Shown one piece after another: positions 1-63,737 of a DNA stretch of 63,737 nucleotides (its first letter is position 1; each line of letters begins with the position of its first letter). The translations under genes and the position numbers were made by a program. The stretch is taken from contig JACPBX010000004.1 of the NCBI GenBank assembly GCA_016180085.1, positions 1-63,737 of the forward strand, read 5' to 3'. The notes beneath the pieces are model-generated. The model ran no database searches. It was not told the DNA's origin and saw nothing but the letters and a program-made list of their open reading frames with translations. This DNA is from Candidatus Woesearchaeota archaeon (GTDB lineage: Archaea; Nanobdellota; Nanobdellia; Woesearchaeales; UBA10216).

Positions 1-698
1 CCGAGCTTCATCAGCCTGTGCTGCGGCAGTGTTTTGAGGTTTTCGCAAATGTTGTGGTGCACTATGAGGTGGCCGTCTTTTGACTTGTAGCCCCAGACAG
101 GCTCGCCGTATTTGAGGTAGCAGCATTTTGGCATTTGCAGCAGCGACGGCTTTGTTCCCTTCGTATCGAGCTTTTCAATGACCTCTGCCGGGGTTAAAAT
201 CTCCCATTCCTTCTTCCCAAGCTCTTCCCCGCTTATTCCCAGTGCCCTTCTTATCTTTTCCCGTGCAAAGTTTGTCTTTACGAACTTCAGCCACTGCCTT
301 GAGGGCTTGGCGTCTTTGGATGTTATTATCTCTACAACATCGCCCGGGTTCAGCTCATAATCCAGTGGCGCAATGCTTCCGTTCACCTTTGCAGCCTTGC
401 AGTGGTTGCCTATTTCTGTGTGCACGGCATACCCGAAGTCTATCGGCGTTGCTTTCTCAGGAAGGTGCACGGGGTCGCCTTTAGGCGTCAGGACATAAAT
501 CTCGTCCTTGAACATGTCCACTTTCAGGCTCTCTACGAAGTCCTTTGCCGATTCCGAGCTCCTCCATTCCAGCACCTGCTTGAGCCATGCGATTTTGCGG
601 TCAAACTGCCTGTCCTTCTCCGTCTTCTTGTACCTCCAGTGGGCAGCTATTCCTTCCTCTGCCATGTGGTGCATTTCCAGTGTCCTTATCTGGACCTC
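1..698 (-). pseudogene. RelA/SpoT-family (RSH) protein, downstream part in a shifted frame (synthetase remnant, TGS, Cys-rich domain); runs off the window start
   Basis: Hand translation of the minus strand from 698 gives EVQIRTLEMHHMAEEGIAAHWRYKK...IYVLTPKGDPVHLPEKATPIDFGYAVHTEIGNHCKAAKVNG...CCYLKYGEPVWGYKSKDGHLIVHHNICEN. It stays open to position 1. It is absent from the ORF track because it is partial. It is offset by one base from the HD ORF at the A/G run around 691-705. Confidence 0.75.
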
Positions 699-1468
699 TT
701 TTTGGCAAGCATTTTCTTGTAGATGCCATAGAAGTTCTTGGCCCTTCCGACAACAGCAGCCGGGATGTTATTCTCTTCAATGAGCCGCTTTACGGCAGCA
801 ACTACCTTCTTTACCTCTTTTTCCCTCTCCTCCTTCTTTTTCGCAATCCTCGCCTTGAGCTCCTGGTAGATGCCTGGCTCGAGGAACCTCAGGCAGAGGT
901 CCTCAAGCTCTGACTTCACCCTGTACATCCCGAGCTTGTAAGCCACAGGAACGTAAATCTCAAGCGTTTCCCTGGCTATTTCCCGCTGCTGCTCCTGCGG
1001 GAGGTATTTCAAAGTACGCATGTTGTGAAGCCTGTCTGCCAGTTTCACAAGGATGACTCGGATGTCCTTTATCGTTGCCAGCAAAACCTTTCGGATGTTC
1101 TCAGCCCTGTCCTCCCGCGTTGTTTTCAGCGCAATTTTTTTAGTCACGCCCTCGACTATCGAGGCAACAGCGCTGCCGAACTCCCTCTTCAGCTGCTCCT
1201 TTGATGTCTTGGTGTCTTCAAGGACGTCATGCAGCAGCGCAGCAGCGATTGTTTCCGAGTCCATGTGCATCCCGGACAGGATGTAGGCGACGTTGAGAAC
1301 GTGCTCAAAGTACTCGTCACCGGACATCCTCTTCTGGCCTGCATGGGCTGCCATGGCAAAGTCGTATGCCCTGCCCATCAGCGCAGTGTCAGCCCTTGGA
1401 TTATTGGCAACCACCTGTTCAATGAATTCCTTCTTCCCCAATCCCCTGGCAAGGTTCTCGTTTTTCAT
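686..1468 (-). CDS. RelA/SpoT-family protein, N-terminal HD (ppGpp hydrolase-type) domain
   Basis: Motifs HDVLEDT, RLHNMRTL and GRAKNFYGIYKKM are typical of the RSH HD domain and the start of the synthetase domain. The ORF stops right after YKKMLAKK. Confidence 0.8.
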   Translation of the reverse strand: MKNENLARGLGKKEFIEQVVANNPRADTALMGRAYDFAMAAHAGQKRMSGDEYFEHVLNVAYILSGMHMDSETIAAALLHDVLEDTKTSKEQLKREFGSAVASIVEGVTKKIALKTTREDRAENIRKVLLATIKDIRVILVKLADRLHNMRTLKYLPQEQQREIARETLEIYVPVAYKLGMYRVKSELEDLCLRFLEPGIYQELKARIAKKKEEREKEVKKVVAAVKRLIEENNIPAAVVGRAKNFYGIYKKMLAKKRSR

Positions 1469-1509
1469 GCTTGTCTCTGCTTGCTCTTCAAAGAATAAGG
1501 TAACTGTGT

Positions 1510-2433
1510 TCAGCTTAATTTAACTTTTGGTATTTTTCCTGTTCTCTGGTAGTTAAGAACAGGCAGGTTAAAGGGCAGGCCCAGCCATTCCAGATGCTCG
1601 CCTGGCAATTGCAGCAGTTGGCGCGCCAGCAGCATATCAGCTGGTCCGATGCTGTCCAGCCAGGCTATTAAAACAGTCCTGTTTGGGTGTTCTATCCTTA
1701 ATCCGTCATACCCGTCTTTCCCGCTGTTGTGCCTGTCAACTGTTACGCCGTTGTTTTGGTAAGGCAGGGGGGTCCAGAATGGGTGAGGCGGTGCCTTCAC
1801 TCTCGCATCATTCTTTCCTTGCTCAATCCGCACTCGGCCAACACCTTCAATTTGCGTATTAAATGACCTGAAGCGCCCTCCGCCTGCAGAATCAATGGCG
1901 TATTCCACGAGTATGTCATTGATATGAATTAATGCCCCATTAAATGTCAGAAATCCGTCAAAATCAAGAGCCGAAGGCCTGACCCAGGTTTCCCTGCCGT
2001 TAATAATCACAGGATTCGGGTCATAGCCGCCCCATAAGCCAACCTCAAGCGTGTCTCCGGAATCCGTATATTTTACCGCATGGTCGCCATGGGTAACAAC
2101 TGCATGAATGATATCCTGCCTTGGTTTGTCGTAATCTTTCTCTATTGCTTTTACCCCTCGTAACATTGGGCCATCGTGAGCAAAGGTTATGCGCTTTGGG
2201 GCGGTTATCTCGAAATCCCCGCCAGCGGTTGTAAGCAGGTAGCCATCTTCCTCAAGCCTTTTTTGCAGCTCTTCTGTTGGCTCAAAAGTGTGGACGTCCA
2301 GCAACTGCCCTCTTCCGGAATTCTGGCGTAGAACAGCTTGCCCAGGGGTCACGAGATAGCCTGCCCTTAGAAGTTCCTGCACATAATCATCCAGCCCTAA
2401 TGGATCTTGTGAGTGTTGTGGAAAATTTGCCAT
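1510..2433 (-). CDS. hypothetical protein
   Basis: 307-aa ORF with no competing ORF. I recognise no motif. Confidence 0.5.
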   Translation of the reverse strand: MANFPQHSQDPLGLDDYVQELLRAGYLVTPGQAVLRQNSGRGQLLDVHTFEPTEELQKRLEEDGYLLTTAGGDFEITAPKRITFAHDGPMLRGVKAIEKDYDKPRQDIIHAVVTHGDHAVKYTDSGDTLEVGLWGGYDPNPVIINGRETWVRPSALDFDGFLTFNGALIHINDILVEYAIDSAGGGRFRSFNTQIEGVGRVRIEQGKNDARVKAPPHPFWTPLPYQNNGVTVDRHNSGKDGYDGLRIEHPNRTVLIAWLDSIGPADMLLARQLLQLPGEHLEWLGLPFNLPVLNYQRTGKIPKVKLS

Positions 2434-2597
2434 GCACGCCTGGCACTATCTTCGCTATTTAAACGTTTCCTTTTTTTAACCACTTGCTAGTAACCAATTA
2501 GCTTGTTACGGCAGTAGCCGTGCTGTGGTCCTTGGAAGAAAACCCCTCAAAAAGGTTCGCATAAGGCAGTTCTCGGCGGAGTTTTCAAAAGACAGAC

Positions 2598-2615
2598 CGA
2601 AAGGTTTAAATATAA
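2598..2615 (+). promoter_or_regulatory. BRE/TATA-like element (cgaaagg tttaaatataa)
   Basis: Nearly the same box as at 10622-10640 (minus), 62761-62777 and 54726-54735. It lies about 225 nt upstream of the tfb start codon. Confidence 0.45.
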
Positions 2616-2838
2616 GTTAGTATAACTGTTTAAAAAGTTTGTTGTTTGTTGGAACTGGTTTTGGGGGGTATTAGTTCAGTTCCTGTTTAAGGTGCTGCCA
2701 TCAGCCGTTATCAGCTGCTGTCAGCCGTTATCGAAATTTGTCGATGGCAACGGCATTTGATTGTCTGTTTTAGGCAAATCCGTTTTCATGATGGCGGTTA
2801 TGCTCATAATTAACGGGGTTTAACAGGGGGATACTAAA

Positions 2839-3768
2839 ATGGCAGAATATGTCAAGAAGTGCCCGGAATGCGGCAGCATAAACCTTTTCTGGAACAAGGA
2901 AAAAGGCGAGGTCATCTGCAAGGACTGCGGCCTGGTTATTGAGGAGAAGATGGTTGACTTCGGCCAGGAATGGAGGGAGTTTGATTCTGAGGAAGGTGAC
3001 AAGCTCAGGAGGGCTGGCGCTCCGATGACCTATACCCAGTATGACCAGGGCCTTGGCACTGAAGTGGGGAAGATGGCTGACCTTAGCAAGCTGGGCGCCA
3101 AGAGCAGGAACAAGTTCTTTCGCTTGAGGAAGTGGCAGTACAGGATTTCCACAGCCATTGAGCGCAACCTGAAGCTGGCTCTCGCGGAGCTAAAGAGGGT
3201 TGCTTCGTATTTGAAGCTTCCAAGGTCTGTTGAGGAAGAGTCAGCTAGGATTTACACCATGGCTGTCCAGCGCGGCTTGGTAAGGGGCAGGTCTATGGAG
3301 TCGGTTGTTGCCGGAGCCCTTTACGCTGCCTGCAGAAGGCATGAGGTTCCAAGGACTTTGGACGAGCTTTCAGAGGCTTCTGGCATTGAAAAGAAGGAGA
3401 TTGGCAGGACTTACAGGTTTGTTACGAGGGAGCTTGGCATCAGCATCTTGCCCAGCAACCCTGCTGACTACATCCCGAGGTTTGCCTCTGCGCTCAAGCT
3501 GACAGCTGAGACGCAGTCAAAGGCTATCGAGATTCTTGAGAGGGCACAGAGGGAAGAGCTTACTAGTGGTAGAGGTCCTACTGGCATTGCCGCAGCTGCG
3601 TTGTACGTTTCAGCGCTAATCCACGGCGAGAAGCGAACCCAGAGGGAAGTCGCGGATGTTGCCGGCGTTACAGAGGTTACAATCAGGAACAGGTACAAGG
3701 AACTCCTTGAGCAGCTCAAGCTTGAGAAGGAAATCAGGAAGGCAAAGAAGAAGCTGGTCGCGGTTTGA
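2839..3768 (+). CDS. tfb: transcription initiation factor IIB (TFB)
   Basis: N-terminal Zn ribbon CPECGS...CKDCGLV, followed by two cyclin-like repeats. Length is typical at 309 aa. Confidence 0.95.
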   Translation: MAEYVKKCPECGSINLFWNKEKGEVICKDCGLVIEEKMVDFGQEWREFDSEEGDKLRRAGAPMTYTQYDQGLGTEVGKMADLSKLGAKSRNKFFRLRKWQYRISTAIERNLKLALAELKRVASYLKLPRSVEEESARIYTMAVQRGLVRGRSMESVVAGALYAACRRHEVPRTLDELSEASGIEKKEIGRTYRFVTRELGISILPSNPADYIPRFASALKLTAETQSKAIEILERAQREELTSGRGPTGIAAAALYVSALIHGEKRTQREVADVAGVTEVTIRNRYKELLEQLKLEKEIRKAKKKLVAV

Positions 3769-4662
3769 TTAAGTCGTTTCAGCGTATTGCGGCTGCAGCG
3801 GTTTCTGGGCTATAACCATCATCCAATACCTTGGTATGGCTGTTACGGCATTTACGCCTTTGAGTCCTTGGAATATTTCTCCTGCAGCAAGCTTCAGGGC
3901 TGCTGTGGCGGTTTGCAGATATTCCGGTGCTGGTCTTAAAGCTCCCTGGGCGAAGTCATTGAATTCTGCAATTGCTTCCAATGCATTCTGTTTGAGCTCT
4001 ACAGTCTGCAGTTCTGTCCTCACAATCACCAGGCCATTCTCTGTCATTAAATCGCAATACTTCTGTTGGCTTAACCAGTGGTCTTTTCCGGCTTGCACAC
4101 GCTCTTTCTGACCTTCAAAGGGCCAGTGTTTTTCCTGTATTATTCTTCGGGCACGTGTTATCCACCTTTGCCATAAAATTTCCGTTCCCGGAACATAGGC
4201 GCCTTCAAAGAAAGTCGATACTACCGCCAGAAGGCCGCCTGGTGCCAATGCCTCTTTCGCGTACTTAATGGCTTCGGCCTTCCTCGCGAAGTTATGGATG
4301 CAGTTTCCGAGGAAGCCAACGTCAACCGTGCCGGGTTTTACAGGCAGAGGTTCCTGGGCGTCTGCCACGTGAAATTCAAGCCCGGTTTTTCCTGAATAAG
4401 GCCCGAGCTCTTGCTGCGCTAATTCCAGTGCCTCATCACTTCTGTCCATCAGGGCACTCGAAGCTGGAGAAGCAATTTCGCAGGCGAGCTTTGTCATGAG
4501 GCCTAAGCCGCAGGCAATGTCACCTATCCTCTTTCCTGTGAGGCCGCCAGGTACATGGCTGTTCACAACAGCAACAAGGTCCCTGTTAACCTTTATGTAT
4601 TCAGGAACCGCCGCAAAGGGGTCGAATTTGTAAACCCTTTTCTTTAAGGTAGCTTCGTCCAT
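3769..4662 (-). CDS. class I SAM-dependent methyltransferase
   Basis: Motif I IGDIACGLGLMT and the downstream LAPGGLLAVV are consistent with a Rossmann-fold methyltransferase. Confidence 0.7.
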   Translation of the reverse strand: MDEATLKKRVYKFDPFAAVPEYIKVNRDLVAVVNSHVPGGLTGKRIGDIACGLGLMTKLACEIASPASSALMDRSDEALELAQQELGPYSGKTGLEFHVADAQEPLPVKPGTVDVGFLGNCIHNFARKAEAIKYAKEALAPGGLLAVVSTFFEGAYVPGTEILWQRWITRARRIIQEKHWPFEGQKERVQAGKDHWLSQQKYCDLMTENGLVIVRTELQTVELKQNALEAIAEFNDFAQGALRPAPEYLQTATAALKLAAGEIFQGLKGVNAVTAIPRYWMMVIAQKPLQPQYAETT

Positions 4663-4725
4663 GCATTGTGGGAACCTGTTCGGATAAATAAATATTTCGA
4701 ATTACGCACACCTATATGCGGCTTC

Positions 4726-5121
4726 TCAGAACTTATAGATTGCTTTCTCAAAATCCATGACCCTGTTGTTCCTTATTCTAATCCCCTCCTTCCTAAGCAG
4801 CTCTGCCTTCCTTTTCAGGCCGTGCGCAAAGCCGTGAAGGTGGCCAGTGCTGCCAACAACTCTGTGGCACGGCACCATCTTTTTTCCGTAGCCGCAGGCG
4901 AGCAGCCCGTTTGGATTCTTATTCATCGCGTTGCCAACTGCCCTGTATGCCTTTGTTCCTGCCGCTTCTGCAAGGAGCTTGTAAGTAGTTACTTTTCCTT
5001 CCGGAACTTTTTTGCACAGCAGCCAGATTCTTCCGGAAAATCGCATAAAAGGGGCAAATATTTCAGCAGTATTAAAATTTATCCGTTTGGCGTCGGAAAT
5101 CTTCCGGAAAAACAGGGGCAA
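4726..5121 (-). CDS. ogt: methylated-DNA-protein-cysteine methyltransferase (MGMT/Ogt, C-terminal domain only)
   Basis: VPEGKVTTYKLLA...RAVGNAMNKNP...PCHRVV contains the PCHRV active-site motif. The true start may be the internal Met at 5046. Confidence 0.8.
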   Translation of the reverse strand: MPLFFRKISDAKRINFNTAEIFAPFMRFSGRIWLLCKKVPEGKVTTYKLLAEAAGTKAYRAVGNAMNKNPNGLLACGYGKKMVPCHRVVGSTGHLHGFAHGLKRKAELLRKEGIRIRNNRVMDFEKAIYKF

Positions 5122-5155
5122 AGCTTATTAAGTAGTTCTCCTATAAGCTGAACAC

Positions 5156-5476
5156 ATGAAGAGGTTCAGCATCAATCCAATAGTGTATGACTGGATATTT
5201 TGGATTTCTGTCACTGTTGTAGTAGTTTGGATGGTTCTAAAGGCAGCGGGCATAATTCAATCGCCAGCCTGGCAGGTGCTACTTCCATACGCCGGTAGCC
5301 TGGTAGCTGTCGTGGCTTATTTTCAGAAAACAGGCAGGCAATTACAAAAAATTGACCACCTGGACCGGGACTTCCACGAATTTAGGAGCAAAGCAGAACT
5401 CAGATTTGATGAAATTAAGGATGGGCTTCACAAGCACGATAACCGCCTGATAAGGATAGAAGCAAAACTGGCATAG
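5156..5476 (+). CDS. small membrane protein (paralog 1 of 3)
   Basis: Two predicted TM helices followed by a charged helical tail. It is similar to the next two ORFs. Confidence 0.55.
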   Translation: MKRFSINPIVYDWIFWISVTVVVVWMVLKAAGIIQSPAWQVLLPYAGSLVAVVAYFQKTGRQLQKIDHLDRDFHEFRSKAELRFDEIKDGLHKHDNRLIRIEAKLA

Positions 5477-5492
5477 CTTGGAAGGGCTGAAT

Positions 5493-5810
5493 ATGGAAAC
5501 TTGGCGTCAGAGGTTCAAAAGGTTAAGGGAGACTTACTTTGGAAACGTTTGGGATATACTTACGTGGCTATCACTTGCTGGAATATTCCTGTGGGGCATA
5601 GCAAAGGCAGCTGGCTGGATTAACACGCCCTTGATTATCGAACTGGCACCGGTGTTACTGGCAGCATTTTCCTTTGGCAGGTTCTTTCAGGAGCAGAAGG
5701 AGTTTAAGAACGAGATGCACCAATTTAAGAATGAAACGTGTAAAGAACTGACTGGGCTGTCGGTGAGGCTCTTTCATATGGAATCAATGAAGCTTAAGAG
5801 AGCACCATGA
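5493..5810 (+). CDS. small membrane protein (paralog 2 of 3)
   Basis: LWGIAKAAGWINTPLIIELAPVLLAAF aligns with WMVLKAAGIIQSPAWQVLLPYAGSLVAV of paralog 1. I prefer the ATG at 5493 to the TTG at 5478. Confidence 0.55.
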   Translation: METWRQRFKRLRETYFGNVWDILTWLSLAGIFLWGIAKAAGWINTPLIIELAPVLLAAFSFGRFFQEQKEFKNEMHQFKNETCKELTGLSVRLFHMESMKLKRAP

Positions 5811-5989
5811 AATTTATCCACGTATATGCGGCTTGGATGGTTGTTGTGATGGTTGCAAGGTTAGCTGGACTGATAAGTAAACCTGTTTTTGAGTCTCTTT
5901 TTGTCATAGGAATTGTTTTCGTTGCTGGAGTATCGTATAAGAGCTTATGTGAGCTTGACTATGCTTTCAATAAAAGGCACGATGCCTGA
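5807..5989 (+). CDS. small membrane protein (paralog 3 of 3, truncated)
   Basis: VMVARLAGLISKPVFESLFVIGIVFVAG has the same pattern as paralogs 1 and 2. It shares an ATGA start/stop overlap with the upstream ORF. Confidence 0.45.
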   Translation: MKFIHVYAAWMVVVMVARLAGLISKPVFESLFVIGIVFVAGVSYKSLCELDYAFNKRHDA

Positions 5990-6018
5990 GTGAGATGGCT
6001 TAAACAAACTTAGACGGC

Positions 6019-6351
6019 TTATAGCAGCTCATCAATCTTCGCTGCCATTATGAAATCGTTCTCAGAAAGCCCTTTTATGGCGTGAGTTGTAAGCTGCAGC
6101 ATGACCTTGTTCCAGCTTATCTTTATGTCAGGGTGGTGGCCCTCCTCTTCTGCAACGGCAGCAACCTTGTTCACGAACTTCATTGCCTCGGCAAAGTCCT
6201 TGAACCTGAAGGTTCGCTCTATCGCATATGCGCCGTTAATGCCAACCCGATGCCATAGGTTTATCTGCCTCAGCAGTTTTTCTGTCTCTTCGTGGCCGAG
6301 TGGAGGCGTTCCGCCTTCGCAAGGCACGCATTTCTTTTGTGCAAGGCTCAT
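6019..6351 (-). CDS. pterin-4-alpha-carbinolamine dehydratase (PCD/DCoH family)
   Basis: Matches: CVPCEGG, FRFKDFAEAMKFVNKVAAVAEEEGHHPDI, WNKV..LTTH and GLSENDF. Confidence 0.85.
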   Translation of the reverse strand: MSLAQKKCVPCEGGTPPLGHEETEKLLRQINLWHRVGINGAYAIERTFRFKDFAEAMKFVNKVAAVAEEEGHHPDIKISWNKVMLQLTTHAIKGLSENDFIMAAKIDELL

Positions 6352-7541
6352 TTTCGGTCAGCCCCAGGCACGGCGTTCTCTACTCTTTTAAAATTTTCTT
6401 CATTTTGTTTGTGCTTATATTGTTGGGCAGCCGCCAGCAGTTCTTCTCTGTTGATGTTTATTCCTTTCTGTCTCAGCATGGAAGTAGCATAATCTCCGGC
6501 AAGGAACTGGCACAGCTGCGTCACGTTTTTCGGCCTTAGCGTTTTTCTGCACCTTTCAAAGTCGAGCATGGTTATTTTCCCGCTTTTGCCGATTAAAACG
6601 TGCTTTTGCGGCCGCAGCATTTCCTCTTTGTTAACTCCCATTTCATCCAATCTTCTGCATTGCTGCAGCAGCTGTATTATTACGCCTTTTACTTTCACAG
6701 CTTCTTTGCAGGTGCTGATGAAATCAGTAATAAACTCTCCTTCAACAAACTCGTAGGCAAACCAGTCCGAGCCCTTCCAGTGCATCAGTAGTTTTGGCCC
6801 GATTCCCTCCTTGTTAAGCCTCCTGAGCCAGTTGATTTCGTTTTCTATCGTTGCAACAGCCGCGCTTTCTTTTCTTTTTGCCTTTACTACAACAGTTTTC
6901 CCGCTATAGCTGCCTTTGTACAGCGCTCCGCGGTTGCCTTTCTCAAATAATGCAACGCCCTTAATCCCTTTTTGCTGCAGCTGCAGCAGCAACTGTGATT
7001 TTCCGATTGAGTAAGTGTAAAGCGTTTCAAAAAACAGATGCTTCTGCTCCAGTTCCTCAAACTCAAGGCAGCTGCCTTCTATTGCCTCGTCAACCTTCTG
7101 CTTGTTTGTCCTGCTGCTGAACACAATGAGGATTATTCCGTTATCTTTTAGGTATTCGCGGCAGCCGCCAATAAACCGCTGCAGGGTTTCGTAGCCGTGC
7201 CTGCCGCCATAGATGGCAGCATCCTCTATTCCCTTGTCCTGCGGCAGGTAAGGCGGGTTGAAGATGAGGGTGTCAAACTTGCCTTTTATGCTGCTGAACA
7301 AGTCGCTTTTTACAAACGTGATTTTCCTGGCGACTTTTTCTTTTCCTGCGGCAGCAGCAGCGTACTTTAGCGCATCATCATTTACGTCTGCGGCAACAAC
7401 AGATTTGACTTTTTTCTTTTTAGCTGCAGTTATTGCCTGTATGCCGCTTCCCGTGCCCATGTCAAGGACTTTTCCATGTGCATATTGCTCAACTGCAGCT
7501 GCGAGGAGCTGGCTGTCTTCTGCAGGGTCGTAAATGTTCAT
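6348..7541 (-). CDS. HemK/Mtq2-like N5-glutamine methyltransferase fused to an atypical protein-kinase-like domain
   Basis: The N-terminal half has YDPAEDSQLL, VLDMGTGSGI and FNPPYLP. The C-terminal half has a kinase-like layout (G-rich loop, VVVKAKR, EFVEGE, MLDFE). A 4-nt ATGA overlap links it to the PCD gene. Confidence 0.7.
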   Translation of the reverse strand: MNIYDPAEDSQLLAAAVEQYAHGKVLDMGTGSGIQAITAAKKKKVKSVVAADVNDDALKYAAAAAGKEKVARKITFVKSDLFSSIKGKFDTLIFNPPYLPQDKGIEDAAIYGGRHGYETLQRFIGGCREYLKDNGIILIVFSSRTNKQKVDEAIEGSCLEFEELEQKHLFFETLYTYSIGKSQLLLQLQQKGIKGVALFEKGNRGALYKGSYSGKTVVVKAKRKESAAVATIENEINWLRRLNKEGIGPKLLMHWKGSDWFAYEFVEGEFITDFISTCKEAVKVKGVIIQLLQQCRRLDEMGVNKEEMLRPQKHVLIGKSGKITMLDFERCRKTLRPKNVTQLCQFLAGDYATSMLRQKGININREELLAAAQQYKHKQNEENFKRVENAVPGADRK

Positions 7542-7577
7542 GGGGATAGAAATAAACTGTTGCTATATAAGCTTATT

Positions 7578-8228
7578 TTAAGGCAACAGGTTTTGCAGAT
7601 ATTTACTGGCAAGCTCTGGCTCGCCTATCGCATTTGACCAGCCAGCAGCAGCATTGGATACCTCCTTAATCTTGTCTGTGGAGATTGTTTGATATCCTGC
7701 GTCTACTGGAATCTGCTTTTGGGCCGCTTGGCCGCAAATTCCTATTACTGCTTTATACCAGTTCAAAGCAGCATCCCACATTTTGAGGCCTTTAATTATT
7801 TCGCTCTTATTGTTTTCTCTTGCTGCAGCCTCAGTTATTGCCTGATTGCCAAGGCCATGGTTATTGTTTGCTAATTTAAGGCAAGCGTCAGCCCAGTAAG
7901 GGAAAAGCTTTGCAAACCACTGTTGAAGTATTTGACGCTCTTCAGGTGTTCCAAAAGAAGCATCAAATTCTCTGAAGGCGTTGTCGGCTTGCCTGTATTT
8001 GTCTGTGGCTTGCTCCAAATCTCCTGTGCCGTAGTGTACTTCTGCTTGCATCAGGTGTGAAATAGCCAGGTTTCTGTTTGCAGCATTTACCAGTGCTTCC
8101 AGCCCATTTTGCTGGGCAGCTGTTTTAGCTCGCACTAGCAAGTCCTGCGCCTCGTCAGGTTTGCCTTTGTTAAGAAAAGTCAGTGCTGTGCTAATGACTA
8201 CTGCTATCGTTTGCTGTTCGTTTGGCAT
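7578..8228 (-). CDS. hypothetical alpha-helical (TPR-like) protein
   Basis: 216-aa ORF. A TATA-like box sits at 8252-8261, about 28 nt upstream of the ATG. Confidence 0.5.
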   Translation of the reverse strand: MPNEQQTIAVVISTALTFLNKGKPDEAQDLLVRAKTAAQQNGLEALVNAANRNLAISHLMQAEVHYGTGDLEQATDKYRQADNAFREFDASFGTPEERQILQQWFAKLFPYWADACLKLANNNHGLGNQAITEAAARENNKSEIIKGLKMWDAALNWYKAVIGICGQAAQKQIPVDAGYQTISTDKIKEVSNAAAGWSNAIGEPELASKYLQNLLP

Positions 8229-8251
8229 ATCTCTCAGCAGCCCCTTCGCAC

Positions 8252-8261
8252 TATTTAAATC
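8252..8261 (-). promoter_or_regulatory. TATA-like box for the 7578..8228 gene (leaderless spacing)
   Basis: The minus strand reads atttaaatag, about 28 nt upstream of the start codon at 8228. Confidence 0.45.
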
Positions 8262-8422
8262 TTTCTATTTTAACCACTATCAAGTAATTATAAAATTTGC
8301 TTAAAGTCGCCGTTACCTTTATAAACCAGTGCCTCATCCATCATAATTGCCCGAGTGATTTCATCACTCCTTTTTACTGCTTCGGCAGGAGGGCCACGAG
8401 ATTGTATTGAGAGTGTTTCAGA

Positions 8423-16447: not shown

Positions 16448-18661
16448 ATGGACGAAAAGGTTGTTGAGAAGATTGTGAGGCTTAGCCGCGATCCTGAGCA
16501 TATCAGGAATATCTGCACGTCTGCCCACATTGACCACGGCAAGACGACCTTCTCAGACAACCTTATTGCGGGAGCTGGCATGATGTCCTCTGAGACGGCA
16601 GGGAGGCAGCTTGTTCTTGACTTCAAGCCCGACGAGCAGGCTCGCGGGATAACCATTGATGCTGCCAACGTTTCAATGATACATAACCTTGAAGGCCACG
16701 AATACCTGATTAACCTCATTGACACTCCAGGGCACGTTGATTTTGGCGGTGATGTTACGAGGGCCATGAGGGCCATTGATGGCACGATACTGCTTGTTGA
16801 TTCTGTTGAGAGCGTCATGCCCCAAACCGAAACGGTGCTGAGGCAGGCCCTTAAGGAGAGGGTTAGGCCCTGCCTTTTTATCAACAAGGTTGATAGGCTC
16901 ATCAGGGAGCTGAAGCTTACGCCTGACAAGATGCAGGAGCGGTTCCTTAAAATTATCACACAGGTGAACAAGCTTATAAGCCACCTTGCCGAGCCGGAGT
17001 TCAGGGAGAAGTGGCAGATTGATGTTAATTCGGGGACTGTAGCTTTCGGCTCTGCCTTTCACCGCTGGGCCCTTTCGGTCCCTTACATGAAATCAACAGG
17101 GCTTTCATTCAAGGATGTGATTGAGACTTATTCTGATGCGCCCGGCCAGGAGGAAAGGATAAAGGGGCTCGCTGATAAAGCGCCCCTTCACAGGGTTGTG
17201 CTTAACATGTCAATAAATCACCATCCCAATCCAAAGCAGGCACAGGCTTACCGCATTCCGAAGCTCTGGCACGGCGAGCTTGAAAGCGAGACTGGGAAGT
17301 CGCTGGTTGGCTGCGACCCGAACGGCCCTGTCGTGTTTGTTTGCACCAAGATTGTTATTGACAAAAACGCTGGCGAGGTGGCTGCAGGCAGACTTTTCTC
17401 GGGCACAGTCAGGCAGGGACAGGAGCTTTTCCTTATTGGAGCCAAAAAGGAGGTCAGGGCGCAGCAGGTTTTCGTTTACAATGGCCCGAAGAGGGAGCAG
17501 GTTGATGAGCTCGCTGCCGGAAACGTCATTGGCCTTGTTGGGCTGCGCGGCGTTTTCTCCGGTGAGACAGTCAGCTCAGTTTCTGATATTGAGCCGTTTG
17601 AGGCGATAAAGCACATCTTTGAGCCTGTTGTTACAAAGGCCATTGAGGCAAAGAGGCCAAGCGACCTCCCAAAGCTTGTTGAGGTGTTGAGGCAGGTCAG
17701 CAAGGAGGACCCTACGCTTGTTGTTGAGATTAATGAGGAAACCGGCGAGCACCTTATCAGCGGCATGGGTGAGCTGCACCTTGAGGTTATTGAGAACCGC
17801 ATATTCACTGACAAGGGCGTTGAGGTTAAGACCTCCCAGCCTATTGTTGTTTACAGGGAAACAATTTCAAAGCCCTCTCCTGAGTTTGAAGGCAAGAGCC
17901 CGAACAAGCACAACAAGTTTTACATAAAGGTTGAGCCGATGCCTGAGGCCTATGCAGAGGTTATCAAGCGCGGCGATATTCCGTCAACGCTGCGGCTCAA
18001 GAAGAAAGAGGAGGATATCTGGCACAAGCTCGAGGCTGCCGGGATGGACAGCAAGATGACCAGGCGCATAAAGAACATCTTCAATGGCAACATGCTCATA
18101 GACATGACACGCGGCCAGGTTCATATTGGCGAGGTTATTGAGATGGTCATGGATGCTTTCGATGATGTCATGAAGTTTGGCCCGATTGCAAGGGAGCCCT
18201 GCGTAAACGTCATGGCATACCTTATGGACATGAAGCTTCATGAGGATGCAATCCATCGCGGGCCTGCCCAGGTGCTGCCTGCGGTGAGGGAGTCCCTAAG
18301 GGGGGCTATGCTTAATGCCGCCCCGATGGTGTTTGAGCCGCTGCAGGTGCTTCAGATTGATGCCCCTGTTTCCTACATGGGGGCAATTTCAAAGCTTATC
18401 CAGAACAGGAGGGGCCAGTTGCTGGAAATGACACAGGAAGGCGAGATGATTACGGTGAAAGCAAAGCTCCCTGTTGCCGAGACATTCGGCCTGACTTCGG
18501 ACCTGCGCTCTGCCACCGAGGGAAGAGGCAGCTTTTACGTCATTGACCAGCTGTTTGAGAAGCTGCCATTCGAGCTTCAGGAGAAGGTTTCGCAGCAGAT
18601 CAGGGACAGGAAGGGCATCAAGCTTGTTGAGGGCGTTGCCATGCCCTCAAGGGAGGAATAA
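16448..18661 (+). CDS. fusA: translation elongation factor 2 (aEF-2)
   Basis: Matches: AHIDHGKTT, DTPGHVDF, QTETVLRQAL. The diphthamide-loop region is present. Length is 737 aa. Confidence 0.97.
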   Translation: MDEKVVEKIVRLSRDPEHIRNICTSAHIDHGKTTFSDNLIAGAGMMSSETAGRQLVLDFKPDEQARGITIDAANVSMIHNLEGHEYLINLIDTPGHVDFGGDVTRAMRAIDGTILLVDSVESVMPQTETVLRQALKERVRPCLFINKVDRLIRELKLTPDKMQERFLKIITQVNKLISHLAEPEFREKWQIDVNSGTVAFGSAFHRWALSVPYMKSTGLSFKDVIETYSDAPGQEERIKGLADKAPLHRVVLNMSINHHPNPKQAQAYRIPKLWHGELESETGKSLVGCDPNGPVVFVCTKIVIDKNAGEVAAGRLFSGTVRQGQELFLIGAKKEVRAQQVFVYNGPKREQVDELAAGNVIGLVGLRGVFSGETVSSVSDIEPFEAIKHIFEPVVTKAIEAKRPSDLPKLVEVLRQVSKEDPTLVVEINEETGEHLISGMGELHLEVIENRIFTDKGVEVKTSQPIVVYRETISKPSPEFEGKSPNKHNKFYIKVEPMPEAYAEVIKRGDIPSTLRLKKKEEDIWHKLEAAGMDSKMTRRIKNIFNGNMLIDMTRGQVHIGEVIEMVMDAFDDVMKFGPIAREPCVNVMAYLMDMKLHEDAIHRGPAQVLPAVRESLRGAMLNAAPMVFEPLQVLQIDAPVSYMGAISKLIQNRRGQLLEMTQEGEMITVKAKLPVAETFGLTSDLRSATEGRGSFYVIDQLFEKLPFELQEKVSQQIRDRKGIKLVEGVAMPSREE

Positions 18662-18704
18662 GCTTTATAAACAGCCCTTTGTTGCTTCTCACGGTAAAAC
18701 AAAC

Positions 18705-19328
18705 ATGACAGCCACGACAACACCGGCAGCGGCTTCAGTGAAGATGTTCGGGAAATGGCCTATGGAGGGCATTACGGTCAGGGACCCTGGCCTTGCCAGT
18801 TACATAACCCTTAAGCCTGTAATGGTCCCAAGGACAGGCGCCAGGTACGCCAAGCAGAAGTTCTACAAGTCAAAGATAAGCATAGTTGAGAGGCTTATGA
18901 ACAAGCTCATGGTTGCAGGCCACAGGGGCAAGAAGCACACCATAACCTCCTACACGATGAGCGGCAAGTCGGCGCAGGCTTTCAGGATTATTACCCGGGT
19001 TTTTGATGCCCTTGAGCAGAAAACCAAGCAGAACCCTGTGAAAGTCCTTATTGAGGCTGTTGAGAATGCTGCTCCCCGGGAAGAGATTGTCAGCATAGAA
19101 TACGGCGGCGCCAGATATCCCAAGGCTGTAGACTGCTCCCCGCAGCGAAGGATTGATCTCGTCCTGAAGTATTTTGTGCAGGGCGCAATTGCAAAGTCAT
19201 TCAACAACAAGAAAACCTTTTCAGAAACCCTTTCTGAGGAGATTGCCAACGCATTCTCAAGGAGCCCGTCCAGCCACGCCATAAGCAAGAAGCTTGAGCT
19301 GGAAAGGCAGGCAGAGTCAAGCAGGTAG
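18705..19328 (+). CDS. rps7: 30S ribosomal protein S7 (uS7)
   Basis: MFGKWPMEGITVRDPGLASYI...IVERLMNKLM...ENAAPREE. The ATG at 18705 avoids the overlap with EF-2 implied by the track start at 18543. Confidence 0.9.
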   Translation: MTATTTPAAASVKMFGKWPMEGITVRDPGLASYITLKPVMVPRTGARYAKQKFYKSKISIVERLMNKLMVAGHRGKKHTITSYTMSGKSAQAFRIITRVFDALEQKTKQNPVKVLIEAVENAAPREEIVSIEYGGARYPKAVDCSPQRRIDLVLKYFVQGAIAKSFNNKKTFSETLSEEIANAFSRSPSSHAISKKLELERQAESSR

Positions 19329-19335
19329 GGTAATT

Positions 19336-20820
19336 CTAAACCAGAAGCAAGAATATAGATACTGATATCTTTACATAATTTCTGTATTTACCTAACTCAT
19401 CCTTAGTGATGAGTACTCCTTTGTTAAATGATTTGAAGGCAAAGAAATCAGAATTTGAAATTGTGGCCTGGTATTTGACTTCAAACGGATAATACAAATC
19501 ATTGAATTTTAAAACAAAATCTACTTCCTTTTTGCTAGAATCCTGATAGTAACAGATATTGTCCTTCGGGTCAAAAAGATCTCGTGGATTTAGCCCATAA
19601 GCGAAACGACATAAGTGATTGTGGACAATGGCCTCGATTAGTTTGCTTTTGATTTCTAAATTCAAGACGTTTGACTTCGCATTCTCAAAATAGTTGCTTT
19701 TCCCATTTGCCCAACCCTGTAGTGCATGAAAAATAAATGGGTCTTGAAAGTATATCTTTTTAAAAAACGTATGAATTCTGCCGTCATGAATTGAGCACCT
19801 ATAACAAAGATTTGCAATGTAAAGTTCCTCAAAGGCAGTTATGTAATCCTGCACTGTACTATGCGATTTTACCTCCGTAGTTTTCGTAAAGTTATTCCAA
19901 CTTGTGGGATTTGAAAGCGTTTGGAAAATCTCCCGTGTTATTTGTTTAAAGGATGCTTCCTTGTATCCATACCGGTGCAAATCGCCTATAATAGCTCGTA
20001 AATAGACGTTAAACAGATTGGTGGGTATTTCACCTCTTTTCATAAACTCATTTATTGTTGCTGGGATGCCTCCCGTCAACAAATAACTTTCGAGTAGAAT
20101 GTCTAATCTCTTTTTATATAGCGATAACTGCAGAATGGTTTGGTCAATTTCACCTTTAAAAAGCTTAATCATCTTATTTTGCTTATCGTAACTGCGCACA
20201 AATCCTAAATCAAAAAGAATTTTATTAAATTCAGGCCAGAGAAGCGTGACAAACTCGGAGAATTTCATGGGTGGCAGAATTTTATCCAACGGCTCATTTG
20301 CGCCACCACCTCTTCTTCCGGGCATCAATTCTGTTTCGTGCTTCATATCCATTGCATGCGAACCTGTTACGACTATTGTGCAATTTACAAAAGATCCTTT
20401 ATTAGCAAAAGAAATTACGTGTCGTGCCCAATCCTTAATCGCGCACACTTCATCAAGGAACAGATACTTTCTTTCCTCCTTTGCGGACAAGCGCCAATCC
20501 AAATACGTTTGGAGTATCCTGCTTAACTCTTCAGGATTATTATTTTCAAACGACCAGTAAAAAATGTTTTCCGGTTTTATTTTTTTTCCAAGAAGCAAAT
20601 CTTTTATAATTGTCATTATCAGTGTTGTTTTTCCAACCTGTCTAGGACCGCGAACTGTGTAAATAACATCTTGGTCTAAATTCAATCTGTATCTCAATCG
20701 AGGGTTCCATTGATAGGTAAGTTTGCTCAGCGTGGCTATTTTGAATTGTTTAAAAATGTCATTTTTATCAACCCACCAGGGATTTTGTTCAGATAGTTGG
20801 CTAATGTCAAAGATTGTCAT
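19336..20820 (-). CDS. AAA-type ATPase of the COG1373/DUF4143-like kind
   Basis: Walker A VRGPRQVGKTTL and Walker B LFLDEV. Length is 494 aa. The gene is markedly AT-rich compared with its neighbours. Confidence 0.7.
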   Translation of the reverse strand: MTIFDISQLSEQNPWWVDKNDIFKQFKIATLSKLTYQWNPRLRYRLNLDQDVIYTVRGPRQVGKTTLIMTIIKDLLLGKKIKPENIFYWSFENNNPEELSRILQTYLDWRLSAKEERKYLFLDEVCAIKDWARHVISFANKGSFVNCTIVVTGSHAMDMKHETELMPGRRGGGANEPLDKILPPMKFSEFVTLLWPEFNKILFDLGFVRSYDKQNKMIKLFKGEIDQTILQLSLYKKRLDILLESYLLTGGIPATINEFMKRGEIPTNLFNVYLRAIIGDLHRYGYKEASFKQITREIFQTLSNPTSWNNFTKTTEVKSHSTVQDYITAFEELYIANLCYRCSIHDGRIHTFFKKIYFQDPFIFHALQGWANGKSNYFENAKSNVLNLEIKSKLIEAIVHNHLCRFAYGLNPRDLFDPKDNICYYQDSSKKEVDFVLKFNDLYYPFEVKYQATISNSDFFAFKSFNKGVLITKDELGKYRNYVKISVSIFLLLV

Positions 20821-21054
20821 GCTGGTTCACAAAACGTCTAAGTATATAAATCTTTTTATTTTTAACAACTTCTTTATAAATGATACTTTTTTAATTAACA
20901 AAAATCTCACTTTTTTAGAGTTAAAAATAACAATTTCTTTATAAATAATACGGGTTTTACTGGCAAAAATCCGTCAAGATATAAAAAATCAGAAAACTTT
21001 ATATATAAATTCATACTTTTTCTGATTGGCAGGTATGAATTAAAGGTGATTGGA

Positions 21055-21318
21055 ATGCTTGTGAAACGAACCGTAGGCGCAAGGGGGCAGGTTGTGTTAC
21101 CTATAGATATTCGTGAGCAACTGGGGCTTCGGGAAGGAACAGAGATAACTTTTGAGGCAAAAGAGGGCGAGATAGTTATCAAGCCAGCAAAAACCCCAGA
21201 GCAGATTGTTGATGAATTTTGCAGCATAAGCAGTAAGAGAATACACATAAAAGACGGCCCTAAATGGATAAAAAAAGTTCTTGATAAGCAATACGAGGAA
21301 GAGTATGGTATACGTTGA
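21055..21318 (+). CDS. vapB: AbrB/SpoVT-family antitoxin (VapB-like)
   Basis: Matches: GARGQVVLPIDIREQLGLREGTEITFEAKEGEIVIKP. An aaaggtga box precedes the ATG at 21055. It overlaps the PIN gene. Confidence 0.8.
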   Translation: MLVKRTVGARGQVVLPIDIREQLGLREGTEITFEAKEGEIVIKPAKTPEQIVDEFCSISSKRIHIKDGPKWIKKVLDKQYEEEYGIR

Positions 21319-21724
21319 TGCCAACCTTTTCATCTATGGCGCGATTGAAGAGCATAATGATGAAAAGGCAGCTCAATCCAGAGTGATTCTCACGAAGATA
21401 GCTACGCAGAAAATTTTTGCAGCCACCTCTATTCTTACATGGGATGAGCTTGTGTGGATATGCAAGAAAAATTTGGCAATTGCCTTGGCGGTAGAGATTG
21501 GCCAATCCTTTCTCAGCATGCCGAACTTAAATTTTGTTGACGCCAACAAGCCAATCGCGGAAAAAGCTTCAGCGTTGATGACAGAGTATGGGCTAAAGCC
21601 TCACGACGCCCTACACGCAGCAACAGCAATTCTAAATGGCGAGCGGGAAATAATTACGGACGATGCCGACTTTGACAAGGTAAGGGAGCTCAAACGCGTT
21701 TCATTGGCAGAAGCGAGCAGGTAA
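21305..21724 (+). CDS. vapC: PIN-domain ribonuclease toxin (VapC-like)
   Basis: VYVDANLFIY..., WDELV, HDALHAAT and TDDADF match the acidic PIN residues. There is a 14-nt overlap with vapB. Confidence 0.8.
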   Translation: MVYVDANLFIYGAIEEHNDEKAAQSRVILTKIATQKIFAATSILTWDELVWICKKNLAIALAVEIGQSFLSMPNLNFVDANKPIAEKASALMTEYGLKPHDALHAATAILNGEREIITDDADFDKVRELKRVSLAEASR

Positions 21725-21767
21725 AGTTTTTATATTCTGAAATGTTTTCTGATTAATCTGAAAAGAA

Positions 21768-22100
21768 ATGGATTACACGCCCAGGCAGCAGCAAATACTG
21801 GCAGGGTATTCAACTGACCAGCAGGGAGCAATGCAACAGCTTATTTTTGATGAGGCTAATGGGCTGTATTCCAGAATTAAGGGTTTGCCGTCACAGCAGC
21901 GTGTGCGCGTAGTTGGGCAGCTTGCTGAGCTGAATCGCGCCTTTTGGGGTAATAGGCAAGCCCGTGGCAGGGAGCACGATGTTTTTGCATTGACTTTGCA
22001 AAGAAACCTGGAGCGCTGGCAGTGGCTGCAGAACATGCATGAGGAAGTTATTGGTGAGCTTGAGCTTCTGGCAGCAGGACAGGAAGTTCCTGTCAGATAA
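21768..22100 (+). CDS. hypothetical protein
   Basis: 110-aa ORF with no recognised motif. Its 3' end overlaps the convergent permease gene by 8 nt. Confidence 0.4.
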   Translation: MDYTPRQQQILAGYSTDQQGAMQQLIFDEANGLYSRIKGLPSQQRVRVVGQLAELNRAFWGNRQARGREHDVFALTLQRNLERWQWLQNMHEEVIGELELLAAGQEVPVR

Positions 22101-24147
22101 ACGATACCGTCTCCTTTTCCTTCGTTTTTATTCCGTAAAGGAATATCCTGTTCCAGAGGAAGCCTTTTGTCTTGGCTACCCTGACAGCAAAGCCTGCGCT
22201 CCTGAAGAGCTGCTCGATGCTTGCCTCGCTTGATACCCACTCCACGTTCGGTAGTATGTGGAAAAAGTCAGTATAGTCTGTAAAGCACACCTTCCCGCCA
22301 GCTGGAAGTATTGCCCACATCTCCTTGAGCACCTTTTTCATATCCTGGACATAGCTCAGCATTCCCGCGCTTACGATTGCATCTGCATACGTTACATCAG
22401 GGTGGACCCGCCTGAAGAGCTCATCATCGTGCATGACCTCAACGATGCCAATAGGCATGTCAGTGCCCCATTTCAGGTCGTCAACGCGCTTGCTTGTTAT
22501 TTTCAGGTGGTTTTTCGAAAAATGAATGGCGTAAACCTTGCCCTTTAAGCCAACCCTCTTGGCCAGTTCGAGCGTCAGCGTTCCCACACCGCACCCGAAT
22601 TCCAGCACGGTCTTGTTTTTCAAGTCTCCCAGGAATGCAAAAATCTCTTTCTTCATCCTGCCACTGAATGTGAATTTTTCCGTGAACAGGGTGAGGTAAG
22701 CCAGCAGGTCATTGACTTGCGTGATCATTTTCGGGTCGTAGTAAAGCTCAACAAGCAGGTAAAGTGGGAGCCCCATTGCTATGAGGTAAATGCTAAGCTC
22801 CAGCAGCCTTTCGGAGTTCTGGACGTTTAAGGCCCAGAGCGCAATGGCAGCAACCAGAAACAGGATTGCAACGGCAATTCCAAGCTTCGCGAAAGGCACC
22901 CTGAATGGCCTTTCAATATTTGGGTATTTTTTCCTGAGTATTGGGACTGCAAGGAGCAGAGTGATATACATCAGGGCGCTGGTGGGTATAAGCATGCTGA
23001 GCAGGGTCTCGTAATTCGCAAATCCCAGCAAGAGAAGCGTAACTAGGGACACTGCCTGGAAAAGTATTGCGTTGTGGGGCGTGCTGAATCTTGGGTGTAT
23101 TCTCATGAACTGGCCCGGGAACAGCCTGTCCCTTGCCATGGCAAGGATAAGCCTTGGAAGCGCCACAATGCCGCTTGCTGCCGAGCCCACAAGGGCAAGG
23201 AACACGCCAAACGCCAGGGCAGCAGCCATCTTTTCGCTGAGAATCATGGCAGCCACGTCTGCAAGAGGCGTTTCCTTGATGCTAAGCTGTTGCCAGTTGA
23301 CTGTGCCAAAGAGCACAAGCATAAGCAGGAATCCCAGCAATGCTATAATCACCGATGCGTGCATCAGCGCTTTCGGTATTGTTTTTCTTGGATTTCGGGT
23401 CTCTTCTGCGAGGTATGTGGCGCTTTCCCACCCGAAAAAGCTTTCAACGATAAAAAAGCTTGTTATCATCACGGTATAAAGGGGATGCGTGAGGAATGGC
23501 GTGAAATTCTGCCATGATATTGCCGGGAATCCTTTGATAATTATTGCCAAAGGCACTGCAACCATCGCTATTGCGAAGCCTATGAGCATGAGGGAGCTTG
23601 CCTGCACGCCAAGGTAAGCAACGGCGTTCATGGCTGATATGATGCCAACGCTTATAAGAAATTGGCTAAAGTCCGAATTATTCGGGAAAAGGAAGCTGGT
23701 TGCGCCAACAACCATGACAACGACAGCTATGCTCCCCACAAGCCACGCCATCCACCCTATCATGAATGAGAAGAAGCGCCCGTACGCCTGTTTCGCGAAT
23801 TCGTAAGCCCCGCCTGCTTTCGGGAATGTGCTTGTCAGCTCGCCAAAGCACGCGGCAACGTATATTGCAAATGCTGAGACAAGAACCCATGCAAGCAGAG
23901 TCAGGTTGCCTGAGTATCGCGCACCTATGCCTGCCCCAAGGAACAGCGTTGTTCCCACAATCGAGCCAATAGCCAATGACAGGACAGCCCAGTAGCCGAA
24001 GCTTCGCTTGAATTCCTGCCTGGCATTCCTTCCGCTTTCAGCAACAATAGTAGCAGTAATGGTTTTCCGCCTCTTTTTCCTCGTTTTTGCAGCGGTTTTT
24101 TGCGCTTCTGGCTTTTTAATTCTTTTTAATCGTGAATCATACGGCAA
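22093..24147 (-). CDS. APC-family amino acid/polyamine permease fused to a C-terminal SAM-dependent methyltransferase domain
   Basis: About 12 hydrophobic segments follow a basic N-terminus. The C-terminal roughly 200 aa carry VLEFGCGVGTLTLELAKR (motif I) and LPAGGKVCFTD. Confidence 0.7.
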   Translation of the reverse strand: MPYDSRLKRIKKPEAQKTAAKTRKKRRKTITATIVAESGRNARQEFKRSFGYWAVLSLAIGSIVGTTLFLGAGIGARYSGNLTLLAWVLVSAFAIYVAACFGELTSTFPKAGGAYEFAKQAYGRFFSFMIGWMAWLVGSIAVVVMVVGATSFLFPNNSDFSQFLISVGIISAMNAVAYLGVQASSLMLIGFAIAMVAVPLAIIIKGFPAISWQNFTPFLTHPLYTVMITSFFIVESFFGWESATYLAEETRNPRKTIPKALMHASVIIALLGFLLMLVLFGTVNWQQLSIKETPLADVAAMILSEKMAAALAFGVFLALVGSAASGIVALPRLILAMARDRLFPGQFMRIHPRFSTPHNAILFQAVSLVTLLLLGFANYETLLSMLIPTSALMYITLLLAVPILRKKYPNIERPFRVPFAKLGIAVAILFLVAAIALWALNVQNSERLLELSIYLIAMGLPLYLLVELYYDPKMITQVNDLLAYLTLFTEKFTFSGRMKKEIFAFLGDLKNKTVLEFGCGVGTLTLELAKRVGLKGKVYAIHFSKNHLKITSKRVDDLKWGTDMPIGIVEVMHDDELFRRVHPDVTYADAIVSAGMLSYVQDMKKVLKEMWAILPAGGKVCFTDYTDFFHILPNVEWVSSEASIEQLFRSAGFAVRVAKTKGFLWNRIFLYGIKTKEKETVSFI

Positions 24148-24209
24148 AATAAGCGAATGGGCAGCATAAACATTTTAAACATTCGTCAACCCTTGCTGGC
24201 TGTTGGCAC

Positions 24210-24815
24210 ATGGCAAAAGAGCGTGAGGGGCGTAAAGATGTGAAAAATACGGTTTCCAGGCTTGTTCAGGCTGTCGAGGGCAGCAGGGAATTTCTGGAGT
24301 GGAGAAAGGGCAATAAAACAGCCCATCTTTCCAGCGTGTTCGCAATGGGGAAAAGCGCCCGGCAACTGAGCGAATGGCTGCTAAGCTACTACGACGGGAA
24401 AGACGATACTTTCACGACTTTCAGCACTACAGGCAGCCTGATGGCAGCAAAGGAGCAGGCCTTCAAGAAGGGCAGGGCAGTGCCTGAGCTGAGGGCAGGC
24501 GCTGTTAAAGTTGAGGTCTGGGACTGCATAAAAACTGCAGAGGACGTGAGGGCGGGCACCTATAAGGGCGAGGAGGCAAGCACTGTGATAGCAATACTGC
24601 AGCCGTTAACTCCAGAAGAAATTTCAGGGGGCAGCGAGACCGGCAGCACTGGCGGCAACAGTAGCGGCAAAGAGAGCGAAGCGAAGCCTGTGTGGAACAT
24701 AACCTACATAACGGCTTCATTTAATGTCATTAACGTAAAGATTGATGCCGAAGCAGGCACAGTGCTAAGCCACAGGATTTCAGGCGTGATGGACTTCATG
24801 CAGAAAGACAAGTGA
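24210..24815 (+). CDS. hypothetical protein
   Basis: 201-aa ORF. A TATA-like ttttaaacat box at 24174-24183 lies about 30 nt upstream of the ATG. Confidence 0.45.
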   Translation: MAKEREGRKDVKNTVSRLVQAVEGSREFLEWRKGNKTAHLSSVFAMGKSARQLSEWLLSYYDGKDDTFTTFSTTGSLMAAKEQAFKKGRAVPELRAGAVKVEVWDCIKTAEDVRAGTYKGEEASTVIAILQPLTPEEISGGSETGSTGGNSSGKESEAKPVWNITYITASFNVINVKIDAEAGTVLSHRISGVMDFMQKDK

Positions 24816-24964
24816 GTTGTTTCTGCAACAGCAGTTATTGCAACTGCTATTATCAATCATTTAGTATGCCATGTATGTTTTTGTTCTCAGCATAATTTAA
24901 ATATGAGTAAATTAAGAAAGTCAGCTTCCGAGAGAAGATAAAAAAGTAAAAGAAGGTGTGCAGT

Positions 24965-25099
24965 ATGATAAGCTACAATGCAATTCGCAAAAACAAGACT
25001 CTGTCCCAGGTTCTTAGCGCTGTTGAAGCATTAGTGACCGAAAGCGAAACCAAAAAAGCGGCTTCCGCAGTTCCAGCTGAGAAGGCTGAGAAAGATTAA
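24965..25099 (+). CDS. possible small protein (44 aa)
   Basis: ATG preceded by aaggtg. A TATA-like aatttaaatatg lies about 65 nt upstream. It is below the ORF-track length cut-off and has no homology argument. Confidence 0.25.
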   Translation: MISYNAIRKNKTLSQVLSAVEALVTESETKKAASAVPAEKAEKD

Positions 25100-25116
25100 A
25101 ACAGAACCCTGCCGTC

Positions 25117-25842
25117 CTATTTCTGGGCAAGGAAGTCCTCAAACGCCTTTACAGCTTCCTTCTGTGTTTCGTCAACTGTCTTGGGCTCGTCAGTGCTGAG
25201 ATAGATTACCTTTGAGCCGTGCTGCTCGAGCAGCTGCCTGAGCCAGTCAGACCTGAACCTTGAGTCAAGGTTGCGCTGGAATTCAAGGCTGTCGAATATG
25301 GAGTAGTCCTTCTTCGGCCTTGCGCCAAGCCTGCCCATAACCGTTTCCGGCTTCACTGTTGCAACGATAAACAACCCGGGCGCAAACTGGAGCGCTGTCT
25401 TGTTGCCCGCTAACCTTATCAGCTCCGAAAGCTGGATGTGTTCCTGCACAGGCTGGTAGACGAGCGATGAGGAAATGCCCCTTTCCTGAAAAACGTATTT
25501 GCCTGCCTTAATGGCGGGAATCAAAACTCTCTTGTAAAGTATCTCGCGGTCAAGGGCAAAAGCCTGGGCAAGGCTCATCGCAGAGTAATGCCTGCCCGTT
25601 GCCCTCACAAGCTCTTCCCTTATTGCCTTTCCTACAAGGCAGAAGGTTGGCTCGGCAGAGACAACGGCATCATACTGCATGACTTCTTCCGGTTCGGGGA
25701 ACGTCCCGTTTTCGCGGCAGTAGCTCCTCAAGTCAAGCACTTTCATGGCCTTAAGCTCCGCCCACTTCTGCAGCGCATCAACTATGGTGCCCTTGCCAGA
25801 GCCGTCGAGGCCGTCAACCATTACGAATTTGTTTTTTGTCAT
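25117..25842 (-). CDS. tmk: thymidylate kinase-like (dTMP kinase family)
   Basis: The N-terminus FVMVDGLDGSGKGT is the Tmk-type P-loop. The ATG at 25842 lies 1 nt after the thyX stop. Confidence 0.65.
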   Translation of the reverse strand: MTKNKFVMVDGLDGSGKGTIVDALQKWAELKAMKVLDLRSYCRENGTFPEPEEVMQYDAVVSAEPTFCLVGKAIREELVRATGRHYSAMSLAQAFALDREILYKRVLIPAIKAGKYVFQERGISSSLVYQPVQEHIQLSELIRLAGNKTALQFAPGLFIVATVKPETVMGRLGARPKKDYSIFDSLEFQRNLDSRFRSDWLRQLLEQHGSKVIYLSTDEPKTVDETQKEAVKAFEDFLAQK

Positions 25843-25843
25843 T

Positions 25844-27496
25844 TCATTTTTTGCTATCAAGCGAAGCCAGTTTCTCCTCTTTTCTCAGCTCACTCTTGAG
25901 CCTTCCAAGCGCATCCAGCTCATCCATGTTAACATAGCGCATGTAATGCACAAGCGTTGGGTGGACTGCCTTTATCTGCCTGAACATCTCCTGCACGACG
26001 TGCCTGTAGCTTGGGTGGCCCTGCGGAACGCTCCTCAGCTCGATAAGGTGGTATGCCTCGCGGAGGTTGAACTGCATAATATACCTGATTCTGTAAGCAA
26101 GCGGCACAACATACTGCGCCTCGTTGGGCATCTCGGCAGCGATTTTCCTGTAAACAGCAGCTGCCTTTTTCATGCATTTGTTAAACTCATTGCCGAATCC
26201 CGCCTCAACAATCTCCGGAGGCGTGTCGTAGCCGTGCTCAACCGTCAACAATTGCGGTATTTGCGTCATCATCCTGTGCCTTTGCAAATCCCTGTAAGCG
26301 CCGTAGTCGCTGAGGACGTCAAACTGGTAGTATGCCGCCTCAGCAGCCCTGAAGGGCCTCTCCCTGCGGTTGGTTCTCTTTCCCATGTACTCATCAATAA
26401 CCTTCATTCTTTCTTCTGCTGTCATCTTCTTTGCCATTTTCAGCAGCTGCTGTAGCGGGTGGTGCGAGAACTGGTAAAGCGCGGCAGCAACGACATTTGT
26501 TTCAGCATCCCTGTCGTAATTAACCAGCGTGACTGTCGGCTGCTTCTTTATTTTAATGCCGCTTAGTCTCGCAGATGCAAATGAGTGCATAGCTTTCTTT
26601 GTCTCAACAAGGTAATTGCTTGGCGCTGCCCTCTTGACAAGCGACGGGATAACCTTTGAGAGCTCCTGGTGCATGAGCTGCCCTATTGCGCGGACCTCCT
26701 CGAGCTCGTCGCTCATCAGCTTTGAAATCAGGTACTCAAAGGCGCGCCCATTGCCTGTAACGCCAAGATTCGTAACTGTGGCAGCTGGGAGGTAGTATCG
26801 CAGGATATCGAGTGCCTTTGCCTTGACAGACGACTCGTAAGCTGATTTCGCCCTTTTTGTCTCAGCTTCGTCTGCCATTCCGCTGATTTTTTTGCCGCCG
26901 AAGTCAAACTCTGAAATCGGCCACTTTTCCCTGACAAAAGCCTTTGTTGCCTCAATTTCGCTGCTGTAAGTCTCGAAAAGCTCGTCACAGACTGCCGCAT
27001 ATTCGGCAGCAAGCTTGGAATTCATTATTGTAGCAGGCCTGTAATACCTGCCTTTCTCAAAGACAACATACCTTGTTGATTTTTCAAGTGGCGACATGAG
27101 CCTTGCGCTTTCAATCCTTTTCGCAGCTATCTGCGAAACGTCCTCGCACGCCACATGGGCAATCCCAAGCTCCCCTACCGAGTCATCGCCGTATTCAACC
27201 AGAATCCTGCGGAAGAAATCCCTCGCCTTCACCAATGCAGTTGCAAATGCATCGCTGCTGCCTCCTGTAGCGAGAGCGTCAAGTATGCCTCTGAACCCGG
27301 ATTCGGGGTCCTTTACAAGGTCGAGGAAGTTTTTGCGGATGCTGTGCTGTGAGCGGCTGTACTTTGAAAACAGGACAGCCACGACCTCCTCAGGCACTCT
27401 TGACGTGAAAGCAAACACAGGCTTGTCGAGGTTTGTGAAGTAGGGCTCAAGAATTTTCTTTTCGTCTTCGCTAAACGCATCAGCCAAAACAACCAC
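25844..27496 (-). CDS. thyX: ThyX-like FAD-dependent thymidylate synthase, long (about 550 aa) form
   Basis: LQRHRMMTQ and HLIELRS resemble the ThyX RHR signature region. The context is tmk and dcd. The length is about twice that of canonical ThyX. GTG start. Confidence 0.6.
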   Translation of the reverse strand: MVVLADAFSEDEKKILEPYFTNLDKPVFAFTSRVPEEVVAVLFSKYSRSQHSIRKNFLDLVKDPESGFRGILDALATGGSSDAFATALVKARDFFRRILVEYGDDSVGELGIAHVACEDVSQIAAKRIESARLMSPLEKSTRYVVFEKGRYYRPATIMNSKLAAEYAAVCDELFETYSSEIEATKAFVREKWPISEFDFGGKKISGMADEAETKRAKSAYESSVKAKALDILRYYLPAATVTNLGVTGNGRAFEYLISKLMSDELEEVRAIGQLMHQELSKVIPSLVKRAAPSNYLVETKKAMHSFASARLSGIKIKKQPTVTLVNYDRDAETNVVAAALYQFSHHPLQQLLKMAKKMTAEERMKVIDEYMGKRTNRRERPFRAAEAAYYQFDVLSDYGAYRDLQRHRMMTQIPQLLTVEHGYDTPPEIVEAGFGNEFNKCMKKAAAVYRKIAAEMPNEAQYVVPLAYRIRYIMQFNLREAYHLIELRSVPQGHPSYRHVVQEMFRQIKAVHPTLVHYMRYVNMDELDALGRLKSELRKEEKLASLDSKK

Positions 27497-27569
27497 CGCT
27501 CCGCAGGGTTGCCGCAGCAGCTTCCATATAAAAAACTATTTATAATCACTGCGCGATAGGCACTTGCAA

Positions 27570-28160
27570 ATGATAATAGGGCTTACGGGAACCTTTGCTG
27601 CCGGGAAGGGGACAGTTGCGGAGTACTTGATAGGCAGGGGCTTCCAGTACTACTCGCTTTCTGATGAGCTCAGGCTTCTTGTGAGGGAAAAAGGCGCTAT
27701 GCCTACGAGGGATAACCTGATAAAGGCCGGGAATGCCCTGAGGAAAAAGCACGGCCACGGTTTCCTCGCTGAACTGGTGATTAAGCGGCTAAGGGGCAGC
27801 CCAAGCGTTACAAACTCGCTCATAGACAGCGTAAGGAACCCCGGCGAAATAGCTGCGCTGAAGGAGCTGAAGGATTTCTTCCTTGTTGCCGTTGACGCCC
27901 CTGTTGACATAAGGTATGGAAGGGCAAGGCTGCGAGGCTCTGAGCGCGACCCGAAAACCTTCAGCGAGTTCCTTGTGCAGGAAAAGCGCGAGATGACTGG
28001 CAAGGGAAGCGAGCAGCAGCTTGCCGCGTGCATGGCCGAGGCTGATTTTAAAATAACGAACAACTCTGATTACAAAAAGCTTTATAAGCAGATTGACGAG
28101 GTTGTTGAGCAAATAAAAGCGAAAATTGCGAAAGCCGCAGCCGCCGATGGAAAAAGATAG
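27570..28160 (+). CDS. P-loop nucleotide/NMP kinase-like protein (CoaE/UPF0200-like)
   Basis: MIIGLTGTFAAGKGT P-loop at the N-terminus. A TATA-like tatttataat lies about 27 nt upstream. Confidence 0.55.
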   Translation: MIIGLTGTFAAGKGTVAEYLIGRGFQYYSLSDELRLLVREKGAMPTRDNLIKAGNALRKKHGHGFLAELVIKRLRGSPSVTNSLIDSVRNPGEIAALKELKDFFLVAVDAPVDIRYGRARLRGSERDPKTFSEFLVQEKREMTGKGSEQQLAACMAEADFKITNNSDYKKLYKQIDEVVEQIKAKIAKAAAADGKR

Positions 28161-28180
28161 CATTGTTCGAGTGACTTGAT

Positions 28181-28747
28181 TTGCTGCTAAGTGACAGGAG
28201 CATAAAAGAAGCCATAAGAGAAGGCAAAATCGTCATCAAGCCGTACTTCGAGGACTGCGTCCAGCCTTCCAGCATTGACATCCATCTTGACAGCAACTTC
28301 CTTCTTTTCAACAAGGCGCAGCATGCAGTCATTGACGTGAGGCAGAAGCAGGACGGACTGATGAGGATGGTTGTGGTAAAAGAAGGCGAGCCTTTCATAC
28401 TGCATCCTGGCGAGTTTGTGCTTGGAAGTACCCTGGAATTTGTTAAGATGCCTAACGATATTGCAGCAAGGATAGAGGGCAAAAGCTCCCTCGGCAGGCT
28501 CGGCTTGCTGATTCACAGCACTGCAGGCTACGTTGACCCGGGCTGGGAAGGCAACCTGACTTTGGAATTGAGCAACGTCTCCCCACTGCCCATCACGCTT
28601 TACTACAAAATGAAAATCGGCCAGCTATCGTTCGTGAAGATGACAACGCCTGTTGCCAAGCCATACGGCAGCAAAGGATTGGGCAGCCATTATCAGGGCC
28701 AGAAAACGCCTGTTGCCAGCAAGTTCTATGAAGAGTTTAGGCGCTGA
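28181..28747 (+). CDS. dcd: dCTP deaminase
   Basis: MLLSDRSIKEAI..GKIVIKPY...VQPSSIDIHLD...HPGEFVLGSTLE...EGKSSLGRLGL. TTG start. Confidence 0.9.
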   Translation: MLLSDRSIKEAIREGKIVIKPYFEDCVQPSSIDIHLDSNFLLFNKAQHAVIDVRQKQDGLMRMVVVKEGEPFILHPGEFVLGSTLEFVKMPNDIAARIEGKSSLGRLGLLIHSTAGYVDPGWEGNLTLELSNVSPLPITLYYKMKIGQLSFVKMTTPVAKPYGSKGLGSHYQGQKTPVASKFYEEFRR

Positions 28748-29408
28748 CTTCCCGCATCTCGTAGCGGCCTGGCGCTGCGCTGCTTACAATGGTAACTGCG
28801 GCGAAACCCTCGGCCTTTGTTGGGAGAGCAGTGCTGCTGAACTGCAGTTCATAAAGCGGCTGAAACTTTCTTACTTCTGCTGCAACCTCTGCTTCGCCGG
28901 GTTTACGGCGGGAATGGAGGCCAAGCTCCCTCCTTAAGAATCTTTCAATAGCAACCGGGCGTGGAGTGTCCATCCAGTAAGCCACTTTTACAAGCCCCAG
29001 ACCGCTTTGCTGTGCCATAGCTTCAAGCGGGCTCACAACTTCGTAGCGCTTGTCAGGGTCAAAAGAAGGGCCTTCCAGGATTACATCACCCTTTAACCAC
29101 AGGTGCTCAACAGCCCTGAAGGCAGCTTCCATATTTGTCTGCATGCCGCTCACGCATAGTTCAAGCTCAGCAGCTGAGCAGCTAGCAGCAAACGCACTTG
29201 CCCTGACAGCAGCCTCCAGGTTCAGTAGGGCATCAACCGGCGCTTGGATGTTTTTTGCATTCCCTCTTCTGAACAGGTCAATGCCGCCCTGGGCAGTGTC
29301 ATAATGAACAACAGGAAGCCCCTCCTTTCTGGCGTACCAGTCAGCAAAGGTGGTCTTCCCGGAACCGATTATTCCGCATACAAGATGTAGTGTCGCGTTT
29401 GTTGACAT
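28737..29408 (-). CDS. P-loop kinase-like protein (AAA_33/zeta-toxin-like), paralog A
   Basis: LVCGIIGSGKTT P-loop. I prefer the ATG at 29408 to the track start at 29486. The C-terminal AAPGRYEMRE matches AAPGQYDVKE of the 31502..32161 protein. Confidence 0.6.
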   Translation of the reverse strand: MSTNATLHLVCGIIGSGKTTFADWYARKEGLPVVHYDTAQGGIDLFRRGNAKNIQAPVDALLNLEAAVRASAFAASCSAAELELCVSGMQTNMEAAFRAVEHLWLKGDVILEGPSFDPDKRYEVVSPLEAMAQQSGLGLVKVAYWMDTPRPVAIERFLRRELGLHSRRKPGEAEVAAEVRKFQPLYELQFSSTALPTKAEGFAAVTIVSSAAPGRYEMREVSA

Positions 29409-29448
29409 TTTGGCACTTTGCTCCCCAACTGTAATTTTCCTGGTATTT

Positions 29449-30690
29449 CTAATCAGCTCCTGGCACCGGGCCGTTAAATTCATCAAGAGCTATCACAATG
29501 GGCGATGGATTGTAAAATTCATACCCGCCGGGATTCGGGCTGCCATCGAACAGGGCAGCCTCCAAATCGCGCAAAGGCTTGTCGGTCAGAATGGACATTG
29601 TTGTTTCAAAGTCCATTGTCCGCTGCTGTTTCTCAAAGTATGTTCTTATTTGGGATGGTGTTTCGGGATTAGCCAATACTGCTGAGGTAACAATCTCATT
29701 TCCTCTTCTGAGCCGATAATTCCGGTCCAGGACATCAACCAGCCAGTCAAAAGCTGTAGAGGGATTTCCCTTTCGCAAGGCCTTAACCAACCGGGCCCGG
29801 TGCTCATCCCAGGCAGGTAACATGAAGCGGGTCATTTTTTCCATTGAGGCAGCTCTAATCCTTTGGTGCTTCCCAATTGGTATGCCTGGGCGGGGCTTAC
29901 TCAGTTCGTAATCCAAATCAATCACCATCGTACGCTTGTTTTCGCTGCTTATTGCCGTATTGATTGTGTATTCCTGGCCGGCTACCAGCCATGGAAATGC
30001 AAATATCTCCATATCAACAGCAAGCATTACGGCCATCTGCAGTAGCGGCTTGTTCTTGCCAAACGTGCAGCCGAAAGGCATGGCTAAAGCGTTAATGTCC
30101 CTATTACTCACATAGGAGCGAAGCATTGCCATGTCAAGGTTGGGAGGTGAATCCGGAGGAGGCCCCCAGCAAGAGTATTCCTCGCCATCAAATCCAAATT
30201 GCTGCTGCAGGCGAGGATATCTTGGAATCCTGTTGACAGCTTCTTCAAGGGGTGGAAATCCTCCCAGATACTCCCCGTTTATGTAGCCACGAATTTTTGG
30301 GCAGGGGTACCAGCCGTGTTCCGCGAAAAGATATGCGGTCACATCGCTCATCTGCTTAAGCACCCTTCCCAAATCCATGCCAATAAAGCCGAAGTCAACA
30401 TCGCTCACAGATTGAATTCCCAGCATATCCCTGTAAATCCGGGCTCCAGTAGTCTGGCTGCCAAACAATGTAAGGGCAAGAAAATTGTCTGGAAACTCCT
30501 GCTGCAGCTGATTCGAAATTGTCCAAGCCGTCCTGGCTAGTCGAGTAGGAACCAGGTAACGATGCGACTGATAAGCATCTAGGAACGCGTTATCAGTCCT
30601 GCCTTTTCGCAACCCAAGCATATCAGCTGAGAATGGCCAATCATTTAAAAGAATTGCGCATATTTCATCACTGCCCAAGACGGGCAGCAA
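29449..30690 (-). CDS. hypothetical protein with a pol-beta-type nucleotidyltransferase motif
   Basis: LFGSQTTGARIYRDMLGIQSVSDVDFGF fits the hG[GS]x(9-15)DhD nucleotidyltransferase signature. I recognise nothing in the remaining roughly 300 aa. The start codon is uncertain (TTG at 30690, ATG at 30621). Confidence 0.5.
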   Translation of the reverse strand: MLPVLGSDEICAILLNDWPFSADMLGLRKGRTDNAFLDAYQSHRYLVPTRLARTAWTISNQLQQEFPDNFLALTLFGSQTTGARIYRDMLGIQSVSDVDFGFIGMDLGRVLKQMSDVTAYLFAEHGWYPCPKIRGYINGEYLGGFPPLEEAVNRIPRYPRLQQQFGFDGEEYSCWGPPPDSPPNLDMAMLRSYVSNRDINALAMPFGCTFGKNKPLLQMAVMLAVDMEIFAFPWLVAGQEYTINTAISSENKRTMVIDLDYELSKPRPGIPIGKHQRIRAASMEKMTRFMLPAWDEHRARLVKALRKGNPSTAFDWLVDVLDRNYRLRRGNEIVTSAVLANPETPSQIRTYFEKQQRTMDFETTMSILTDKPLRDLEAALFDGSPNPGGYEFYNPSPIVIALDEFNGPVPGAD

Positions 30691-30775
30691 GCGTTAAATT
30701 ACCTGAACAGGACGCTTTTCTTCCTCGTTTTCTGCCGATAGAAAGAACAAAAGTTTTTATATTAGCTTTAATCAA

Positions 30776-31078
30776 ATGCCGGATATGGAAAAGTCATTGC
30801 TCAGTGAATTGTCGAAAGAACTGGAAATCCCGGAAAAAAGAATATTAGACGAAAGCCTGCACGTTTTTCTGGAAAAGGAGCTTAGAGACGCGTCTGCGGA
30901 GATTTTGAAAATCAAAGCACAATTCAACATCTCAAGCGCAAAGGAGCTAAAGGGCAGAATAGAGAAAGGCGAAGTGGAAGAACACCCCGCCTGGGAGCAG
31001 CTCATTTACTGGGAAAACCTTGAAAAGAGGGTTAAGGCGGTCAACGATTGGATGCAGAAATTACGTACCTCGAGCTAA
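30776..31078 (+). CDS. small helical protein, putative antitoxin partner of the next ORF
   Basis: 100 aa, charged and helical. It overlaps the downstream ORF by 31 nt, a two-gene TA-like layout. Confidence 0.45.
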   Translation: MPDMEKSLLSELSKELEIPEKRILDESLHVFLEKELRDASAEILKIKAQFNISSAKELKGRIEKGEVEEHPAWEQLIYWENLEKRVKAVNDWMQKLRTSS

Positions 31079-31413
31079 AAGGCATTGCCTTGCGGGAATT
31101 TCCTGACATTGTAGTTTCTGCCACCACCGCCAGAGGGCCCTTAAACGCGGCAAAAAACCTCCGGATATTTTTCGTTGACGACTCTTTCCTAGATGTATGG
31201 TTAAGCGATGAGAAATATTCCTACCACTGGCAGCGCAAAGATGGCAAAATCTTCCGGCACGATAATGCTCCGCATAAAAAGCACAAAGGCATAAAGACTT
31301 TTCCAAAGCACTTCCATGACGGCTCTGAAGGCGATGTGAAAGAAAGCGAACTTGGCGATAAGCCTGAAGTTGCGCTAAGGGAGTTCCTGAACTTCGTAAG
31401 GAAAAACATTTAA
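31048..31413 (+). CDS. DUF6516-like protein (my recollection: the family named TumE toxin in RefSeq)
   Basis: YSYHWQRKDGKIFRHDNAPHKKHKGIKTFPKHFH carries the YxYHW / DNAPH / HxH pattern I associate with that family. There is no ATG in the frame, so a TTG start is assumed. Confidence 0.5.
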   Translation: MDAEITYLELKGIALREFPDIVVSATTARGPLNAAKNLRIFFVDDSFLDVWLSDEKYSYHWQRKDGKIFRHDNAPHKKHKGIKTFPKHFHDGSEGDVKESELGDKPEVALREFLNFVRKNI

Positions 31414-31417
31414 TTAG

Positions 31418-31486
31418 TGGAGCCACTGCCAGAGGCAGAAGGTGCCTGTAGCAAGCAGGTTCTATGAGGAGTTCGAAAAGCGATAA
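31418..31486 (+). pseudogene. relic copy of the dcd 3' end
   Basis: It translates to WSHCQRQKVPVASRFYEEFEKR*, compared with the native dcd end GSHYQGQKTPVASKFYEEFRR* (28682-28747). By hand count, 41 of 54 aligned nt are identical. It is preceded by an in-frame stop. Confidence 0.7.
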
Positions 31487-31501
31487 GCTGGAGTTGGCGA
31501 A

Positions 31502-32161
31502 TCAGGTCCTAGCGGTCGAAGCAGTTTCTTTCACGTCGTATTGTCCCGGCGCAGCCCACCTGACCGTGAAGATCCTTTCAAACCCCTCATCCAGTGAGAG
31601 AGGCTCAATGGCGGCTGCTTGCCTTAAGTGTTCCGCAAGCGGGTAATTTAGCATACCCAGCGCGTGCAAGCCCCCTCTTGAAAGCTGACGGGCACGCATG
31701 CGCTCATAAGCCGCGTGTAAGGTGTCGGCCTGCGTCATGTAGCCAAAGACGTGGATGACCCAGCCCATCGCTGCCCCCATGCCGTTCAGGCCGGCAAAGA
31801 CGCCTCTCCGCCGCTCCCTCGTTACGGTCTTTGGCTCGTAGACAACACTGCCGAACTTGGTTAGGCTGTCCTCTATTCGAAGAGTTGCCTCTGCTTTGGC
31901 GATCTCCTCCAAATAAGGATCACCAAACGATCCCGAATTGTGTAGTCTTCTTAGTACCTTAAACCGCTTATGAAGGGGCATACCTCTCAAGAACAAAAGC
32001 TCCCCAGAGGGGCGCCCAAAAACAGCATCAACGAGATCATCACCAATCTCATCACCACCTACCAACATACAGCCTTCCTGCCTTGCCAGCTGGCTGCCGA
32101 ATTCGGTCTTGCCTGTGCCTGACGGTCCTAATAGCATGTGCACGATTTTATCAAGAGTCAT
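31502..32161 (-). CDS. P-loop kinase-like protein, paralog B
   Basis: MLLGPSGTGKTE P-loop. It is convergent with the dcd relic, exactly as paralog A is convergent with intact dcd. Confidence 0.6.
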   Translation of the reverse strand: MTLDKIVHMLLGPSGTGKTEFGSQLARQEGCMLVGGDEIGDDLVDAVFGRPSGELLFLRGMPLHKRFKVLRRLHNSGSFGDPYLEEIAKAEATLRIEDSLTKFGSVVYEPKTVTRERRRGVFAGLNGMGAAMGWVIHVFGYMTQADTLHAAYERMRARQLSRGGLHALGMLNYPLAEHLRQAAAIEPLSLDEGFERIFTVRWAAPGQYDVKETASTART

Positions 32162-32197
32162 AAACCAGAAAGGTAACCAGAAATTGAATAAAAAGCT

Positions 32198-32386
32198 TTA
32201 CCTGAACAGGACGCTTTTCTTCCTGACCTTCTGCCACTTGTAGCTTCTCATTTTTTTTGAAGAGCCAAAGCCGCAGCTTGCGCAGGTCCTTCCCCTCAAA
32301 GTCAGGGTGCGTTGCCCGCATCTCCGGCAGTAAATCATGTTCTTCTTGCCGGACTTTTTGCCAAATGATGCTGTTCCTTTTGACAT
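32198..32386 (-). CDS. rpl37e: 50S ribosomal protein L37e
   Basis: GTASFGKK...CRRCGQRT...CASCGFG Zn ribbon. Length is 62 aa. Confidence 0.92.
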   Translation of the reverse strand: MSKGTASFGKKSGKKNMIYCRRCGQRTLTLRGRTCASCGFGSSKKMRSYKWQKVRKKSVLFR

Positions 32387-32422
32387 AATATCAGGTGAAA
32401 AAATGCCGCATTAAAAAGCTTT

Positions 32423-32659
32423 CTATTCCGCAGAAATCATCACTATCGTATCGCCTCTCAGGAAGACAACGCCAAGTTTTCTCACAACTTCGCCGTTGCT
32501 TCTCTCTTCAGCGTCTTCCAGAACTACGTTGACGTGAATGTCAAATGCCTTGAGCTTTCCGGTATATTGCTTGTTGTTCTTGAGCTCAACAATGACTCGC
32601 TTGTTTCTTGCATTGTTAAGCGCATCAAGCGGTCTTGCTTCATAATTTGCTTCTGCCAC
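32423..32659 (-). CDS. Sm-like archaeal protein (SmAP/LSm)
   Basis: RPLDALNNARNKRVIVELKNNKQYTGKLKAFDIHVNVVLEDAEE...LGVVFLRGDTIVMIS contains the Sm1 and Sm2 motifs. A GTG at 32659 is preceded by ggggg. The track start at 32740 is too far upstream. It is adjacent to L37e, as in many archaea. Confidence 0.85.
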   Translation of the reverse strand: MAEANYEARPLDALNNARNKRVIVELKNNKQYTGKLKAFDIHVNVVLEDAEERSNGEVVRKLGVVFLRGDTIVMISAE

Positions 32660-32748
32660 AACAGTTCCCCCCAACAAAAGTACCGTGATAAATCTGCAAT
32701 AAATATTAGTTCCTGCTAATATATAAAGGTTGTGGCACAATTGCCCGC

Positions 32749-33198
32749 CTATTTTACTATGTCGAGCACCAGCATCGTTTCTGTTCTGGCAACTCCGCCT
32801 ATCCGCTTGAGGTTTCTCAGCAGGATGCTGCCAAGCTCTTCGGCGTCTTTCGCCCGGACCTTTATCAGTATGTCATTGGCGCCTGTTACAGCATTTACTT
32901 CTGTAATGAAGGGCATTGCTGCAAGCCTCTTTGAAATTTCGTCATGTTCCTGGTAAGCAATATCAATCAGCACGTAAGCAGTCAATGGCTTGTTCAGCTT
33001 GCTGTAGTCAAGCACTGCAACGAGCTTCTTGACAATACCGAGTTCTTTAAGCTTCCTTATCCTGTTGTGCACGGTTGTCTGCGGCATGCCGAGAATTGCG
33101 GCGAGTTTTTTAGTCGTCAGGCTGGCGTCCCGTTCCAGGTGCTCAAGTATCGAGAAATCCTTGCTGTCAGGCTCAAAATTTTTACCTATTTCCCCCAT
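32749..33198 (-). CDS. Lrp/AsnC-family transcriptional regulator
   Basis: HTH LAAILGMPQTTVHNRIRKLKELGIV plus a C-terminal RAM-like domain. Confidence 0.85.
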   Translation of the reverse strand: MGEIGKNFEPDSKDFSILEHLERDASLTTKKLAAILGMPQTTVHNRIRKLKELGIVKKLVAVLDYSKLNKPLTAYVLIDIAYQEHDEISKRLAAMPFITEVNAVTGANDILIKVRAKDAEELGSILLRNLKRIGGVARTETMLVLDIVK

Positions 33199-33598
33199 AT
33201 TTGGAAAATAATTTCACTGCTATTTAAAAATATTGCTATTTTTAGAATAGTTTACCAAAATTTCGGCAATAAGTATTAATAGTTTGCAGCATTGCTAGAT
33301 TGTTTTCAAGCATTAGCCAGTGGAATCTTAAAATGATGAGGCAAGGGGGCATGATTTTCGGCTTAGCAGGAGCTTTTGCGGAAAAAGCCTTGTTTATGGA
33401 AAAATATCCGGAGCAGGTTGCAAGATTTCCACAAGCACCACAATTTTTGCGGCTTTTTGGCAGAAAGGCATAAGTAGAATGAAATGGCAATAAGTGGCTA
33501 ATGAGCGGTTCATTCCGGCTTTATATAGAGCATATAACGAACCCATTTAAACCGAAACAGGTTACCGTAAGCCAACAATAAGTGTTGGGTGTTTGGGC

Positions 33599-34672
33599 AT
33601 GAAGAACAGCTTTAAGTCTGGTTTTGTGATGTTCATTATTGTTTCTATTGCTGTGCTGCTCATGGCTACTGCGTCTTATGCGCAGGCCCAAGGGGGATCA
33701 ACTAGCGGTTGCGGTGATGGAATTTGTATGAATGTTGGCTGCCTGACCTTAAATTGTGCAGCGCCGGAAACGTGGGAAAACTGCCCTCAAGACTGCCCCG
33801 CAAGCTGCCATGACGGCTTCAAGAACCAGGACGAAACAGGCATTGACTGTGGTGGGAACTGCTTTGAACCAACCAAGCCGGAGTGGTGCGATGGCTTTGA
33901 TAACAACAAAGACTGCATGGTTGATGCTAACTGCACGGCAAAATCTGGCATAGGTCCTGGAGGCGCTGTGACTCAGCCGGTTTCTCCATTGCCTGCGCCA
34001 AAGCAGCCTGAGCCCGGTTGCTACGATGGCCATAAGAATCAGGATGAGCTGAGTTACGACTGTGGAGGTGTGTGCGTAATTGATATCCCTGAAGTCTGCG
34101 ACAACAAAGACAACGACAGAGATTGCCAAGTAGATGAGGGCAACGCATGTTCACAGGAAACCCAACAGGAAGCCACTGAACAACCTGTAATCGTTTCCGC
34201 CACGCCTGAAGTTTTGCCTGCGCCAGTTCCTGTTTCTGCACCAGTGCCTGCGCCAGAGAGTCAGCCCGAGCCGGGCACGCCACTTGAAGTGCCAGCGACG
34301 CCTGCTAAGGAAATGCCGGCAATTGGCGACTCTGACATTTCTTCACTTACCGATGGGGAGCTTGACGCGTTCATAGAGCAGAATGGCGGTGCTGATTTCA
34401 TTAAGCAGGTGAAGAAACTTGCGGAAGAAAAAGGCATCTATGTGCCAAAGGAGGAGTCTGATGTGCAGTTTGGAAGGAAATATGTACTGTACTTTTTCAA
34501 GCATCAGTCAGAATTGGCTGCTGAGTTTGAAGGGAAGGAGCGGACTGAAGCTGATTTTGTGAACTTGCTGAGGCACTTCAGCGAAGAGGCATACCCAAAT
34601 CCTGAGCCAAGGCCGCAAGCGCAAGGCTTTTTTTCAAAGGTTAAGTCATTTTTCAAAAGACTGTTTGGGTAA
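33599..34672 (+). CDS. secreted Cys-rich protein with CDGxDN..DC..DE-type repeats and a Pro-rich linker
   Basis: Signal peptide MKNSFKSGFVMFIIVSIAVLLMATASYAQA. Repeats: CHDGFKNQDETGIDCGGNC / CYDGHKNQDELSYDCGGVC and CDGFDNNKDCMVD / CDNKDNDRDCQVDE. Confidence 0.7.
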   Translation: MKNSFKSGFVMFIIVSIAVLLMATASYAQAQGGSTSGCGDGICMNVGCLTLNCAAPETWENCPQDCPASCHDGFKNQDETGIDCGGNCFEPTKPEWCDGFDNNKDCMVDANCTAKSGIGPGGAVTQPVSPLPAPKQPEPGCYDGHKNQDELSYDCGGVCVIDIPEVCDNKDNDRDCQVDEGNACSQETQQEATEQPVIVSATPEVLPAPVPVSAPVPAPESQPEPGTPLEVPATPAKEMPAIGDSDISSLTDGELDAFIEQNGGADFIKQVKKLAEEKGIYVPKEESDVQFGRKYVLYFFKHQSELAAEFEGKERTEADFVNLLRHFSEEAYPNPEPRPQAQGFFSKVKSFFKRLFG

Positions 34673-34699
34673 CTTGTAAGCTGATATGCTACTGTTGCG

Positions 34700-37600
34700 A
34701 TGGGGAAGCTTAGCATGGCACTAAATGCGAAATCACAGAAAAAATGTAAAGCGTGGAACATAGGGAACAGAGTATGCATCCTATTTGTCATGCTGCTATT
34801 TCTTGCACAGCCTGTTTATTCAGCATCAGTACTTGGAGATTTTGGAAAAGTAGAAGCATCCAATGAGCAATCACAGGCACAAGCAGGCGCAGTTGAACAA
34901 CCAAAAGAAGACACAAACACGCAACAACTAGCTCTTGCTACGATGCTTGTAGAAGAAACAGGACTGGAACAACTGCAGGAAACCGCACAAATCCCAATAG
35001 GGCAATCACAAGGCATTGCTTTAACCAATCCAGCAGAAACAAACTCAGATACGGGCGGCATTGGCGCTGCGGCAGCCGGAATTATTCGGGATCAGCAGGC
35101 ATCAGGCTCACAAACAGAAAACATCAGCGCACAGGTAAGCCTTGCAGATTGGAAGCTTGCAAAAGAAGTAGAGAGTACCAACCCGTGGGAGCCGAAAAGA
35201 GTAACGAGCGTATTCTCAAAAAATGACTATGGATCCTTCCTTTGGACAAGATTGGAAAGCCTCTATCAGAGCCACAACATCAAGTGGCAATGGCATGACC
35301 CCAGCGGCGCATTTTATTCTGAAGCAACCCACACAACAAGCAACCCAAAAGATTCCGGCTATGACTACTGGGGATGGTACAAGACATGGGGCTGGGTATA
35401 CATAAAGGATTTCACACCCCAGAACAAGCCCGGCTTATGGAACGTCAAATACTTTGTTGACGGAAGCGAATGGATAAGCGCAAACTTCATCGTAAGCTAC
35501 CTATTCAAGGAAAACCGGATGACGAAGGCAGTTGACGGAGACAACAATCCCGGCACAGCCGTGACAGAGTTCTCAGCCAATGACGACATTGCATACGCAT
35601 GGTACAAGCTCGAAAGCGTTGCAGATGCCCTCAAACTGAAGCACAAGTGGTATGCGCCGGATGGAAGCCTATATTTTGAGACTACCCCGGCAACATCGCA
35701 AGACCCGGGAAAGGATTCGTACTGGAGCAGCCTGAAAGTCTCACATGGAATATACATCAAAGGCACTCCAGCAGAGACAAAATGCGGAAACTGGAGAGTA
35801 GAGGCATACATAGATGACAAGCTAAAATATGATCAGGGATTCACAATCAAAGACTGCGCCCCACCAGTTGAATGCAAGGCTGAAGCCCTTGAGGCATGGG
35901 TAGGAAAGGATGGAGAGATTTACAACAACATAAAGACGCACCACAAATTCATAAATAACGAAGGAAAAGCGCTTAACTACAACATAAACTTTGATCTGTT
36001 CGGACCAGACGGAACAAAAGTCGGCCAGTGGTCAAGCAGCGGAAAGCTTGACCCGGGATGGCAGGTGGTGTGGTGGGTGCAATATGGGGTTCCATCGGGG
36101 GGCTGGAAGCCGGGAAGCTACACCTCAAGAGCCTCAATAGACGGATACTGCGGGAACTATCGCGTGCAAAAGTCAAACGAGGCATACCCTGCAATACCAG
36201 CGCCAGCGCCACCGCCAGGGGGAGGCACCACAAACTTCTGCGACGGGGCAATCAGTGTAAAAGTCACCGACAAATTCAGTAACAGCCTGCAAAGCGTAAA
36301 GGTTTACCTTGACGGGAACCTGGAAGGGACAACCAGTGCAGAAGGCAAAAGGAACATAGTCATAGCTGATAACGGCTGCGGAAAAGTGCACGCCGTAAAA
36401 GCAGTCTGCCCGAACGATGCACTCTGCAGCGAGAAAACCACAACAATAGACTACGATGGCGATGCCAGCGCGCTCGGCTTTGTATGCAAATGCCCAGGCA
36501 CAGTGCCAGGACTTGACATACAAGCCGGTACGGACTCATTCAAATACTTCAAGGACTCCGACATAAAGCTCAACGCGCTGATAAAGAAAGCAGATGGCAG
36601 CACAGTTGCAAATTCTCTGCTTACAATCTATGACCCGTTCCTGGGCGCAACAAAGTTCTTCAGCCTTGCTGAAGGAGCGCTCTCATACGGCTCAAAGGCA
36701 GCCCTGCCGGGATTGCAGGCATTCTTCCTATCAGGATACAAGCAAGGATTCCTCCCTGGGCTTTCAAAAATAAAAGTTGTCGTAGAAGACTTCACAGGCG
36801 AGATAACTGTGCAGGCAACCCACAAGGACGGAACATCGCTCAAATCAGCGCTCGTTTACCTTGACGACCAGTTCAAAGGCGCGACGGACAGCACGGGCAG
36901 CAAAACCTTCAGCGCAGAAAAAGGCAAGGTAAGCGTTCTTGCGCTTAAATGCCCCGGAGCAAAAACTGACGGGCCATACTGTGCAGGAAAAGATGTCGCG
37001 GTAATTGACAATAACTTCATACCGCTAAGCTGCGACTGCGGCCCGGAAGGAACGAACAAGAAAGGAACCATTCTGCTCCAGCTCAAGAGCAAAAACTGCC
37101 CGCCTGAATTCCAAAGCTGCCCGATAGGAAACGCTTTGGTTTCGGTTGACGGCCAGAAAATAGGCTACACGCCTGGGTATGGCTTCATGGAGCTGCCAGG
37201 CCTCAAATACGGAAACAGAAAAGTGGAAATCACAGGACTTCTGACAGACAACGAAGACGACGAAACGCCAGAACTCAAAAGAAACATAACAAGGATAACT
37301 GTAGACGCACCATTTAAGCACATACCGCTTGAACTAAGGGGCGAGGACTTCCAGGTCATAAAAGGCGCTGAAGCGGAATCGATGATGAGCGCCGAGAACG
37401 CAAGCGAGCAGTTCATTATCATTCCAATACTGATATGGGTGGCGTTAACCGCATGGGACGCCAAACAATTGCACGATTGCGAGAAAAAGTACGACTATGA
37501 CCCGTTAGTGGTTGAGGCAGAGTGCTGGGATGAAAGGCTGTTCTTAGCAAGCAACTTCATACCATTAGGCACCATATTCAGCAAAGCTGGGAAAGGAATC

Positions 37601-38629
37601 AAAGGCCTTGTGCACGTTCTTGAGTTTGTTGATGGCAAATGGGTAAGGAAAGCGGTTGAGGTAACAAGGATTGGAGAGGCTTTCCAGCACGCCGTCAGGC
37701 TTTTTGACCGCGTGCATAACGTCTATAAGGTAGTTTCGGAGTATGGCGGCAGGGCATTGGGCTATGTTGTCCGTAAAACAGGTTTGAAAGAAGTAATAAT
37801 CGTAGTCAATCATGTTGAGAGCATCATTCTCAGAGACTGGGATGCTGCTGTGAAGGCGGTGCAGCTTAAGTTCCTGGGAAAAGATACTTTACAGATCGGG
37901 AATACGATCCTTAAAAAAGCCGATTTTGTAGGAGAATCGCTTGCAAAAACTATTGCTCGCATAGATGGGGAAATTGGTGAGGCTTATGCTGAAGAAGCAT
38001 TTAAGCAATTGGCAAAAAAAGTTGACCCTAACATTGCAGTAAATTTGATAGATAAAACTGCGCTTAAAGCCTTTATAAATTCAGAAGAGGAGATAGTCAC
38101 GGCAGGCTATAGAATGACGTTCAAACCTAATGGGAAAAGCATCAATGTTTTTGCCAAAGATGACATAACGCATGCAAGTCAATTAGGCGAAATAGACAGG
38201 TTATTTGACTTTCAGGGGAAGCCAGTTGTTATTGAAGCCAAGCTAAAAGATAATATAGTATATGATCCGCGTCATAAAATAGATCCTGAGAAGTTTCCTT
38301 CAGACATAAATCCAACTGCATTACCTCACATCATGAAAGCTACTCAAGAGCTTTATGTTGAAAAGGTTCTTAAAAATTCATTGCCTGAACTTACTGAGGA
38401 AGAATTAAAGCGCACCATAAGGCCGCAATATGTTGTTGCCGGGCCTTCTGATGTTGTGAAGGGTTTTGTTCGCGATCCTGTGAACCCTGCACTTCCTTCT
38501 GCTAGTTGGCGCTCTATGACTGATGACTTGATAAGAGAAGGCTATGAGAATCCTTTGCCATTGTCTTTTGTTGAGGATTTTGCTTCGTTGGATAAGATGG
38601 CACAGGATTTGGCACGCGGAGGTAATTAA
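34700..38629 (+). CDS. large membrane-anchored surface protein (1309 aa) with a post-TM C-terminal region carrying a PD-(D/E)xK-like motif
   Basis: N-terminal signal/anchor, then beta-rich repeats (VKVYLDGNLEGTTSAEGK, ALVYLDDQFKGATDSTGSK). A TM segment FIIIPILIWVALTAW lies near aa 900. The roughly 390-aa tail contains GEIDRLFDFQGKPVVIEAKLKD. Confidence 0.7.
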   Translation: MGKLSMALNAKSQKKCKAWNIGNRVCILFVMLLFLAQPVYSASVLGDFGKVEASNEQSQAQAGAVEQPKEDTNTQQLALATMLVEETGLEQLQETAQIPIGQSQGIALTNPAETNSDTGGIGAAAAGIIRDQQASGSQTENISAQVSLADWKLAKEVESTNPWEPKRVTSVFSKNDYGSFLWTRLESLYQSHNIKWQWHDPSGAFYSEATHTTSNPKDSGYDYWGWYKTWGWVYIKDFTPQNKPGLWNVKYFVDGSEWISANFIVSYLFKENRMTKAVDGDNNPGTAVTEFSANDDIAYAWYKLESVADALKLKHKWYAPDGSLYFETTPATSQDPGKDSYWSSLKVSHGIYIKGTPAETKCGNWRVEAYIDDKLKYDQGFTIKDCAPPVECKAEALEAWVGKDGEIYNNIKTHHKFINNEGKALNYNINFDLFGPDGTKVGQWSSSGKLDPGWQVVWWVQYGVPSGGWKPGSYTSRASIDGYCGNYRVQKSNEAYPAIPAPAPPPGGGTTNFCDGAISVKVTDKFSNSLQSVKVYLDGNLEGTTSAEGKRNIVIADNGCGKVHAVKAVCPNDALCSEKTTTIDYDGDASALGFVCKCPGTVPGLDIQAGTDSFKYFKDSDIKLNALIKKADGSTVANSLLTIYDPFLGATKFFSLAEGALSYGSKAALPGLQAFFLSGYKQGFLPGLSKIKVVVEDFTGEITVQATHKDGTSLKSALVYLDDQFKGATDSTGSKTFSAEKGKVSVLALKCPGAKTDGPYCAGKDVAVIDNNFIPLSCDCGPEGTNKKGTILLQLKSKNCPPEFQSCPIGNALVSVDGQKIGYTPGYGFMELPGLKYGNRKVEITGLLTDNEDDETPELKRNITRITVDAPFKHIPLELRGEDFQVIKGAEAESMMSAENASEQFIIIPILIWVALTAWDAKQLHDCEKKYDYDPLVVEAECWDERLFLASNFIPLGTIFSKAGKGIKGLVHVLEFVDGKWVRKAVEVTRIGEAFQHAVRLFDRVHNVYKVVSEYGGRALGYVVRKTGLKEVIIVVNHVESIILRDWDAAVKAVQLKFLGKDTLQIGNTILKKADFVGESLAKTIARIDGEIGEAYAEEAFKQLAKKVDPNIAVNLIDKTALKAFINSEEEIVTAGYRMTFKPNGKSINVFAKDDITHASQLGEIDRLFDFQGKPVVIEAKLKDNIVYDPRHKIDPEKFPSDINPTALPHIMKATQELYVEKVLKNSLPELTEEELKRTIRPQYVVAGPSDVVKGFVRDPVNPALPSASWRSMTDDLIREGYENPLPLSFVEDFASLDKMAQDLARGGN

Positions 38630-38630
38630 A

Positions 38631-39581
38631 ATGTCTGAAGGAACTTATTTTGGTGTGAAGTTAAAGAAAGATGCTATAACAAGTAATGAGGCGCTTGTTG
38701 GCGCCTTTATGAAGTACTTGGGTTGTTTTGACAACCCTCGCATTTGGGAGGTTTTGCTTGGTAAAGTTGGAGAGCGGTTTGGAGAGACCACCTATAAACT
38801 CGGTGACACGAGTAATCACGTGTATGATAATTTGCCTAGGAAAGCTGTGCACGATTTTTTGAAGAAAGCAATTGCCGATAACCCTGGTGTTGAGTTTGAC
38901 GGTATCCGCAGTTACGGACTGGCTCTTTTTGATGCAGATAAGTACGGTTTTCCTGCTGACACGATAATAGCTGGTAGGAACGGACTTAACTGGCAGGGTC
39001 TGAGCCCGGGTAATTACGGTCTTGACAGTAAAACATACGGTGTTTCTGATGGGGTTTGGGACCTTAAACAGGATGACAGAAAGGCAATTCCTCTGATTGA
39101 AGTCCAAAGAATGCTTTTTGACCTGTTCAAGCGCATTATTGAGTCCTTTGACCCTGTTTTGCTTACTTTCAGGAGAGAAAATTTGGAAGAATTATGGCAG
39201 TCCACGGTGTTTTACTTCAGGGATCCTTACCTCTTTTGTCTGGATTTAAAGCCTGGCGATGATGTTAATGACGTTGGTATTGTGAAAAAGCTCAACGAAA
39301 TTAAGTCTGTTTTGAGTCTGAGTGAGCTTGAGCGTATTTTGAATGAGAATAGTTCAAGTTGCAATTATGAGGTTTGGAAGTCTTCCTACGGTGGCATCGG
39401 TATTTTGGGTCGGCTTGTTTATGAGCGCCCTTCAAAGGGCATAACTAGCGGGATGGCTGCCCTTCGAAGGGTTGTGCGTGAGAGGGGCATTGACTTGCCT
39501 GAAGGCGAGATTGAGAAGTGGGCGGGTTATGAGGAGGATTTTATCAGGGATATGGAGAAAAGAGGGAAGGGTAAGGGCTGA
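38631..39581 (+). CDS. hypothetical cytoplasmic protein (candidate immunity/partner protein)
   Basis: The ATG lies 1 nt after the upstream stop. It has no signal peptide and shares the low-GC composition of the upstream gene's tail. The track start at 38544 overlaps that gene and is unlikely to be real. Confidence 0.55.
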   Translation: MSEGTYFGVKLKKDAITSNEALVGAFMKYLGCFDNPRIWEVLLGKVGERFGETTYKLGDTSNHVYDNLPRKAVHDFLKKAIADNPGVEFDGIRSYGLALFDADKYGFPADTIIAGRNGLNWQGLSPGNYGLDSKTYGVSDGVWDLKQDDRKAIPLIEVQRMLFDLFKRIIESFDPVLLTFRRENLEELWQSTVFYFRDPYLFCLDLKPGDDVNDVGIVKKLNEIKSVLSLSELERILNENSSSCNYEVWKSSYGGIGILGRLVYERPSKGITSGMAALRRVVRERGIDLPEGEIEKWAGYEEDFIRDMEKRGKGKG

Positions 39582-39588
39582 TGCGTTT

Positions 39589-42500
39589 ATGAACCAAGGC
39601 TCGATTAAGGCAATCCGAAGAGTAATTGCGGGAGGCGTAGCAGCGCTTATTGTGCTGCTGCTTATCAGCTTCCTGCCGCTGGAAAAGTGGAGCCAAACAG
39701 CTGCTTACAGCCAAAACACTCCTGCAGCAACGGATAGGGAAGAGGACGCAGGCTTGCGAGAGAAGGGCATGGCAGAAATAGCCTTGCGGCATGGAGAACC
39801 TGTAACGCCGCAGCCTAAAGCCAAGCTTGGGAAAGGACAGTCGGAAGCTGCTGTGCCAAGGCCTGAAATCATAGAGCCTGTACTTGCGAATGAGATGAAA
39901 GCAGAAGGTGGGAAAGGAAAAGAGATAGAAGTTCTGATAAGATTTGCTGATTCTGATGGAGAAGGTGCGGCGGGTGTGCTGGCAACCACGGCCTCGCGGA
40001 TAGATTCGGAAAGAACAAGGATGAAAGAGGTTGCGGAAGAGCTTGAAAAGGCCGGCGCAAAGGTGGAAGGCGCTTATCTTGTAGGAAACTTAATAGTGGC
40101 AAAGGTAAAAGCCAGCGAGCTTGAGAAAATAACAGAGAACAAAAAAGTGGAAATGATTTCTGCAAACAGGGAAGTTCAGGCAGTGCTGTCGGAAAGCGTT
40201 CCACAGATAGAGGCAGACGCGTTCTGGAACGCAGGCTTCAAAGGTAAAGGCGTAAGGGTTGCAATACTTGACACGGGCATAGACTCCAGTCATCCGATGC
40301 TCGCAGGAAAGGTAATAGCAGAAAAGGCATTCACAGGGGAAGACCACACTACTGACCTTAACGGGCACGGAACCCACGTTGCAGGAACAGTAGCCGGCAC
40401 AAAAGCAGCAGGGGGGAGCTATGACGGAGTTGCGCCTGATGCATTGTTGATGAATGGGAAGGTGCTTAGCGACGATGGCTGGGGGAGCACAGCAGGCATC
40501 GTGGCAGGGATAAACTGGGCAGTAGACCCTGACGGTAATCCGGAAACAGACGACGGAGCCAAGGTGATAAGCATGAGCCTCGGCGGAACGTACAACAACC
40601 CATACGATCCTATGAGCATGGCAATAAAAGAAGCTCTTGAAGCAGGCGTTCTTGTCATAGTTGCTTCGGGAAACTGCGGTGCATGCGGCCTATGCGGAGG
40701 CTACAAAGGCGTGACGACTCCGGGAACAAGCCCATGGGCTTTCACAGTGGGAGCAGTTGATAAGAGTAACGAGGTTGCGTGCTTCTCAGGAGGAGGCGTT
40801 ATAGATGAGGTAGGCGTAAAACCTGACATAACGGCGCCAGGTGTTGGAATAAAATCCTCTGTGCCGGGCGGGTACAGCGCATACCAGGGAACCTCTATGG
40901 CAACGCCTCACGTTTCAGGAGCCGCAGCGCTGCTGCTGCAGAAAAATCCGGCATTGAGCCCGGAGCAGATAAGGAGCATACTTGAAAATACTGCGACAGA
41001 TAGGGGTGCCACAGGCAAAGATACGTCCTATGGTGCAGGAATACTGAACCTAAGCGCAGCATTCAGGGCGAAGGCAGCCATAAAGGCAACGAGCAGGATA
41101 TCTGCGGACATGCTAACGAGTGAGGAGCTAAACGAGGAAATAATATTCTACAACTTCGGAAGCGAGCCGCTTTACATAAACGTGTCCCATGACAGCTGGA
41201 TAAGATTCACAGGGCTGCCTGAAAGCCCCTTTCGGATAGAACCAACGCGCAACATCACAACGAAGTACAGCATAGCGGCTTTAGAAATCGGGGCAGGATT
41301 GCATAACGGCAAAATCGAGGTGAATACGAGCGATCAGGACCTGCGAAATGTTTCGGTAAGTATCAGCATACGCGTATTTGAGTCCACAGCCCCGAAATTT
41401 GAGGAAGTTGCCTTCCCTGCTCTTGCCTTCTCAAGAGAGGAGCTGGAGCTTGCCACAAGCGTAACCGACAATGGGATGGTAAGCAAAGTAATCGCGAAAG
41501 TTAAATCACCTGAGAATGCATTTCCGCAAGTTGAGACAGGGCTTGAAAAGATTGATGAAAAGAGATGGCGAGGCCTTTTGAGGATGCCCCTGGTTTCTTC
41601 ATCCAAACAGGCTGTGCTGGAAGTGACTGCTTCAGACAATGATGGCCACGCATCAGTGTTTGAGAAGGGAATGGAAATAACCAATCTTGTAGTTGAAATA
41701 AAGGGCAGCGATAACGCAACACAAGGCAAAGCAGTGGAGATAGGTGCAATCTTTGTGAACACTGCAGATGCAACGAAAGACGTACTTGCTGAGTTTGAAA
41801 TAGTAGACTCACTCGGGATAACAGCATTCAGGAGCGTTGACGGCTCAGTAAACCTGCCGACGGGCTTTAAGGGGATTTTTTCGGTAAAATGGACGCCTGA
41901 AAGCTACGGCAACTACGTTGTCAACGTAACAATCAAAAGCCCAAGCGAAGAGATAATGGCGAATTCAACGGAATCACTCACCATAACCCTCCCGCAGTGG
42001 GGCAGCATGCAATCAGTAAAGCTGCCGGAAGCAATTACAAAAGGAGAAGCGCTCAGCTATGAGGTGCAGTTCGGAAACAGCGGGCCAGCGCCTTTTGAAG
42101 CAATAGCCGCACTATCAATATTAGATGAGCACCAGAAAGTAAAGCTTGTGGTGCCCTCTGAGGAAAAGGAAGTGCCTGCAGGAGGAAGCATAACATTTTC
42201 CGCATCAGCGGAAAAGCTATCGCTAAGCGGAGGCAACTACACGGCAGTCCTTCAGGTATTCTACGGAAACAGGGAGGAGGTTGTTGAAAAGCCACTCAAA
42301 GTTACAGCACCAGAGACGCTTGGGATAACATTAGGGCTGGCAAAGAAAGAAGTTGAGTACGGAAGTGAAAACCTGCACTACACCGTAACAGCACGCAACA
42401 CAGGGGCAATGCCTTTGTTTGCAGAATTCAACACCACTTTGCGCAACAGCGAGGGTGATGAAGCATATTCTGCAAGGTTCAACGGCTCGGAAGTAGCGGC

Positions 42501-45500
42501 AGGAGAATCGCTTGGAATAAGTTCAGAGATAAACACGACAGGCCTTTCCGTAGGAAGCTATTTGCTGACCGTCAATGCCAATTACGAAGGCAATAGCGTA
42601 AACACGCAAACTCAATTCAATATTGAGGATACAGCGCCGCCTTTGCTTGGGCCTGTAACCCTGCCAAAAGCTGTGAGGCGGTACGAACCGATTGCAGCAG
42701 AGCTGGGCGCGCTTGATTACAGCCCGCTGGCGAACATAAGTGCGAAGCTCATAACAGGGGAAAAGAAGATTCTTGGCGAAAGCAATGCAAGCCCTTCGAG
42801 AGGGAATCCGGTTATTTTCAACACGGCAGAAACAGGAAAGCACCTGCTTATTCTGGAAGCATGCGATGCCTACAATAACTGCAACACATCAGAAAACGCG
42901 ATAACAGTGGAAGAATGCCCAGGCAGGAAGGCACTAATAATAAATGCAAGGAATGATCAAAAGACGGTAAGGCCACTTATTGAGGGAGCGCTCTCAAGCA
43001 ATGCTTGCATTTACGAGTACAATACCACAAATGGAGCCTTACCGGATAGCAGCTATCTCGCTAATTTTACTGCAGTAATATGGACATCAGGAAACAGCCA
43101 AAGGGCGGTTCCGCAGCACTACCAGAGCCTATTGCTGGACTACATACTCGGAGGGGGCAGCCTGCTTGTTGAGGGAGCGGACATAGCGTTCAGGCACAGA
43201 AACGACGAGTTCATGCGGAACATAACCCACAGCGTCCTTGCTGAAACCATGACAGTGAGTCTGCCAGGCTCGCCGGAAGCATCCCCACAGGAAGGCAAGG
43301 AAATAAACATCACAAGAGCTGCACCTCATCACATCACTTTTGCGCTGCCGGAAACGTTCAGCTATCGACCACCGGACCAAAATAGGGATCCTGATGAGGT
43401 GCTTCCCCTGGATGAGGCAGACGGGTTGCTAAGGTGGGGTGAAAGAGATGGCTATGCAGCAGTGGCATACGAAACGAGAGTGGAAGGGCTGAACATTACA
43501 GAACCTGAAGGGCACTACAAAACCGCATTCCTGCCACTTGACATAGCAGGACTAAACGGGGAAACTGCAAAAAGAATCCTCGCAGATACCACAGAGTGGC
43601 TGCTGCTTGAAAGCTCATTGTCAGATATAAGGGTCGAAGTAACCCACGGCCGCCTAGTAGAAGGAGATAATGAAATCAACCTGACAATTACGGAGAAAAC
43701 CGGTCCTGCAACTACAGCTGAAGTGATATTTGAAGTTGACAAGAGCAAAGTTTATTCGCAGGAAATTGAAATGCCTGAAGGCAGCAGCACAATACGGCTT
43801 GCCGTGCCTTTAACAGCAGGCGAGCGCACAATAAGAGCAGCTGCAATCGCACCGATATCCGAACAGGACTACAAAAACAATGAGGTGGCCTACAAGGCAT
43901 ACGTGGCTCCCAAACTGCCAGATATCATTGTTCAGGGCATCGCCTACGCGTATGAAGCGGCAACCCAGACCGCAGAAATAAATGTAACCGCAACCAATAG
44001 AGGGGGCACCGCGGCAGAAACAGACATCACGGTTTTCATAGGAGATAATGCCACGGGCACAGCTCATCTCAACCTGCAAGCCGGAGGGGAGGCAAATCGC
44101 TCATTTAAAAGCAGAGCAGCCGCAGGCAAGAAAAAAATAACGGCAAAATCTGAAAACGCCGAAGACGCCAATTATGCAAATAACCAGCTGACAATAGAGG
44201 CAAACTTCTGCAGCAAGGAGAGAATACTTGTCGTAGATGACAATGACACAGAATTATACGCTACAAGCGCCCCGAGCAGCGCCCCTGAAATAGCAAGAAT
44301 ACTTGATGAAAACGGCTACTGCGCAGAACTATGGGGAGAAGCGGAGAAAGGGCTGCCAACCAGCCTGAACGCATTCCCCCTGGTTGTATGGAGCACAGGG
44401 GACTACCTGCAAGCAATCACAAGCAGCGAAGATGCCGAACTAATCAGGGGCTACAGAAACAGCCTCCTGCTTGAAGGAAGCGACATTGCAGCAGACCTGG
44501 CAGGAAGAGGGAATGAATCGCTTCTGCGCGAGATAAGCGGGACAGCATTCGCCTCGGACGTTCTAATACCGTTAACAGAAAACCGCACACTAAACAAGAA
44601 GGAACACCCTATACTTGAAGGCGTGGGGAATCTTGAAATTGGAGGCAACAGGTCGCCATACCCTGACGCTGTTGAAGCCCTTGATGCCGAAGCGGTTGCA
44701 GAGTGGCAGAATGCGAACGGCACGGCAGCAATAACCGCAAGGACAGTAACCGACCCGCCCTATGGCAGGAAGCAAGCGTACTACGCGTTCTCGGTAGACG
44801 GCATAACAGACCCGGCAGTCATGGAAAGGCTCGTGCTCAACACGGTGCAGTGGCTGCTCAGGCCTAACAGCGTCCCACAGCTGCACAACTTGTCAGACAT
44901 TACAGTGAATGAAGGAGAAAATGCATTCATGGAAATAAACGCCACAGATGCAGATAACGATACCCTGAGCTACGCTGTAAACGATTCCAGGTTCGTAAAG
45001 GGGCAGCAGGGGCAGCAACAAAACGCGAATGTGTTTGTTTGGAGCGCCAGTTACAACGACGCAGGCAATTATAAGGTATTAGTCTCTGCCAGCGACTGGA
45101 AAGATTCCGCAAATGCGACAATCAACGTAACGGTGCTTGGCGTAAACAGGCCTGCTGTTTTCAACAACACTTTTGAAAACATAACCACCAGCGAAAACGG
45201 CACTGTTGTGCTGAAGTTGGTGCCATACGATGCAGATAACGATCCTCTTGAGCTGGAGGCTCTTATGGGTGCACGTGAAGTGCCGCAGCATTACTCAAAT
45301 GTGGCGCTCTTTGGCGCTTCGTTTGATTCCGGAAGTGGAACATTTGTTTGGACGCCTGACTTCAACAGTTCGGGTGAATACGTTTTGAGGGTTGACCTGC
45401 TTGAGTACTACATATCGCCGCTGGAGGGCATGATGCTGAGAAAGCTGGTTAACATAACCGTGGCAAATTCTAATCGGGCGCCTTCTTTTACTTTTGAACC

Positions 45501-48500
45501 CAATGATTCAACTTCTATTGGTGCAGAAAAAATTGAAATTACCATGTACGAGGGGCAGACCAAGAACTTCAGCGTGATAGCGACAGACCCTGACAGTGAC
45601 ACACTTGCTTACACATGGCTGCTGAATGGGGCAGTAGTTTCAACAATCCAAAACTTCAGCTTCAGCCCGAAGTACAACGAAAGCGGAGATTATAACCTCA
45701 CCATAATTGTCAGCGACGGCCAGGCAGAGACAAAGGCAGACCTGCTCATAACAGTGCTGGATGTTAACAGACCAGCTGCGATAAAAGGCGTCCTCATATC
45801 GCGGCCCCTTAAGAATACGGCAAGCGCAACCGCAATCATTTTTGATGAATTTAACGATGGCAGCATTAACAGCTCAATTTGGATCCAAAGCGACTGGGAT
45901 GGAGGAGTGCTTGTAGAGGCTGATGGCGCTCTGCATTTCGAAACTGGTTCTTCCAATGACAGGCAGATTAGGACAAAATCAGACCTGGGCTTGCACGAAA
46001 ATTTTACCATAGCATTCAGGATTAAAGTCGACTATGTTTCCGGTGACAAAAATTCCGGTTTCTGGCTTGGCAACCTGGCTGAAGGCCAGCCAAGTGTAAG
46101 CAGCGGCCACAGGGGCTATTACTGGCAGTTCCACGGCAAGACGCAGGGGTTTAATATAGTCGGTCTCTATGACAACAATAGCTCATCGCTGCACGGCAAG
46201 TACAGCCCTCCCAATTGGGAGCCGGGGAAGTGGCACGACCTGAAGGTTGAAAGGGCAGCTGGAGTGGCGAGATTCTACTTTGACGGCGCCCTGGTCGGCA
46301 CAGACAGCACCTTTGCCCCGATTTTGAGCGAGCTTTACTGGAACAGCGGCAGGACATGGAAAGACCCGAGAGAAGGCGAAGATGCCAGGATGAATGTAGA
46401 TGACTTTTCAGTAAGTTCAACCAGTGATGAAACTGATGGATCAGTCACGCCAGACTTGGTTTATGAATTTATCAACCTGTCAAACACATCGGAAGTCATT
46501 ATGTACAATAACGAAACAGGGATTCTTAGCATTCTGGCAGAAGACCCTGATGGAGATGTTTTGGCGTACACCTGGCTTTTGGACGGCATTGCTGTCTCAA
46601 CAAGCCAGAACTTCACATTTGCACCAGAGGAAAACGAAATCACGAAACATAACCTTACAATCATTGCGAGCGATGGGAAGTCAGAAACAAAAGCGTCATT
46701 TATCTTGGCTGTCCTTGAGCCACCCGATTGCAGAGCCAATGTTGATGCGAGGCTGTGCGACTTCCAGCTTGGCGTCTGCAGCGGCGGCAGCGAAACATGT
46801 GACAGCAATGGCAAATGGCCCGGCTGCACGGCAGCAACATACCTAAGCTACAGCAGCAAATACGAAGCTGCTGAGACAAGCTGTGACGGGTTCGACAACG
46901 ACTGCAACGGCCAGATAGACGAAAACCGTGTCTGCAATACCGCTCCGCAACTGCAGCAGATTGAAAACAAAACCACACAGGAAAACTCTCAGTTGTCGTT
47001 CACTGCTGCAGCAACCGACAACGAAGGCGACAGCCTGACTTACAACGCAACCAACATTCCGCAGGGGGCTGCTTTTGACAACGCCACAGCAGCTTTCAGC
47101 TGGGCCCCAACATTCGAGCAGTCGGGCGTCTATACAGTAGCGTTCAACGTTTCAGACGGCTTGCTGTCCGACTACGAAACCATAAACGTAACAGTAGCAA
47201 ATGTTAACAGGCCGCCTGTTTTTGAAGGCTTGGCAAACAAGACAGTGCCTGAGAACTCAACCCTGAGCTTTGTTGCGAATGTTGCAGACCCTGACGGCGA
47301 TGCGGTTGCATCGCTGGTGGTTTATGTTCCCCAAAGGCTCAGCAACGCCACGCTAAACAAGTCCACGCATGAGTTCAAATGGACTCCAAGCTTTGACGAC
47401 AGCGGCACTTATCAGGTCACGTTTTCTGCAAGCGACGGGCAGCTTTCTGCAAACGCTTCAATCAACATTACAGTGCTCAACGTCAACAGGGCTCCTGCCA
47501 TAATGCTGCTGCTCCTTGACCCGCCAGAGCTCGTCATGGGAGAGGGTGAGACAAAGACATTCGCGGCAGATGTTGGAGACGTGGATAACGACAAAGTTGC
47601 GGTAACGTGGAAAATAAACGGCGAAACAGCCTCAACAGAGCCGCAGCTGACCTTCTCACCAGAATATGACAGCAGTGGCACCTACACCATTGAGCTGCTC
47701 GTCAGCGACTACGCAGAAACAACCACCACAGCAATGACGCTCACAGTCCAGGACACTATGGAGTGCGAGCCGCTAGTTGGCAAACAGCCTTGCAAGTTGC
47801 AACAAAGCGTGTGCAAAGGCAGCTCGGAAACGTGCAGTACCGGGGGGAAGTGGCTTGGATGCGGCGCACCAACCTACCTCGGCTACAACGCGAAATACGA
47901 GGAAAAGGAAACCCTCTGTGACGGCCTTGACAACAACTGCGACGGCCTGGCTGATGAAGGGTTTGAGGACGTTGACGGCGACAAAATCGCTGACTGCGTT
48001 GATGATGACAACGACAACGACGGGGTAAAGGATGACGTGGATGAAGTTATAGGTGATGAGGGCAACGTCAACACAAACGTCAACGACTTGAAGCTTGAGG
48101 TGGGGAGCGGTCCTGACGAGAACAAGCCAAAACTTAGGGAGGTAAGGTTCAAGGCAGGCGGCAATGACCTTGCAAGGTTTGATGTCGACTTTAGCACGGC
48201 GAAACTTAACATGCGCAGCATCATGGTTAAGCAGCAGTCTGCCGCTGATAAGAAGGGCTACACTATTTTCGGCATGGCTGGCGCGGAGCATGACAAAACG
48301 CTTTACGTTGACAGGCTTTCAAGCGGCTCAAACTCGGTCTGCGTGAAGGACGCTGAGATTAATGATGTTGCCGAGATAAACAGCGGCTGCACCGGAACTG
48401 GCGAAGTTTTGGCAATATGCGGCGCACAGCCACCTTCCTCACAGCCAACACAGCTCCAGTGCTGGATGGAATCCGGAAGGTTTGCTGTCGCCCCTCTCAA

Positions 48501-51500
48501 GCATTCTGGCGTGGTTGAGGCGTGCTGGGACGTTGACGGTGACGGCTACCTGCCCGCTGGCTGTGAAGGCGGCATGGACTGCAACGACAACGACAAGGCA
48601 CTGAATCCGGCAGCAAAAGAGGTCTGCAACGGCAAGGATGATGACTGTGATGGTGCCGCTGATGAGGACAGGGTGTGCAACACGGCTCCCGAATTCGCAG
48701 CCACAGGTAGCAAGGAAGTAAGCGAAAACGCCAAGCTCGAGTTTACGGTGTCCGCAACGGACAAGGAGAAGGACGAGATCACATATTCCGCTTCCAGCCT
48801 GCCCAAAGGGGCTTCCTTTGACGAAAAAACAGCAGCTTTCAGCTGGGTGCCAGCGTATGACCAGTCAGGGATTTATGTTGTAACGTTCACTGTCAGTGAC
48901 GGGCTGGCTTCTGGTAAGGAGGAAGTCAAAATCACAGTGCTCAACGTCAACAGGGCTCCTGAAATCATTGGTGCAATTGGCAACAGGGAGGTGAAGGAGA
49001 ATGAGGAGCTCAGCTTTACAGTGCAGGCAGAGGACCCTGACGGAGACAAGCTGGCTTGGACTGTAACGTACTCCAAAGAACCCGCTGGTGCGAAAGTTGA
49101 GCAGCTGGGCAGCTCCCTCAAGTTCTCATGGAAGCCTGGATTCGAGCAGTCAGGCACATACGCTGCCGAGTTTGCAGCCAGTGATGGAAGCTATTCGGCA
49201 AGTGAAACGATAACCATAACAGCGCTGAACGTCAACAGGCTGCCTGTGATAGAGCACATACTGATAGACCCGCCAGGCCTTGTGATGGGAGAGGGCGAGA
49301 AGAAGACCTTCACCCCGACCTTTTCAGACGCCGATAATGACGCGCTCACGGTTTCCTGGAAGGCGAATGGAAAAACCGTTTCTGCAAATGACGTGCTTGA
49401 GTTCTCCACAGGCTATGAGAGCAGCGGAGAGTACACTATCGTGTTTGAAGTTAATGATGGTTCGGCAACCAGCTCCACAACGATGGCGCTTACAGTACAG
49501 GACACGCTCGAATGCGAGGGCAGCCAAAAGAAGGCCTGCCCGCTGCAGCAGGGCGTGTGCAGCAGCTCATTCGCTAGCTGCGTAAACGGCAAATTTGCGG
49601 ATTGTGGTGGCAGCGCCAGCTACGGCAGTAAGTACATTGCCAAGGAGGAATTCTGTTCTTTCAAGCCAAATGAAAACAGCTGCCTGGCGTTGTGCGACAC
49701 GCTGGATAACGACTGTGATGGTGCCGCTGATGAGGACAGGGTGTGCAACACCGCCCCGAAGCTGCAGGCGATAGGGGAGAAGAGCGCCAAGGAGAATGAG
49801 TTGCTCACATTCACGGTTTCTGCAACAGACAGTGATGGTGACAAACTTAGCTTCTCAGCTTCAAACCTGCCGCAGGGCTCAGCCTTTGATGCCTCAACTG
49901 CAACGTTCTCGTGGAAGCCAGCCTTTGACCAGGCAGGGACTTACAAGGCCAAGTTCGCTGTCACAGATGGCCTGCTCTCTGCTGAGGAAGAACCATCCAT
50001 CACTGTGGCGAACACTAACAGAGCCCCAGCCATAACAGGCACCACAGGCAGCACGGCGGTAAAAGAAACAGAAGAGGCTGTCATTACAGTTTCCGCATCA
50101 GACCCTGATGGCGACTCATTAACTTATTCTGTTGATGATTCCAGATTTGCAAATGACAATGAAAAAAGCAGCACGTTCAGGTGGAAGACAGGCTATGATG
50201 ATGCAGGAACTCATTCAGTAAAGGTTACTGTTGCCGATAATTCTGCGGACGGCACCCTCACCACATCAACGGACGTTACGGTGAAGGTTGAAAACGTCAA
50301 CAGGCCTCCTGTGATTAGCCAGCTCCTGCTTGACCCTGCAAACCTTGAAATGAACGAGGGCGAAACAAAGACGTTCACGCCCAGCCTGGCGGACGATGAC
50401 GGCGATGCCCTTTCGGCAACATGGATGGTGGATGGCAACGTCGCGTCAACGGAAAAGGTGTTCACGTACAAGCCCGGCTTCCTTGACAGCGGCGAGCACA
50501 CGGTTGAGCTGGTAGCCAGTGACCAGGCTGATGCCGCGACAACAAAAATGCTGCTGACGGTTTTCGACACCATGCAGTGCGAGCCAGGCAAAGCTGCAGG
50601 ATGCCCGCTTCAGCTCGGCGTGTGCCATGGAAGCGCGGCAGCGTGCACAATGGACGGCAAAATGCCTGCGTGCGGGGCAGCCGACTACAGCACAGCCGCA
50701 AAGGGCAGCGGCAGCTATGCGCCAACCGAGGAATACTGCAGCCTTGCCCCAAACGAAAACAGCTGTTACATGTATTGCGACGGCCTGGACAATGACTGCG
50801 ATGGCCAGAAAGACGAAGATAGGGTGTGCAATACAGCTCCGCAAGCAGGGAAAGCAGGAATGAAGGAAGCAAGCGAAGGGAAAGAATTGGAATTTGGGGT
50901 CGCAGCAGAAGACAGCGAAGGCGATACGCTGGCGTTCAGCAGCAGCGACCTGCCCAGGGGTGCAGCCCTGGCCGAATCAGGCACGCTCAAATGGACGCCA
51001 AGCTATGAGCAGGCTGGCGAATATGACATCCCGGTCACTGTATCCGACGGGCTGCAGCATGCCGCCATAACTGTGCAGGTAAGGGTCAGCAACGTGAACC
51101 GTGCGCCTGAGGCAGGCATACTAATTGAGCCGCAGGGCACGGAAGTAAAAACTGGCGAGTTCAGGCTTCTGAGGGCAAATGCAAAGGACCCGGACGACGA
51201 CACGCTGTCCTACACGTGGACGCACAACGGACTGCTTGTTTCAAAGTCTACTTTCTACAAGTTCGCGCCAGAGCCGACAACCGGCGCAACGCACGAGTTC
51301 AGGCTAACAGCAAGCGATGGCGAATTGAACGCGGAAGCAACCGCTGTGCTGACTTACGCCAACACATGGGTATGCAATCCCGGCGAAACCAGGCCGTGCC
51401 AGCAGCAACTTGGAGTATGCGCAGGCAGCAGCGAAACATGCGCCTCAACGGGAAAATGGCCGGAATGCACCGCAGCAACATACAGCAGCTACAGCAGCTC

Positions 51501-52374
51501 TTACCAAACCAGTGAGGTGAACTGCGACAATGCAGACAACGACTGTGACGGGCAGGTTGACGAGGACATAGTCAAGTCCTGCGGCCCGGACAAGGGAACG
51601 AGCACGTGCGCTGCCGGTGTGTGGCAGCCCTGCTCAGGAAGCCAGGAACTTGACAAGCCAATAGAGGAGGCATGCGGCAACGGCATTGACGATAATGCCA
51701 ACGGAAAAGTGGACGAGGGCTGCGACATCACAGCTCCGGCAACAACCATATACCTCTCGGAAAGCCCTGACCCCACAAAGCGGCACGAACACACGTACAA
51801 GTTCCTGATATACGCGCACCTACAGGCTTCAGACCACGAATCAGAGCTGACAGGCTGCGAGATAAACTGGAACGATGGGGATGGCTGGGAAACAGCCGAT
51901 AAGGGCACGGAAGGAAAAATAACAACGCTAAACCACAGCTACAAAACGCTCGGGCAGAAAAAGGTGGAATACCGCTGCACGTCACAAGGCGGCACATCGG
52001 AAACAACCGAGAGGTTCCACGGCTATGACGCGATAGAAATAGCCGACGGCACGCCACCTTCAACAAAAGTCTACCTGGGCGACACAGAAACGCCAGCCCA
52101 CAAAAAAGAGACTGCATCAATGAAGGTTTACGCCTACTTGTGGAACTGGGACTCGCAGTCTGAATTAAAAAGCTGCGAGATAGACTGGGGCGAAGGAACC
52201 GGCTGGCAGGCTGTGGATGTCGGGCCAAGGTCTCTGATAAACTTTTACACTGCCCAGCACGACTATGCCGGGAAAGGGCTGAAGCATGTCAGCTACAGGT
52301 GCACCTCAGAATTCGGAGGGACAAGCACGGGAAACAGGGAGCACTTCAACTACGACGAAATAGCCATAAAGTGA
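39589..52374 (+). CDS. giant surface protein (about 4261 aa): signal anchor, subtilisin-like S8 protease, multiple Ig/CARDB- and cadherin-like repeats, LamG-like domain, Cys-rich CDGxDNDCDGxxDE modules, two PKD-like domains
   Basis: The ATG at 39589 gives MNQGSIKAIRRVIAGGVAALIVLLLISF. S8 triad contexts: VAILDTGID, HGTHVAGTVAG and GTSMATPHVSGAAALL. Recurrent VNRAP/VNRPP repeat boundaries. The C-terminal INWNDGDGWE...HSYKTLG is PKD-like. Confidence 0.85.
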   Translation: MNQGSIKAIRRVIAGGVAALIVLLLISFLPLEKWSQTAAYSQNTPAATDREEDAGLREKGMAEIALRHGEPVTPQPKAKLGKGQSEAAVPRPEIIEPVLANEMKAEGGKGKEIEVLIRFADSDGEGAAGVLATTASRIDSERTRMKEVAEELEKAGAKVEGAYLVGNLIVAKVKASELEKITENKKVEMISANREVQAVLSESVPQIEADAFWNAGFKGKGVRVAILDTGIDSSHPMLAGKVIAEKAFTGEDHTTDLNGHGTHVAGTVAGTKAAGGSYDGVAPDALLMNGKVLSDDGWGSTAGIVAGINWAVDPDGNPETDDGAKVISMSLGGTYNNPYDPMSMAIKEALEAGVLVIVASGNCGACGLCGGYKGVTTPGTSPWAFTVGAVDKSNEVACFSGGGVIDEVGVKPDITAPGVGIKSSVPGGYSAYQGTSMATPHVSGAAALLLQKNPALSPEQIRSILENTATDRGATGKDTSYGAGILNLSAAFRAKAAIKATSRISADMLTSEELNEEIIFYNFGSEPLYINVSHDSWIRFTGLPESPFRIEPTRNITTKYSIAALEIGAGLHNGKIEVNTSDQDLRNVSVSISIRVFESTAPKFEEVAFPALAFSREELELATSVTDNGMVSKVIAKVKSPENAFPQVETGLEKIDEKRWRGLLRMPLVSSSKQAVLEVTASDNDGHASVFEKGMEITNLVVEIKGSDNATQGKAVEIGAIFVNTADATKDVLAEFEIVDSLGITAFRSVDGSVNLPTGFKGIFSVKWTPESYGNYVVNVTIKSPSEEIMANSTESLTITLPQWGSMQSVKLPEAITKGEALSYEVQFGNSGPAPFEAIAALSILDEHQKVKLVVPSEEKEVPAGGSITFSASAEKLSLSGGNYTAVLQVFYGNREEVVEKPLKVTAPETLGITLGLAKKEVEYGSENLHYTVTARNTGAMPLFAEFNTTLRNSEGDEAYSARFNGSEVAAGESLGISSEINTTGLSVGSYLLTVNANYEGNSVNTQTQFNIEDTAPPLLGPVTLPKAVRRYEPIAAELGALDYSPLANISAKLITGEKKILGESNASPSRGNPVIFNTAETGKHLLILEACDAYNNCNTSENAITVEECPGRKALIINARNDQKTVRPLIEGALSSNACIYEYNTTNGALPDSSYLANFTAVIWTSGNSQRAVPQHYQSLLLDYILGGGSLLVEGADIAFRHRNDEFMRNITHSVLAETMTVSLPGSPEASPQEGKEINITRAAPHHITFALPETFSYRPPDQNRDPDEVLPLDEADGLLRWGERDGYAAVAYETRVEGLNITEPEGHYKTAFLPLDIAGLNGETAKRILADTTEWLLLESSLSDIRVEVTHGRLVEGDNEINLTITEKTGPATTAEVIFEVDKSKVYSQEIEMPEGSSTIRLAVPLTAGERTIRAAAIAPISEQDYKNNEVAYKAYVAPKLPDIIVQGIAYAYEAATQTAEINVTATNRGGTAAETDITVFIGDNATGTAHLNLQAGGEANRSFKSRAAAGKKKITAKSENAEDANYANNQLTIEANFCSKERILVVDDNDTELYATSAPSSAPEIARILDENGYCAELWGEAEKGLPTSLNAFPLVVWSTGDYLQAITSSEDAELIRGYRNSLLLEGSDIAADLAGRGNESLLREISGTAFASDVLIPLTENRTLNKKEHPILEGVGNLEIGGNRSPYPDAVEALDAEAVAEWQNANGTAAITARTVTDPPYGRKQAYYAFSVDGITDPAVMERLVLNTVQWLLRPNSVPQLHNLSDITVNEGENAFMEINATDADNDTLSYAVNDSRFVKGQQGQQQNANVFVWSASYNDAGNYKVLVSASDWKDSANATINVTVLGVNRPAVFNNTFENITTSENGTVVLKLVPYDADNDPLELEALMGAREVPQHYSNVALFGASFDSGSGTFVWTPDFNSSGEYVLRVDLLEYYISPLEGMMLRKLVNITVANSNRAPSFTFEPNDSTSIGAEKIEITMYEGQTKNFSVIATDPDSDTLAYTWLLNGAVVSTIQNFSFSPKYNESGDYNLTIIVSDGQAETKADLLITVLDVNRPAAIKGVLISRPLKNTASATAIIFDEFNDGSINSSIWIQSDWDGGVLVEADGALHFETGSSNDRQIRTKSDLGLHENFTIAFRIKVDYVSGDKNSGFWLGNLAEGQPSVSSGHRGYYWQFHGKTQGFNIVGLYDNNSSSLHGKYSPPNWEPGKWHDLKVERAAGVARFYFDGALVGTDSTFAPILSELYWNSGRTWKDPREGEDARMNVDDFSVSSTSDETDGSVTPDLVYEFINLSNTSEVIMYNNETGILSILAEDPDGDVLAYTWLLDGIAVSTSQNFTFAPEENEITKHNLTIIASDGKSETKASFILAVLEPPDCRANVDARLCDFQLGVCSGGSETCDSNGKWPGCTAATYLSYSSKYEAAETSCDGFDNDCNGQIDENRVCNTAPQLQQIENKTTQENSQLSFTAAATDNEGDSLTYNATNIPQGAAFDNATAAFSWAPTFEQSGVYTVAFNVSDGLLSDYETINVTVANVNRPPVFEGLANKTVPENSTLSFVANVADPDGDAVASLVVYVPQRLSNATLNKSTHEFKWTPSFDDSGTYQVTFSASDGQLSANASINITVLNVNRAPAIMLLLLDPPELVMGEGETKTFAADVGDVDNDKVAVTWKINGETASTEPQLTFSPEYDSSGTYTIELLVSDYAETTTTAMTLTVQDTMECEPLVGKQPCKLQQSVCKGSSETCSTGGKWLGCGAPTYLGYNAKYEEKETLCDGLDNNCDGLADEGFEDVDGDKIADCVDDDNDNDGVKDDVDEVIGDEGNVNTNVNDLKLEVGSGPDENKPKLREVRFKAGGNDLARFDVDFSTAKLNMRSIMVKQQSAADKKGYTIFGMAGAEHDKTLYVDRLSSGSNSVCVKDAEINDVAEINSGCTGTGEVLAICGAQPPSSQPTQLQCWMESGRFAVAPLKHSGVVEACWDVDGDGYLPAGCEGGMDCNDNDKALNPAAKEVCNGKDDDCDGAADEDRVCNTAPEFAATGSKEVSENAKLEFTVSATDKEKDEITYSASSLPKGASFDEKTAAFSWVPAYDQSGIYVVTFTVSDGLASGKEEVKITVLNVNRAPEIIGAIGNREVKENEELSFTVQAEDPDGDKLAWTVTYSKEPAGAKVEQLGSSLKFSWKPGFEQSGTYAAEFAASDGSYSASETITITALNVNRLPVIEHILIDPPGLVMGEGEKKTFTPTFSDADNDALTVSWKANGKTVSANDVLEFSTGYESSGEYTIVFEVNDGSATSSTTMALTVQDTLECEGSQKKACPLQQGVCSSSFASCVNGKFADCGGSASYGSKYIAKEEFCSFKPNENSCLALCDTLDNDCDGAADEDRVCNTAPKLQAIGEKSAKENELLTFTVSATDSDGDKLSFSASNLPQGSAFDASTATFSWKPAFDQAGTYKAKFAVTDGLLSAEEEPSITVANTNRAPAITGTTGSTAVKETEEAVITVSASDPDGDSLTYSVDDSRFANDNEKSSTFRWKTGYDDAGTHSVKVTVADNSADGTLTTSTDVTVKVENVNRPPVISQLLLDPANLEMNEGETKTFTPSLADDDGDALSATWMVDGNVASTEKVFTYKPGFLDSGEHTVELVASDQADAATTKMLLTVFDTMQCEPGKAAGCPLQLGVCHGSAAACTMDGKMPACGAADYSTAAKGSGSYAPTEEYCSLAPNENSCYMYCDGLDNDCDGQKDEDRVCNTAPQAGKAGMKEASEGKELEFGVAAEDSEGDTLAFSSSDLPRGAALAESGTLKWTPSYEQAGEYDIPVTVSDGLQHAAITVQVRVSNVNRAPEAGILIEPQGTEVKTGEFRLLRANAKDPDDDTLSYTWTHNGLLVSKSTFYKFAPEPTTGATHEFRLTASDGELNAEATAVLTYANTWVCNPGETRPCQQQLGVCAGSSETCASTGKWPECTAATYSSYSSSYQTSEVNCDNADNDCDGQVDEDIVKSCGPDKGTSTCAAGVWQPCSGSQELDKPIEEACGNGIDDNANGKVDEGCDITAPATTIYLSESPDPTKRHEHTYKFLIYAHLQASDHESELTGCEINWNDGDGWETADKGTEGKITTLNHSYKTLGQKKVEYRCTSQGGTSETTERFHGYDAIEIADGTPPSTKVYLGDTETPAHKKETASMKVYAYLWNWDSQSELKSCEIDWGEGTGWQAVDVGPRSLINFYTAQHDYAGKGLKHVSYRCTSEFGGTSTGNREHFNYDEIAIK
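46711..51720 (+). repeat. about six tandem in-frame modules of roughly 0.8-1.1 kb inside the giant gene
   Basis: Module starts lie near 46711, 47746, 48520, 49495, 50560 and 51355. Each has C.LQ.GVC.GS.E.C..GKW..C ... CDG.DNDCDG..DE(D)RVCNTAP, then 2-3 cadherin-like units. A 41-nt run is identical at 48643-48683 and 49711-49751. Confidence 0.8.
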
Positions 52375-52392
52375 ACATAAACTGAGGGCAAG

Positions 52393-54036
52393 ATGAAACA
52401 TTACCTGACAGAACTAACAGGACTAACAGGACTAATCCAGCACACGCAGGCAGGATACACAGGCATGTTGAGCAGCCTCAGAATGCCGCTAATGCCGCTT
52501 ATGCCGTTTGCGGCCGCGGCAATAGCAGCAGTAATCACGGCATGCGGAAGTGGGGATGGCATTCGGCAGGCAACGCAGCAGCCCGTAACGCAAACACTGG
52601 AAACCGCAATAGCGACAGCAACGGTAACGGGAACCCATACTCCAGCAACAACTGCAACAATTGCAGGGCTGCCCACAAACACAGCCACAGCGATGCCGCC
52701 AGCCTCAACCCCAACACCCATAAAAACTCCAGCATCGCCTGTGGCAACAGCAGTTCTGACTTACACTCTTACGCCCTTCCCTTTTACACCCAATTATACG
52801 CTTACGCCAACGCCGCAGCCGACCAACACTCCACACACAACAAACGCCCCATACCCGACTGCCACAGCGACAGCAGCCCTGGCGCCAACCCTGATACCCC
52901 AGCCGCTGCCGACAAAAACCCCTGCGCCCAGCCCAACGCAGACTCCTGCACCCACTCTAACAGCAACAGCCACGATTACGCCCACATCAACGCCTGTGCC
53001 CAGGCTTGACATCCTGATGGAAGGGATATCGGCTTATGACGCAGAAACAAGAGGGCAGCCAGTGCAGGGCAAGCGATGGATTGTAGAATACAAGTTCGGA
53101 GTCCATGGGTTTAGCACCCCAGCCAAAGTCCAGGTCAGGGCATACCTTAATGATGACATCGGCAAAGCGGTCACCGCAGAGGCTGAAATAATAGCAGGGG
53201 GCCTCAACAGGCTGGTAATTGGGATGCCGCCCAACGGCAGGGCAGGCCTGGAAACGCTCACAGTTGAAATGAATTTTGCAGTGCCTGGGAAGGAGAGGCT
53301 TCCGGAAAAGACATTCACCAACAATTCAAGGACATCTGATGTGGTTTTTGCATCCCCACCAACCTATGTGGCAAACACACCCGCGCCAACAACGGCAACA
53401 CCAACTAACACGCCTCTGCCGCTCACGTCAACAGCAACAGCCACGCTTACGCCCACGCCAACCTTTACTCCTACTCCAACACATACGGCAACTGTTCCCC
53501 CGACAGTACCATCGGAATCACCCACACCGGAAGGCGAAGGGCCAACACTGCCAACCTTTACTCCTACTCCAACTTTTACTCTAACTCCAACAGCAACATT
53601 TACTCCAACACCGACAGCCACTCCAACTTACACACCCACTCCTACACATACTCCAAGTCCAACGCCTACGCCTACGCCAACTGCCACTCCGACTTTCACG
53701 CCAACCCCAACACCGCTGCCGCCAACTTTCACGCCTACTCCCACACCGACTTTCACGCCTACCCCTACAGCTACTCCAACGCCTACTCTGACTCCGACCC
53801 CAACGCATACGCCAACCCCGACTTATACGCCCACCCCGACGGCAACAGTTCCCCCGACAGCGCCGCCTGAATCACCCACACCGGAAGAGGGAGGGCCAAC
53901 ACTGAAAAGGATTGGCAACAGAGGCAGCACAGGCACCGCAGGGCAGGAAGAGCCAATGCTCGCATTTCTGGCTTTAACAGCGGCAGCTGGAACGACTGGA
54001 GTGGCGCTTTACGCTGTAAGAAAGCCGAAATCCTAA
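52393..54036 (+). CDS. Thr/Pro-rich cell-surface protein with a lipobox-like N-terminus and a C-terminal hydrophobic anchor
   Basis: [12 protein letters not shown]|GSG is lipobox-like. There are long TPTPT tracts and a central roughly 110-aa globular segment. The C-terminus is [29 protein letters not shown]. Confidence 0.7.
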
Positions 54037-54099
54037 GAGACTTGCCAGGCAGGGGGGCCGAGAAGCTTCCGGATAATGTCAAGTAATGCGGGATGAGTT

Positions 54100-54190
54100 G
54101 CCAACCGTGCCTGAGTTTCACTCAGGTTTACTTCTCCTCCCCACGGTAACCGTAGGGGAGAGAAGTGAAGTCCGCAGGACCACGGTTGGC
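54100..54190. ncRNA. cloverleaf-like structured element of unknown class
   Basis: A perfect 10-bp closing stem gccaaccgtg/cacggttggc encloses three hairpins. These are 54110-54126 (6 bp), 54131-54165 (16 positions: 13 WC, 1 GU, 2 mismatches) and 54170-54180 (4 bp). The strand is undetermined. Confidence 0.45.
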
Positions 54191-54264
54191 TTCCCACTTA
54201 ACTTGAAATCACCAAGCTTCCGAAACCTTAATAAAGAGGCCGCTGTTGCTGCAGCAATACTAAA

Positions 54265-54648
54265 ATGATAACGCAGGGAAGGTCACTGGTGAAGCCAAGC
54301 GGCGGCCTGAAGAAGCATTACAGGAAGAAGAGGCTTTCCGAAAAGGGCTCCCAGCCGGTAATGAGCAGGCTGGGCAGCGCGCAGAAGCTGAGGGCTGACA
54401 GGGTCACTGGTGGTGCAATCAAGCAGAGGCTGCTGCAGACAGCTGTCGCGAACGTTTTTGATCCCAAATCAAGGAAATTTTCTGTTGCGAAGATTAAAAC
54501 CGTAAGCAACAACCCGGCAAACAGGTACTTCACCAGGGCCAATATAATCACAAGGGGTGCAGTTCTTGATACAGAGCTCGGCAAGGCAAAGGTTACTAAC
54601 AGGCCCGGTCAGGACGGCGTGATTAATGCCGTGCTCATAACCTCGTAA
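54265..54648 (+). CDS. rps8e: 30S ribosomal protein S8e
   Basis: Matches: KKHYRKKRLSEKGSQP...RVTGGAIKQRLL...NNPANRYFTRANIITRGAVLDTELGKAKVTNRPGQDGVINAVL. Confidence 0.92.
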   Translation: MITQGRSLVKPSGGLKKHYRKKRLSEKGSQPVMSRLGSAQKLRADRVTGGAIKQRLLQTAVANVFDPKSRKFSVAKIKTVSNNPANRYFTRANIITRGAVLDTELGKAKVTNRPGQDGVINAVLITS

Positions 54649-54707
54649 AAGCCACAACAGTCGTTACGTTATTCACTTCTTAGTGACTAATGATGAAAAG
54701 ATTTATA

Positions 54708-54796
54708 GAGGACTTTGAACAAAAGTTAAATATAAGAGAGTTATTCAAAGTCCTCTAAGACAACTTTGACAAGATGATGGATAATCAAAGTTGTCT
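54708..54796 (+). promoter_or_regulatory. TATA box flanked by one perfect 12-bp inverted repeat and followed by a second one abutting the start codon
   Basis: gaggactttgaa (54708-19) pairs with ttcaaagtcctc (54744-55), and ttaaatataa (54726-35) lies between them. agacaactttga (54758-69) pairs with tcaaagttgtct (54785-96), which ends 4 nt before the ATG at 54801. Confidence 0.6.
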
Positions 54797-54800
54797 ATAA

Positions 54801-55475
54801 ATGCCTGCGATTAAGGGCTATTCTATGACTAGGCAGCAACCTCAATTTGCTGGTATGGGAGGCACGTCGCCTTCATTCACGCCTGTTGACACGCCTGACT
54901 ACGCAATTACGGCAGAATTGCTTGCGCCGCTGAAAACAGGAAATAAAGCGGAAGCAGCCCAGGCTCACTATCTTCTGGCATCAGTTACCATCGGATTCGA
55001 TGGCGCTGAATTGCCCCGGAGTAATGTTGGCTTGCCCCGTCCTATCCTCTCCGGGATGACACCTGCTGAGCGCCTTGGCGTTTACAGCGGCATAGCCCTC
55101 AGGAAGTGGGGTGCCCACATTCCAGCGGGGCTTGAGGATTTACCAACTCCGGAGTGCATCTCAGAACTTGTCAAGGCTGCGTTTTTAAATACTCCATGGC
55201 CGCTTCGGATGATTGCAGGGCAGGGCAACAACGGTTACAACACAAGGCCCGGTGGTCTTGTCAGGAGAATGAGTCAGGTTCTTGACCAGTTCCCTGCCGC
55301 CGAAAGAGCTGCTGCCGAAAGAGGATTCAGGAGTGCTGCCCTTTCTACAACAAGGCCGCTGCATGAAGACATCCAGCACACTAACGCGCTTGATTTGGAC
55401 TCCCTTATTGAGGGCGTCACTGGCAGGTTTGCCGGGAAATACCAGCACGAAGTCCGTGCTGTGGCACAACATTAA
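54801..55475 (+). CDS. hypothetical protein
   Basis: 224-aa ORF downstream of the palindromic promoter region. I recognise no motif. Confidence 0.5.
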   Translation: MPAIKGYSMTRQQPQFAGMGGTSPSFTPVDTPDYAITAELLAPLKTGNKAEAAQAHYLLASVTIGFDGAELPRSNVGLPRPILSGMTPAERLGVYSGIALRKWGAHIPAGLEDLPTPECISELVKAAFLNTPWPLRMIAGQGNNGYNTRPGGLVRRMSQVLDQFPAAERAAAERGFRSAALSTTRPLHEDIQHTNALDLDSLIEGVTGRFAGKYQHEVRAVAQH

Positions 55476-55652
55476 AGGCAACATTAAGGAATAACCTGCT
55501 TTGCGGGCAGTGCCCTCTTCTTAGCTGCTACGATTACGGAAAACACGGAAAACAGCAATATTTAAATAAGCAGCAGCCGGATTAAACGAATAAGTTAGCT
55601 GCAAGAATAAGCTTGAATAGAATTGTAACAGTTGTGTAAAAAGGGGCTAAAG

Positions 55653-56375
55653 ATGGCTGAGGTTTCGTTACTTGTAATGTTTGCCATAGTGGTGGTTTCT
55701 GCGATTGTAATTTTCAAGATTGTTAAAGGAATAATACAGACAATCCTATTGACATCGGCTGTAGCAGCTGTTGTGCTTGCTGCCGCAGCCGGCTTTGTCG
55801 TTATGGACGCGCTGGATCTTAAGGACAAGTTACCGGTTAGCAGTAATGCATTGCTGCTGACAGGCACAGATGGCAAAAGCCTCATTGGGGGAATAGTCAT
55901 GAAAGGACAGGAAACTGAGCCTGTTGCAGCTTCCGAGCTGGAGAGGCTCAATTTGCTGTTTGGTAAAGGGGCTTATGAGGAGATGAAGGCTGGGAATTAC
56001 AAACTCATCATAATAAAGGAAGGAGCTGTGACAGGCTCTTTTGATGAATTGCCTGAAGTGGTGAACGTTGAGGGCTTTAGCATGAAAAGGGAAGCTTTGC
56101 TGGAGCAGCTCAGTATAAGCTCAGGCAGGGAAAAAGCAGCGCTGCTTATTGCCCTGTTCTCGCTTAAGGCTCAGCAGGACCCCCTGGTTGTTGTTTCAGA
56201 GTACAAGAAGGGCAACGCAATCGTGTATCCTGAAACCCCTGTCTTCAAGGCGATAAAGGTGATACCGCTCTCGTTTTTCAGGAAGGTTGCCGAAAAGGCC
56301 TTCCGGCAGGCTGCGGATGCGGGTAAAGGCGCTGCAAACAAGGCAGCGGCTGCTGCAGCTGCTGCGGCAGCGTGA
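55653..56375 (+). CDS. membrane protein (two N-terminal TM helices, Ala-rich C-terminus)
   Basis: The N-terminus MAEVSLLVMFAIVVVSAIVIF... is hydrophobic. The ATG at 55653 is preceded by aaagggg. The track start at 55632 is a TTG. Confidence 0.55.
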   Translation: MAEVSLLVMFAIVVVSAIVIFKIVKGIIQTILLTSAVAAVVLAAAAGFVVMDALDLKDKLPVSSNALLLTGTDGKSLIGGIVMKGQETEPVAASELERLNLLFGKGAYEEMKAGNYKLIIIKEGAVTGSFDELPEVVNVEGFSMKREALLEQLSISSGREKAALLIALFSLKAQQDPLVVVSEYKKGNAIVYPETPVFKAIKVIPLSFFRKVAEKAFRQAADAGKGAANKAAAAAAAAAA

Positions 56376-56509
56376 AACGCGAATGATGCCTGTGCAGTTG
56401 CAGTGCAAATGGGCTGCGTAGTGGATTTTTAGCGTAAAAAAGAGGTGCGGAAACGTTAGGCATAAGCTTTGGCAGAAGGAATGCAAAGGCTGTTGAAGCA
56501 GCAAGGCAT

Positions 56510-59500
56510 TTGGCATTTCTGGCAGCGGTCATGGCGGCAGCTTTTGTTGCGGCAGCGATAGCCGGAAGCGATGATGCGCTTGCCCTGACCACTGCCGTTG
56601 ACACGTGGATTGTTTCAGGCCAAACCATTACTGTAGAGGGCCAGTCATTTGCTGTGTTCCTGAGCTCCAAAACCAATGAGATAGTGGCGGATTACGGGAA
56701 GGGCAGCCTGTTTGTGAAGAACAACAGCTGCGATGCTACAGGAATTGCAAGGATTTGCCTTGATAACGTGCAGTACGACATCACTGATAGGGTTTACAAG
56801 ATAAAAATAAGGGGAATATCGCTGGCCCCGTCTATCAGCATAACCCGCGAAGTGTCAAAGTCAGAATTCCTTGCAGGCGATGTAACAACATTCACAGTTA
56901 CCCTGAAGAACACAGGCGGCTTTGCAAGGAACGTGACTTTTGAGGAGAGGATTCCGGTCGAGTTTGAGGTGACGGAAACCGAAGGGCTGCCGCTTAAGCA
57001 GGGCTTGGCGGCCTGGAAAGGCAACCTTGATGAGTCAGGAACTGCAAGCTTCAGCTACACTGTCAGGGCAAAAGAGGCCTTTGACGGCTCCCTGGTTTCC
57101 TCCTTAACGTATTTTGACGGGCTCAGGCTCAAGACTGTTTACGGCACAAAGTTGAGCCTCAAAACAAGCAGCCCGGTGACATTGGCGACGAGCATTGGAA
57201 AAAGCGAGATTTTCATTGGCGAAAGGAACAACATCACAATCAATCTCAGCAACAGGCTTCCCGAAACAGCTATCATCGGGATTGAGCTGGTATTTGACCC
57301 TGGCCTTAAGGTCGTGTCAAGGCCTTATGATGCAAGGAACACCACGCCGTTTAACTATGTCTGGGGCAGCGAGATTCCGCGCGTGTACAACCAAAGCACA
57401 AACACAAGCAACCTTACGGGGTGGATTAACACATCAAAGGCGTGGTTCTTTGAATTCAAGGGGGTAAACACAGGCAATTCAAAAATACAGGTCAAGGCCA
57501 ATTATAGGCCGCAGAGTGAGGGGAATGCAGGCGCTGCCAAAGCGCTTCCTGTGAGCACTCAAAATATTTTAATCTCAAATAAGGGCATAATAGTAAGGAC
57601 ATCATTAAAGGAAGTCACACTGGAATCAAACCAGGGCAAGAGGGCAAAAGTGTGGCTGCAAAACCTGAACTCCTATGCGGGGCTGCGCAACGTGCATGCA
57701 AACATAAGCACAGACCTGCTCTATTTGCCGGATAAATTCATTGAAAGGATGGAGCCGAAAGAGCAGGTGCTTCTGGTGGATAAGTTTTTCTACGCTCCTG
57801 TTGTTGACAAGAGCACAGGGTATGTTATTGCAACAAACGTAAGCTACCTGTCCGAATTTGGGGACAACTTTTCCGCATCGTCCAAGGACACTGCCACTGT
57901 CCTGCCGGAACAGGATGTTAGCCTGGTCAAATCAGTATCAGCCAGCGAAGCAAAATCGGGTGATGAAATCACCGTGTCTGTATCGGTAAGGAATTCCCGG
58001 CTTACAAAGCTCAGGGGCGTATATGTGGCCGACAATATTTCTGGGGAATTCGCAGCTGTTGGAAAAACATCCGCTGTTATTGATGTAAAAAGCAAAAGCG
58101 ACGAGCCGGCTTTCACTTATAAGTTGAAAGCGCCACACGTCAGCAAGGCAATGGTGCTGCACTCAAACACCACGCTGCGCTATTATGACAAATATAACGA
58201 GGACCTGTATGCCGAGCCAAAGGACCACGTGATTAACAAAGTAACTGAAATAAAAGTCGAGCCGGAAAGCCTTCCTCTGGGCATAAGCACCGTGGTGGAA
58301 GATTCCGCCATTTATGTGGGGGAGGAATTTGATGTAAAATACAAAGTGGCCAACACTGCAGACAGCAAGGTGGCTAAAAACATAGTGCTGACTGTCCCGC
58401 TTGATTACGGGTTTGACCTGGTTGGCAAGGGAGAAAACACGACCATCCCGCTTCTCGGCCCTGGAGAAACTGTTGTTGTTGCAAACTTTGACAGGAGAAG
58501 GGCCAAATTTTCGGGCGATGCCGAATTTTCAAAGCCAATCCTGGAGTACGAAAATGTTTACGGCGACCGCTATTCTGCCAATGGAACCTCGGCAGTTTTA
58601 GCAATAAAGGACAGTTACCTGCAGGGCCCTGCAATACTCGTTGAAAAGAGCGCGCCTAAAAAAGCAAATAACACAGACCTTTTCACTGTTGAATTGAAGG
58701 TCAGAAACATTGGAACAGTGCTTGCCGATGTTCTTCTTGAAGACGAGGAAAACAAGTTCCGAATACAATTGGCCAATGGCACGGAATACGCGGTTAACCT
58801 CAGCAAAAGGCACACAATATCCGGAAAGCTGGAATTGCCGCAGGCAAGGGCAACCTACAGCTACAAGGGCGCTGTTTACAAGACTGCATCGAAGTCAAGT
58901 TCGGTGGAAATAGTTGATAACCCTGTGCTCAGCATAGAGAAAATTGCGCCATCAAAGGCTACCAACGTTGAGCCCTACACGGTGATGCTGAAGCTTGAAA
59001 GCAAGGCCCCGACGCCTGTTGAAAACGTGACAGTGTCTGATGGCGAGCGGACGTGGCCGATTAAGTCAATTCCTGGCGGGGGCCATGCTAACCTCACTTA
59101 TGAGGAAATAACCAGGGTGATAGGCGAGCAGAAATTGGCAGCTGCCTCGGCAATATACGGCTATGCAGGCGGCCTTTACAGGGTTACGTCGAATTCTCCT
59201 GTACTGGACGTTGAGGAAAAAAAGCTCGTTTCCATCGTGAAAGAGGTGAGCCCGGCGAGCGCCGAAAGGGCTGAAAAGGTAAAGGTAGGGATAACGGTTA
59301 AAAACCTGCACACAGAAGGCCTCAGCGTCATAATACTTGACAGCAAAAAAAGCTTTACAGCCGAGCTTGAGGCAGGTGAGGAAAAGAATCTGAGTTATGA
59401 CATACAGGCGGATCAGGCAACCGCTGAGCCTGCAAGTGCAACATACACTTTTAAAGGGCAGCAGCTGACAACAGCTTCCAGGCAGCCTGATTTCACGCTT

Positions 59501-59629
59501 TTGGAGCCCGAAATCGCAACGAACAAAACAGAGTCTGATGGAAATGGGAAAGAAAAGAAATCCGGGAACATTTTCAGCGCAGCTGTCAATGCTTTGCTGA
59601 GCATACTGACTTGGAAACGAGGTGGTTGA
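56510..59629 (+). CDS. large secreted/anchored envelope protein with DUF11/CARDB-like repeats (S-layer-like candidate)
   Basis: Signal-like AFLAAVMAAAFVAAAIAGSDDALA. Repeated segments of about 110 aa of the type ...GD.VT.TV.LKN.G... Many N-x-S/T sequons. C-terminal TM IFSAAVNALLSILTW. The start is uncertain (TTG at 56510 or ATG at 56531). Confidence 0.65.
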   Translation: MAFLAAVMAAAFVAAAIAGSDDALALTTAVDTWIVSGQTITVEGQSFAVFLSSKTNEIVADYGKGSLFVKNNSCDATGIARICLDNVQYDITDRVYKIKIRGISLAPSISITREVSKSEFLAGDVTTFTVTLKNTGGFARNVTFEERIPVEFEVTETEGLPLKQGLAAWKGNLDESGTASFSYTVRAKEAFDGSLVSSLTYFDGLRLKTVYGTKLSLKTSSPVTLATSIGKSEIFIGERNNITINLSNRLPETAIIGIELVFDPGLKVVSRPYDARNTTPFNYVWGSEIPRVYNQSTNTSNLTGWINTSKAWFFEFKGVNTGNSKIQVKANYRPQSEGNAGAAKALPVSTQNILISNKGIIVRTSLKEVTLESNQGKRAKVWLQNLNSYAGLRNVHANISTDLLYLPDKFIERMEPKEQVLLVDKFFYAPVVDKSTGYVIATNVSYLSEFGDNFSASSKDTATVLPEQDVSLVKSVSASEAKSGDEITVSVSVRNSRLTKLRGVYVADNISGEFAAVGKTSAVIDVKSKSDEPAFTYKLKAPHVSKAMVLHSNTTLRYYDKYNEDLYAEPKDHVINKVTEIKVEPESLPLGISTVVEDSAIYVGEEFDVKYKVANTADSKVAKNIVLTVPLDYGFDLVGKGENTTIPLLGPGETVVVANFDRRRAKFSGDAEFSKPILEYENVYGDRYSANGTSAVLAIKDSYLQGPAILVEKSAPKKANNTDLFTVELKVRNIGTVLADVLLEDEENKFRIQLANGTEYAVNLSKRHTISGKLELPQARATYSYKGAVYKTASKSSSVEIVDNPVLSIEKIAPSKATNVEPYTVMLKLESKAPTPVENVTVSDGERTWPIKSIPGGGHANLTYEEITRVIGEQKLAAASAIYGYAGGLYRVTSNSPVLDVEEKKLVSIVKEVSPASAERAEKVKVGITVKNLHTEGLSVIILDSKKSFTAELEAGEEKNLSYDIQADQATAEPASATYTFKGQQLTTASRQPDFTLLEPEIATNKTESDGNGKEKKSGNIFSAAVNALLSILTWKRGG

Positions 59630-59631
59630 GA

Positions 59632-60081
59632 ATGAGCATATTTGGGATTTTTGGAAAAGTGCTGCCATGGAAAAAGAAGGATGAGCTTGGGCTGAATGAC
59701 AGCCTTGGCCTTGGCGGCTTTGGCGGAGGAGGCCCTGGCGGCCCGGGCATGCAGGGTGGAATGCCCGGCATGGACCTTGGCTTCGGAGGGGCACCAGGAC
59801 CAGGTACTGGCATGCCAGGCGGGATGCCTGGCTCAGCGCAGCAATACGCTTCCCAGCAGCAATTTGGCGGGTTTGGCATGGCCGCCCAGCAGTCCCCCCC
59901 GATGGAGTCATTCCAAAGCAGCCAGGCATACCAGCAGTCTTACGCAACTGGCAAGGAGATCGAAGTTGTCTCGGCAAAGCTTGATGCCATAAGGGCAGCG
60001 CTTGAAACGCTCAACCAGAGGCTTGCATCAATCGAAAGGTATATGCAAACCGAGCAGGACTTCAAGAAGCGCGGATGGTAG
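59632..60081 (+). CDS. Gly/Pro/Met/Gln-rich low-complexity protein with an N-terminal amphipathic segment and a C-terminal coiled coil
   Basis: The ATG at 59632 is preceded by gaggtgg. The sequence is MSIFGIFGKVLPWKKK, then GGFGGGGPGGPGMQGGMPGM..., then KLDAIRAALETLNQRLASIERYM. It overlaps lspA by 7 nt (60075-60081, spanning atggtag). Confidence 0.55.
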   Translation: MSIFGIFGKVLPWKKKDELGLNDSLGLGGFGGGGPGGPGMQGGMPGMDLGFGGAPGPGTGMPGGMPGSAQQYASQQQFGGFGMAAQQSPPMESFQSSQAYQQSYATGKEIEVVSAKLDAIRAALETLNQRLASIERYMQTEQDFKKRGW

Positions 60082-60662
60082 AGATTGGCAGGTTGGCTAA
60101 TACTGCACTCATAAGGAAGGGAAAGGCATTGTCAGCTTCAGCAGCTTCTCCAGGTTACATCCCGCTATTTATCGGGGTGGCAGCGTTAACTGGCCTTGAC
60201 CAGCTCACAAAAGCAATTATCAGGGGTTCCCTGCCCCCCCCATACAGCATAGACTTGCCAGTTTCTCTTGGCTTGCTGCAAATCGTGCACATAACCAACA
60301 CAGGCTCAATCTTTGGCACACTAAAAGGAACCCAGCTATGGATTGGCATTTTATCAATAGCCGTGGTTGTTTTCCTCACCATAAGCTACAAAAAGCTGGG
60401 CCAAAGGCTTCAGAGGCTTGGTGCGCTCCTGATAATTGCCGGGGCAGTTGGCAACACAATAGACCGCCTGTTGCTCGGCAGGGTTACTGACTTCATTTAC
60501 CTGCGCCCCTGGCCTGCATTCAACCTTGCAGACATGTTTCTTTTCTTTGGGGCAGCGCTTCTGATTTTATCACTCATTTCGCTGCCGCGATGGCTGCTGC
60601 CAGTTGCTGCCGCTGCCAGGCGCAGCGGGAAAAGAAATGGGAAAGGAAAGAACAAAAAATGA
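60075..60662 (+). CDS. lspA: lipoprotein signal peptidase (signal peptidase II)
   Basis: Matches the conserved LspA boxes: DQLTK, NTGSIFG, GAVGNTIDRLLLGRVTDF and FNLADMF. Confidence 0.85.
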   Translation: MVEIGRLANTALIRKGKALSASAASPGYIPLFIGVAALTGLDQLTKAIIRGSLPPPYSIDLPVSLGLLQIVHITNTGSIFGTLKGTQLWIGILSIAVVVFLTISYKKLGQRLQRLGALLIIAGAVGNTIDRLLLGRVTDFIYLRPWPAFNLADMFLFFGAALLILSLISLPRWLLPVAAAARRSGKRNGKGKNKK

Positions 60663-60701
60663 GCTTTTTAGCAGTTTAGCAGGCTTTAGCGGGCCTTAAC
60701 G

Positions 60702-61208
60702 CTACCTTCGCTTCGCTGCCGACTTTGGGCTCCTTGAGCCGCGCTTTACGATGCGCTTTGCGCCAGCCGGAATTGCTTCCTTAACCCTTTCCAGCTTCTG
60801 CCTTGCCTCGCTCAGTTTTTTTTCAGCGGCAATGAGCTTTTTGACCTCTGTTTTCAGCCTGCCCGGGACTGGCTGTGACAGCGTGCTGGTTGCCGAAAGA
60901 ATAAGCCCGATAGCCGCTACTCCAATCGTGCCAATCCTAACAAGGCTGAGATATTTTGCAACAGTATAGAGGTAAGCCATATTTGCCAAAACCGCAAGGA
61001 AAAAAGCAAGGAAAAGGAATGACGAAACAGCATCATCACCTGAAGCCGTAAGCGATGCAACAAGAAGCATCCCGAGCAGTGCAAGAAGGAAAAGCTCAAC
61101 AGGGTATGCAAAATTCCCCCTCACAACGGCAAGAATGGAGGCAAGGAATGAGACAATGGCAACCATGCCAATAGCTGCTCGGTCAAAACCCGTCATGCGG
61201 GTTTTCAA
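60702..61208 (-). CDS. membrane protein with a basic C-terminal tail
   Basis: Four hydrophobic segments followed by a K/R-rich helical tail. I recognise no motif. Confidence 0.5.
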   Translation of the reverse strand: MKTRMTGFDRAAIGMVAIVSFLASILAVVRGNFAYPVELFLLALLGMLLVASLTASGDDAVSSFLFLAFFLAVLANMAYLYTVAKYLSLVRIGTIGVAAIGLILSATSTLSQPVPGRLKTEVKKLIAAEKKLSEARQKLERVKEAIPAGAKRIVKRGSRSPKSAAKRR

Positions 61209-61259
61209 GAAGCCGCAACTATATAAATTTTTTGATTGTTATCTATTTTAAAGTAGTAA

Positions 61260-61604
61260 TTAGAACTCCTCAAACGCCTGGGCTTCCTTGAGCATGCCCT
61301 TGTTCCTGAGGTACTGGAGCTGTGCCTTGCTGTACTTGTGCAGCACATCGCCCCTGTCATCGCCTGAAAGCTCCCAGGGCTCAACCAGAATCGTATCGCC
61401 GGCCCTGACCCAGAGGAACCGCTTGAACCTGCCCGGGATTCTGCAAATCCGCAGCTTGCCGTCAAAGCACTTGACCCTCATCCTTGTTCCCCCAAGGAGC
61501 TGGTCAACTATGCCGAACACCTGCCTTCCCCTTGGCATCTTGACCCTTCGGATTTCCTCGGCAAGCTGCTCCTGCCTTTCCTCCTGTGCTTTCTTTACGC
61601 CCAT
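61260..61604 (-). CDS. eif1a: translation initiation factor aIF-1A
   Basis: MPRGRQVFGIVDQLLGGTRMRVKCFDGKLRICRIPGRFKRFLWVRAGDTILVEPWE is the S1-like OB fold of eIF1A. Confidence 0.92.
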   Translation of the reverse strand: MGVKKAQEERQEQLAEEIRRVKMPRGRQVFGIVDQLLGGTRMRVKCFDGKLRICRIPGRFKRFLWVRAGDTILVEPWELSGDDRGDVLHKYSKAQLQYLRNKGMLKEAQAFEEF

Positions 61605-61675
61605 GCCGTTCGCATCCCTGGTTTGTTATATAAATGTTTTTATGGCAGATAAAAAGCAAAAAGCGGATAAAAGAA

Positions 61676-62401
61676 CTATTTTGACGGTGCTGCACGTGAG
61701 GCTTCAACAGATGCAAGCTTCAGCACTTCCTCAATGTTAATAACCGGCTTCGGGAACTTGTCATAGTCATCTATCATGCGGTGGCATGCGGTATTCACGA
61801 AGCACTGCACGAATGGAAAGTTTCGCAGCTGCTGGAAATCTATGGTATCGCACACAAGGTAATGAAACTTCTTTTCGGGGAACTTTTGCGGCAGCGAAAA
61901 AATGTCCTTTAATGCTACCTGGACTCCCAGCTGCCCTGGCTTTACAGTTACAACAACGCCAATATTTTCAGAAGACAGAAAAGTCAGCAATGCGCCTTTC
62001 TCCTTCTTCCTGATTCGTTCAGCCCACTCCCTTCCGAGCTTCCTGAACCCTTTCGTGAAAGGGTCAAAGCAGTACACTGGCTTGTCAGAGCCGAGCAGCA
62101 GCGCTTCAGGGTGGAACATCCCATCACCGACGTAAATGAAAGCGTCCGTATTCACATCATCAAACTCCATTTTGCTGTAGCCGCAGCCCAGAATCTGGCC
62201 AAGGTGCTTGGAATGCCTTGCCTTCAGCAATGATGCCTCTTTGCCGCTTCTTTCCAGCTGCTGCTGCAACTGCGGCAGCTTATCGATGAACTGAACGCTT
62301 GCGGCAAGGCAAATCCTTTTTGGCAGCTTGTTAATCAGCTTTTCGGGGAAATCTATCCCTATGTTCGCTTTCGTTTCGATGAAAAACATTTTCATTGGCA
62401 T
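61676..62401 (-). CDS. dph2: diphthamide synthesis protein Dph2 (2-(3-amino-3-carboxypropyl)histidine synthase)
   Basis: Matches: LAASVQF, GQILGCGYS and IYVGDGMFHPEALLL. The ATG at 62401 lies about 27 nt downstream of a TATA-like box (62424-62433, minus). The track start at 62419 is a TTG. Confidence 0.85.
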   Translation of the reverse strand: MPMKMFFIETKANIGIDFPEKLINKLPKRICLAASVQFIDKLPQLQQQLERSGKEASLLKARHSKHLGQILGCGYSKMEFDDVNTDAFIYVGDGMFHPEALLLGSDKPVYCFDPFTKGFRKLGREWAERIRKKEKGALLTFLSSENIGVVVTVKPGQLGVQVALKDIFSLPQKFPEKKFHYLVCDTIDFQQLRNFPFVQCFVNTACHRMIDDYDKFPKPVINIEEVLKLASVEASRAAPSK

Positions 62402-62453
62402 GTAAAGCCGGGGTGACAAAGGTATTTAAAAACATTAAGATAAAACGGGGGAT

Positions 62454-62500
62454 GCGCAAGTCGGCAGCAGCCGACTGCGCAGTCCTGCCGAAGCAGGACT
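62454..62500 (-). other. two tandem GC-rich hairpins immediately 3' of the tRNA
   Basis: The minus strand reads AGTCCTGC-TTCG-GCAGGACT (8 bp, UUCG loop), then GCGCAGTCGGC-TGCT-GCCGACTTGCGC (11 bp with one bulge). An alternative outer pairing GCGCAAGTC/GACTTGCGC is possible. Confidence 0.55.
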
Positions 62501-62502
62501 TG

Positions 62503-62616
62503 CGCCGCGGGCGGGATTCTCACAATTTTTTTGGATTGTTTTGAACCCGCATGAGAGCCGGGTGACTCTCACTCGGTTCTGAGCCGAGCGCATCTGCCAG
62601 GTTCTGCTACCGCGGC
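62503..62616 (-). tRNA. class II tRNA, anticodon CAG (Leu), with about a 23-nt insert (putative intron) in the T-loop
   Basis: Minus-strand fold: acceptor GCCGCGG/CCGCGGC; D arm GCA-gaacctggcaga-TGC; anticodon arm CTCGG-CTCAGAA-CCGAG; variable arm GAGAG-tcacccgg-CTCTC; T stem GCGGG/CCCGC. The T stem encloses TTCAAA + insert (about 62517-62539) + T. The discriminator is G. Confidence 0.8.
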
Positions 62617-62796
62617 ACTCCCCACTAGCTTCTTATTTTGAGTCTAATTATGTTTATCTGAAGATTTCTTGAAAAATGTGCAGTATCTTTGAAGAATATT
62701 CGGATAGTAATGGAAGATTTGCCAGAAAAGTGCAAAATTATGAAAGATTTTCAACAATGTCGAAAAGATTAAATACTAGTACTGGCATTTTCATTT

Positions 62797-63737: not shown

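Follow-up and report, generated by a model that had tools for sequence, protein, structure and literature searches.

A co-exchanged tail and partner gene in a Woesearchaeota surface-protein operon suggest a nuclease-like module facing the cytoplasm

For DPANN archaea, which live in attachment to other cells, very little has been learned, to our knowledge, about the proteins of the contact interface or about conflict systems. Here, we ask what is encoded by a locus within a 63,737-nucleotide stretch of Woesearchaeota DNA (the window, meaning the whole stretch analysed), in which a 1309-aa surface protein ends in a tail of distinct composition and is followed at once by a partner gene. A sequence-only reading had likened the pair to a polymorphic toxin and its immunity protein, while leaving room for a surface sensor coupled to an intracellular nuclease. 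Both genes are part of a conserved Woesearchaeota operon that encodes a secreted Cys-rich protein, the 1309-aa protein, the 316-aa partner and a giant surface protein with an S8 subtilase domain (Table 1; Peptidase_S8 match 2e-57, aa 219-484). The 359-aa upstream protein, which matches nothing in Pfam or NCBIfam, has a syntenic counterpart at 70% identity in L009, the locus of the closest relative, and the giant gene follows the partner at L001, L005, L009 and L016. Full-length orthologues of the 1309-aa protein (P0006-P0009) are 39-76% identical to it. Its tail belongs to an orphan family found in a few Woesearchaeota, with about eight known members, all from metagenomes; the named relatives of the locus are likewise Woesearchaeota. 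With the tail as query, an exhaustive HMMER search of 1.84 billion representatives returned family members only. Collections of genome, metagenome and viral contigs yielded, when scanned, a single already-known locus and none in viruses.

Calling of open reading frames and hydropathy analysis found in place both elements that had been read from the sequence, namely a signal peptide or anchor and one internal transmembrane helix within a 1309-aa frame. The QPVYSA site of the signal region is kept, with Q37, P38 and A42 invariant in the orthologue alignment, and the helix is retained in all family members, including P0010 and P0011. The ectodomain is 86% identical to its L009 counterpart and has a weak Pfam match to Big_7. 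Invariant Cys residues number 14 in the ectodomain versus only 2 in the tail, and the ectodomain contains 1.4% Arg, compared with 4.6% for the tail and 6.3% for the partner. The charges that flank the helix break the positive-inside rule, and the predicted topology therefore rests on the signal peptide and the single transmembrane helix. We rejected a second helix at aa 946-960, by which the tail would come to lie outside the cell, since the segment is short and contains K, E or R in orthologues. Taken together, this anatomy fits a surface sensor coupled to an intracellular nuclease better than it fits an exported toxin.

Table 1. Features of the locus, with positions counted from the first nucleotide of the window.
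Feature	Position	Strand	Basis or detail
Upstream operon gene, 359-aa secreted Cys-rich protein	33593..34672	+	N-terminal hydrophobic segment
Surface-protein gene, 1309-aa type I membrane protein	34700..38629	+	ORF and hydropathy
Signal peptide or anchor, aa 1-42	34700..34825	+	Hydropathy windows 18-28 score at least 1.76
Ectodomain, extracellular, beta-rich, Cys-rich, aa 43-904	34826..37411	+	14 invariant Cys
Single stop-transfer transmembrane helix FIIIPILIWVALTAW, aa 905-919	37412..37456	+	Sole internal hydrophobic segment
Proximal tail, conserved juxtamembrane region, aa 920-1054	37457..37860	+	AWD..DC-x14-ECWDE..NFxPxG, KxGKGxK
Distal tail, PD-(D/E)xK-like domain and C-terminal helices, aa 1055-1309	37861..38629	+	
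Helix alpha-1 motif GEIGEAYAEEAF with invariant G1093-E1094	37967..38002	+	Helix 5-32 of domain model
GEIDRLFDFQGKPVVIEAKLKD, predicted beta-hairpin, aa 1163-1184	38186..38251	+	EID...EAK motif
D1166; E1179; K1181	38195-38197; 38234-38236; 38240-38242	+	
Recombinant low-GC cassette: distal tail, partner gene and first 48 nt of giant gene	37861..39636	+	
Partner gene, 316-aa cytoplasmic orphan protein, translationally coupled	38631..39581	+	
Downstream operon gene, giant surface protein of about 4260 aa	39589..52374	+	S8 subtilase domain

The tail falls into two parts. Its proximal part is 75-85% identical to L009, L012 and L001, has a normal GC3 (0.52) and is modelled by AlphaFold with low confidence. 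The distal part carries the D...ExK signature that had been noted from the sequence, at the place given and, as we find, invariant across the whole family: the extended form GE...Y...EID-x12-ExK is present in 8/8 known members, and the invariant residues of the tail include G1093, E1094, Y1137, E1164, D1166, L1168, K1174, E1179 and K1181. A 130-residue alignment of the domain (8 sequences, with identity down to 23%) has 10 invariant columns, among which G, E, E-x-D and E-x-K occupy canonical PD-(D/E)xK positions. Identity peaks around the motifs and is lowest in the segments between and beyond them. AlphaFold models have a pLDDT of 53 for the whole tail and 69 for the isolated domain; in the latter, the blocks that cover the four strands as far as the ExK strand score 74-88. 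At these confidences, the predicted order of elements (a helix, five beta strands including the hairpin, and two helices) is compatible with an alpha-beta-beta-beta-alpha-beta core, in which a long helix bearing GE would be followed by a hairpin with EID on one strand and ExK on the other.

A hairpin of the same kind, E-[IV]-D-x12-E-x-[KR] at identical spacing and preceded by a helix with G..E, is present in E. coli YraN (YraN/UPF0102, PF02021) and in the window's own DUF4143 protein (PF13635), a family that we take to be a member of the PD-(D/E)xK clan. Hhalign sets the tail hairpin in register with both, for YraN with a pairwise E of 0.003 and a probability of only 10.6%, and for the DUF4143 domain with a probability of 0.1%; neither pairwise score is significant. 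Unlike these two families, the tail has extra strands between helix 1 and the hairpin, and it matches the HMM of neither, with PF02021 absent even at E <=10. Profile searches of the tail and the partner, which the earlier reading had proposed as a check, gave no significant match in any collection searched. In Pfam, NCBIfam, PADLOC and PHROGs, the tail has no significant match to a nuclease family, and the tail, the partner and their orthologues together yield only DUF6997 at E 0.07-0.14 and scattered one-off matches. Sequence-profile searches of the PDB returned nothing below E 0.5 with the domain alignment and nothing with the partner and full-length alignments. Foldseek comparisons of the AlphaFold models with the PDB (twice) and BFVD gave nothing at E <=0.001; the top matches are unrelated folds, McrC and Cas4 appear at E 0.5 or worse amid noise, and matches to GNAT have a TM-score of about 0.2. 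Given this lack of a significant family or fold match, a nuclease fold of the distal tail domain is plausible but unproven; the motif, its spacing and the predicted order of secondary-structure elements fit one.

Comparison of the orthologous loci revealed that the distal tail and the partner gene are exchanged between lineages by recombination as one block, and that this 1.8-kb cassette exists as deeply divergent allelic types. Aligned to L009 by blastn, the DNA is 80% identical up to 37860, has no match until 39637 and is 78-85% identical thereafter. At the protein level, 10 syntenic proteins are 67-90% identical to their L009 counterparts, compared with 47% for the distal tail and 33% for the partner. 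The nearest neighbour also changes along the gene: the ectodomain is closest to L009 and the proximal tail to L012 (938/1000 bootstraps), and both the distal tail and the partner are closest to L001 (1000/1000 bootstraps each), which is a more distant genome than L009. The loss of DNA similarity to L009 within the block, together with L001 as its nearest neighbour, identifies a recombining cassette, and since the breakpoint relative to L012 lies elsewhere, at 38084, several recombination events are indicated. The longest DNA match between the window and L001 covers 37403-39561 at 71%; with the nearest known cassette no closer than this, a recent transfer is ruled out. The earlier claim of a swapped C-terminal block that takes the next gene along is thus borne out: the block is replaced between close relatives, its phylogeny differs from that of the rest of the gene, and tail and partner are neither invariant nor vertically inherited. 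Genetically, conflict or recognition systems behave in this way, but the part that is swapped here is predicted to face into the cell.

The block is also set apart by base composition. A sharp drop in GC content, which had been claimed from single lines of sequence, survives a windowed analysis in a milder form (about 0.41 against 0.50). Windows of 300 nt have a GC content of 0.36-0.43 between 37800 and 39300 versus 0.47-0.57 in the ectodomain. The region 37850-39400 has a GC content of 0.415, compared with 0.496 (SD 0.034) on average across the window; no more than 3.3% of windows of equal size reach so low a value, and apart from this region they are confined to 18.7-20.7 kb. The shift persists in codon usage, with a GC3 of 0.34 in aa 1051-1309, below all 68 comparable 260-codon windows from 32 other genes, and of 0.456 in the partner (4th percentile). 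The low-GC patch had been said to cover exactly the tail and the next gene. The distal tail and the partner gene do lie in it, but the drop begins within the tail, at about aa 1051-1054, and not at the transmembrane helix, so that the first 130 aa of the tail have a normal composition and fall outside the patch. The same dip is present at every orthologous locus examined (L009, L001, L012 and L013). It is therefore a property of the module rather than a peculiarity of this genome, and foreign DNA specific to the window is ruled out.

The partner gene begins as described from the sequence, with one base between the TAA of the surface-protein gene (38627-38629) and its own ATG, and its product has no hydrophobic segment by hydropathy, in line with the signal peptide having been read as absent. 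A Shine-Dalgarno-like GGAGGT lies just upstream of the ATG, inside the preceding gene, and the start at 38631 is backed by orthologues that begin with MSEGT, MAEST or MSENT. The partner is 63% identical to that of L001 and only 31-33% identical to those of L009 and L012, and its divergence co-varies with that of the tail (r = 0.83 over 15 locus pairs). Such co-variation of adjacent genes suggests that the two proteins may interact physically, although simple co-transfer would give the same result. The linkage is kept at L016, where the tail is 30-38% identical and a distant partner homologue (hhalign 96%, E 1.5e-9) directly follows the tail protein. L012 has three tandem partner modules, and at L017 an unrelated gene takes the place of the partner downstream.

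We tentatively favour, as a real possibility that falls somewhat short of probable, the explanation that the cassette encodes a cytoplasmic, membrane-tethered nuclease-like domain and its cognate partner, exchanged as alleles. The tail would stay in the cytoplasm of the producer, tethered to the membrane, and its distal domain would be a restriction-endonuclease-fold (YraN/Hjc-like) enzyme restrained by the partner, which could be a cognate binding protein, regulator or inhibitor. Tail and partner would have to match, and would on that account be inherited and exchanged together. The ectodomain may couple a cell-surface event, either contact with a host or neighbour cell or the attachment or entry of a virus, to the activity or accessibility of the enzyme, and the allelic diversity would reflect a conflict or recognition function. 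The pair would thus act as a toxin-antitoxin-like nuclease and inhibitor on the inner face of a surface receptor, and not as an exported toxin. It is tempting to go further and hypothesize an archaeal 'inside-out' polymorphic system, in which a DPANN episymbiont adhesin would carry exchangeable nuclease/partner specificity alleles on its cytoplasmic side for allorecognition or for a nuclease triggered by virus entry, but we regard this extension as quite unlikely. For allorecognition, the tail would enter the cytoplasm of another cell only when the membranes of fusing or bridged cells merge, and only cells with the cognate partner would survive; for virus entry, the nuclease would be triggered by the entry itself and the partner would be the target of viral counter-defence. 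If true, archaea would have a conflict system of a new class, made up of two orphan protein families.

Whichever form applies, the locus presents a sharply bounded, co-varying pair of an enzyme-like tail and a partner within a conserved surface-protein operon, with clear allelic types and a candidate active site that does not vary. Should the tail prove to be a nuclease that the partner regulates in an allele-specific manner, the logic of toxin-immunity cassettes would operate at the cytoplasmic side of a receptor, two orphan families would gain a function, and there would be a handle on how symbionts sense or police their contacts.

A true polymorphic toxin-immunity system would instead have its C-terminal nuclease cut off or transferred into a contacted cell, in the case of DPANN possibly via membrane fusion or a bridge with a host or competitor, while the partner would be an immunity protein protecting the producer and its kin. 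This account, which we consider unlikely, has a good deal in common with the locus. Polymorphic toxins (Zhang et al. 2012, PMC3482391) likewise have a secreted, repeat-rich N-terminal part, here the beta-rich 860-aa ectodomain behind a signal-like N-terminus, and a C-terminal module, here of about 250 aa with the E, D, ExK signature; they also share a recombination junction within the gene, here with the rest of the protein conserved, and a next gene that co-varies with the C-terminal module, here 1 nt away. The divergent tail/partner pairs look cognate, the extra partner copies of L012 recall immunity arrays, and the downstream gene of L017 has been swapped for an unrelated one. Restriction-endonuclease-fold toxins are common in these systems, which include a PrsW-type class with membrane-embedded N-terminal parts; classical polymorphic toxins are rare in archaea (PMC3482391). 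However, membership in this class, as the sequence-only reading had suggested, is spoken against by the stop-transfer helix, the missing releasing peptidase and the constant tail family. In all members, the helix lies between the stalk and the would-be toxin; Pfam finds no HINT, ZU5, PrsW, caspase-type releasing peptidase or pre-toxin domain in the protein; and HMM searches give no match to Tox-REase-1 to -10, to any other Tox-REase family or to an Imm family of any kind. What varies are alleles of a single family and not unrelated toxin folds, since all 8 members carry the same tail family, which stays constant in distant members, including two proteins whose ectodomains differ; polymorphic toxins show the opposite pattern. 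No orphan or additional tail cassettes were found by tblastn in the window or in 8 related loci, and few parts of the 1309-aa protein are as well conserved as the first 130 aa of the tail. Immunity proteins are, moreover, usually smaller than the 316 aa of the partner.

It is likewise improbable, in our judgement, that tail and partner form a non-catalytic docking module, that is, the cytoplasmic foot of a surface apparatus that serves the giant S8 adhesin in assembly, anchoring or signalling. Structure or binding would then be the role of the D...ExK residues, and the block would evolve fast and recombine without any conflict function. The strict linkage with the giant S8 gene at the four loci named above, the lack of detectable nuclease homology and a low GC content intrinsic to the module at all loci examined are all consistent with such a role, and the PD-(D/E)xK fold has been reused in non-catalytic roles elsewhere. 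Against it, exactly the catalytic positions hold strictly invariant acidic and basic residues, in surroundings that fall to 23% identity, and neutral drift fails to explain either the sharp borders relative to L009 (33-47% identity versus 82-86% in the flanks) or the switch of nearest neighbour. Were the tail inactive, the locus would still record a recombination hot spot within a surface-apparatus gene. An artefact, with the mosaic arising from chimeric assembly of a metagenome and the GC dip from amino-acid composition only, is hardly credible. The window is indeed a metagenomic contig and K, I and V abound in the tail, but two further sequencing runs gave contigs that match it at 100% identity across both junctions (34616-44607 and 34616-38657), each allelic type is seen again in several samples, and it is GC3, not GC1 and GC2 alone, that falls to 0.34. 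In addition, the cassette is not a splice of known strains, as its DNA is no more than 71% identical to that of the nearest relative known.

The favoured reading of a tethered nuclease-like domain has a parallel, in working principle only, in SNIPE, a membrane-bound nuclease that cleaves phage DNA during injection, in which the membrane tether prevents self-damage and the non-catalytic parts are diversified (bioRxiv 10.1101/2025.11.03.685801). SNIPE is a single-pass membrane protein with its nuclease on the cytoplasmic side, as we propose for the 1309-aa protein. In contrast, SNIPE is bacterial and consists of an N-terminal transmembrane helix, DUF4041 and a GIY-YIG nuclease, with neither a large ectodomain nor a partner gene, whereas the helix described here comes after a 900-aa ectodomain; the tail has no Pfam or PADLOC match, and hence no DUF4041 or GIY-YIG was seen in it.

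Among archaea, the locus bears some resemblance to the VARTIG loci of Thermococcales (PMC8416519), in which the central gene likewise encodes a large, signal-peptide-bearing surface protein of beta-sandwich architecture, whose C-terminal region is shuffled between lineages by recombination and is followed by variable downstream genes. The function of VARTIG is unknown, and roles in conflict or self/non-self recognition have been proposed (Makarova et al. 2021, PMC8416519). The searches run on the locus brought up no sequence relationship to VARTIG. Apart from the difference in host, Thermococcales as opposed to DPANN/Woesearchaeota, hypervariability in VARTIG resides in an extracellular Ig domain that precedes a putative sorting signal (PMC8416519), whereas the variable part here lies after the transmembrane helix and comprises a predicted cytoplasmic enzyme-like domain and one dedicated partner gene. 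The two are also set apart, going by description, at their C-termini: the arCOG07710-type Ig protein of VARTIG has a DNNxxxGG signal, while the 390-aa tail of the Woesearchaeota protein ends in ...DLARGGN.

Comparison with L009, the closest relative of the window among the related loci, indicates that the distal tail of the 1309-aa surface protein (aa 1055-1309), the gene for its 316-aa partner and the first 48 nt of the giant gene that follows (37861-39636) very probably form a recombining cassette. Ten syntenic proteins are 67-90% identical between the two loci; identity is 85% over residues 1-1050 of the 1309-aa protein, 47% in the distal tail and 33% in the partner. In the DNA, similarity to L009 is unbroken at 80% over 32425-37860, absent thereafter and back from 39637 at 78-85%, and the longest DNA match to the more distant locus L001 falls exactly on the complementary segment (37403-39561, 71%). 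In column bootstraps, the window's ectodomain is nearest to L009 (1000/1000) and the proximal tail to L012 (938/1000); for the distal tail and for the partner, L001 comes out nearest in 1000/1000 replicates each. Since DNA similarity to L012 stops elsewhere, at 38084, the tail must have undergone several independent exchanges. The sequence-only reading had proposed a swapped 3' cassette with a cognate downstream gene, and this genetic signature is present and strong.

Features of the 1309-aa protein locus and its immediate neighbours
Feature	Position	Strand	Basis or remark
Secreted Cys-rich protein	33593-34672	+	gene preceding the 1309-aa ORF
1309-aa protein ORF	34700-38629	+	ORF translation
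N-terminal hydrophobic segment of the 1309-aa protein	windows 18-28	+	Kyte-Doolittle scan
TM helix FIIIPILIWVALTAW	aa 905-919 = nt 37412-37456	+	sole other hydrophobic segment (Kyte-Doolittle)
Motif GEIDRLFDFQGKPVVIEAKLKD	aa 1163-1184 = nt 38186-38251	+	located in the 1309-aa ORF
Partner, 316 aa	ATG at 38631; preceding stop codon ends 38629	+	ORF
Giant surface protein, ~4260 aa, S8 subtilase domain	39589-52374	+	start most likely the first ATG (M40); long ORF opens at 39472

Distal tail and partner appear to change together: their identities are correlated across six loci (r = 0.83, over 15 non-independent pairs). One allelic class comprises the window, L001 and L008/L007, with 67-76% identity in the tail and 57-63% in the partner, and partners of other allelic types are about 30% identical to all else. 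In L012, three tandem partner modules follow the tail protein (7006-8004, 8009-8914 and 8996-9328+, within 7006-9385); these copies are about 38-40% identical to one another, and the second and third form a single fused reading frame. Additional tail copies were found neither in the window nor in eight related loci. A chimeric assembly was rejected because two further sequencing runs yielded contigs with 100% identity to the window over both junctions, and we regard an artefact as hardly credible.

The cassette also has a distinctive base composition, although the dip in GC is smaller than the single-line counts of the earlier reading had implied. In 300-nt windows, GC is 0.36-0.43 across 37800-39300 versus 0.47-0.57 upstream; 37850-39400 as a whole has 0.415, where the mean for the window is 0.496 (SD 0.034). 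The dip is evident at third codon positions, where GC3 of aa 1051-1309 (0.34) is lower than in 68/68 comparable windows from 32 other genes and that of the partner (0.456) lies at the 4th percentile. It does cover the distal tail and the partner, as had been noticed, but its onset is about 130 aa past the TM helix rather than at the helix. Values for ectodomain, distal tail and partner are 0.49/0.42/0.44 in L009, 0.46/0.42/0.41 in L001, 0.49/0.42/0.42 in L012 and 0.40/0.32/0.29 in L013; since the dip is seen at every one of these orthologous loci, low GC is a trait of the module. Equally low GC occurs elsewhere in the window only at 18.7-20.7 kb, its lowest-GC stretch (0.34-0.40), which contains a probably acquired AAA_14 + DUF4143 ATPase gene (19336-20820, minus strand).

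A signal peptide and one stop-transfer helix predict an N-out, C-in topology for the 1309-aa protein. Only one further stretch, aa 946-960, is moderately hydrophobic; at about 14 residues, and with K, E or R at some positions in orthologues, it was rejected as a second TM helix. Invariant cysteines number 14 in the ectodomain and two in the 390-aa tail, and arginine makes up 1.4% of the ectodomain, 4.6% of the tail and 6.3% of the partner, in which a hydropathy scan found no hydrophobic segment. By direct reading of the sequence, the charge flanking the TM helix is net negative on both sides and hence uninformative for orientation. Taken as a whole, these sequence features make it likely that the tail is cytoplasmic.

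Neither the tail nor the partner matched a curated family in Pfam, NCBIfam, PADLOC or PHROGs. Beyond the window's own protein, word-indexed searches returned a single fragment of a tail and two relatives of the partner, and a full-length query four orthologues with 39-76% identity. An exhaustive HMMER search of 1.84 billion representatives with the tail recovered only P0006 (a full-length orthologue), P0001, the more distant P0010 and P0011, and one spurious repeat match; genome, metagenome and viral contigs yielded no new family members, with no match at all in viruses. P0010 and P0011 have different ectodomains, with CarboxypepD_reg-type repeats, and retain the TM helix, the juxtamembrane signature AWD..DC..x14..ECWDE..NFxPxG and the distal motif; the tail is thus the constant part of the family. 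L016 lies in a different genomic neighbourhood and keeps the same order of tail protein, small cytoplasmic gene and giant S8 protein, and the middle one of these, at 305 aa, is distantly homologous to the partner by hhalign (probability 96%, E 1.5e-9). At the P0011 locus (L017), the 242-aa gene 3' of the tail protein (9809-10537) is not recognisably similar to the partner family, and is either a replacement or diverged past detection. The juxtamembrane tail (aa 920-1054; 37457-37860) is among the most conserved regions in close relatives (75-85%), with invariant C927 and C942 and a KxGKGxK motif, and is mostly unmodelled by AlphaFold (pLDDT <50 for aa 938-1059).

Several features bear on whether the distal domain is a nuclease. 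Only ten columns are invariant in an eight-domain alignment with identity down to 23%, among them G1093-E1094 (in a long helix), Y1137, E1164-x-D1166, K1174 and E1179-x-K1181. The AlphaFold model of aa 1077-1264 (mean pLDDT 69; 74-88 in 10-residue blocks over the four strands to the ExK strand, domain residues 41-100) runs from a helix (GE) through five strands, the last two a hairpin with EID and ExK, to two helices, past which DSSP finds just a two-residue bridge. Strand register and the model's two-residue turn would set D1166 across from E1179 and E1164 across from K1181, all on one sheet face. The tail motif shares its D-x12-E-x-[KR] spacing with E. coli YraN (EIDLIMREGRTTIFVEVR) and with the DUF4143 domain of the ATPase gene at 19336-20820 (EVDFVLKFNDLYYPFEVK), which bears EVD-x12-EVK; hhalign puts it in register with both, not significantly (probability 10.6% and 0.1%). 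The tail had no HMM or PDB profile match, and Foldseek with both AlphaFold models no match at E <= 0.001 in PDB or BFVD. On balance, we lean slightly towards a restriction-endonuclease fold. A non-catalytic docking module would sit comfortably with these null searches and less so with the invariant acidic and lysine residues; we consider it improbable.

The original sequence observation was confirmed, and its interpretation as a polymorphic-toxin/immunity-like module was supported in part. Membership in polymorphic toxin systems (Zhang et al., PMC3482391) does not hold on the features examined: a stop-transfer helix precedes the tail, no releasing peptidase was detected, members with different ectodomains retain one and the same tail family, no orphan toxin cassettes were found, and neither tail nor partner matched a Tox or Imm family. 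A delivered toxin-immunity system, to which the cassette-plus-partner genetics would be suited, is unlikely, and an inward-facing pair fits the anatomy better. Tentatively, we propose that a membrane-tethered, probably catalytic tail domain and a cytoplasmic partner may need to match, which would explain why they travel together, the pair lying under a large ectodomain and inside what would be a surface-apparatus operon. Allelic diversity could be driven by conflict with viruses, hosts or kin. SNIPE is a precedent for a cytoplasmic nuclease that works safely while tethered to the membrane (bioRxiv 10.1101/2025.11.03.685801), and VARTIG illustrates that archaeal surface proteins can bear recombining C-terminal regions and variable downstream genes (PMC8416519); neither is related to this locus. 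Tail and partner each belong to an orphan protein family, and the cassette locus is readily testable.

GGAGGT lies just 5' of the partner ATG, within the 3' end of the 1309-aa gene, and the partner start matches the equivalent Met start in orthologues. Neighbouring genes include AsnC, LSM, ThyX, thymidylate kinase and dCTP deaminase, and relatives bearing names are 'Candidatus Woesearchaeota archaeon' records, which together assign the contig to Woesearchaeota-type DPANN archaea. The giant protein has a signal anchor, its S8 subtilase domain at aa 219-484 and, after it, repeated modules that extend over thousands of residues, including repeated Cys-rich 'CDGxDNDCDG' segments; against L009, its first ~150 aa are 56-74% identical and the remainder 72-98%.

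Elsewhere in the window, the dCTP deaminase gene (28181-28747, plus strand) is intein-free, and in L009 (3829-5847) a LAGLIDADG-bearing intein splits it, with matches between window and L009 on either side of a 1.46-kb insertion. The segment 28737-30690 (minus strand) holds 249-aa and 413-aa ORFs without an L009 counterpart, the latter with no Pfam match; the flanking genes adjoin in L009, so that these close relatives differ here by an insertion/deletion of about 2 kb. An overlapping pair at 30776-31413 (plus strand) encodes a 100-aa DUF7342-like protein and then a 121-aa TumE toxin (Pfam E 3.5e-19), a toxin-antitoxin type kept in L009 (89% and 80% identity). Finally, 22093-24147 (minus strand) encodes a 684-aa protein in which an amino-acid permease (aa 50-435) is fused to a SAM-dependent methyltransferase domain (aa 500-630).
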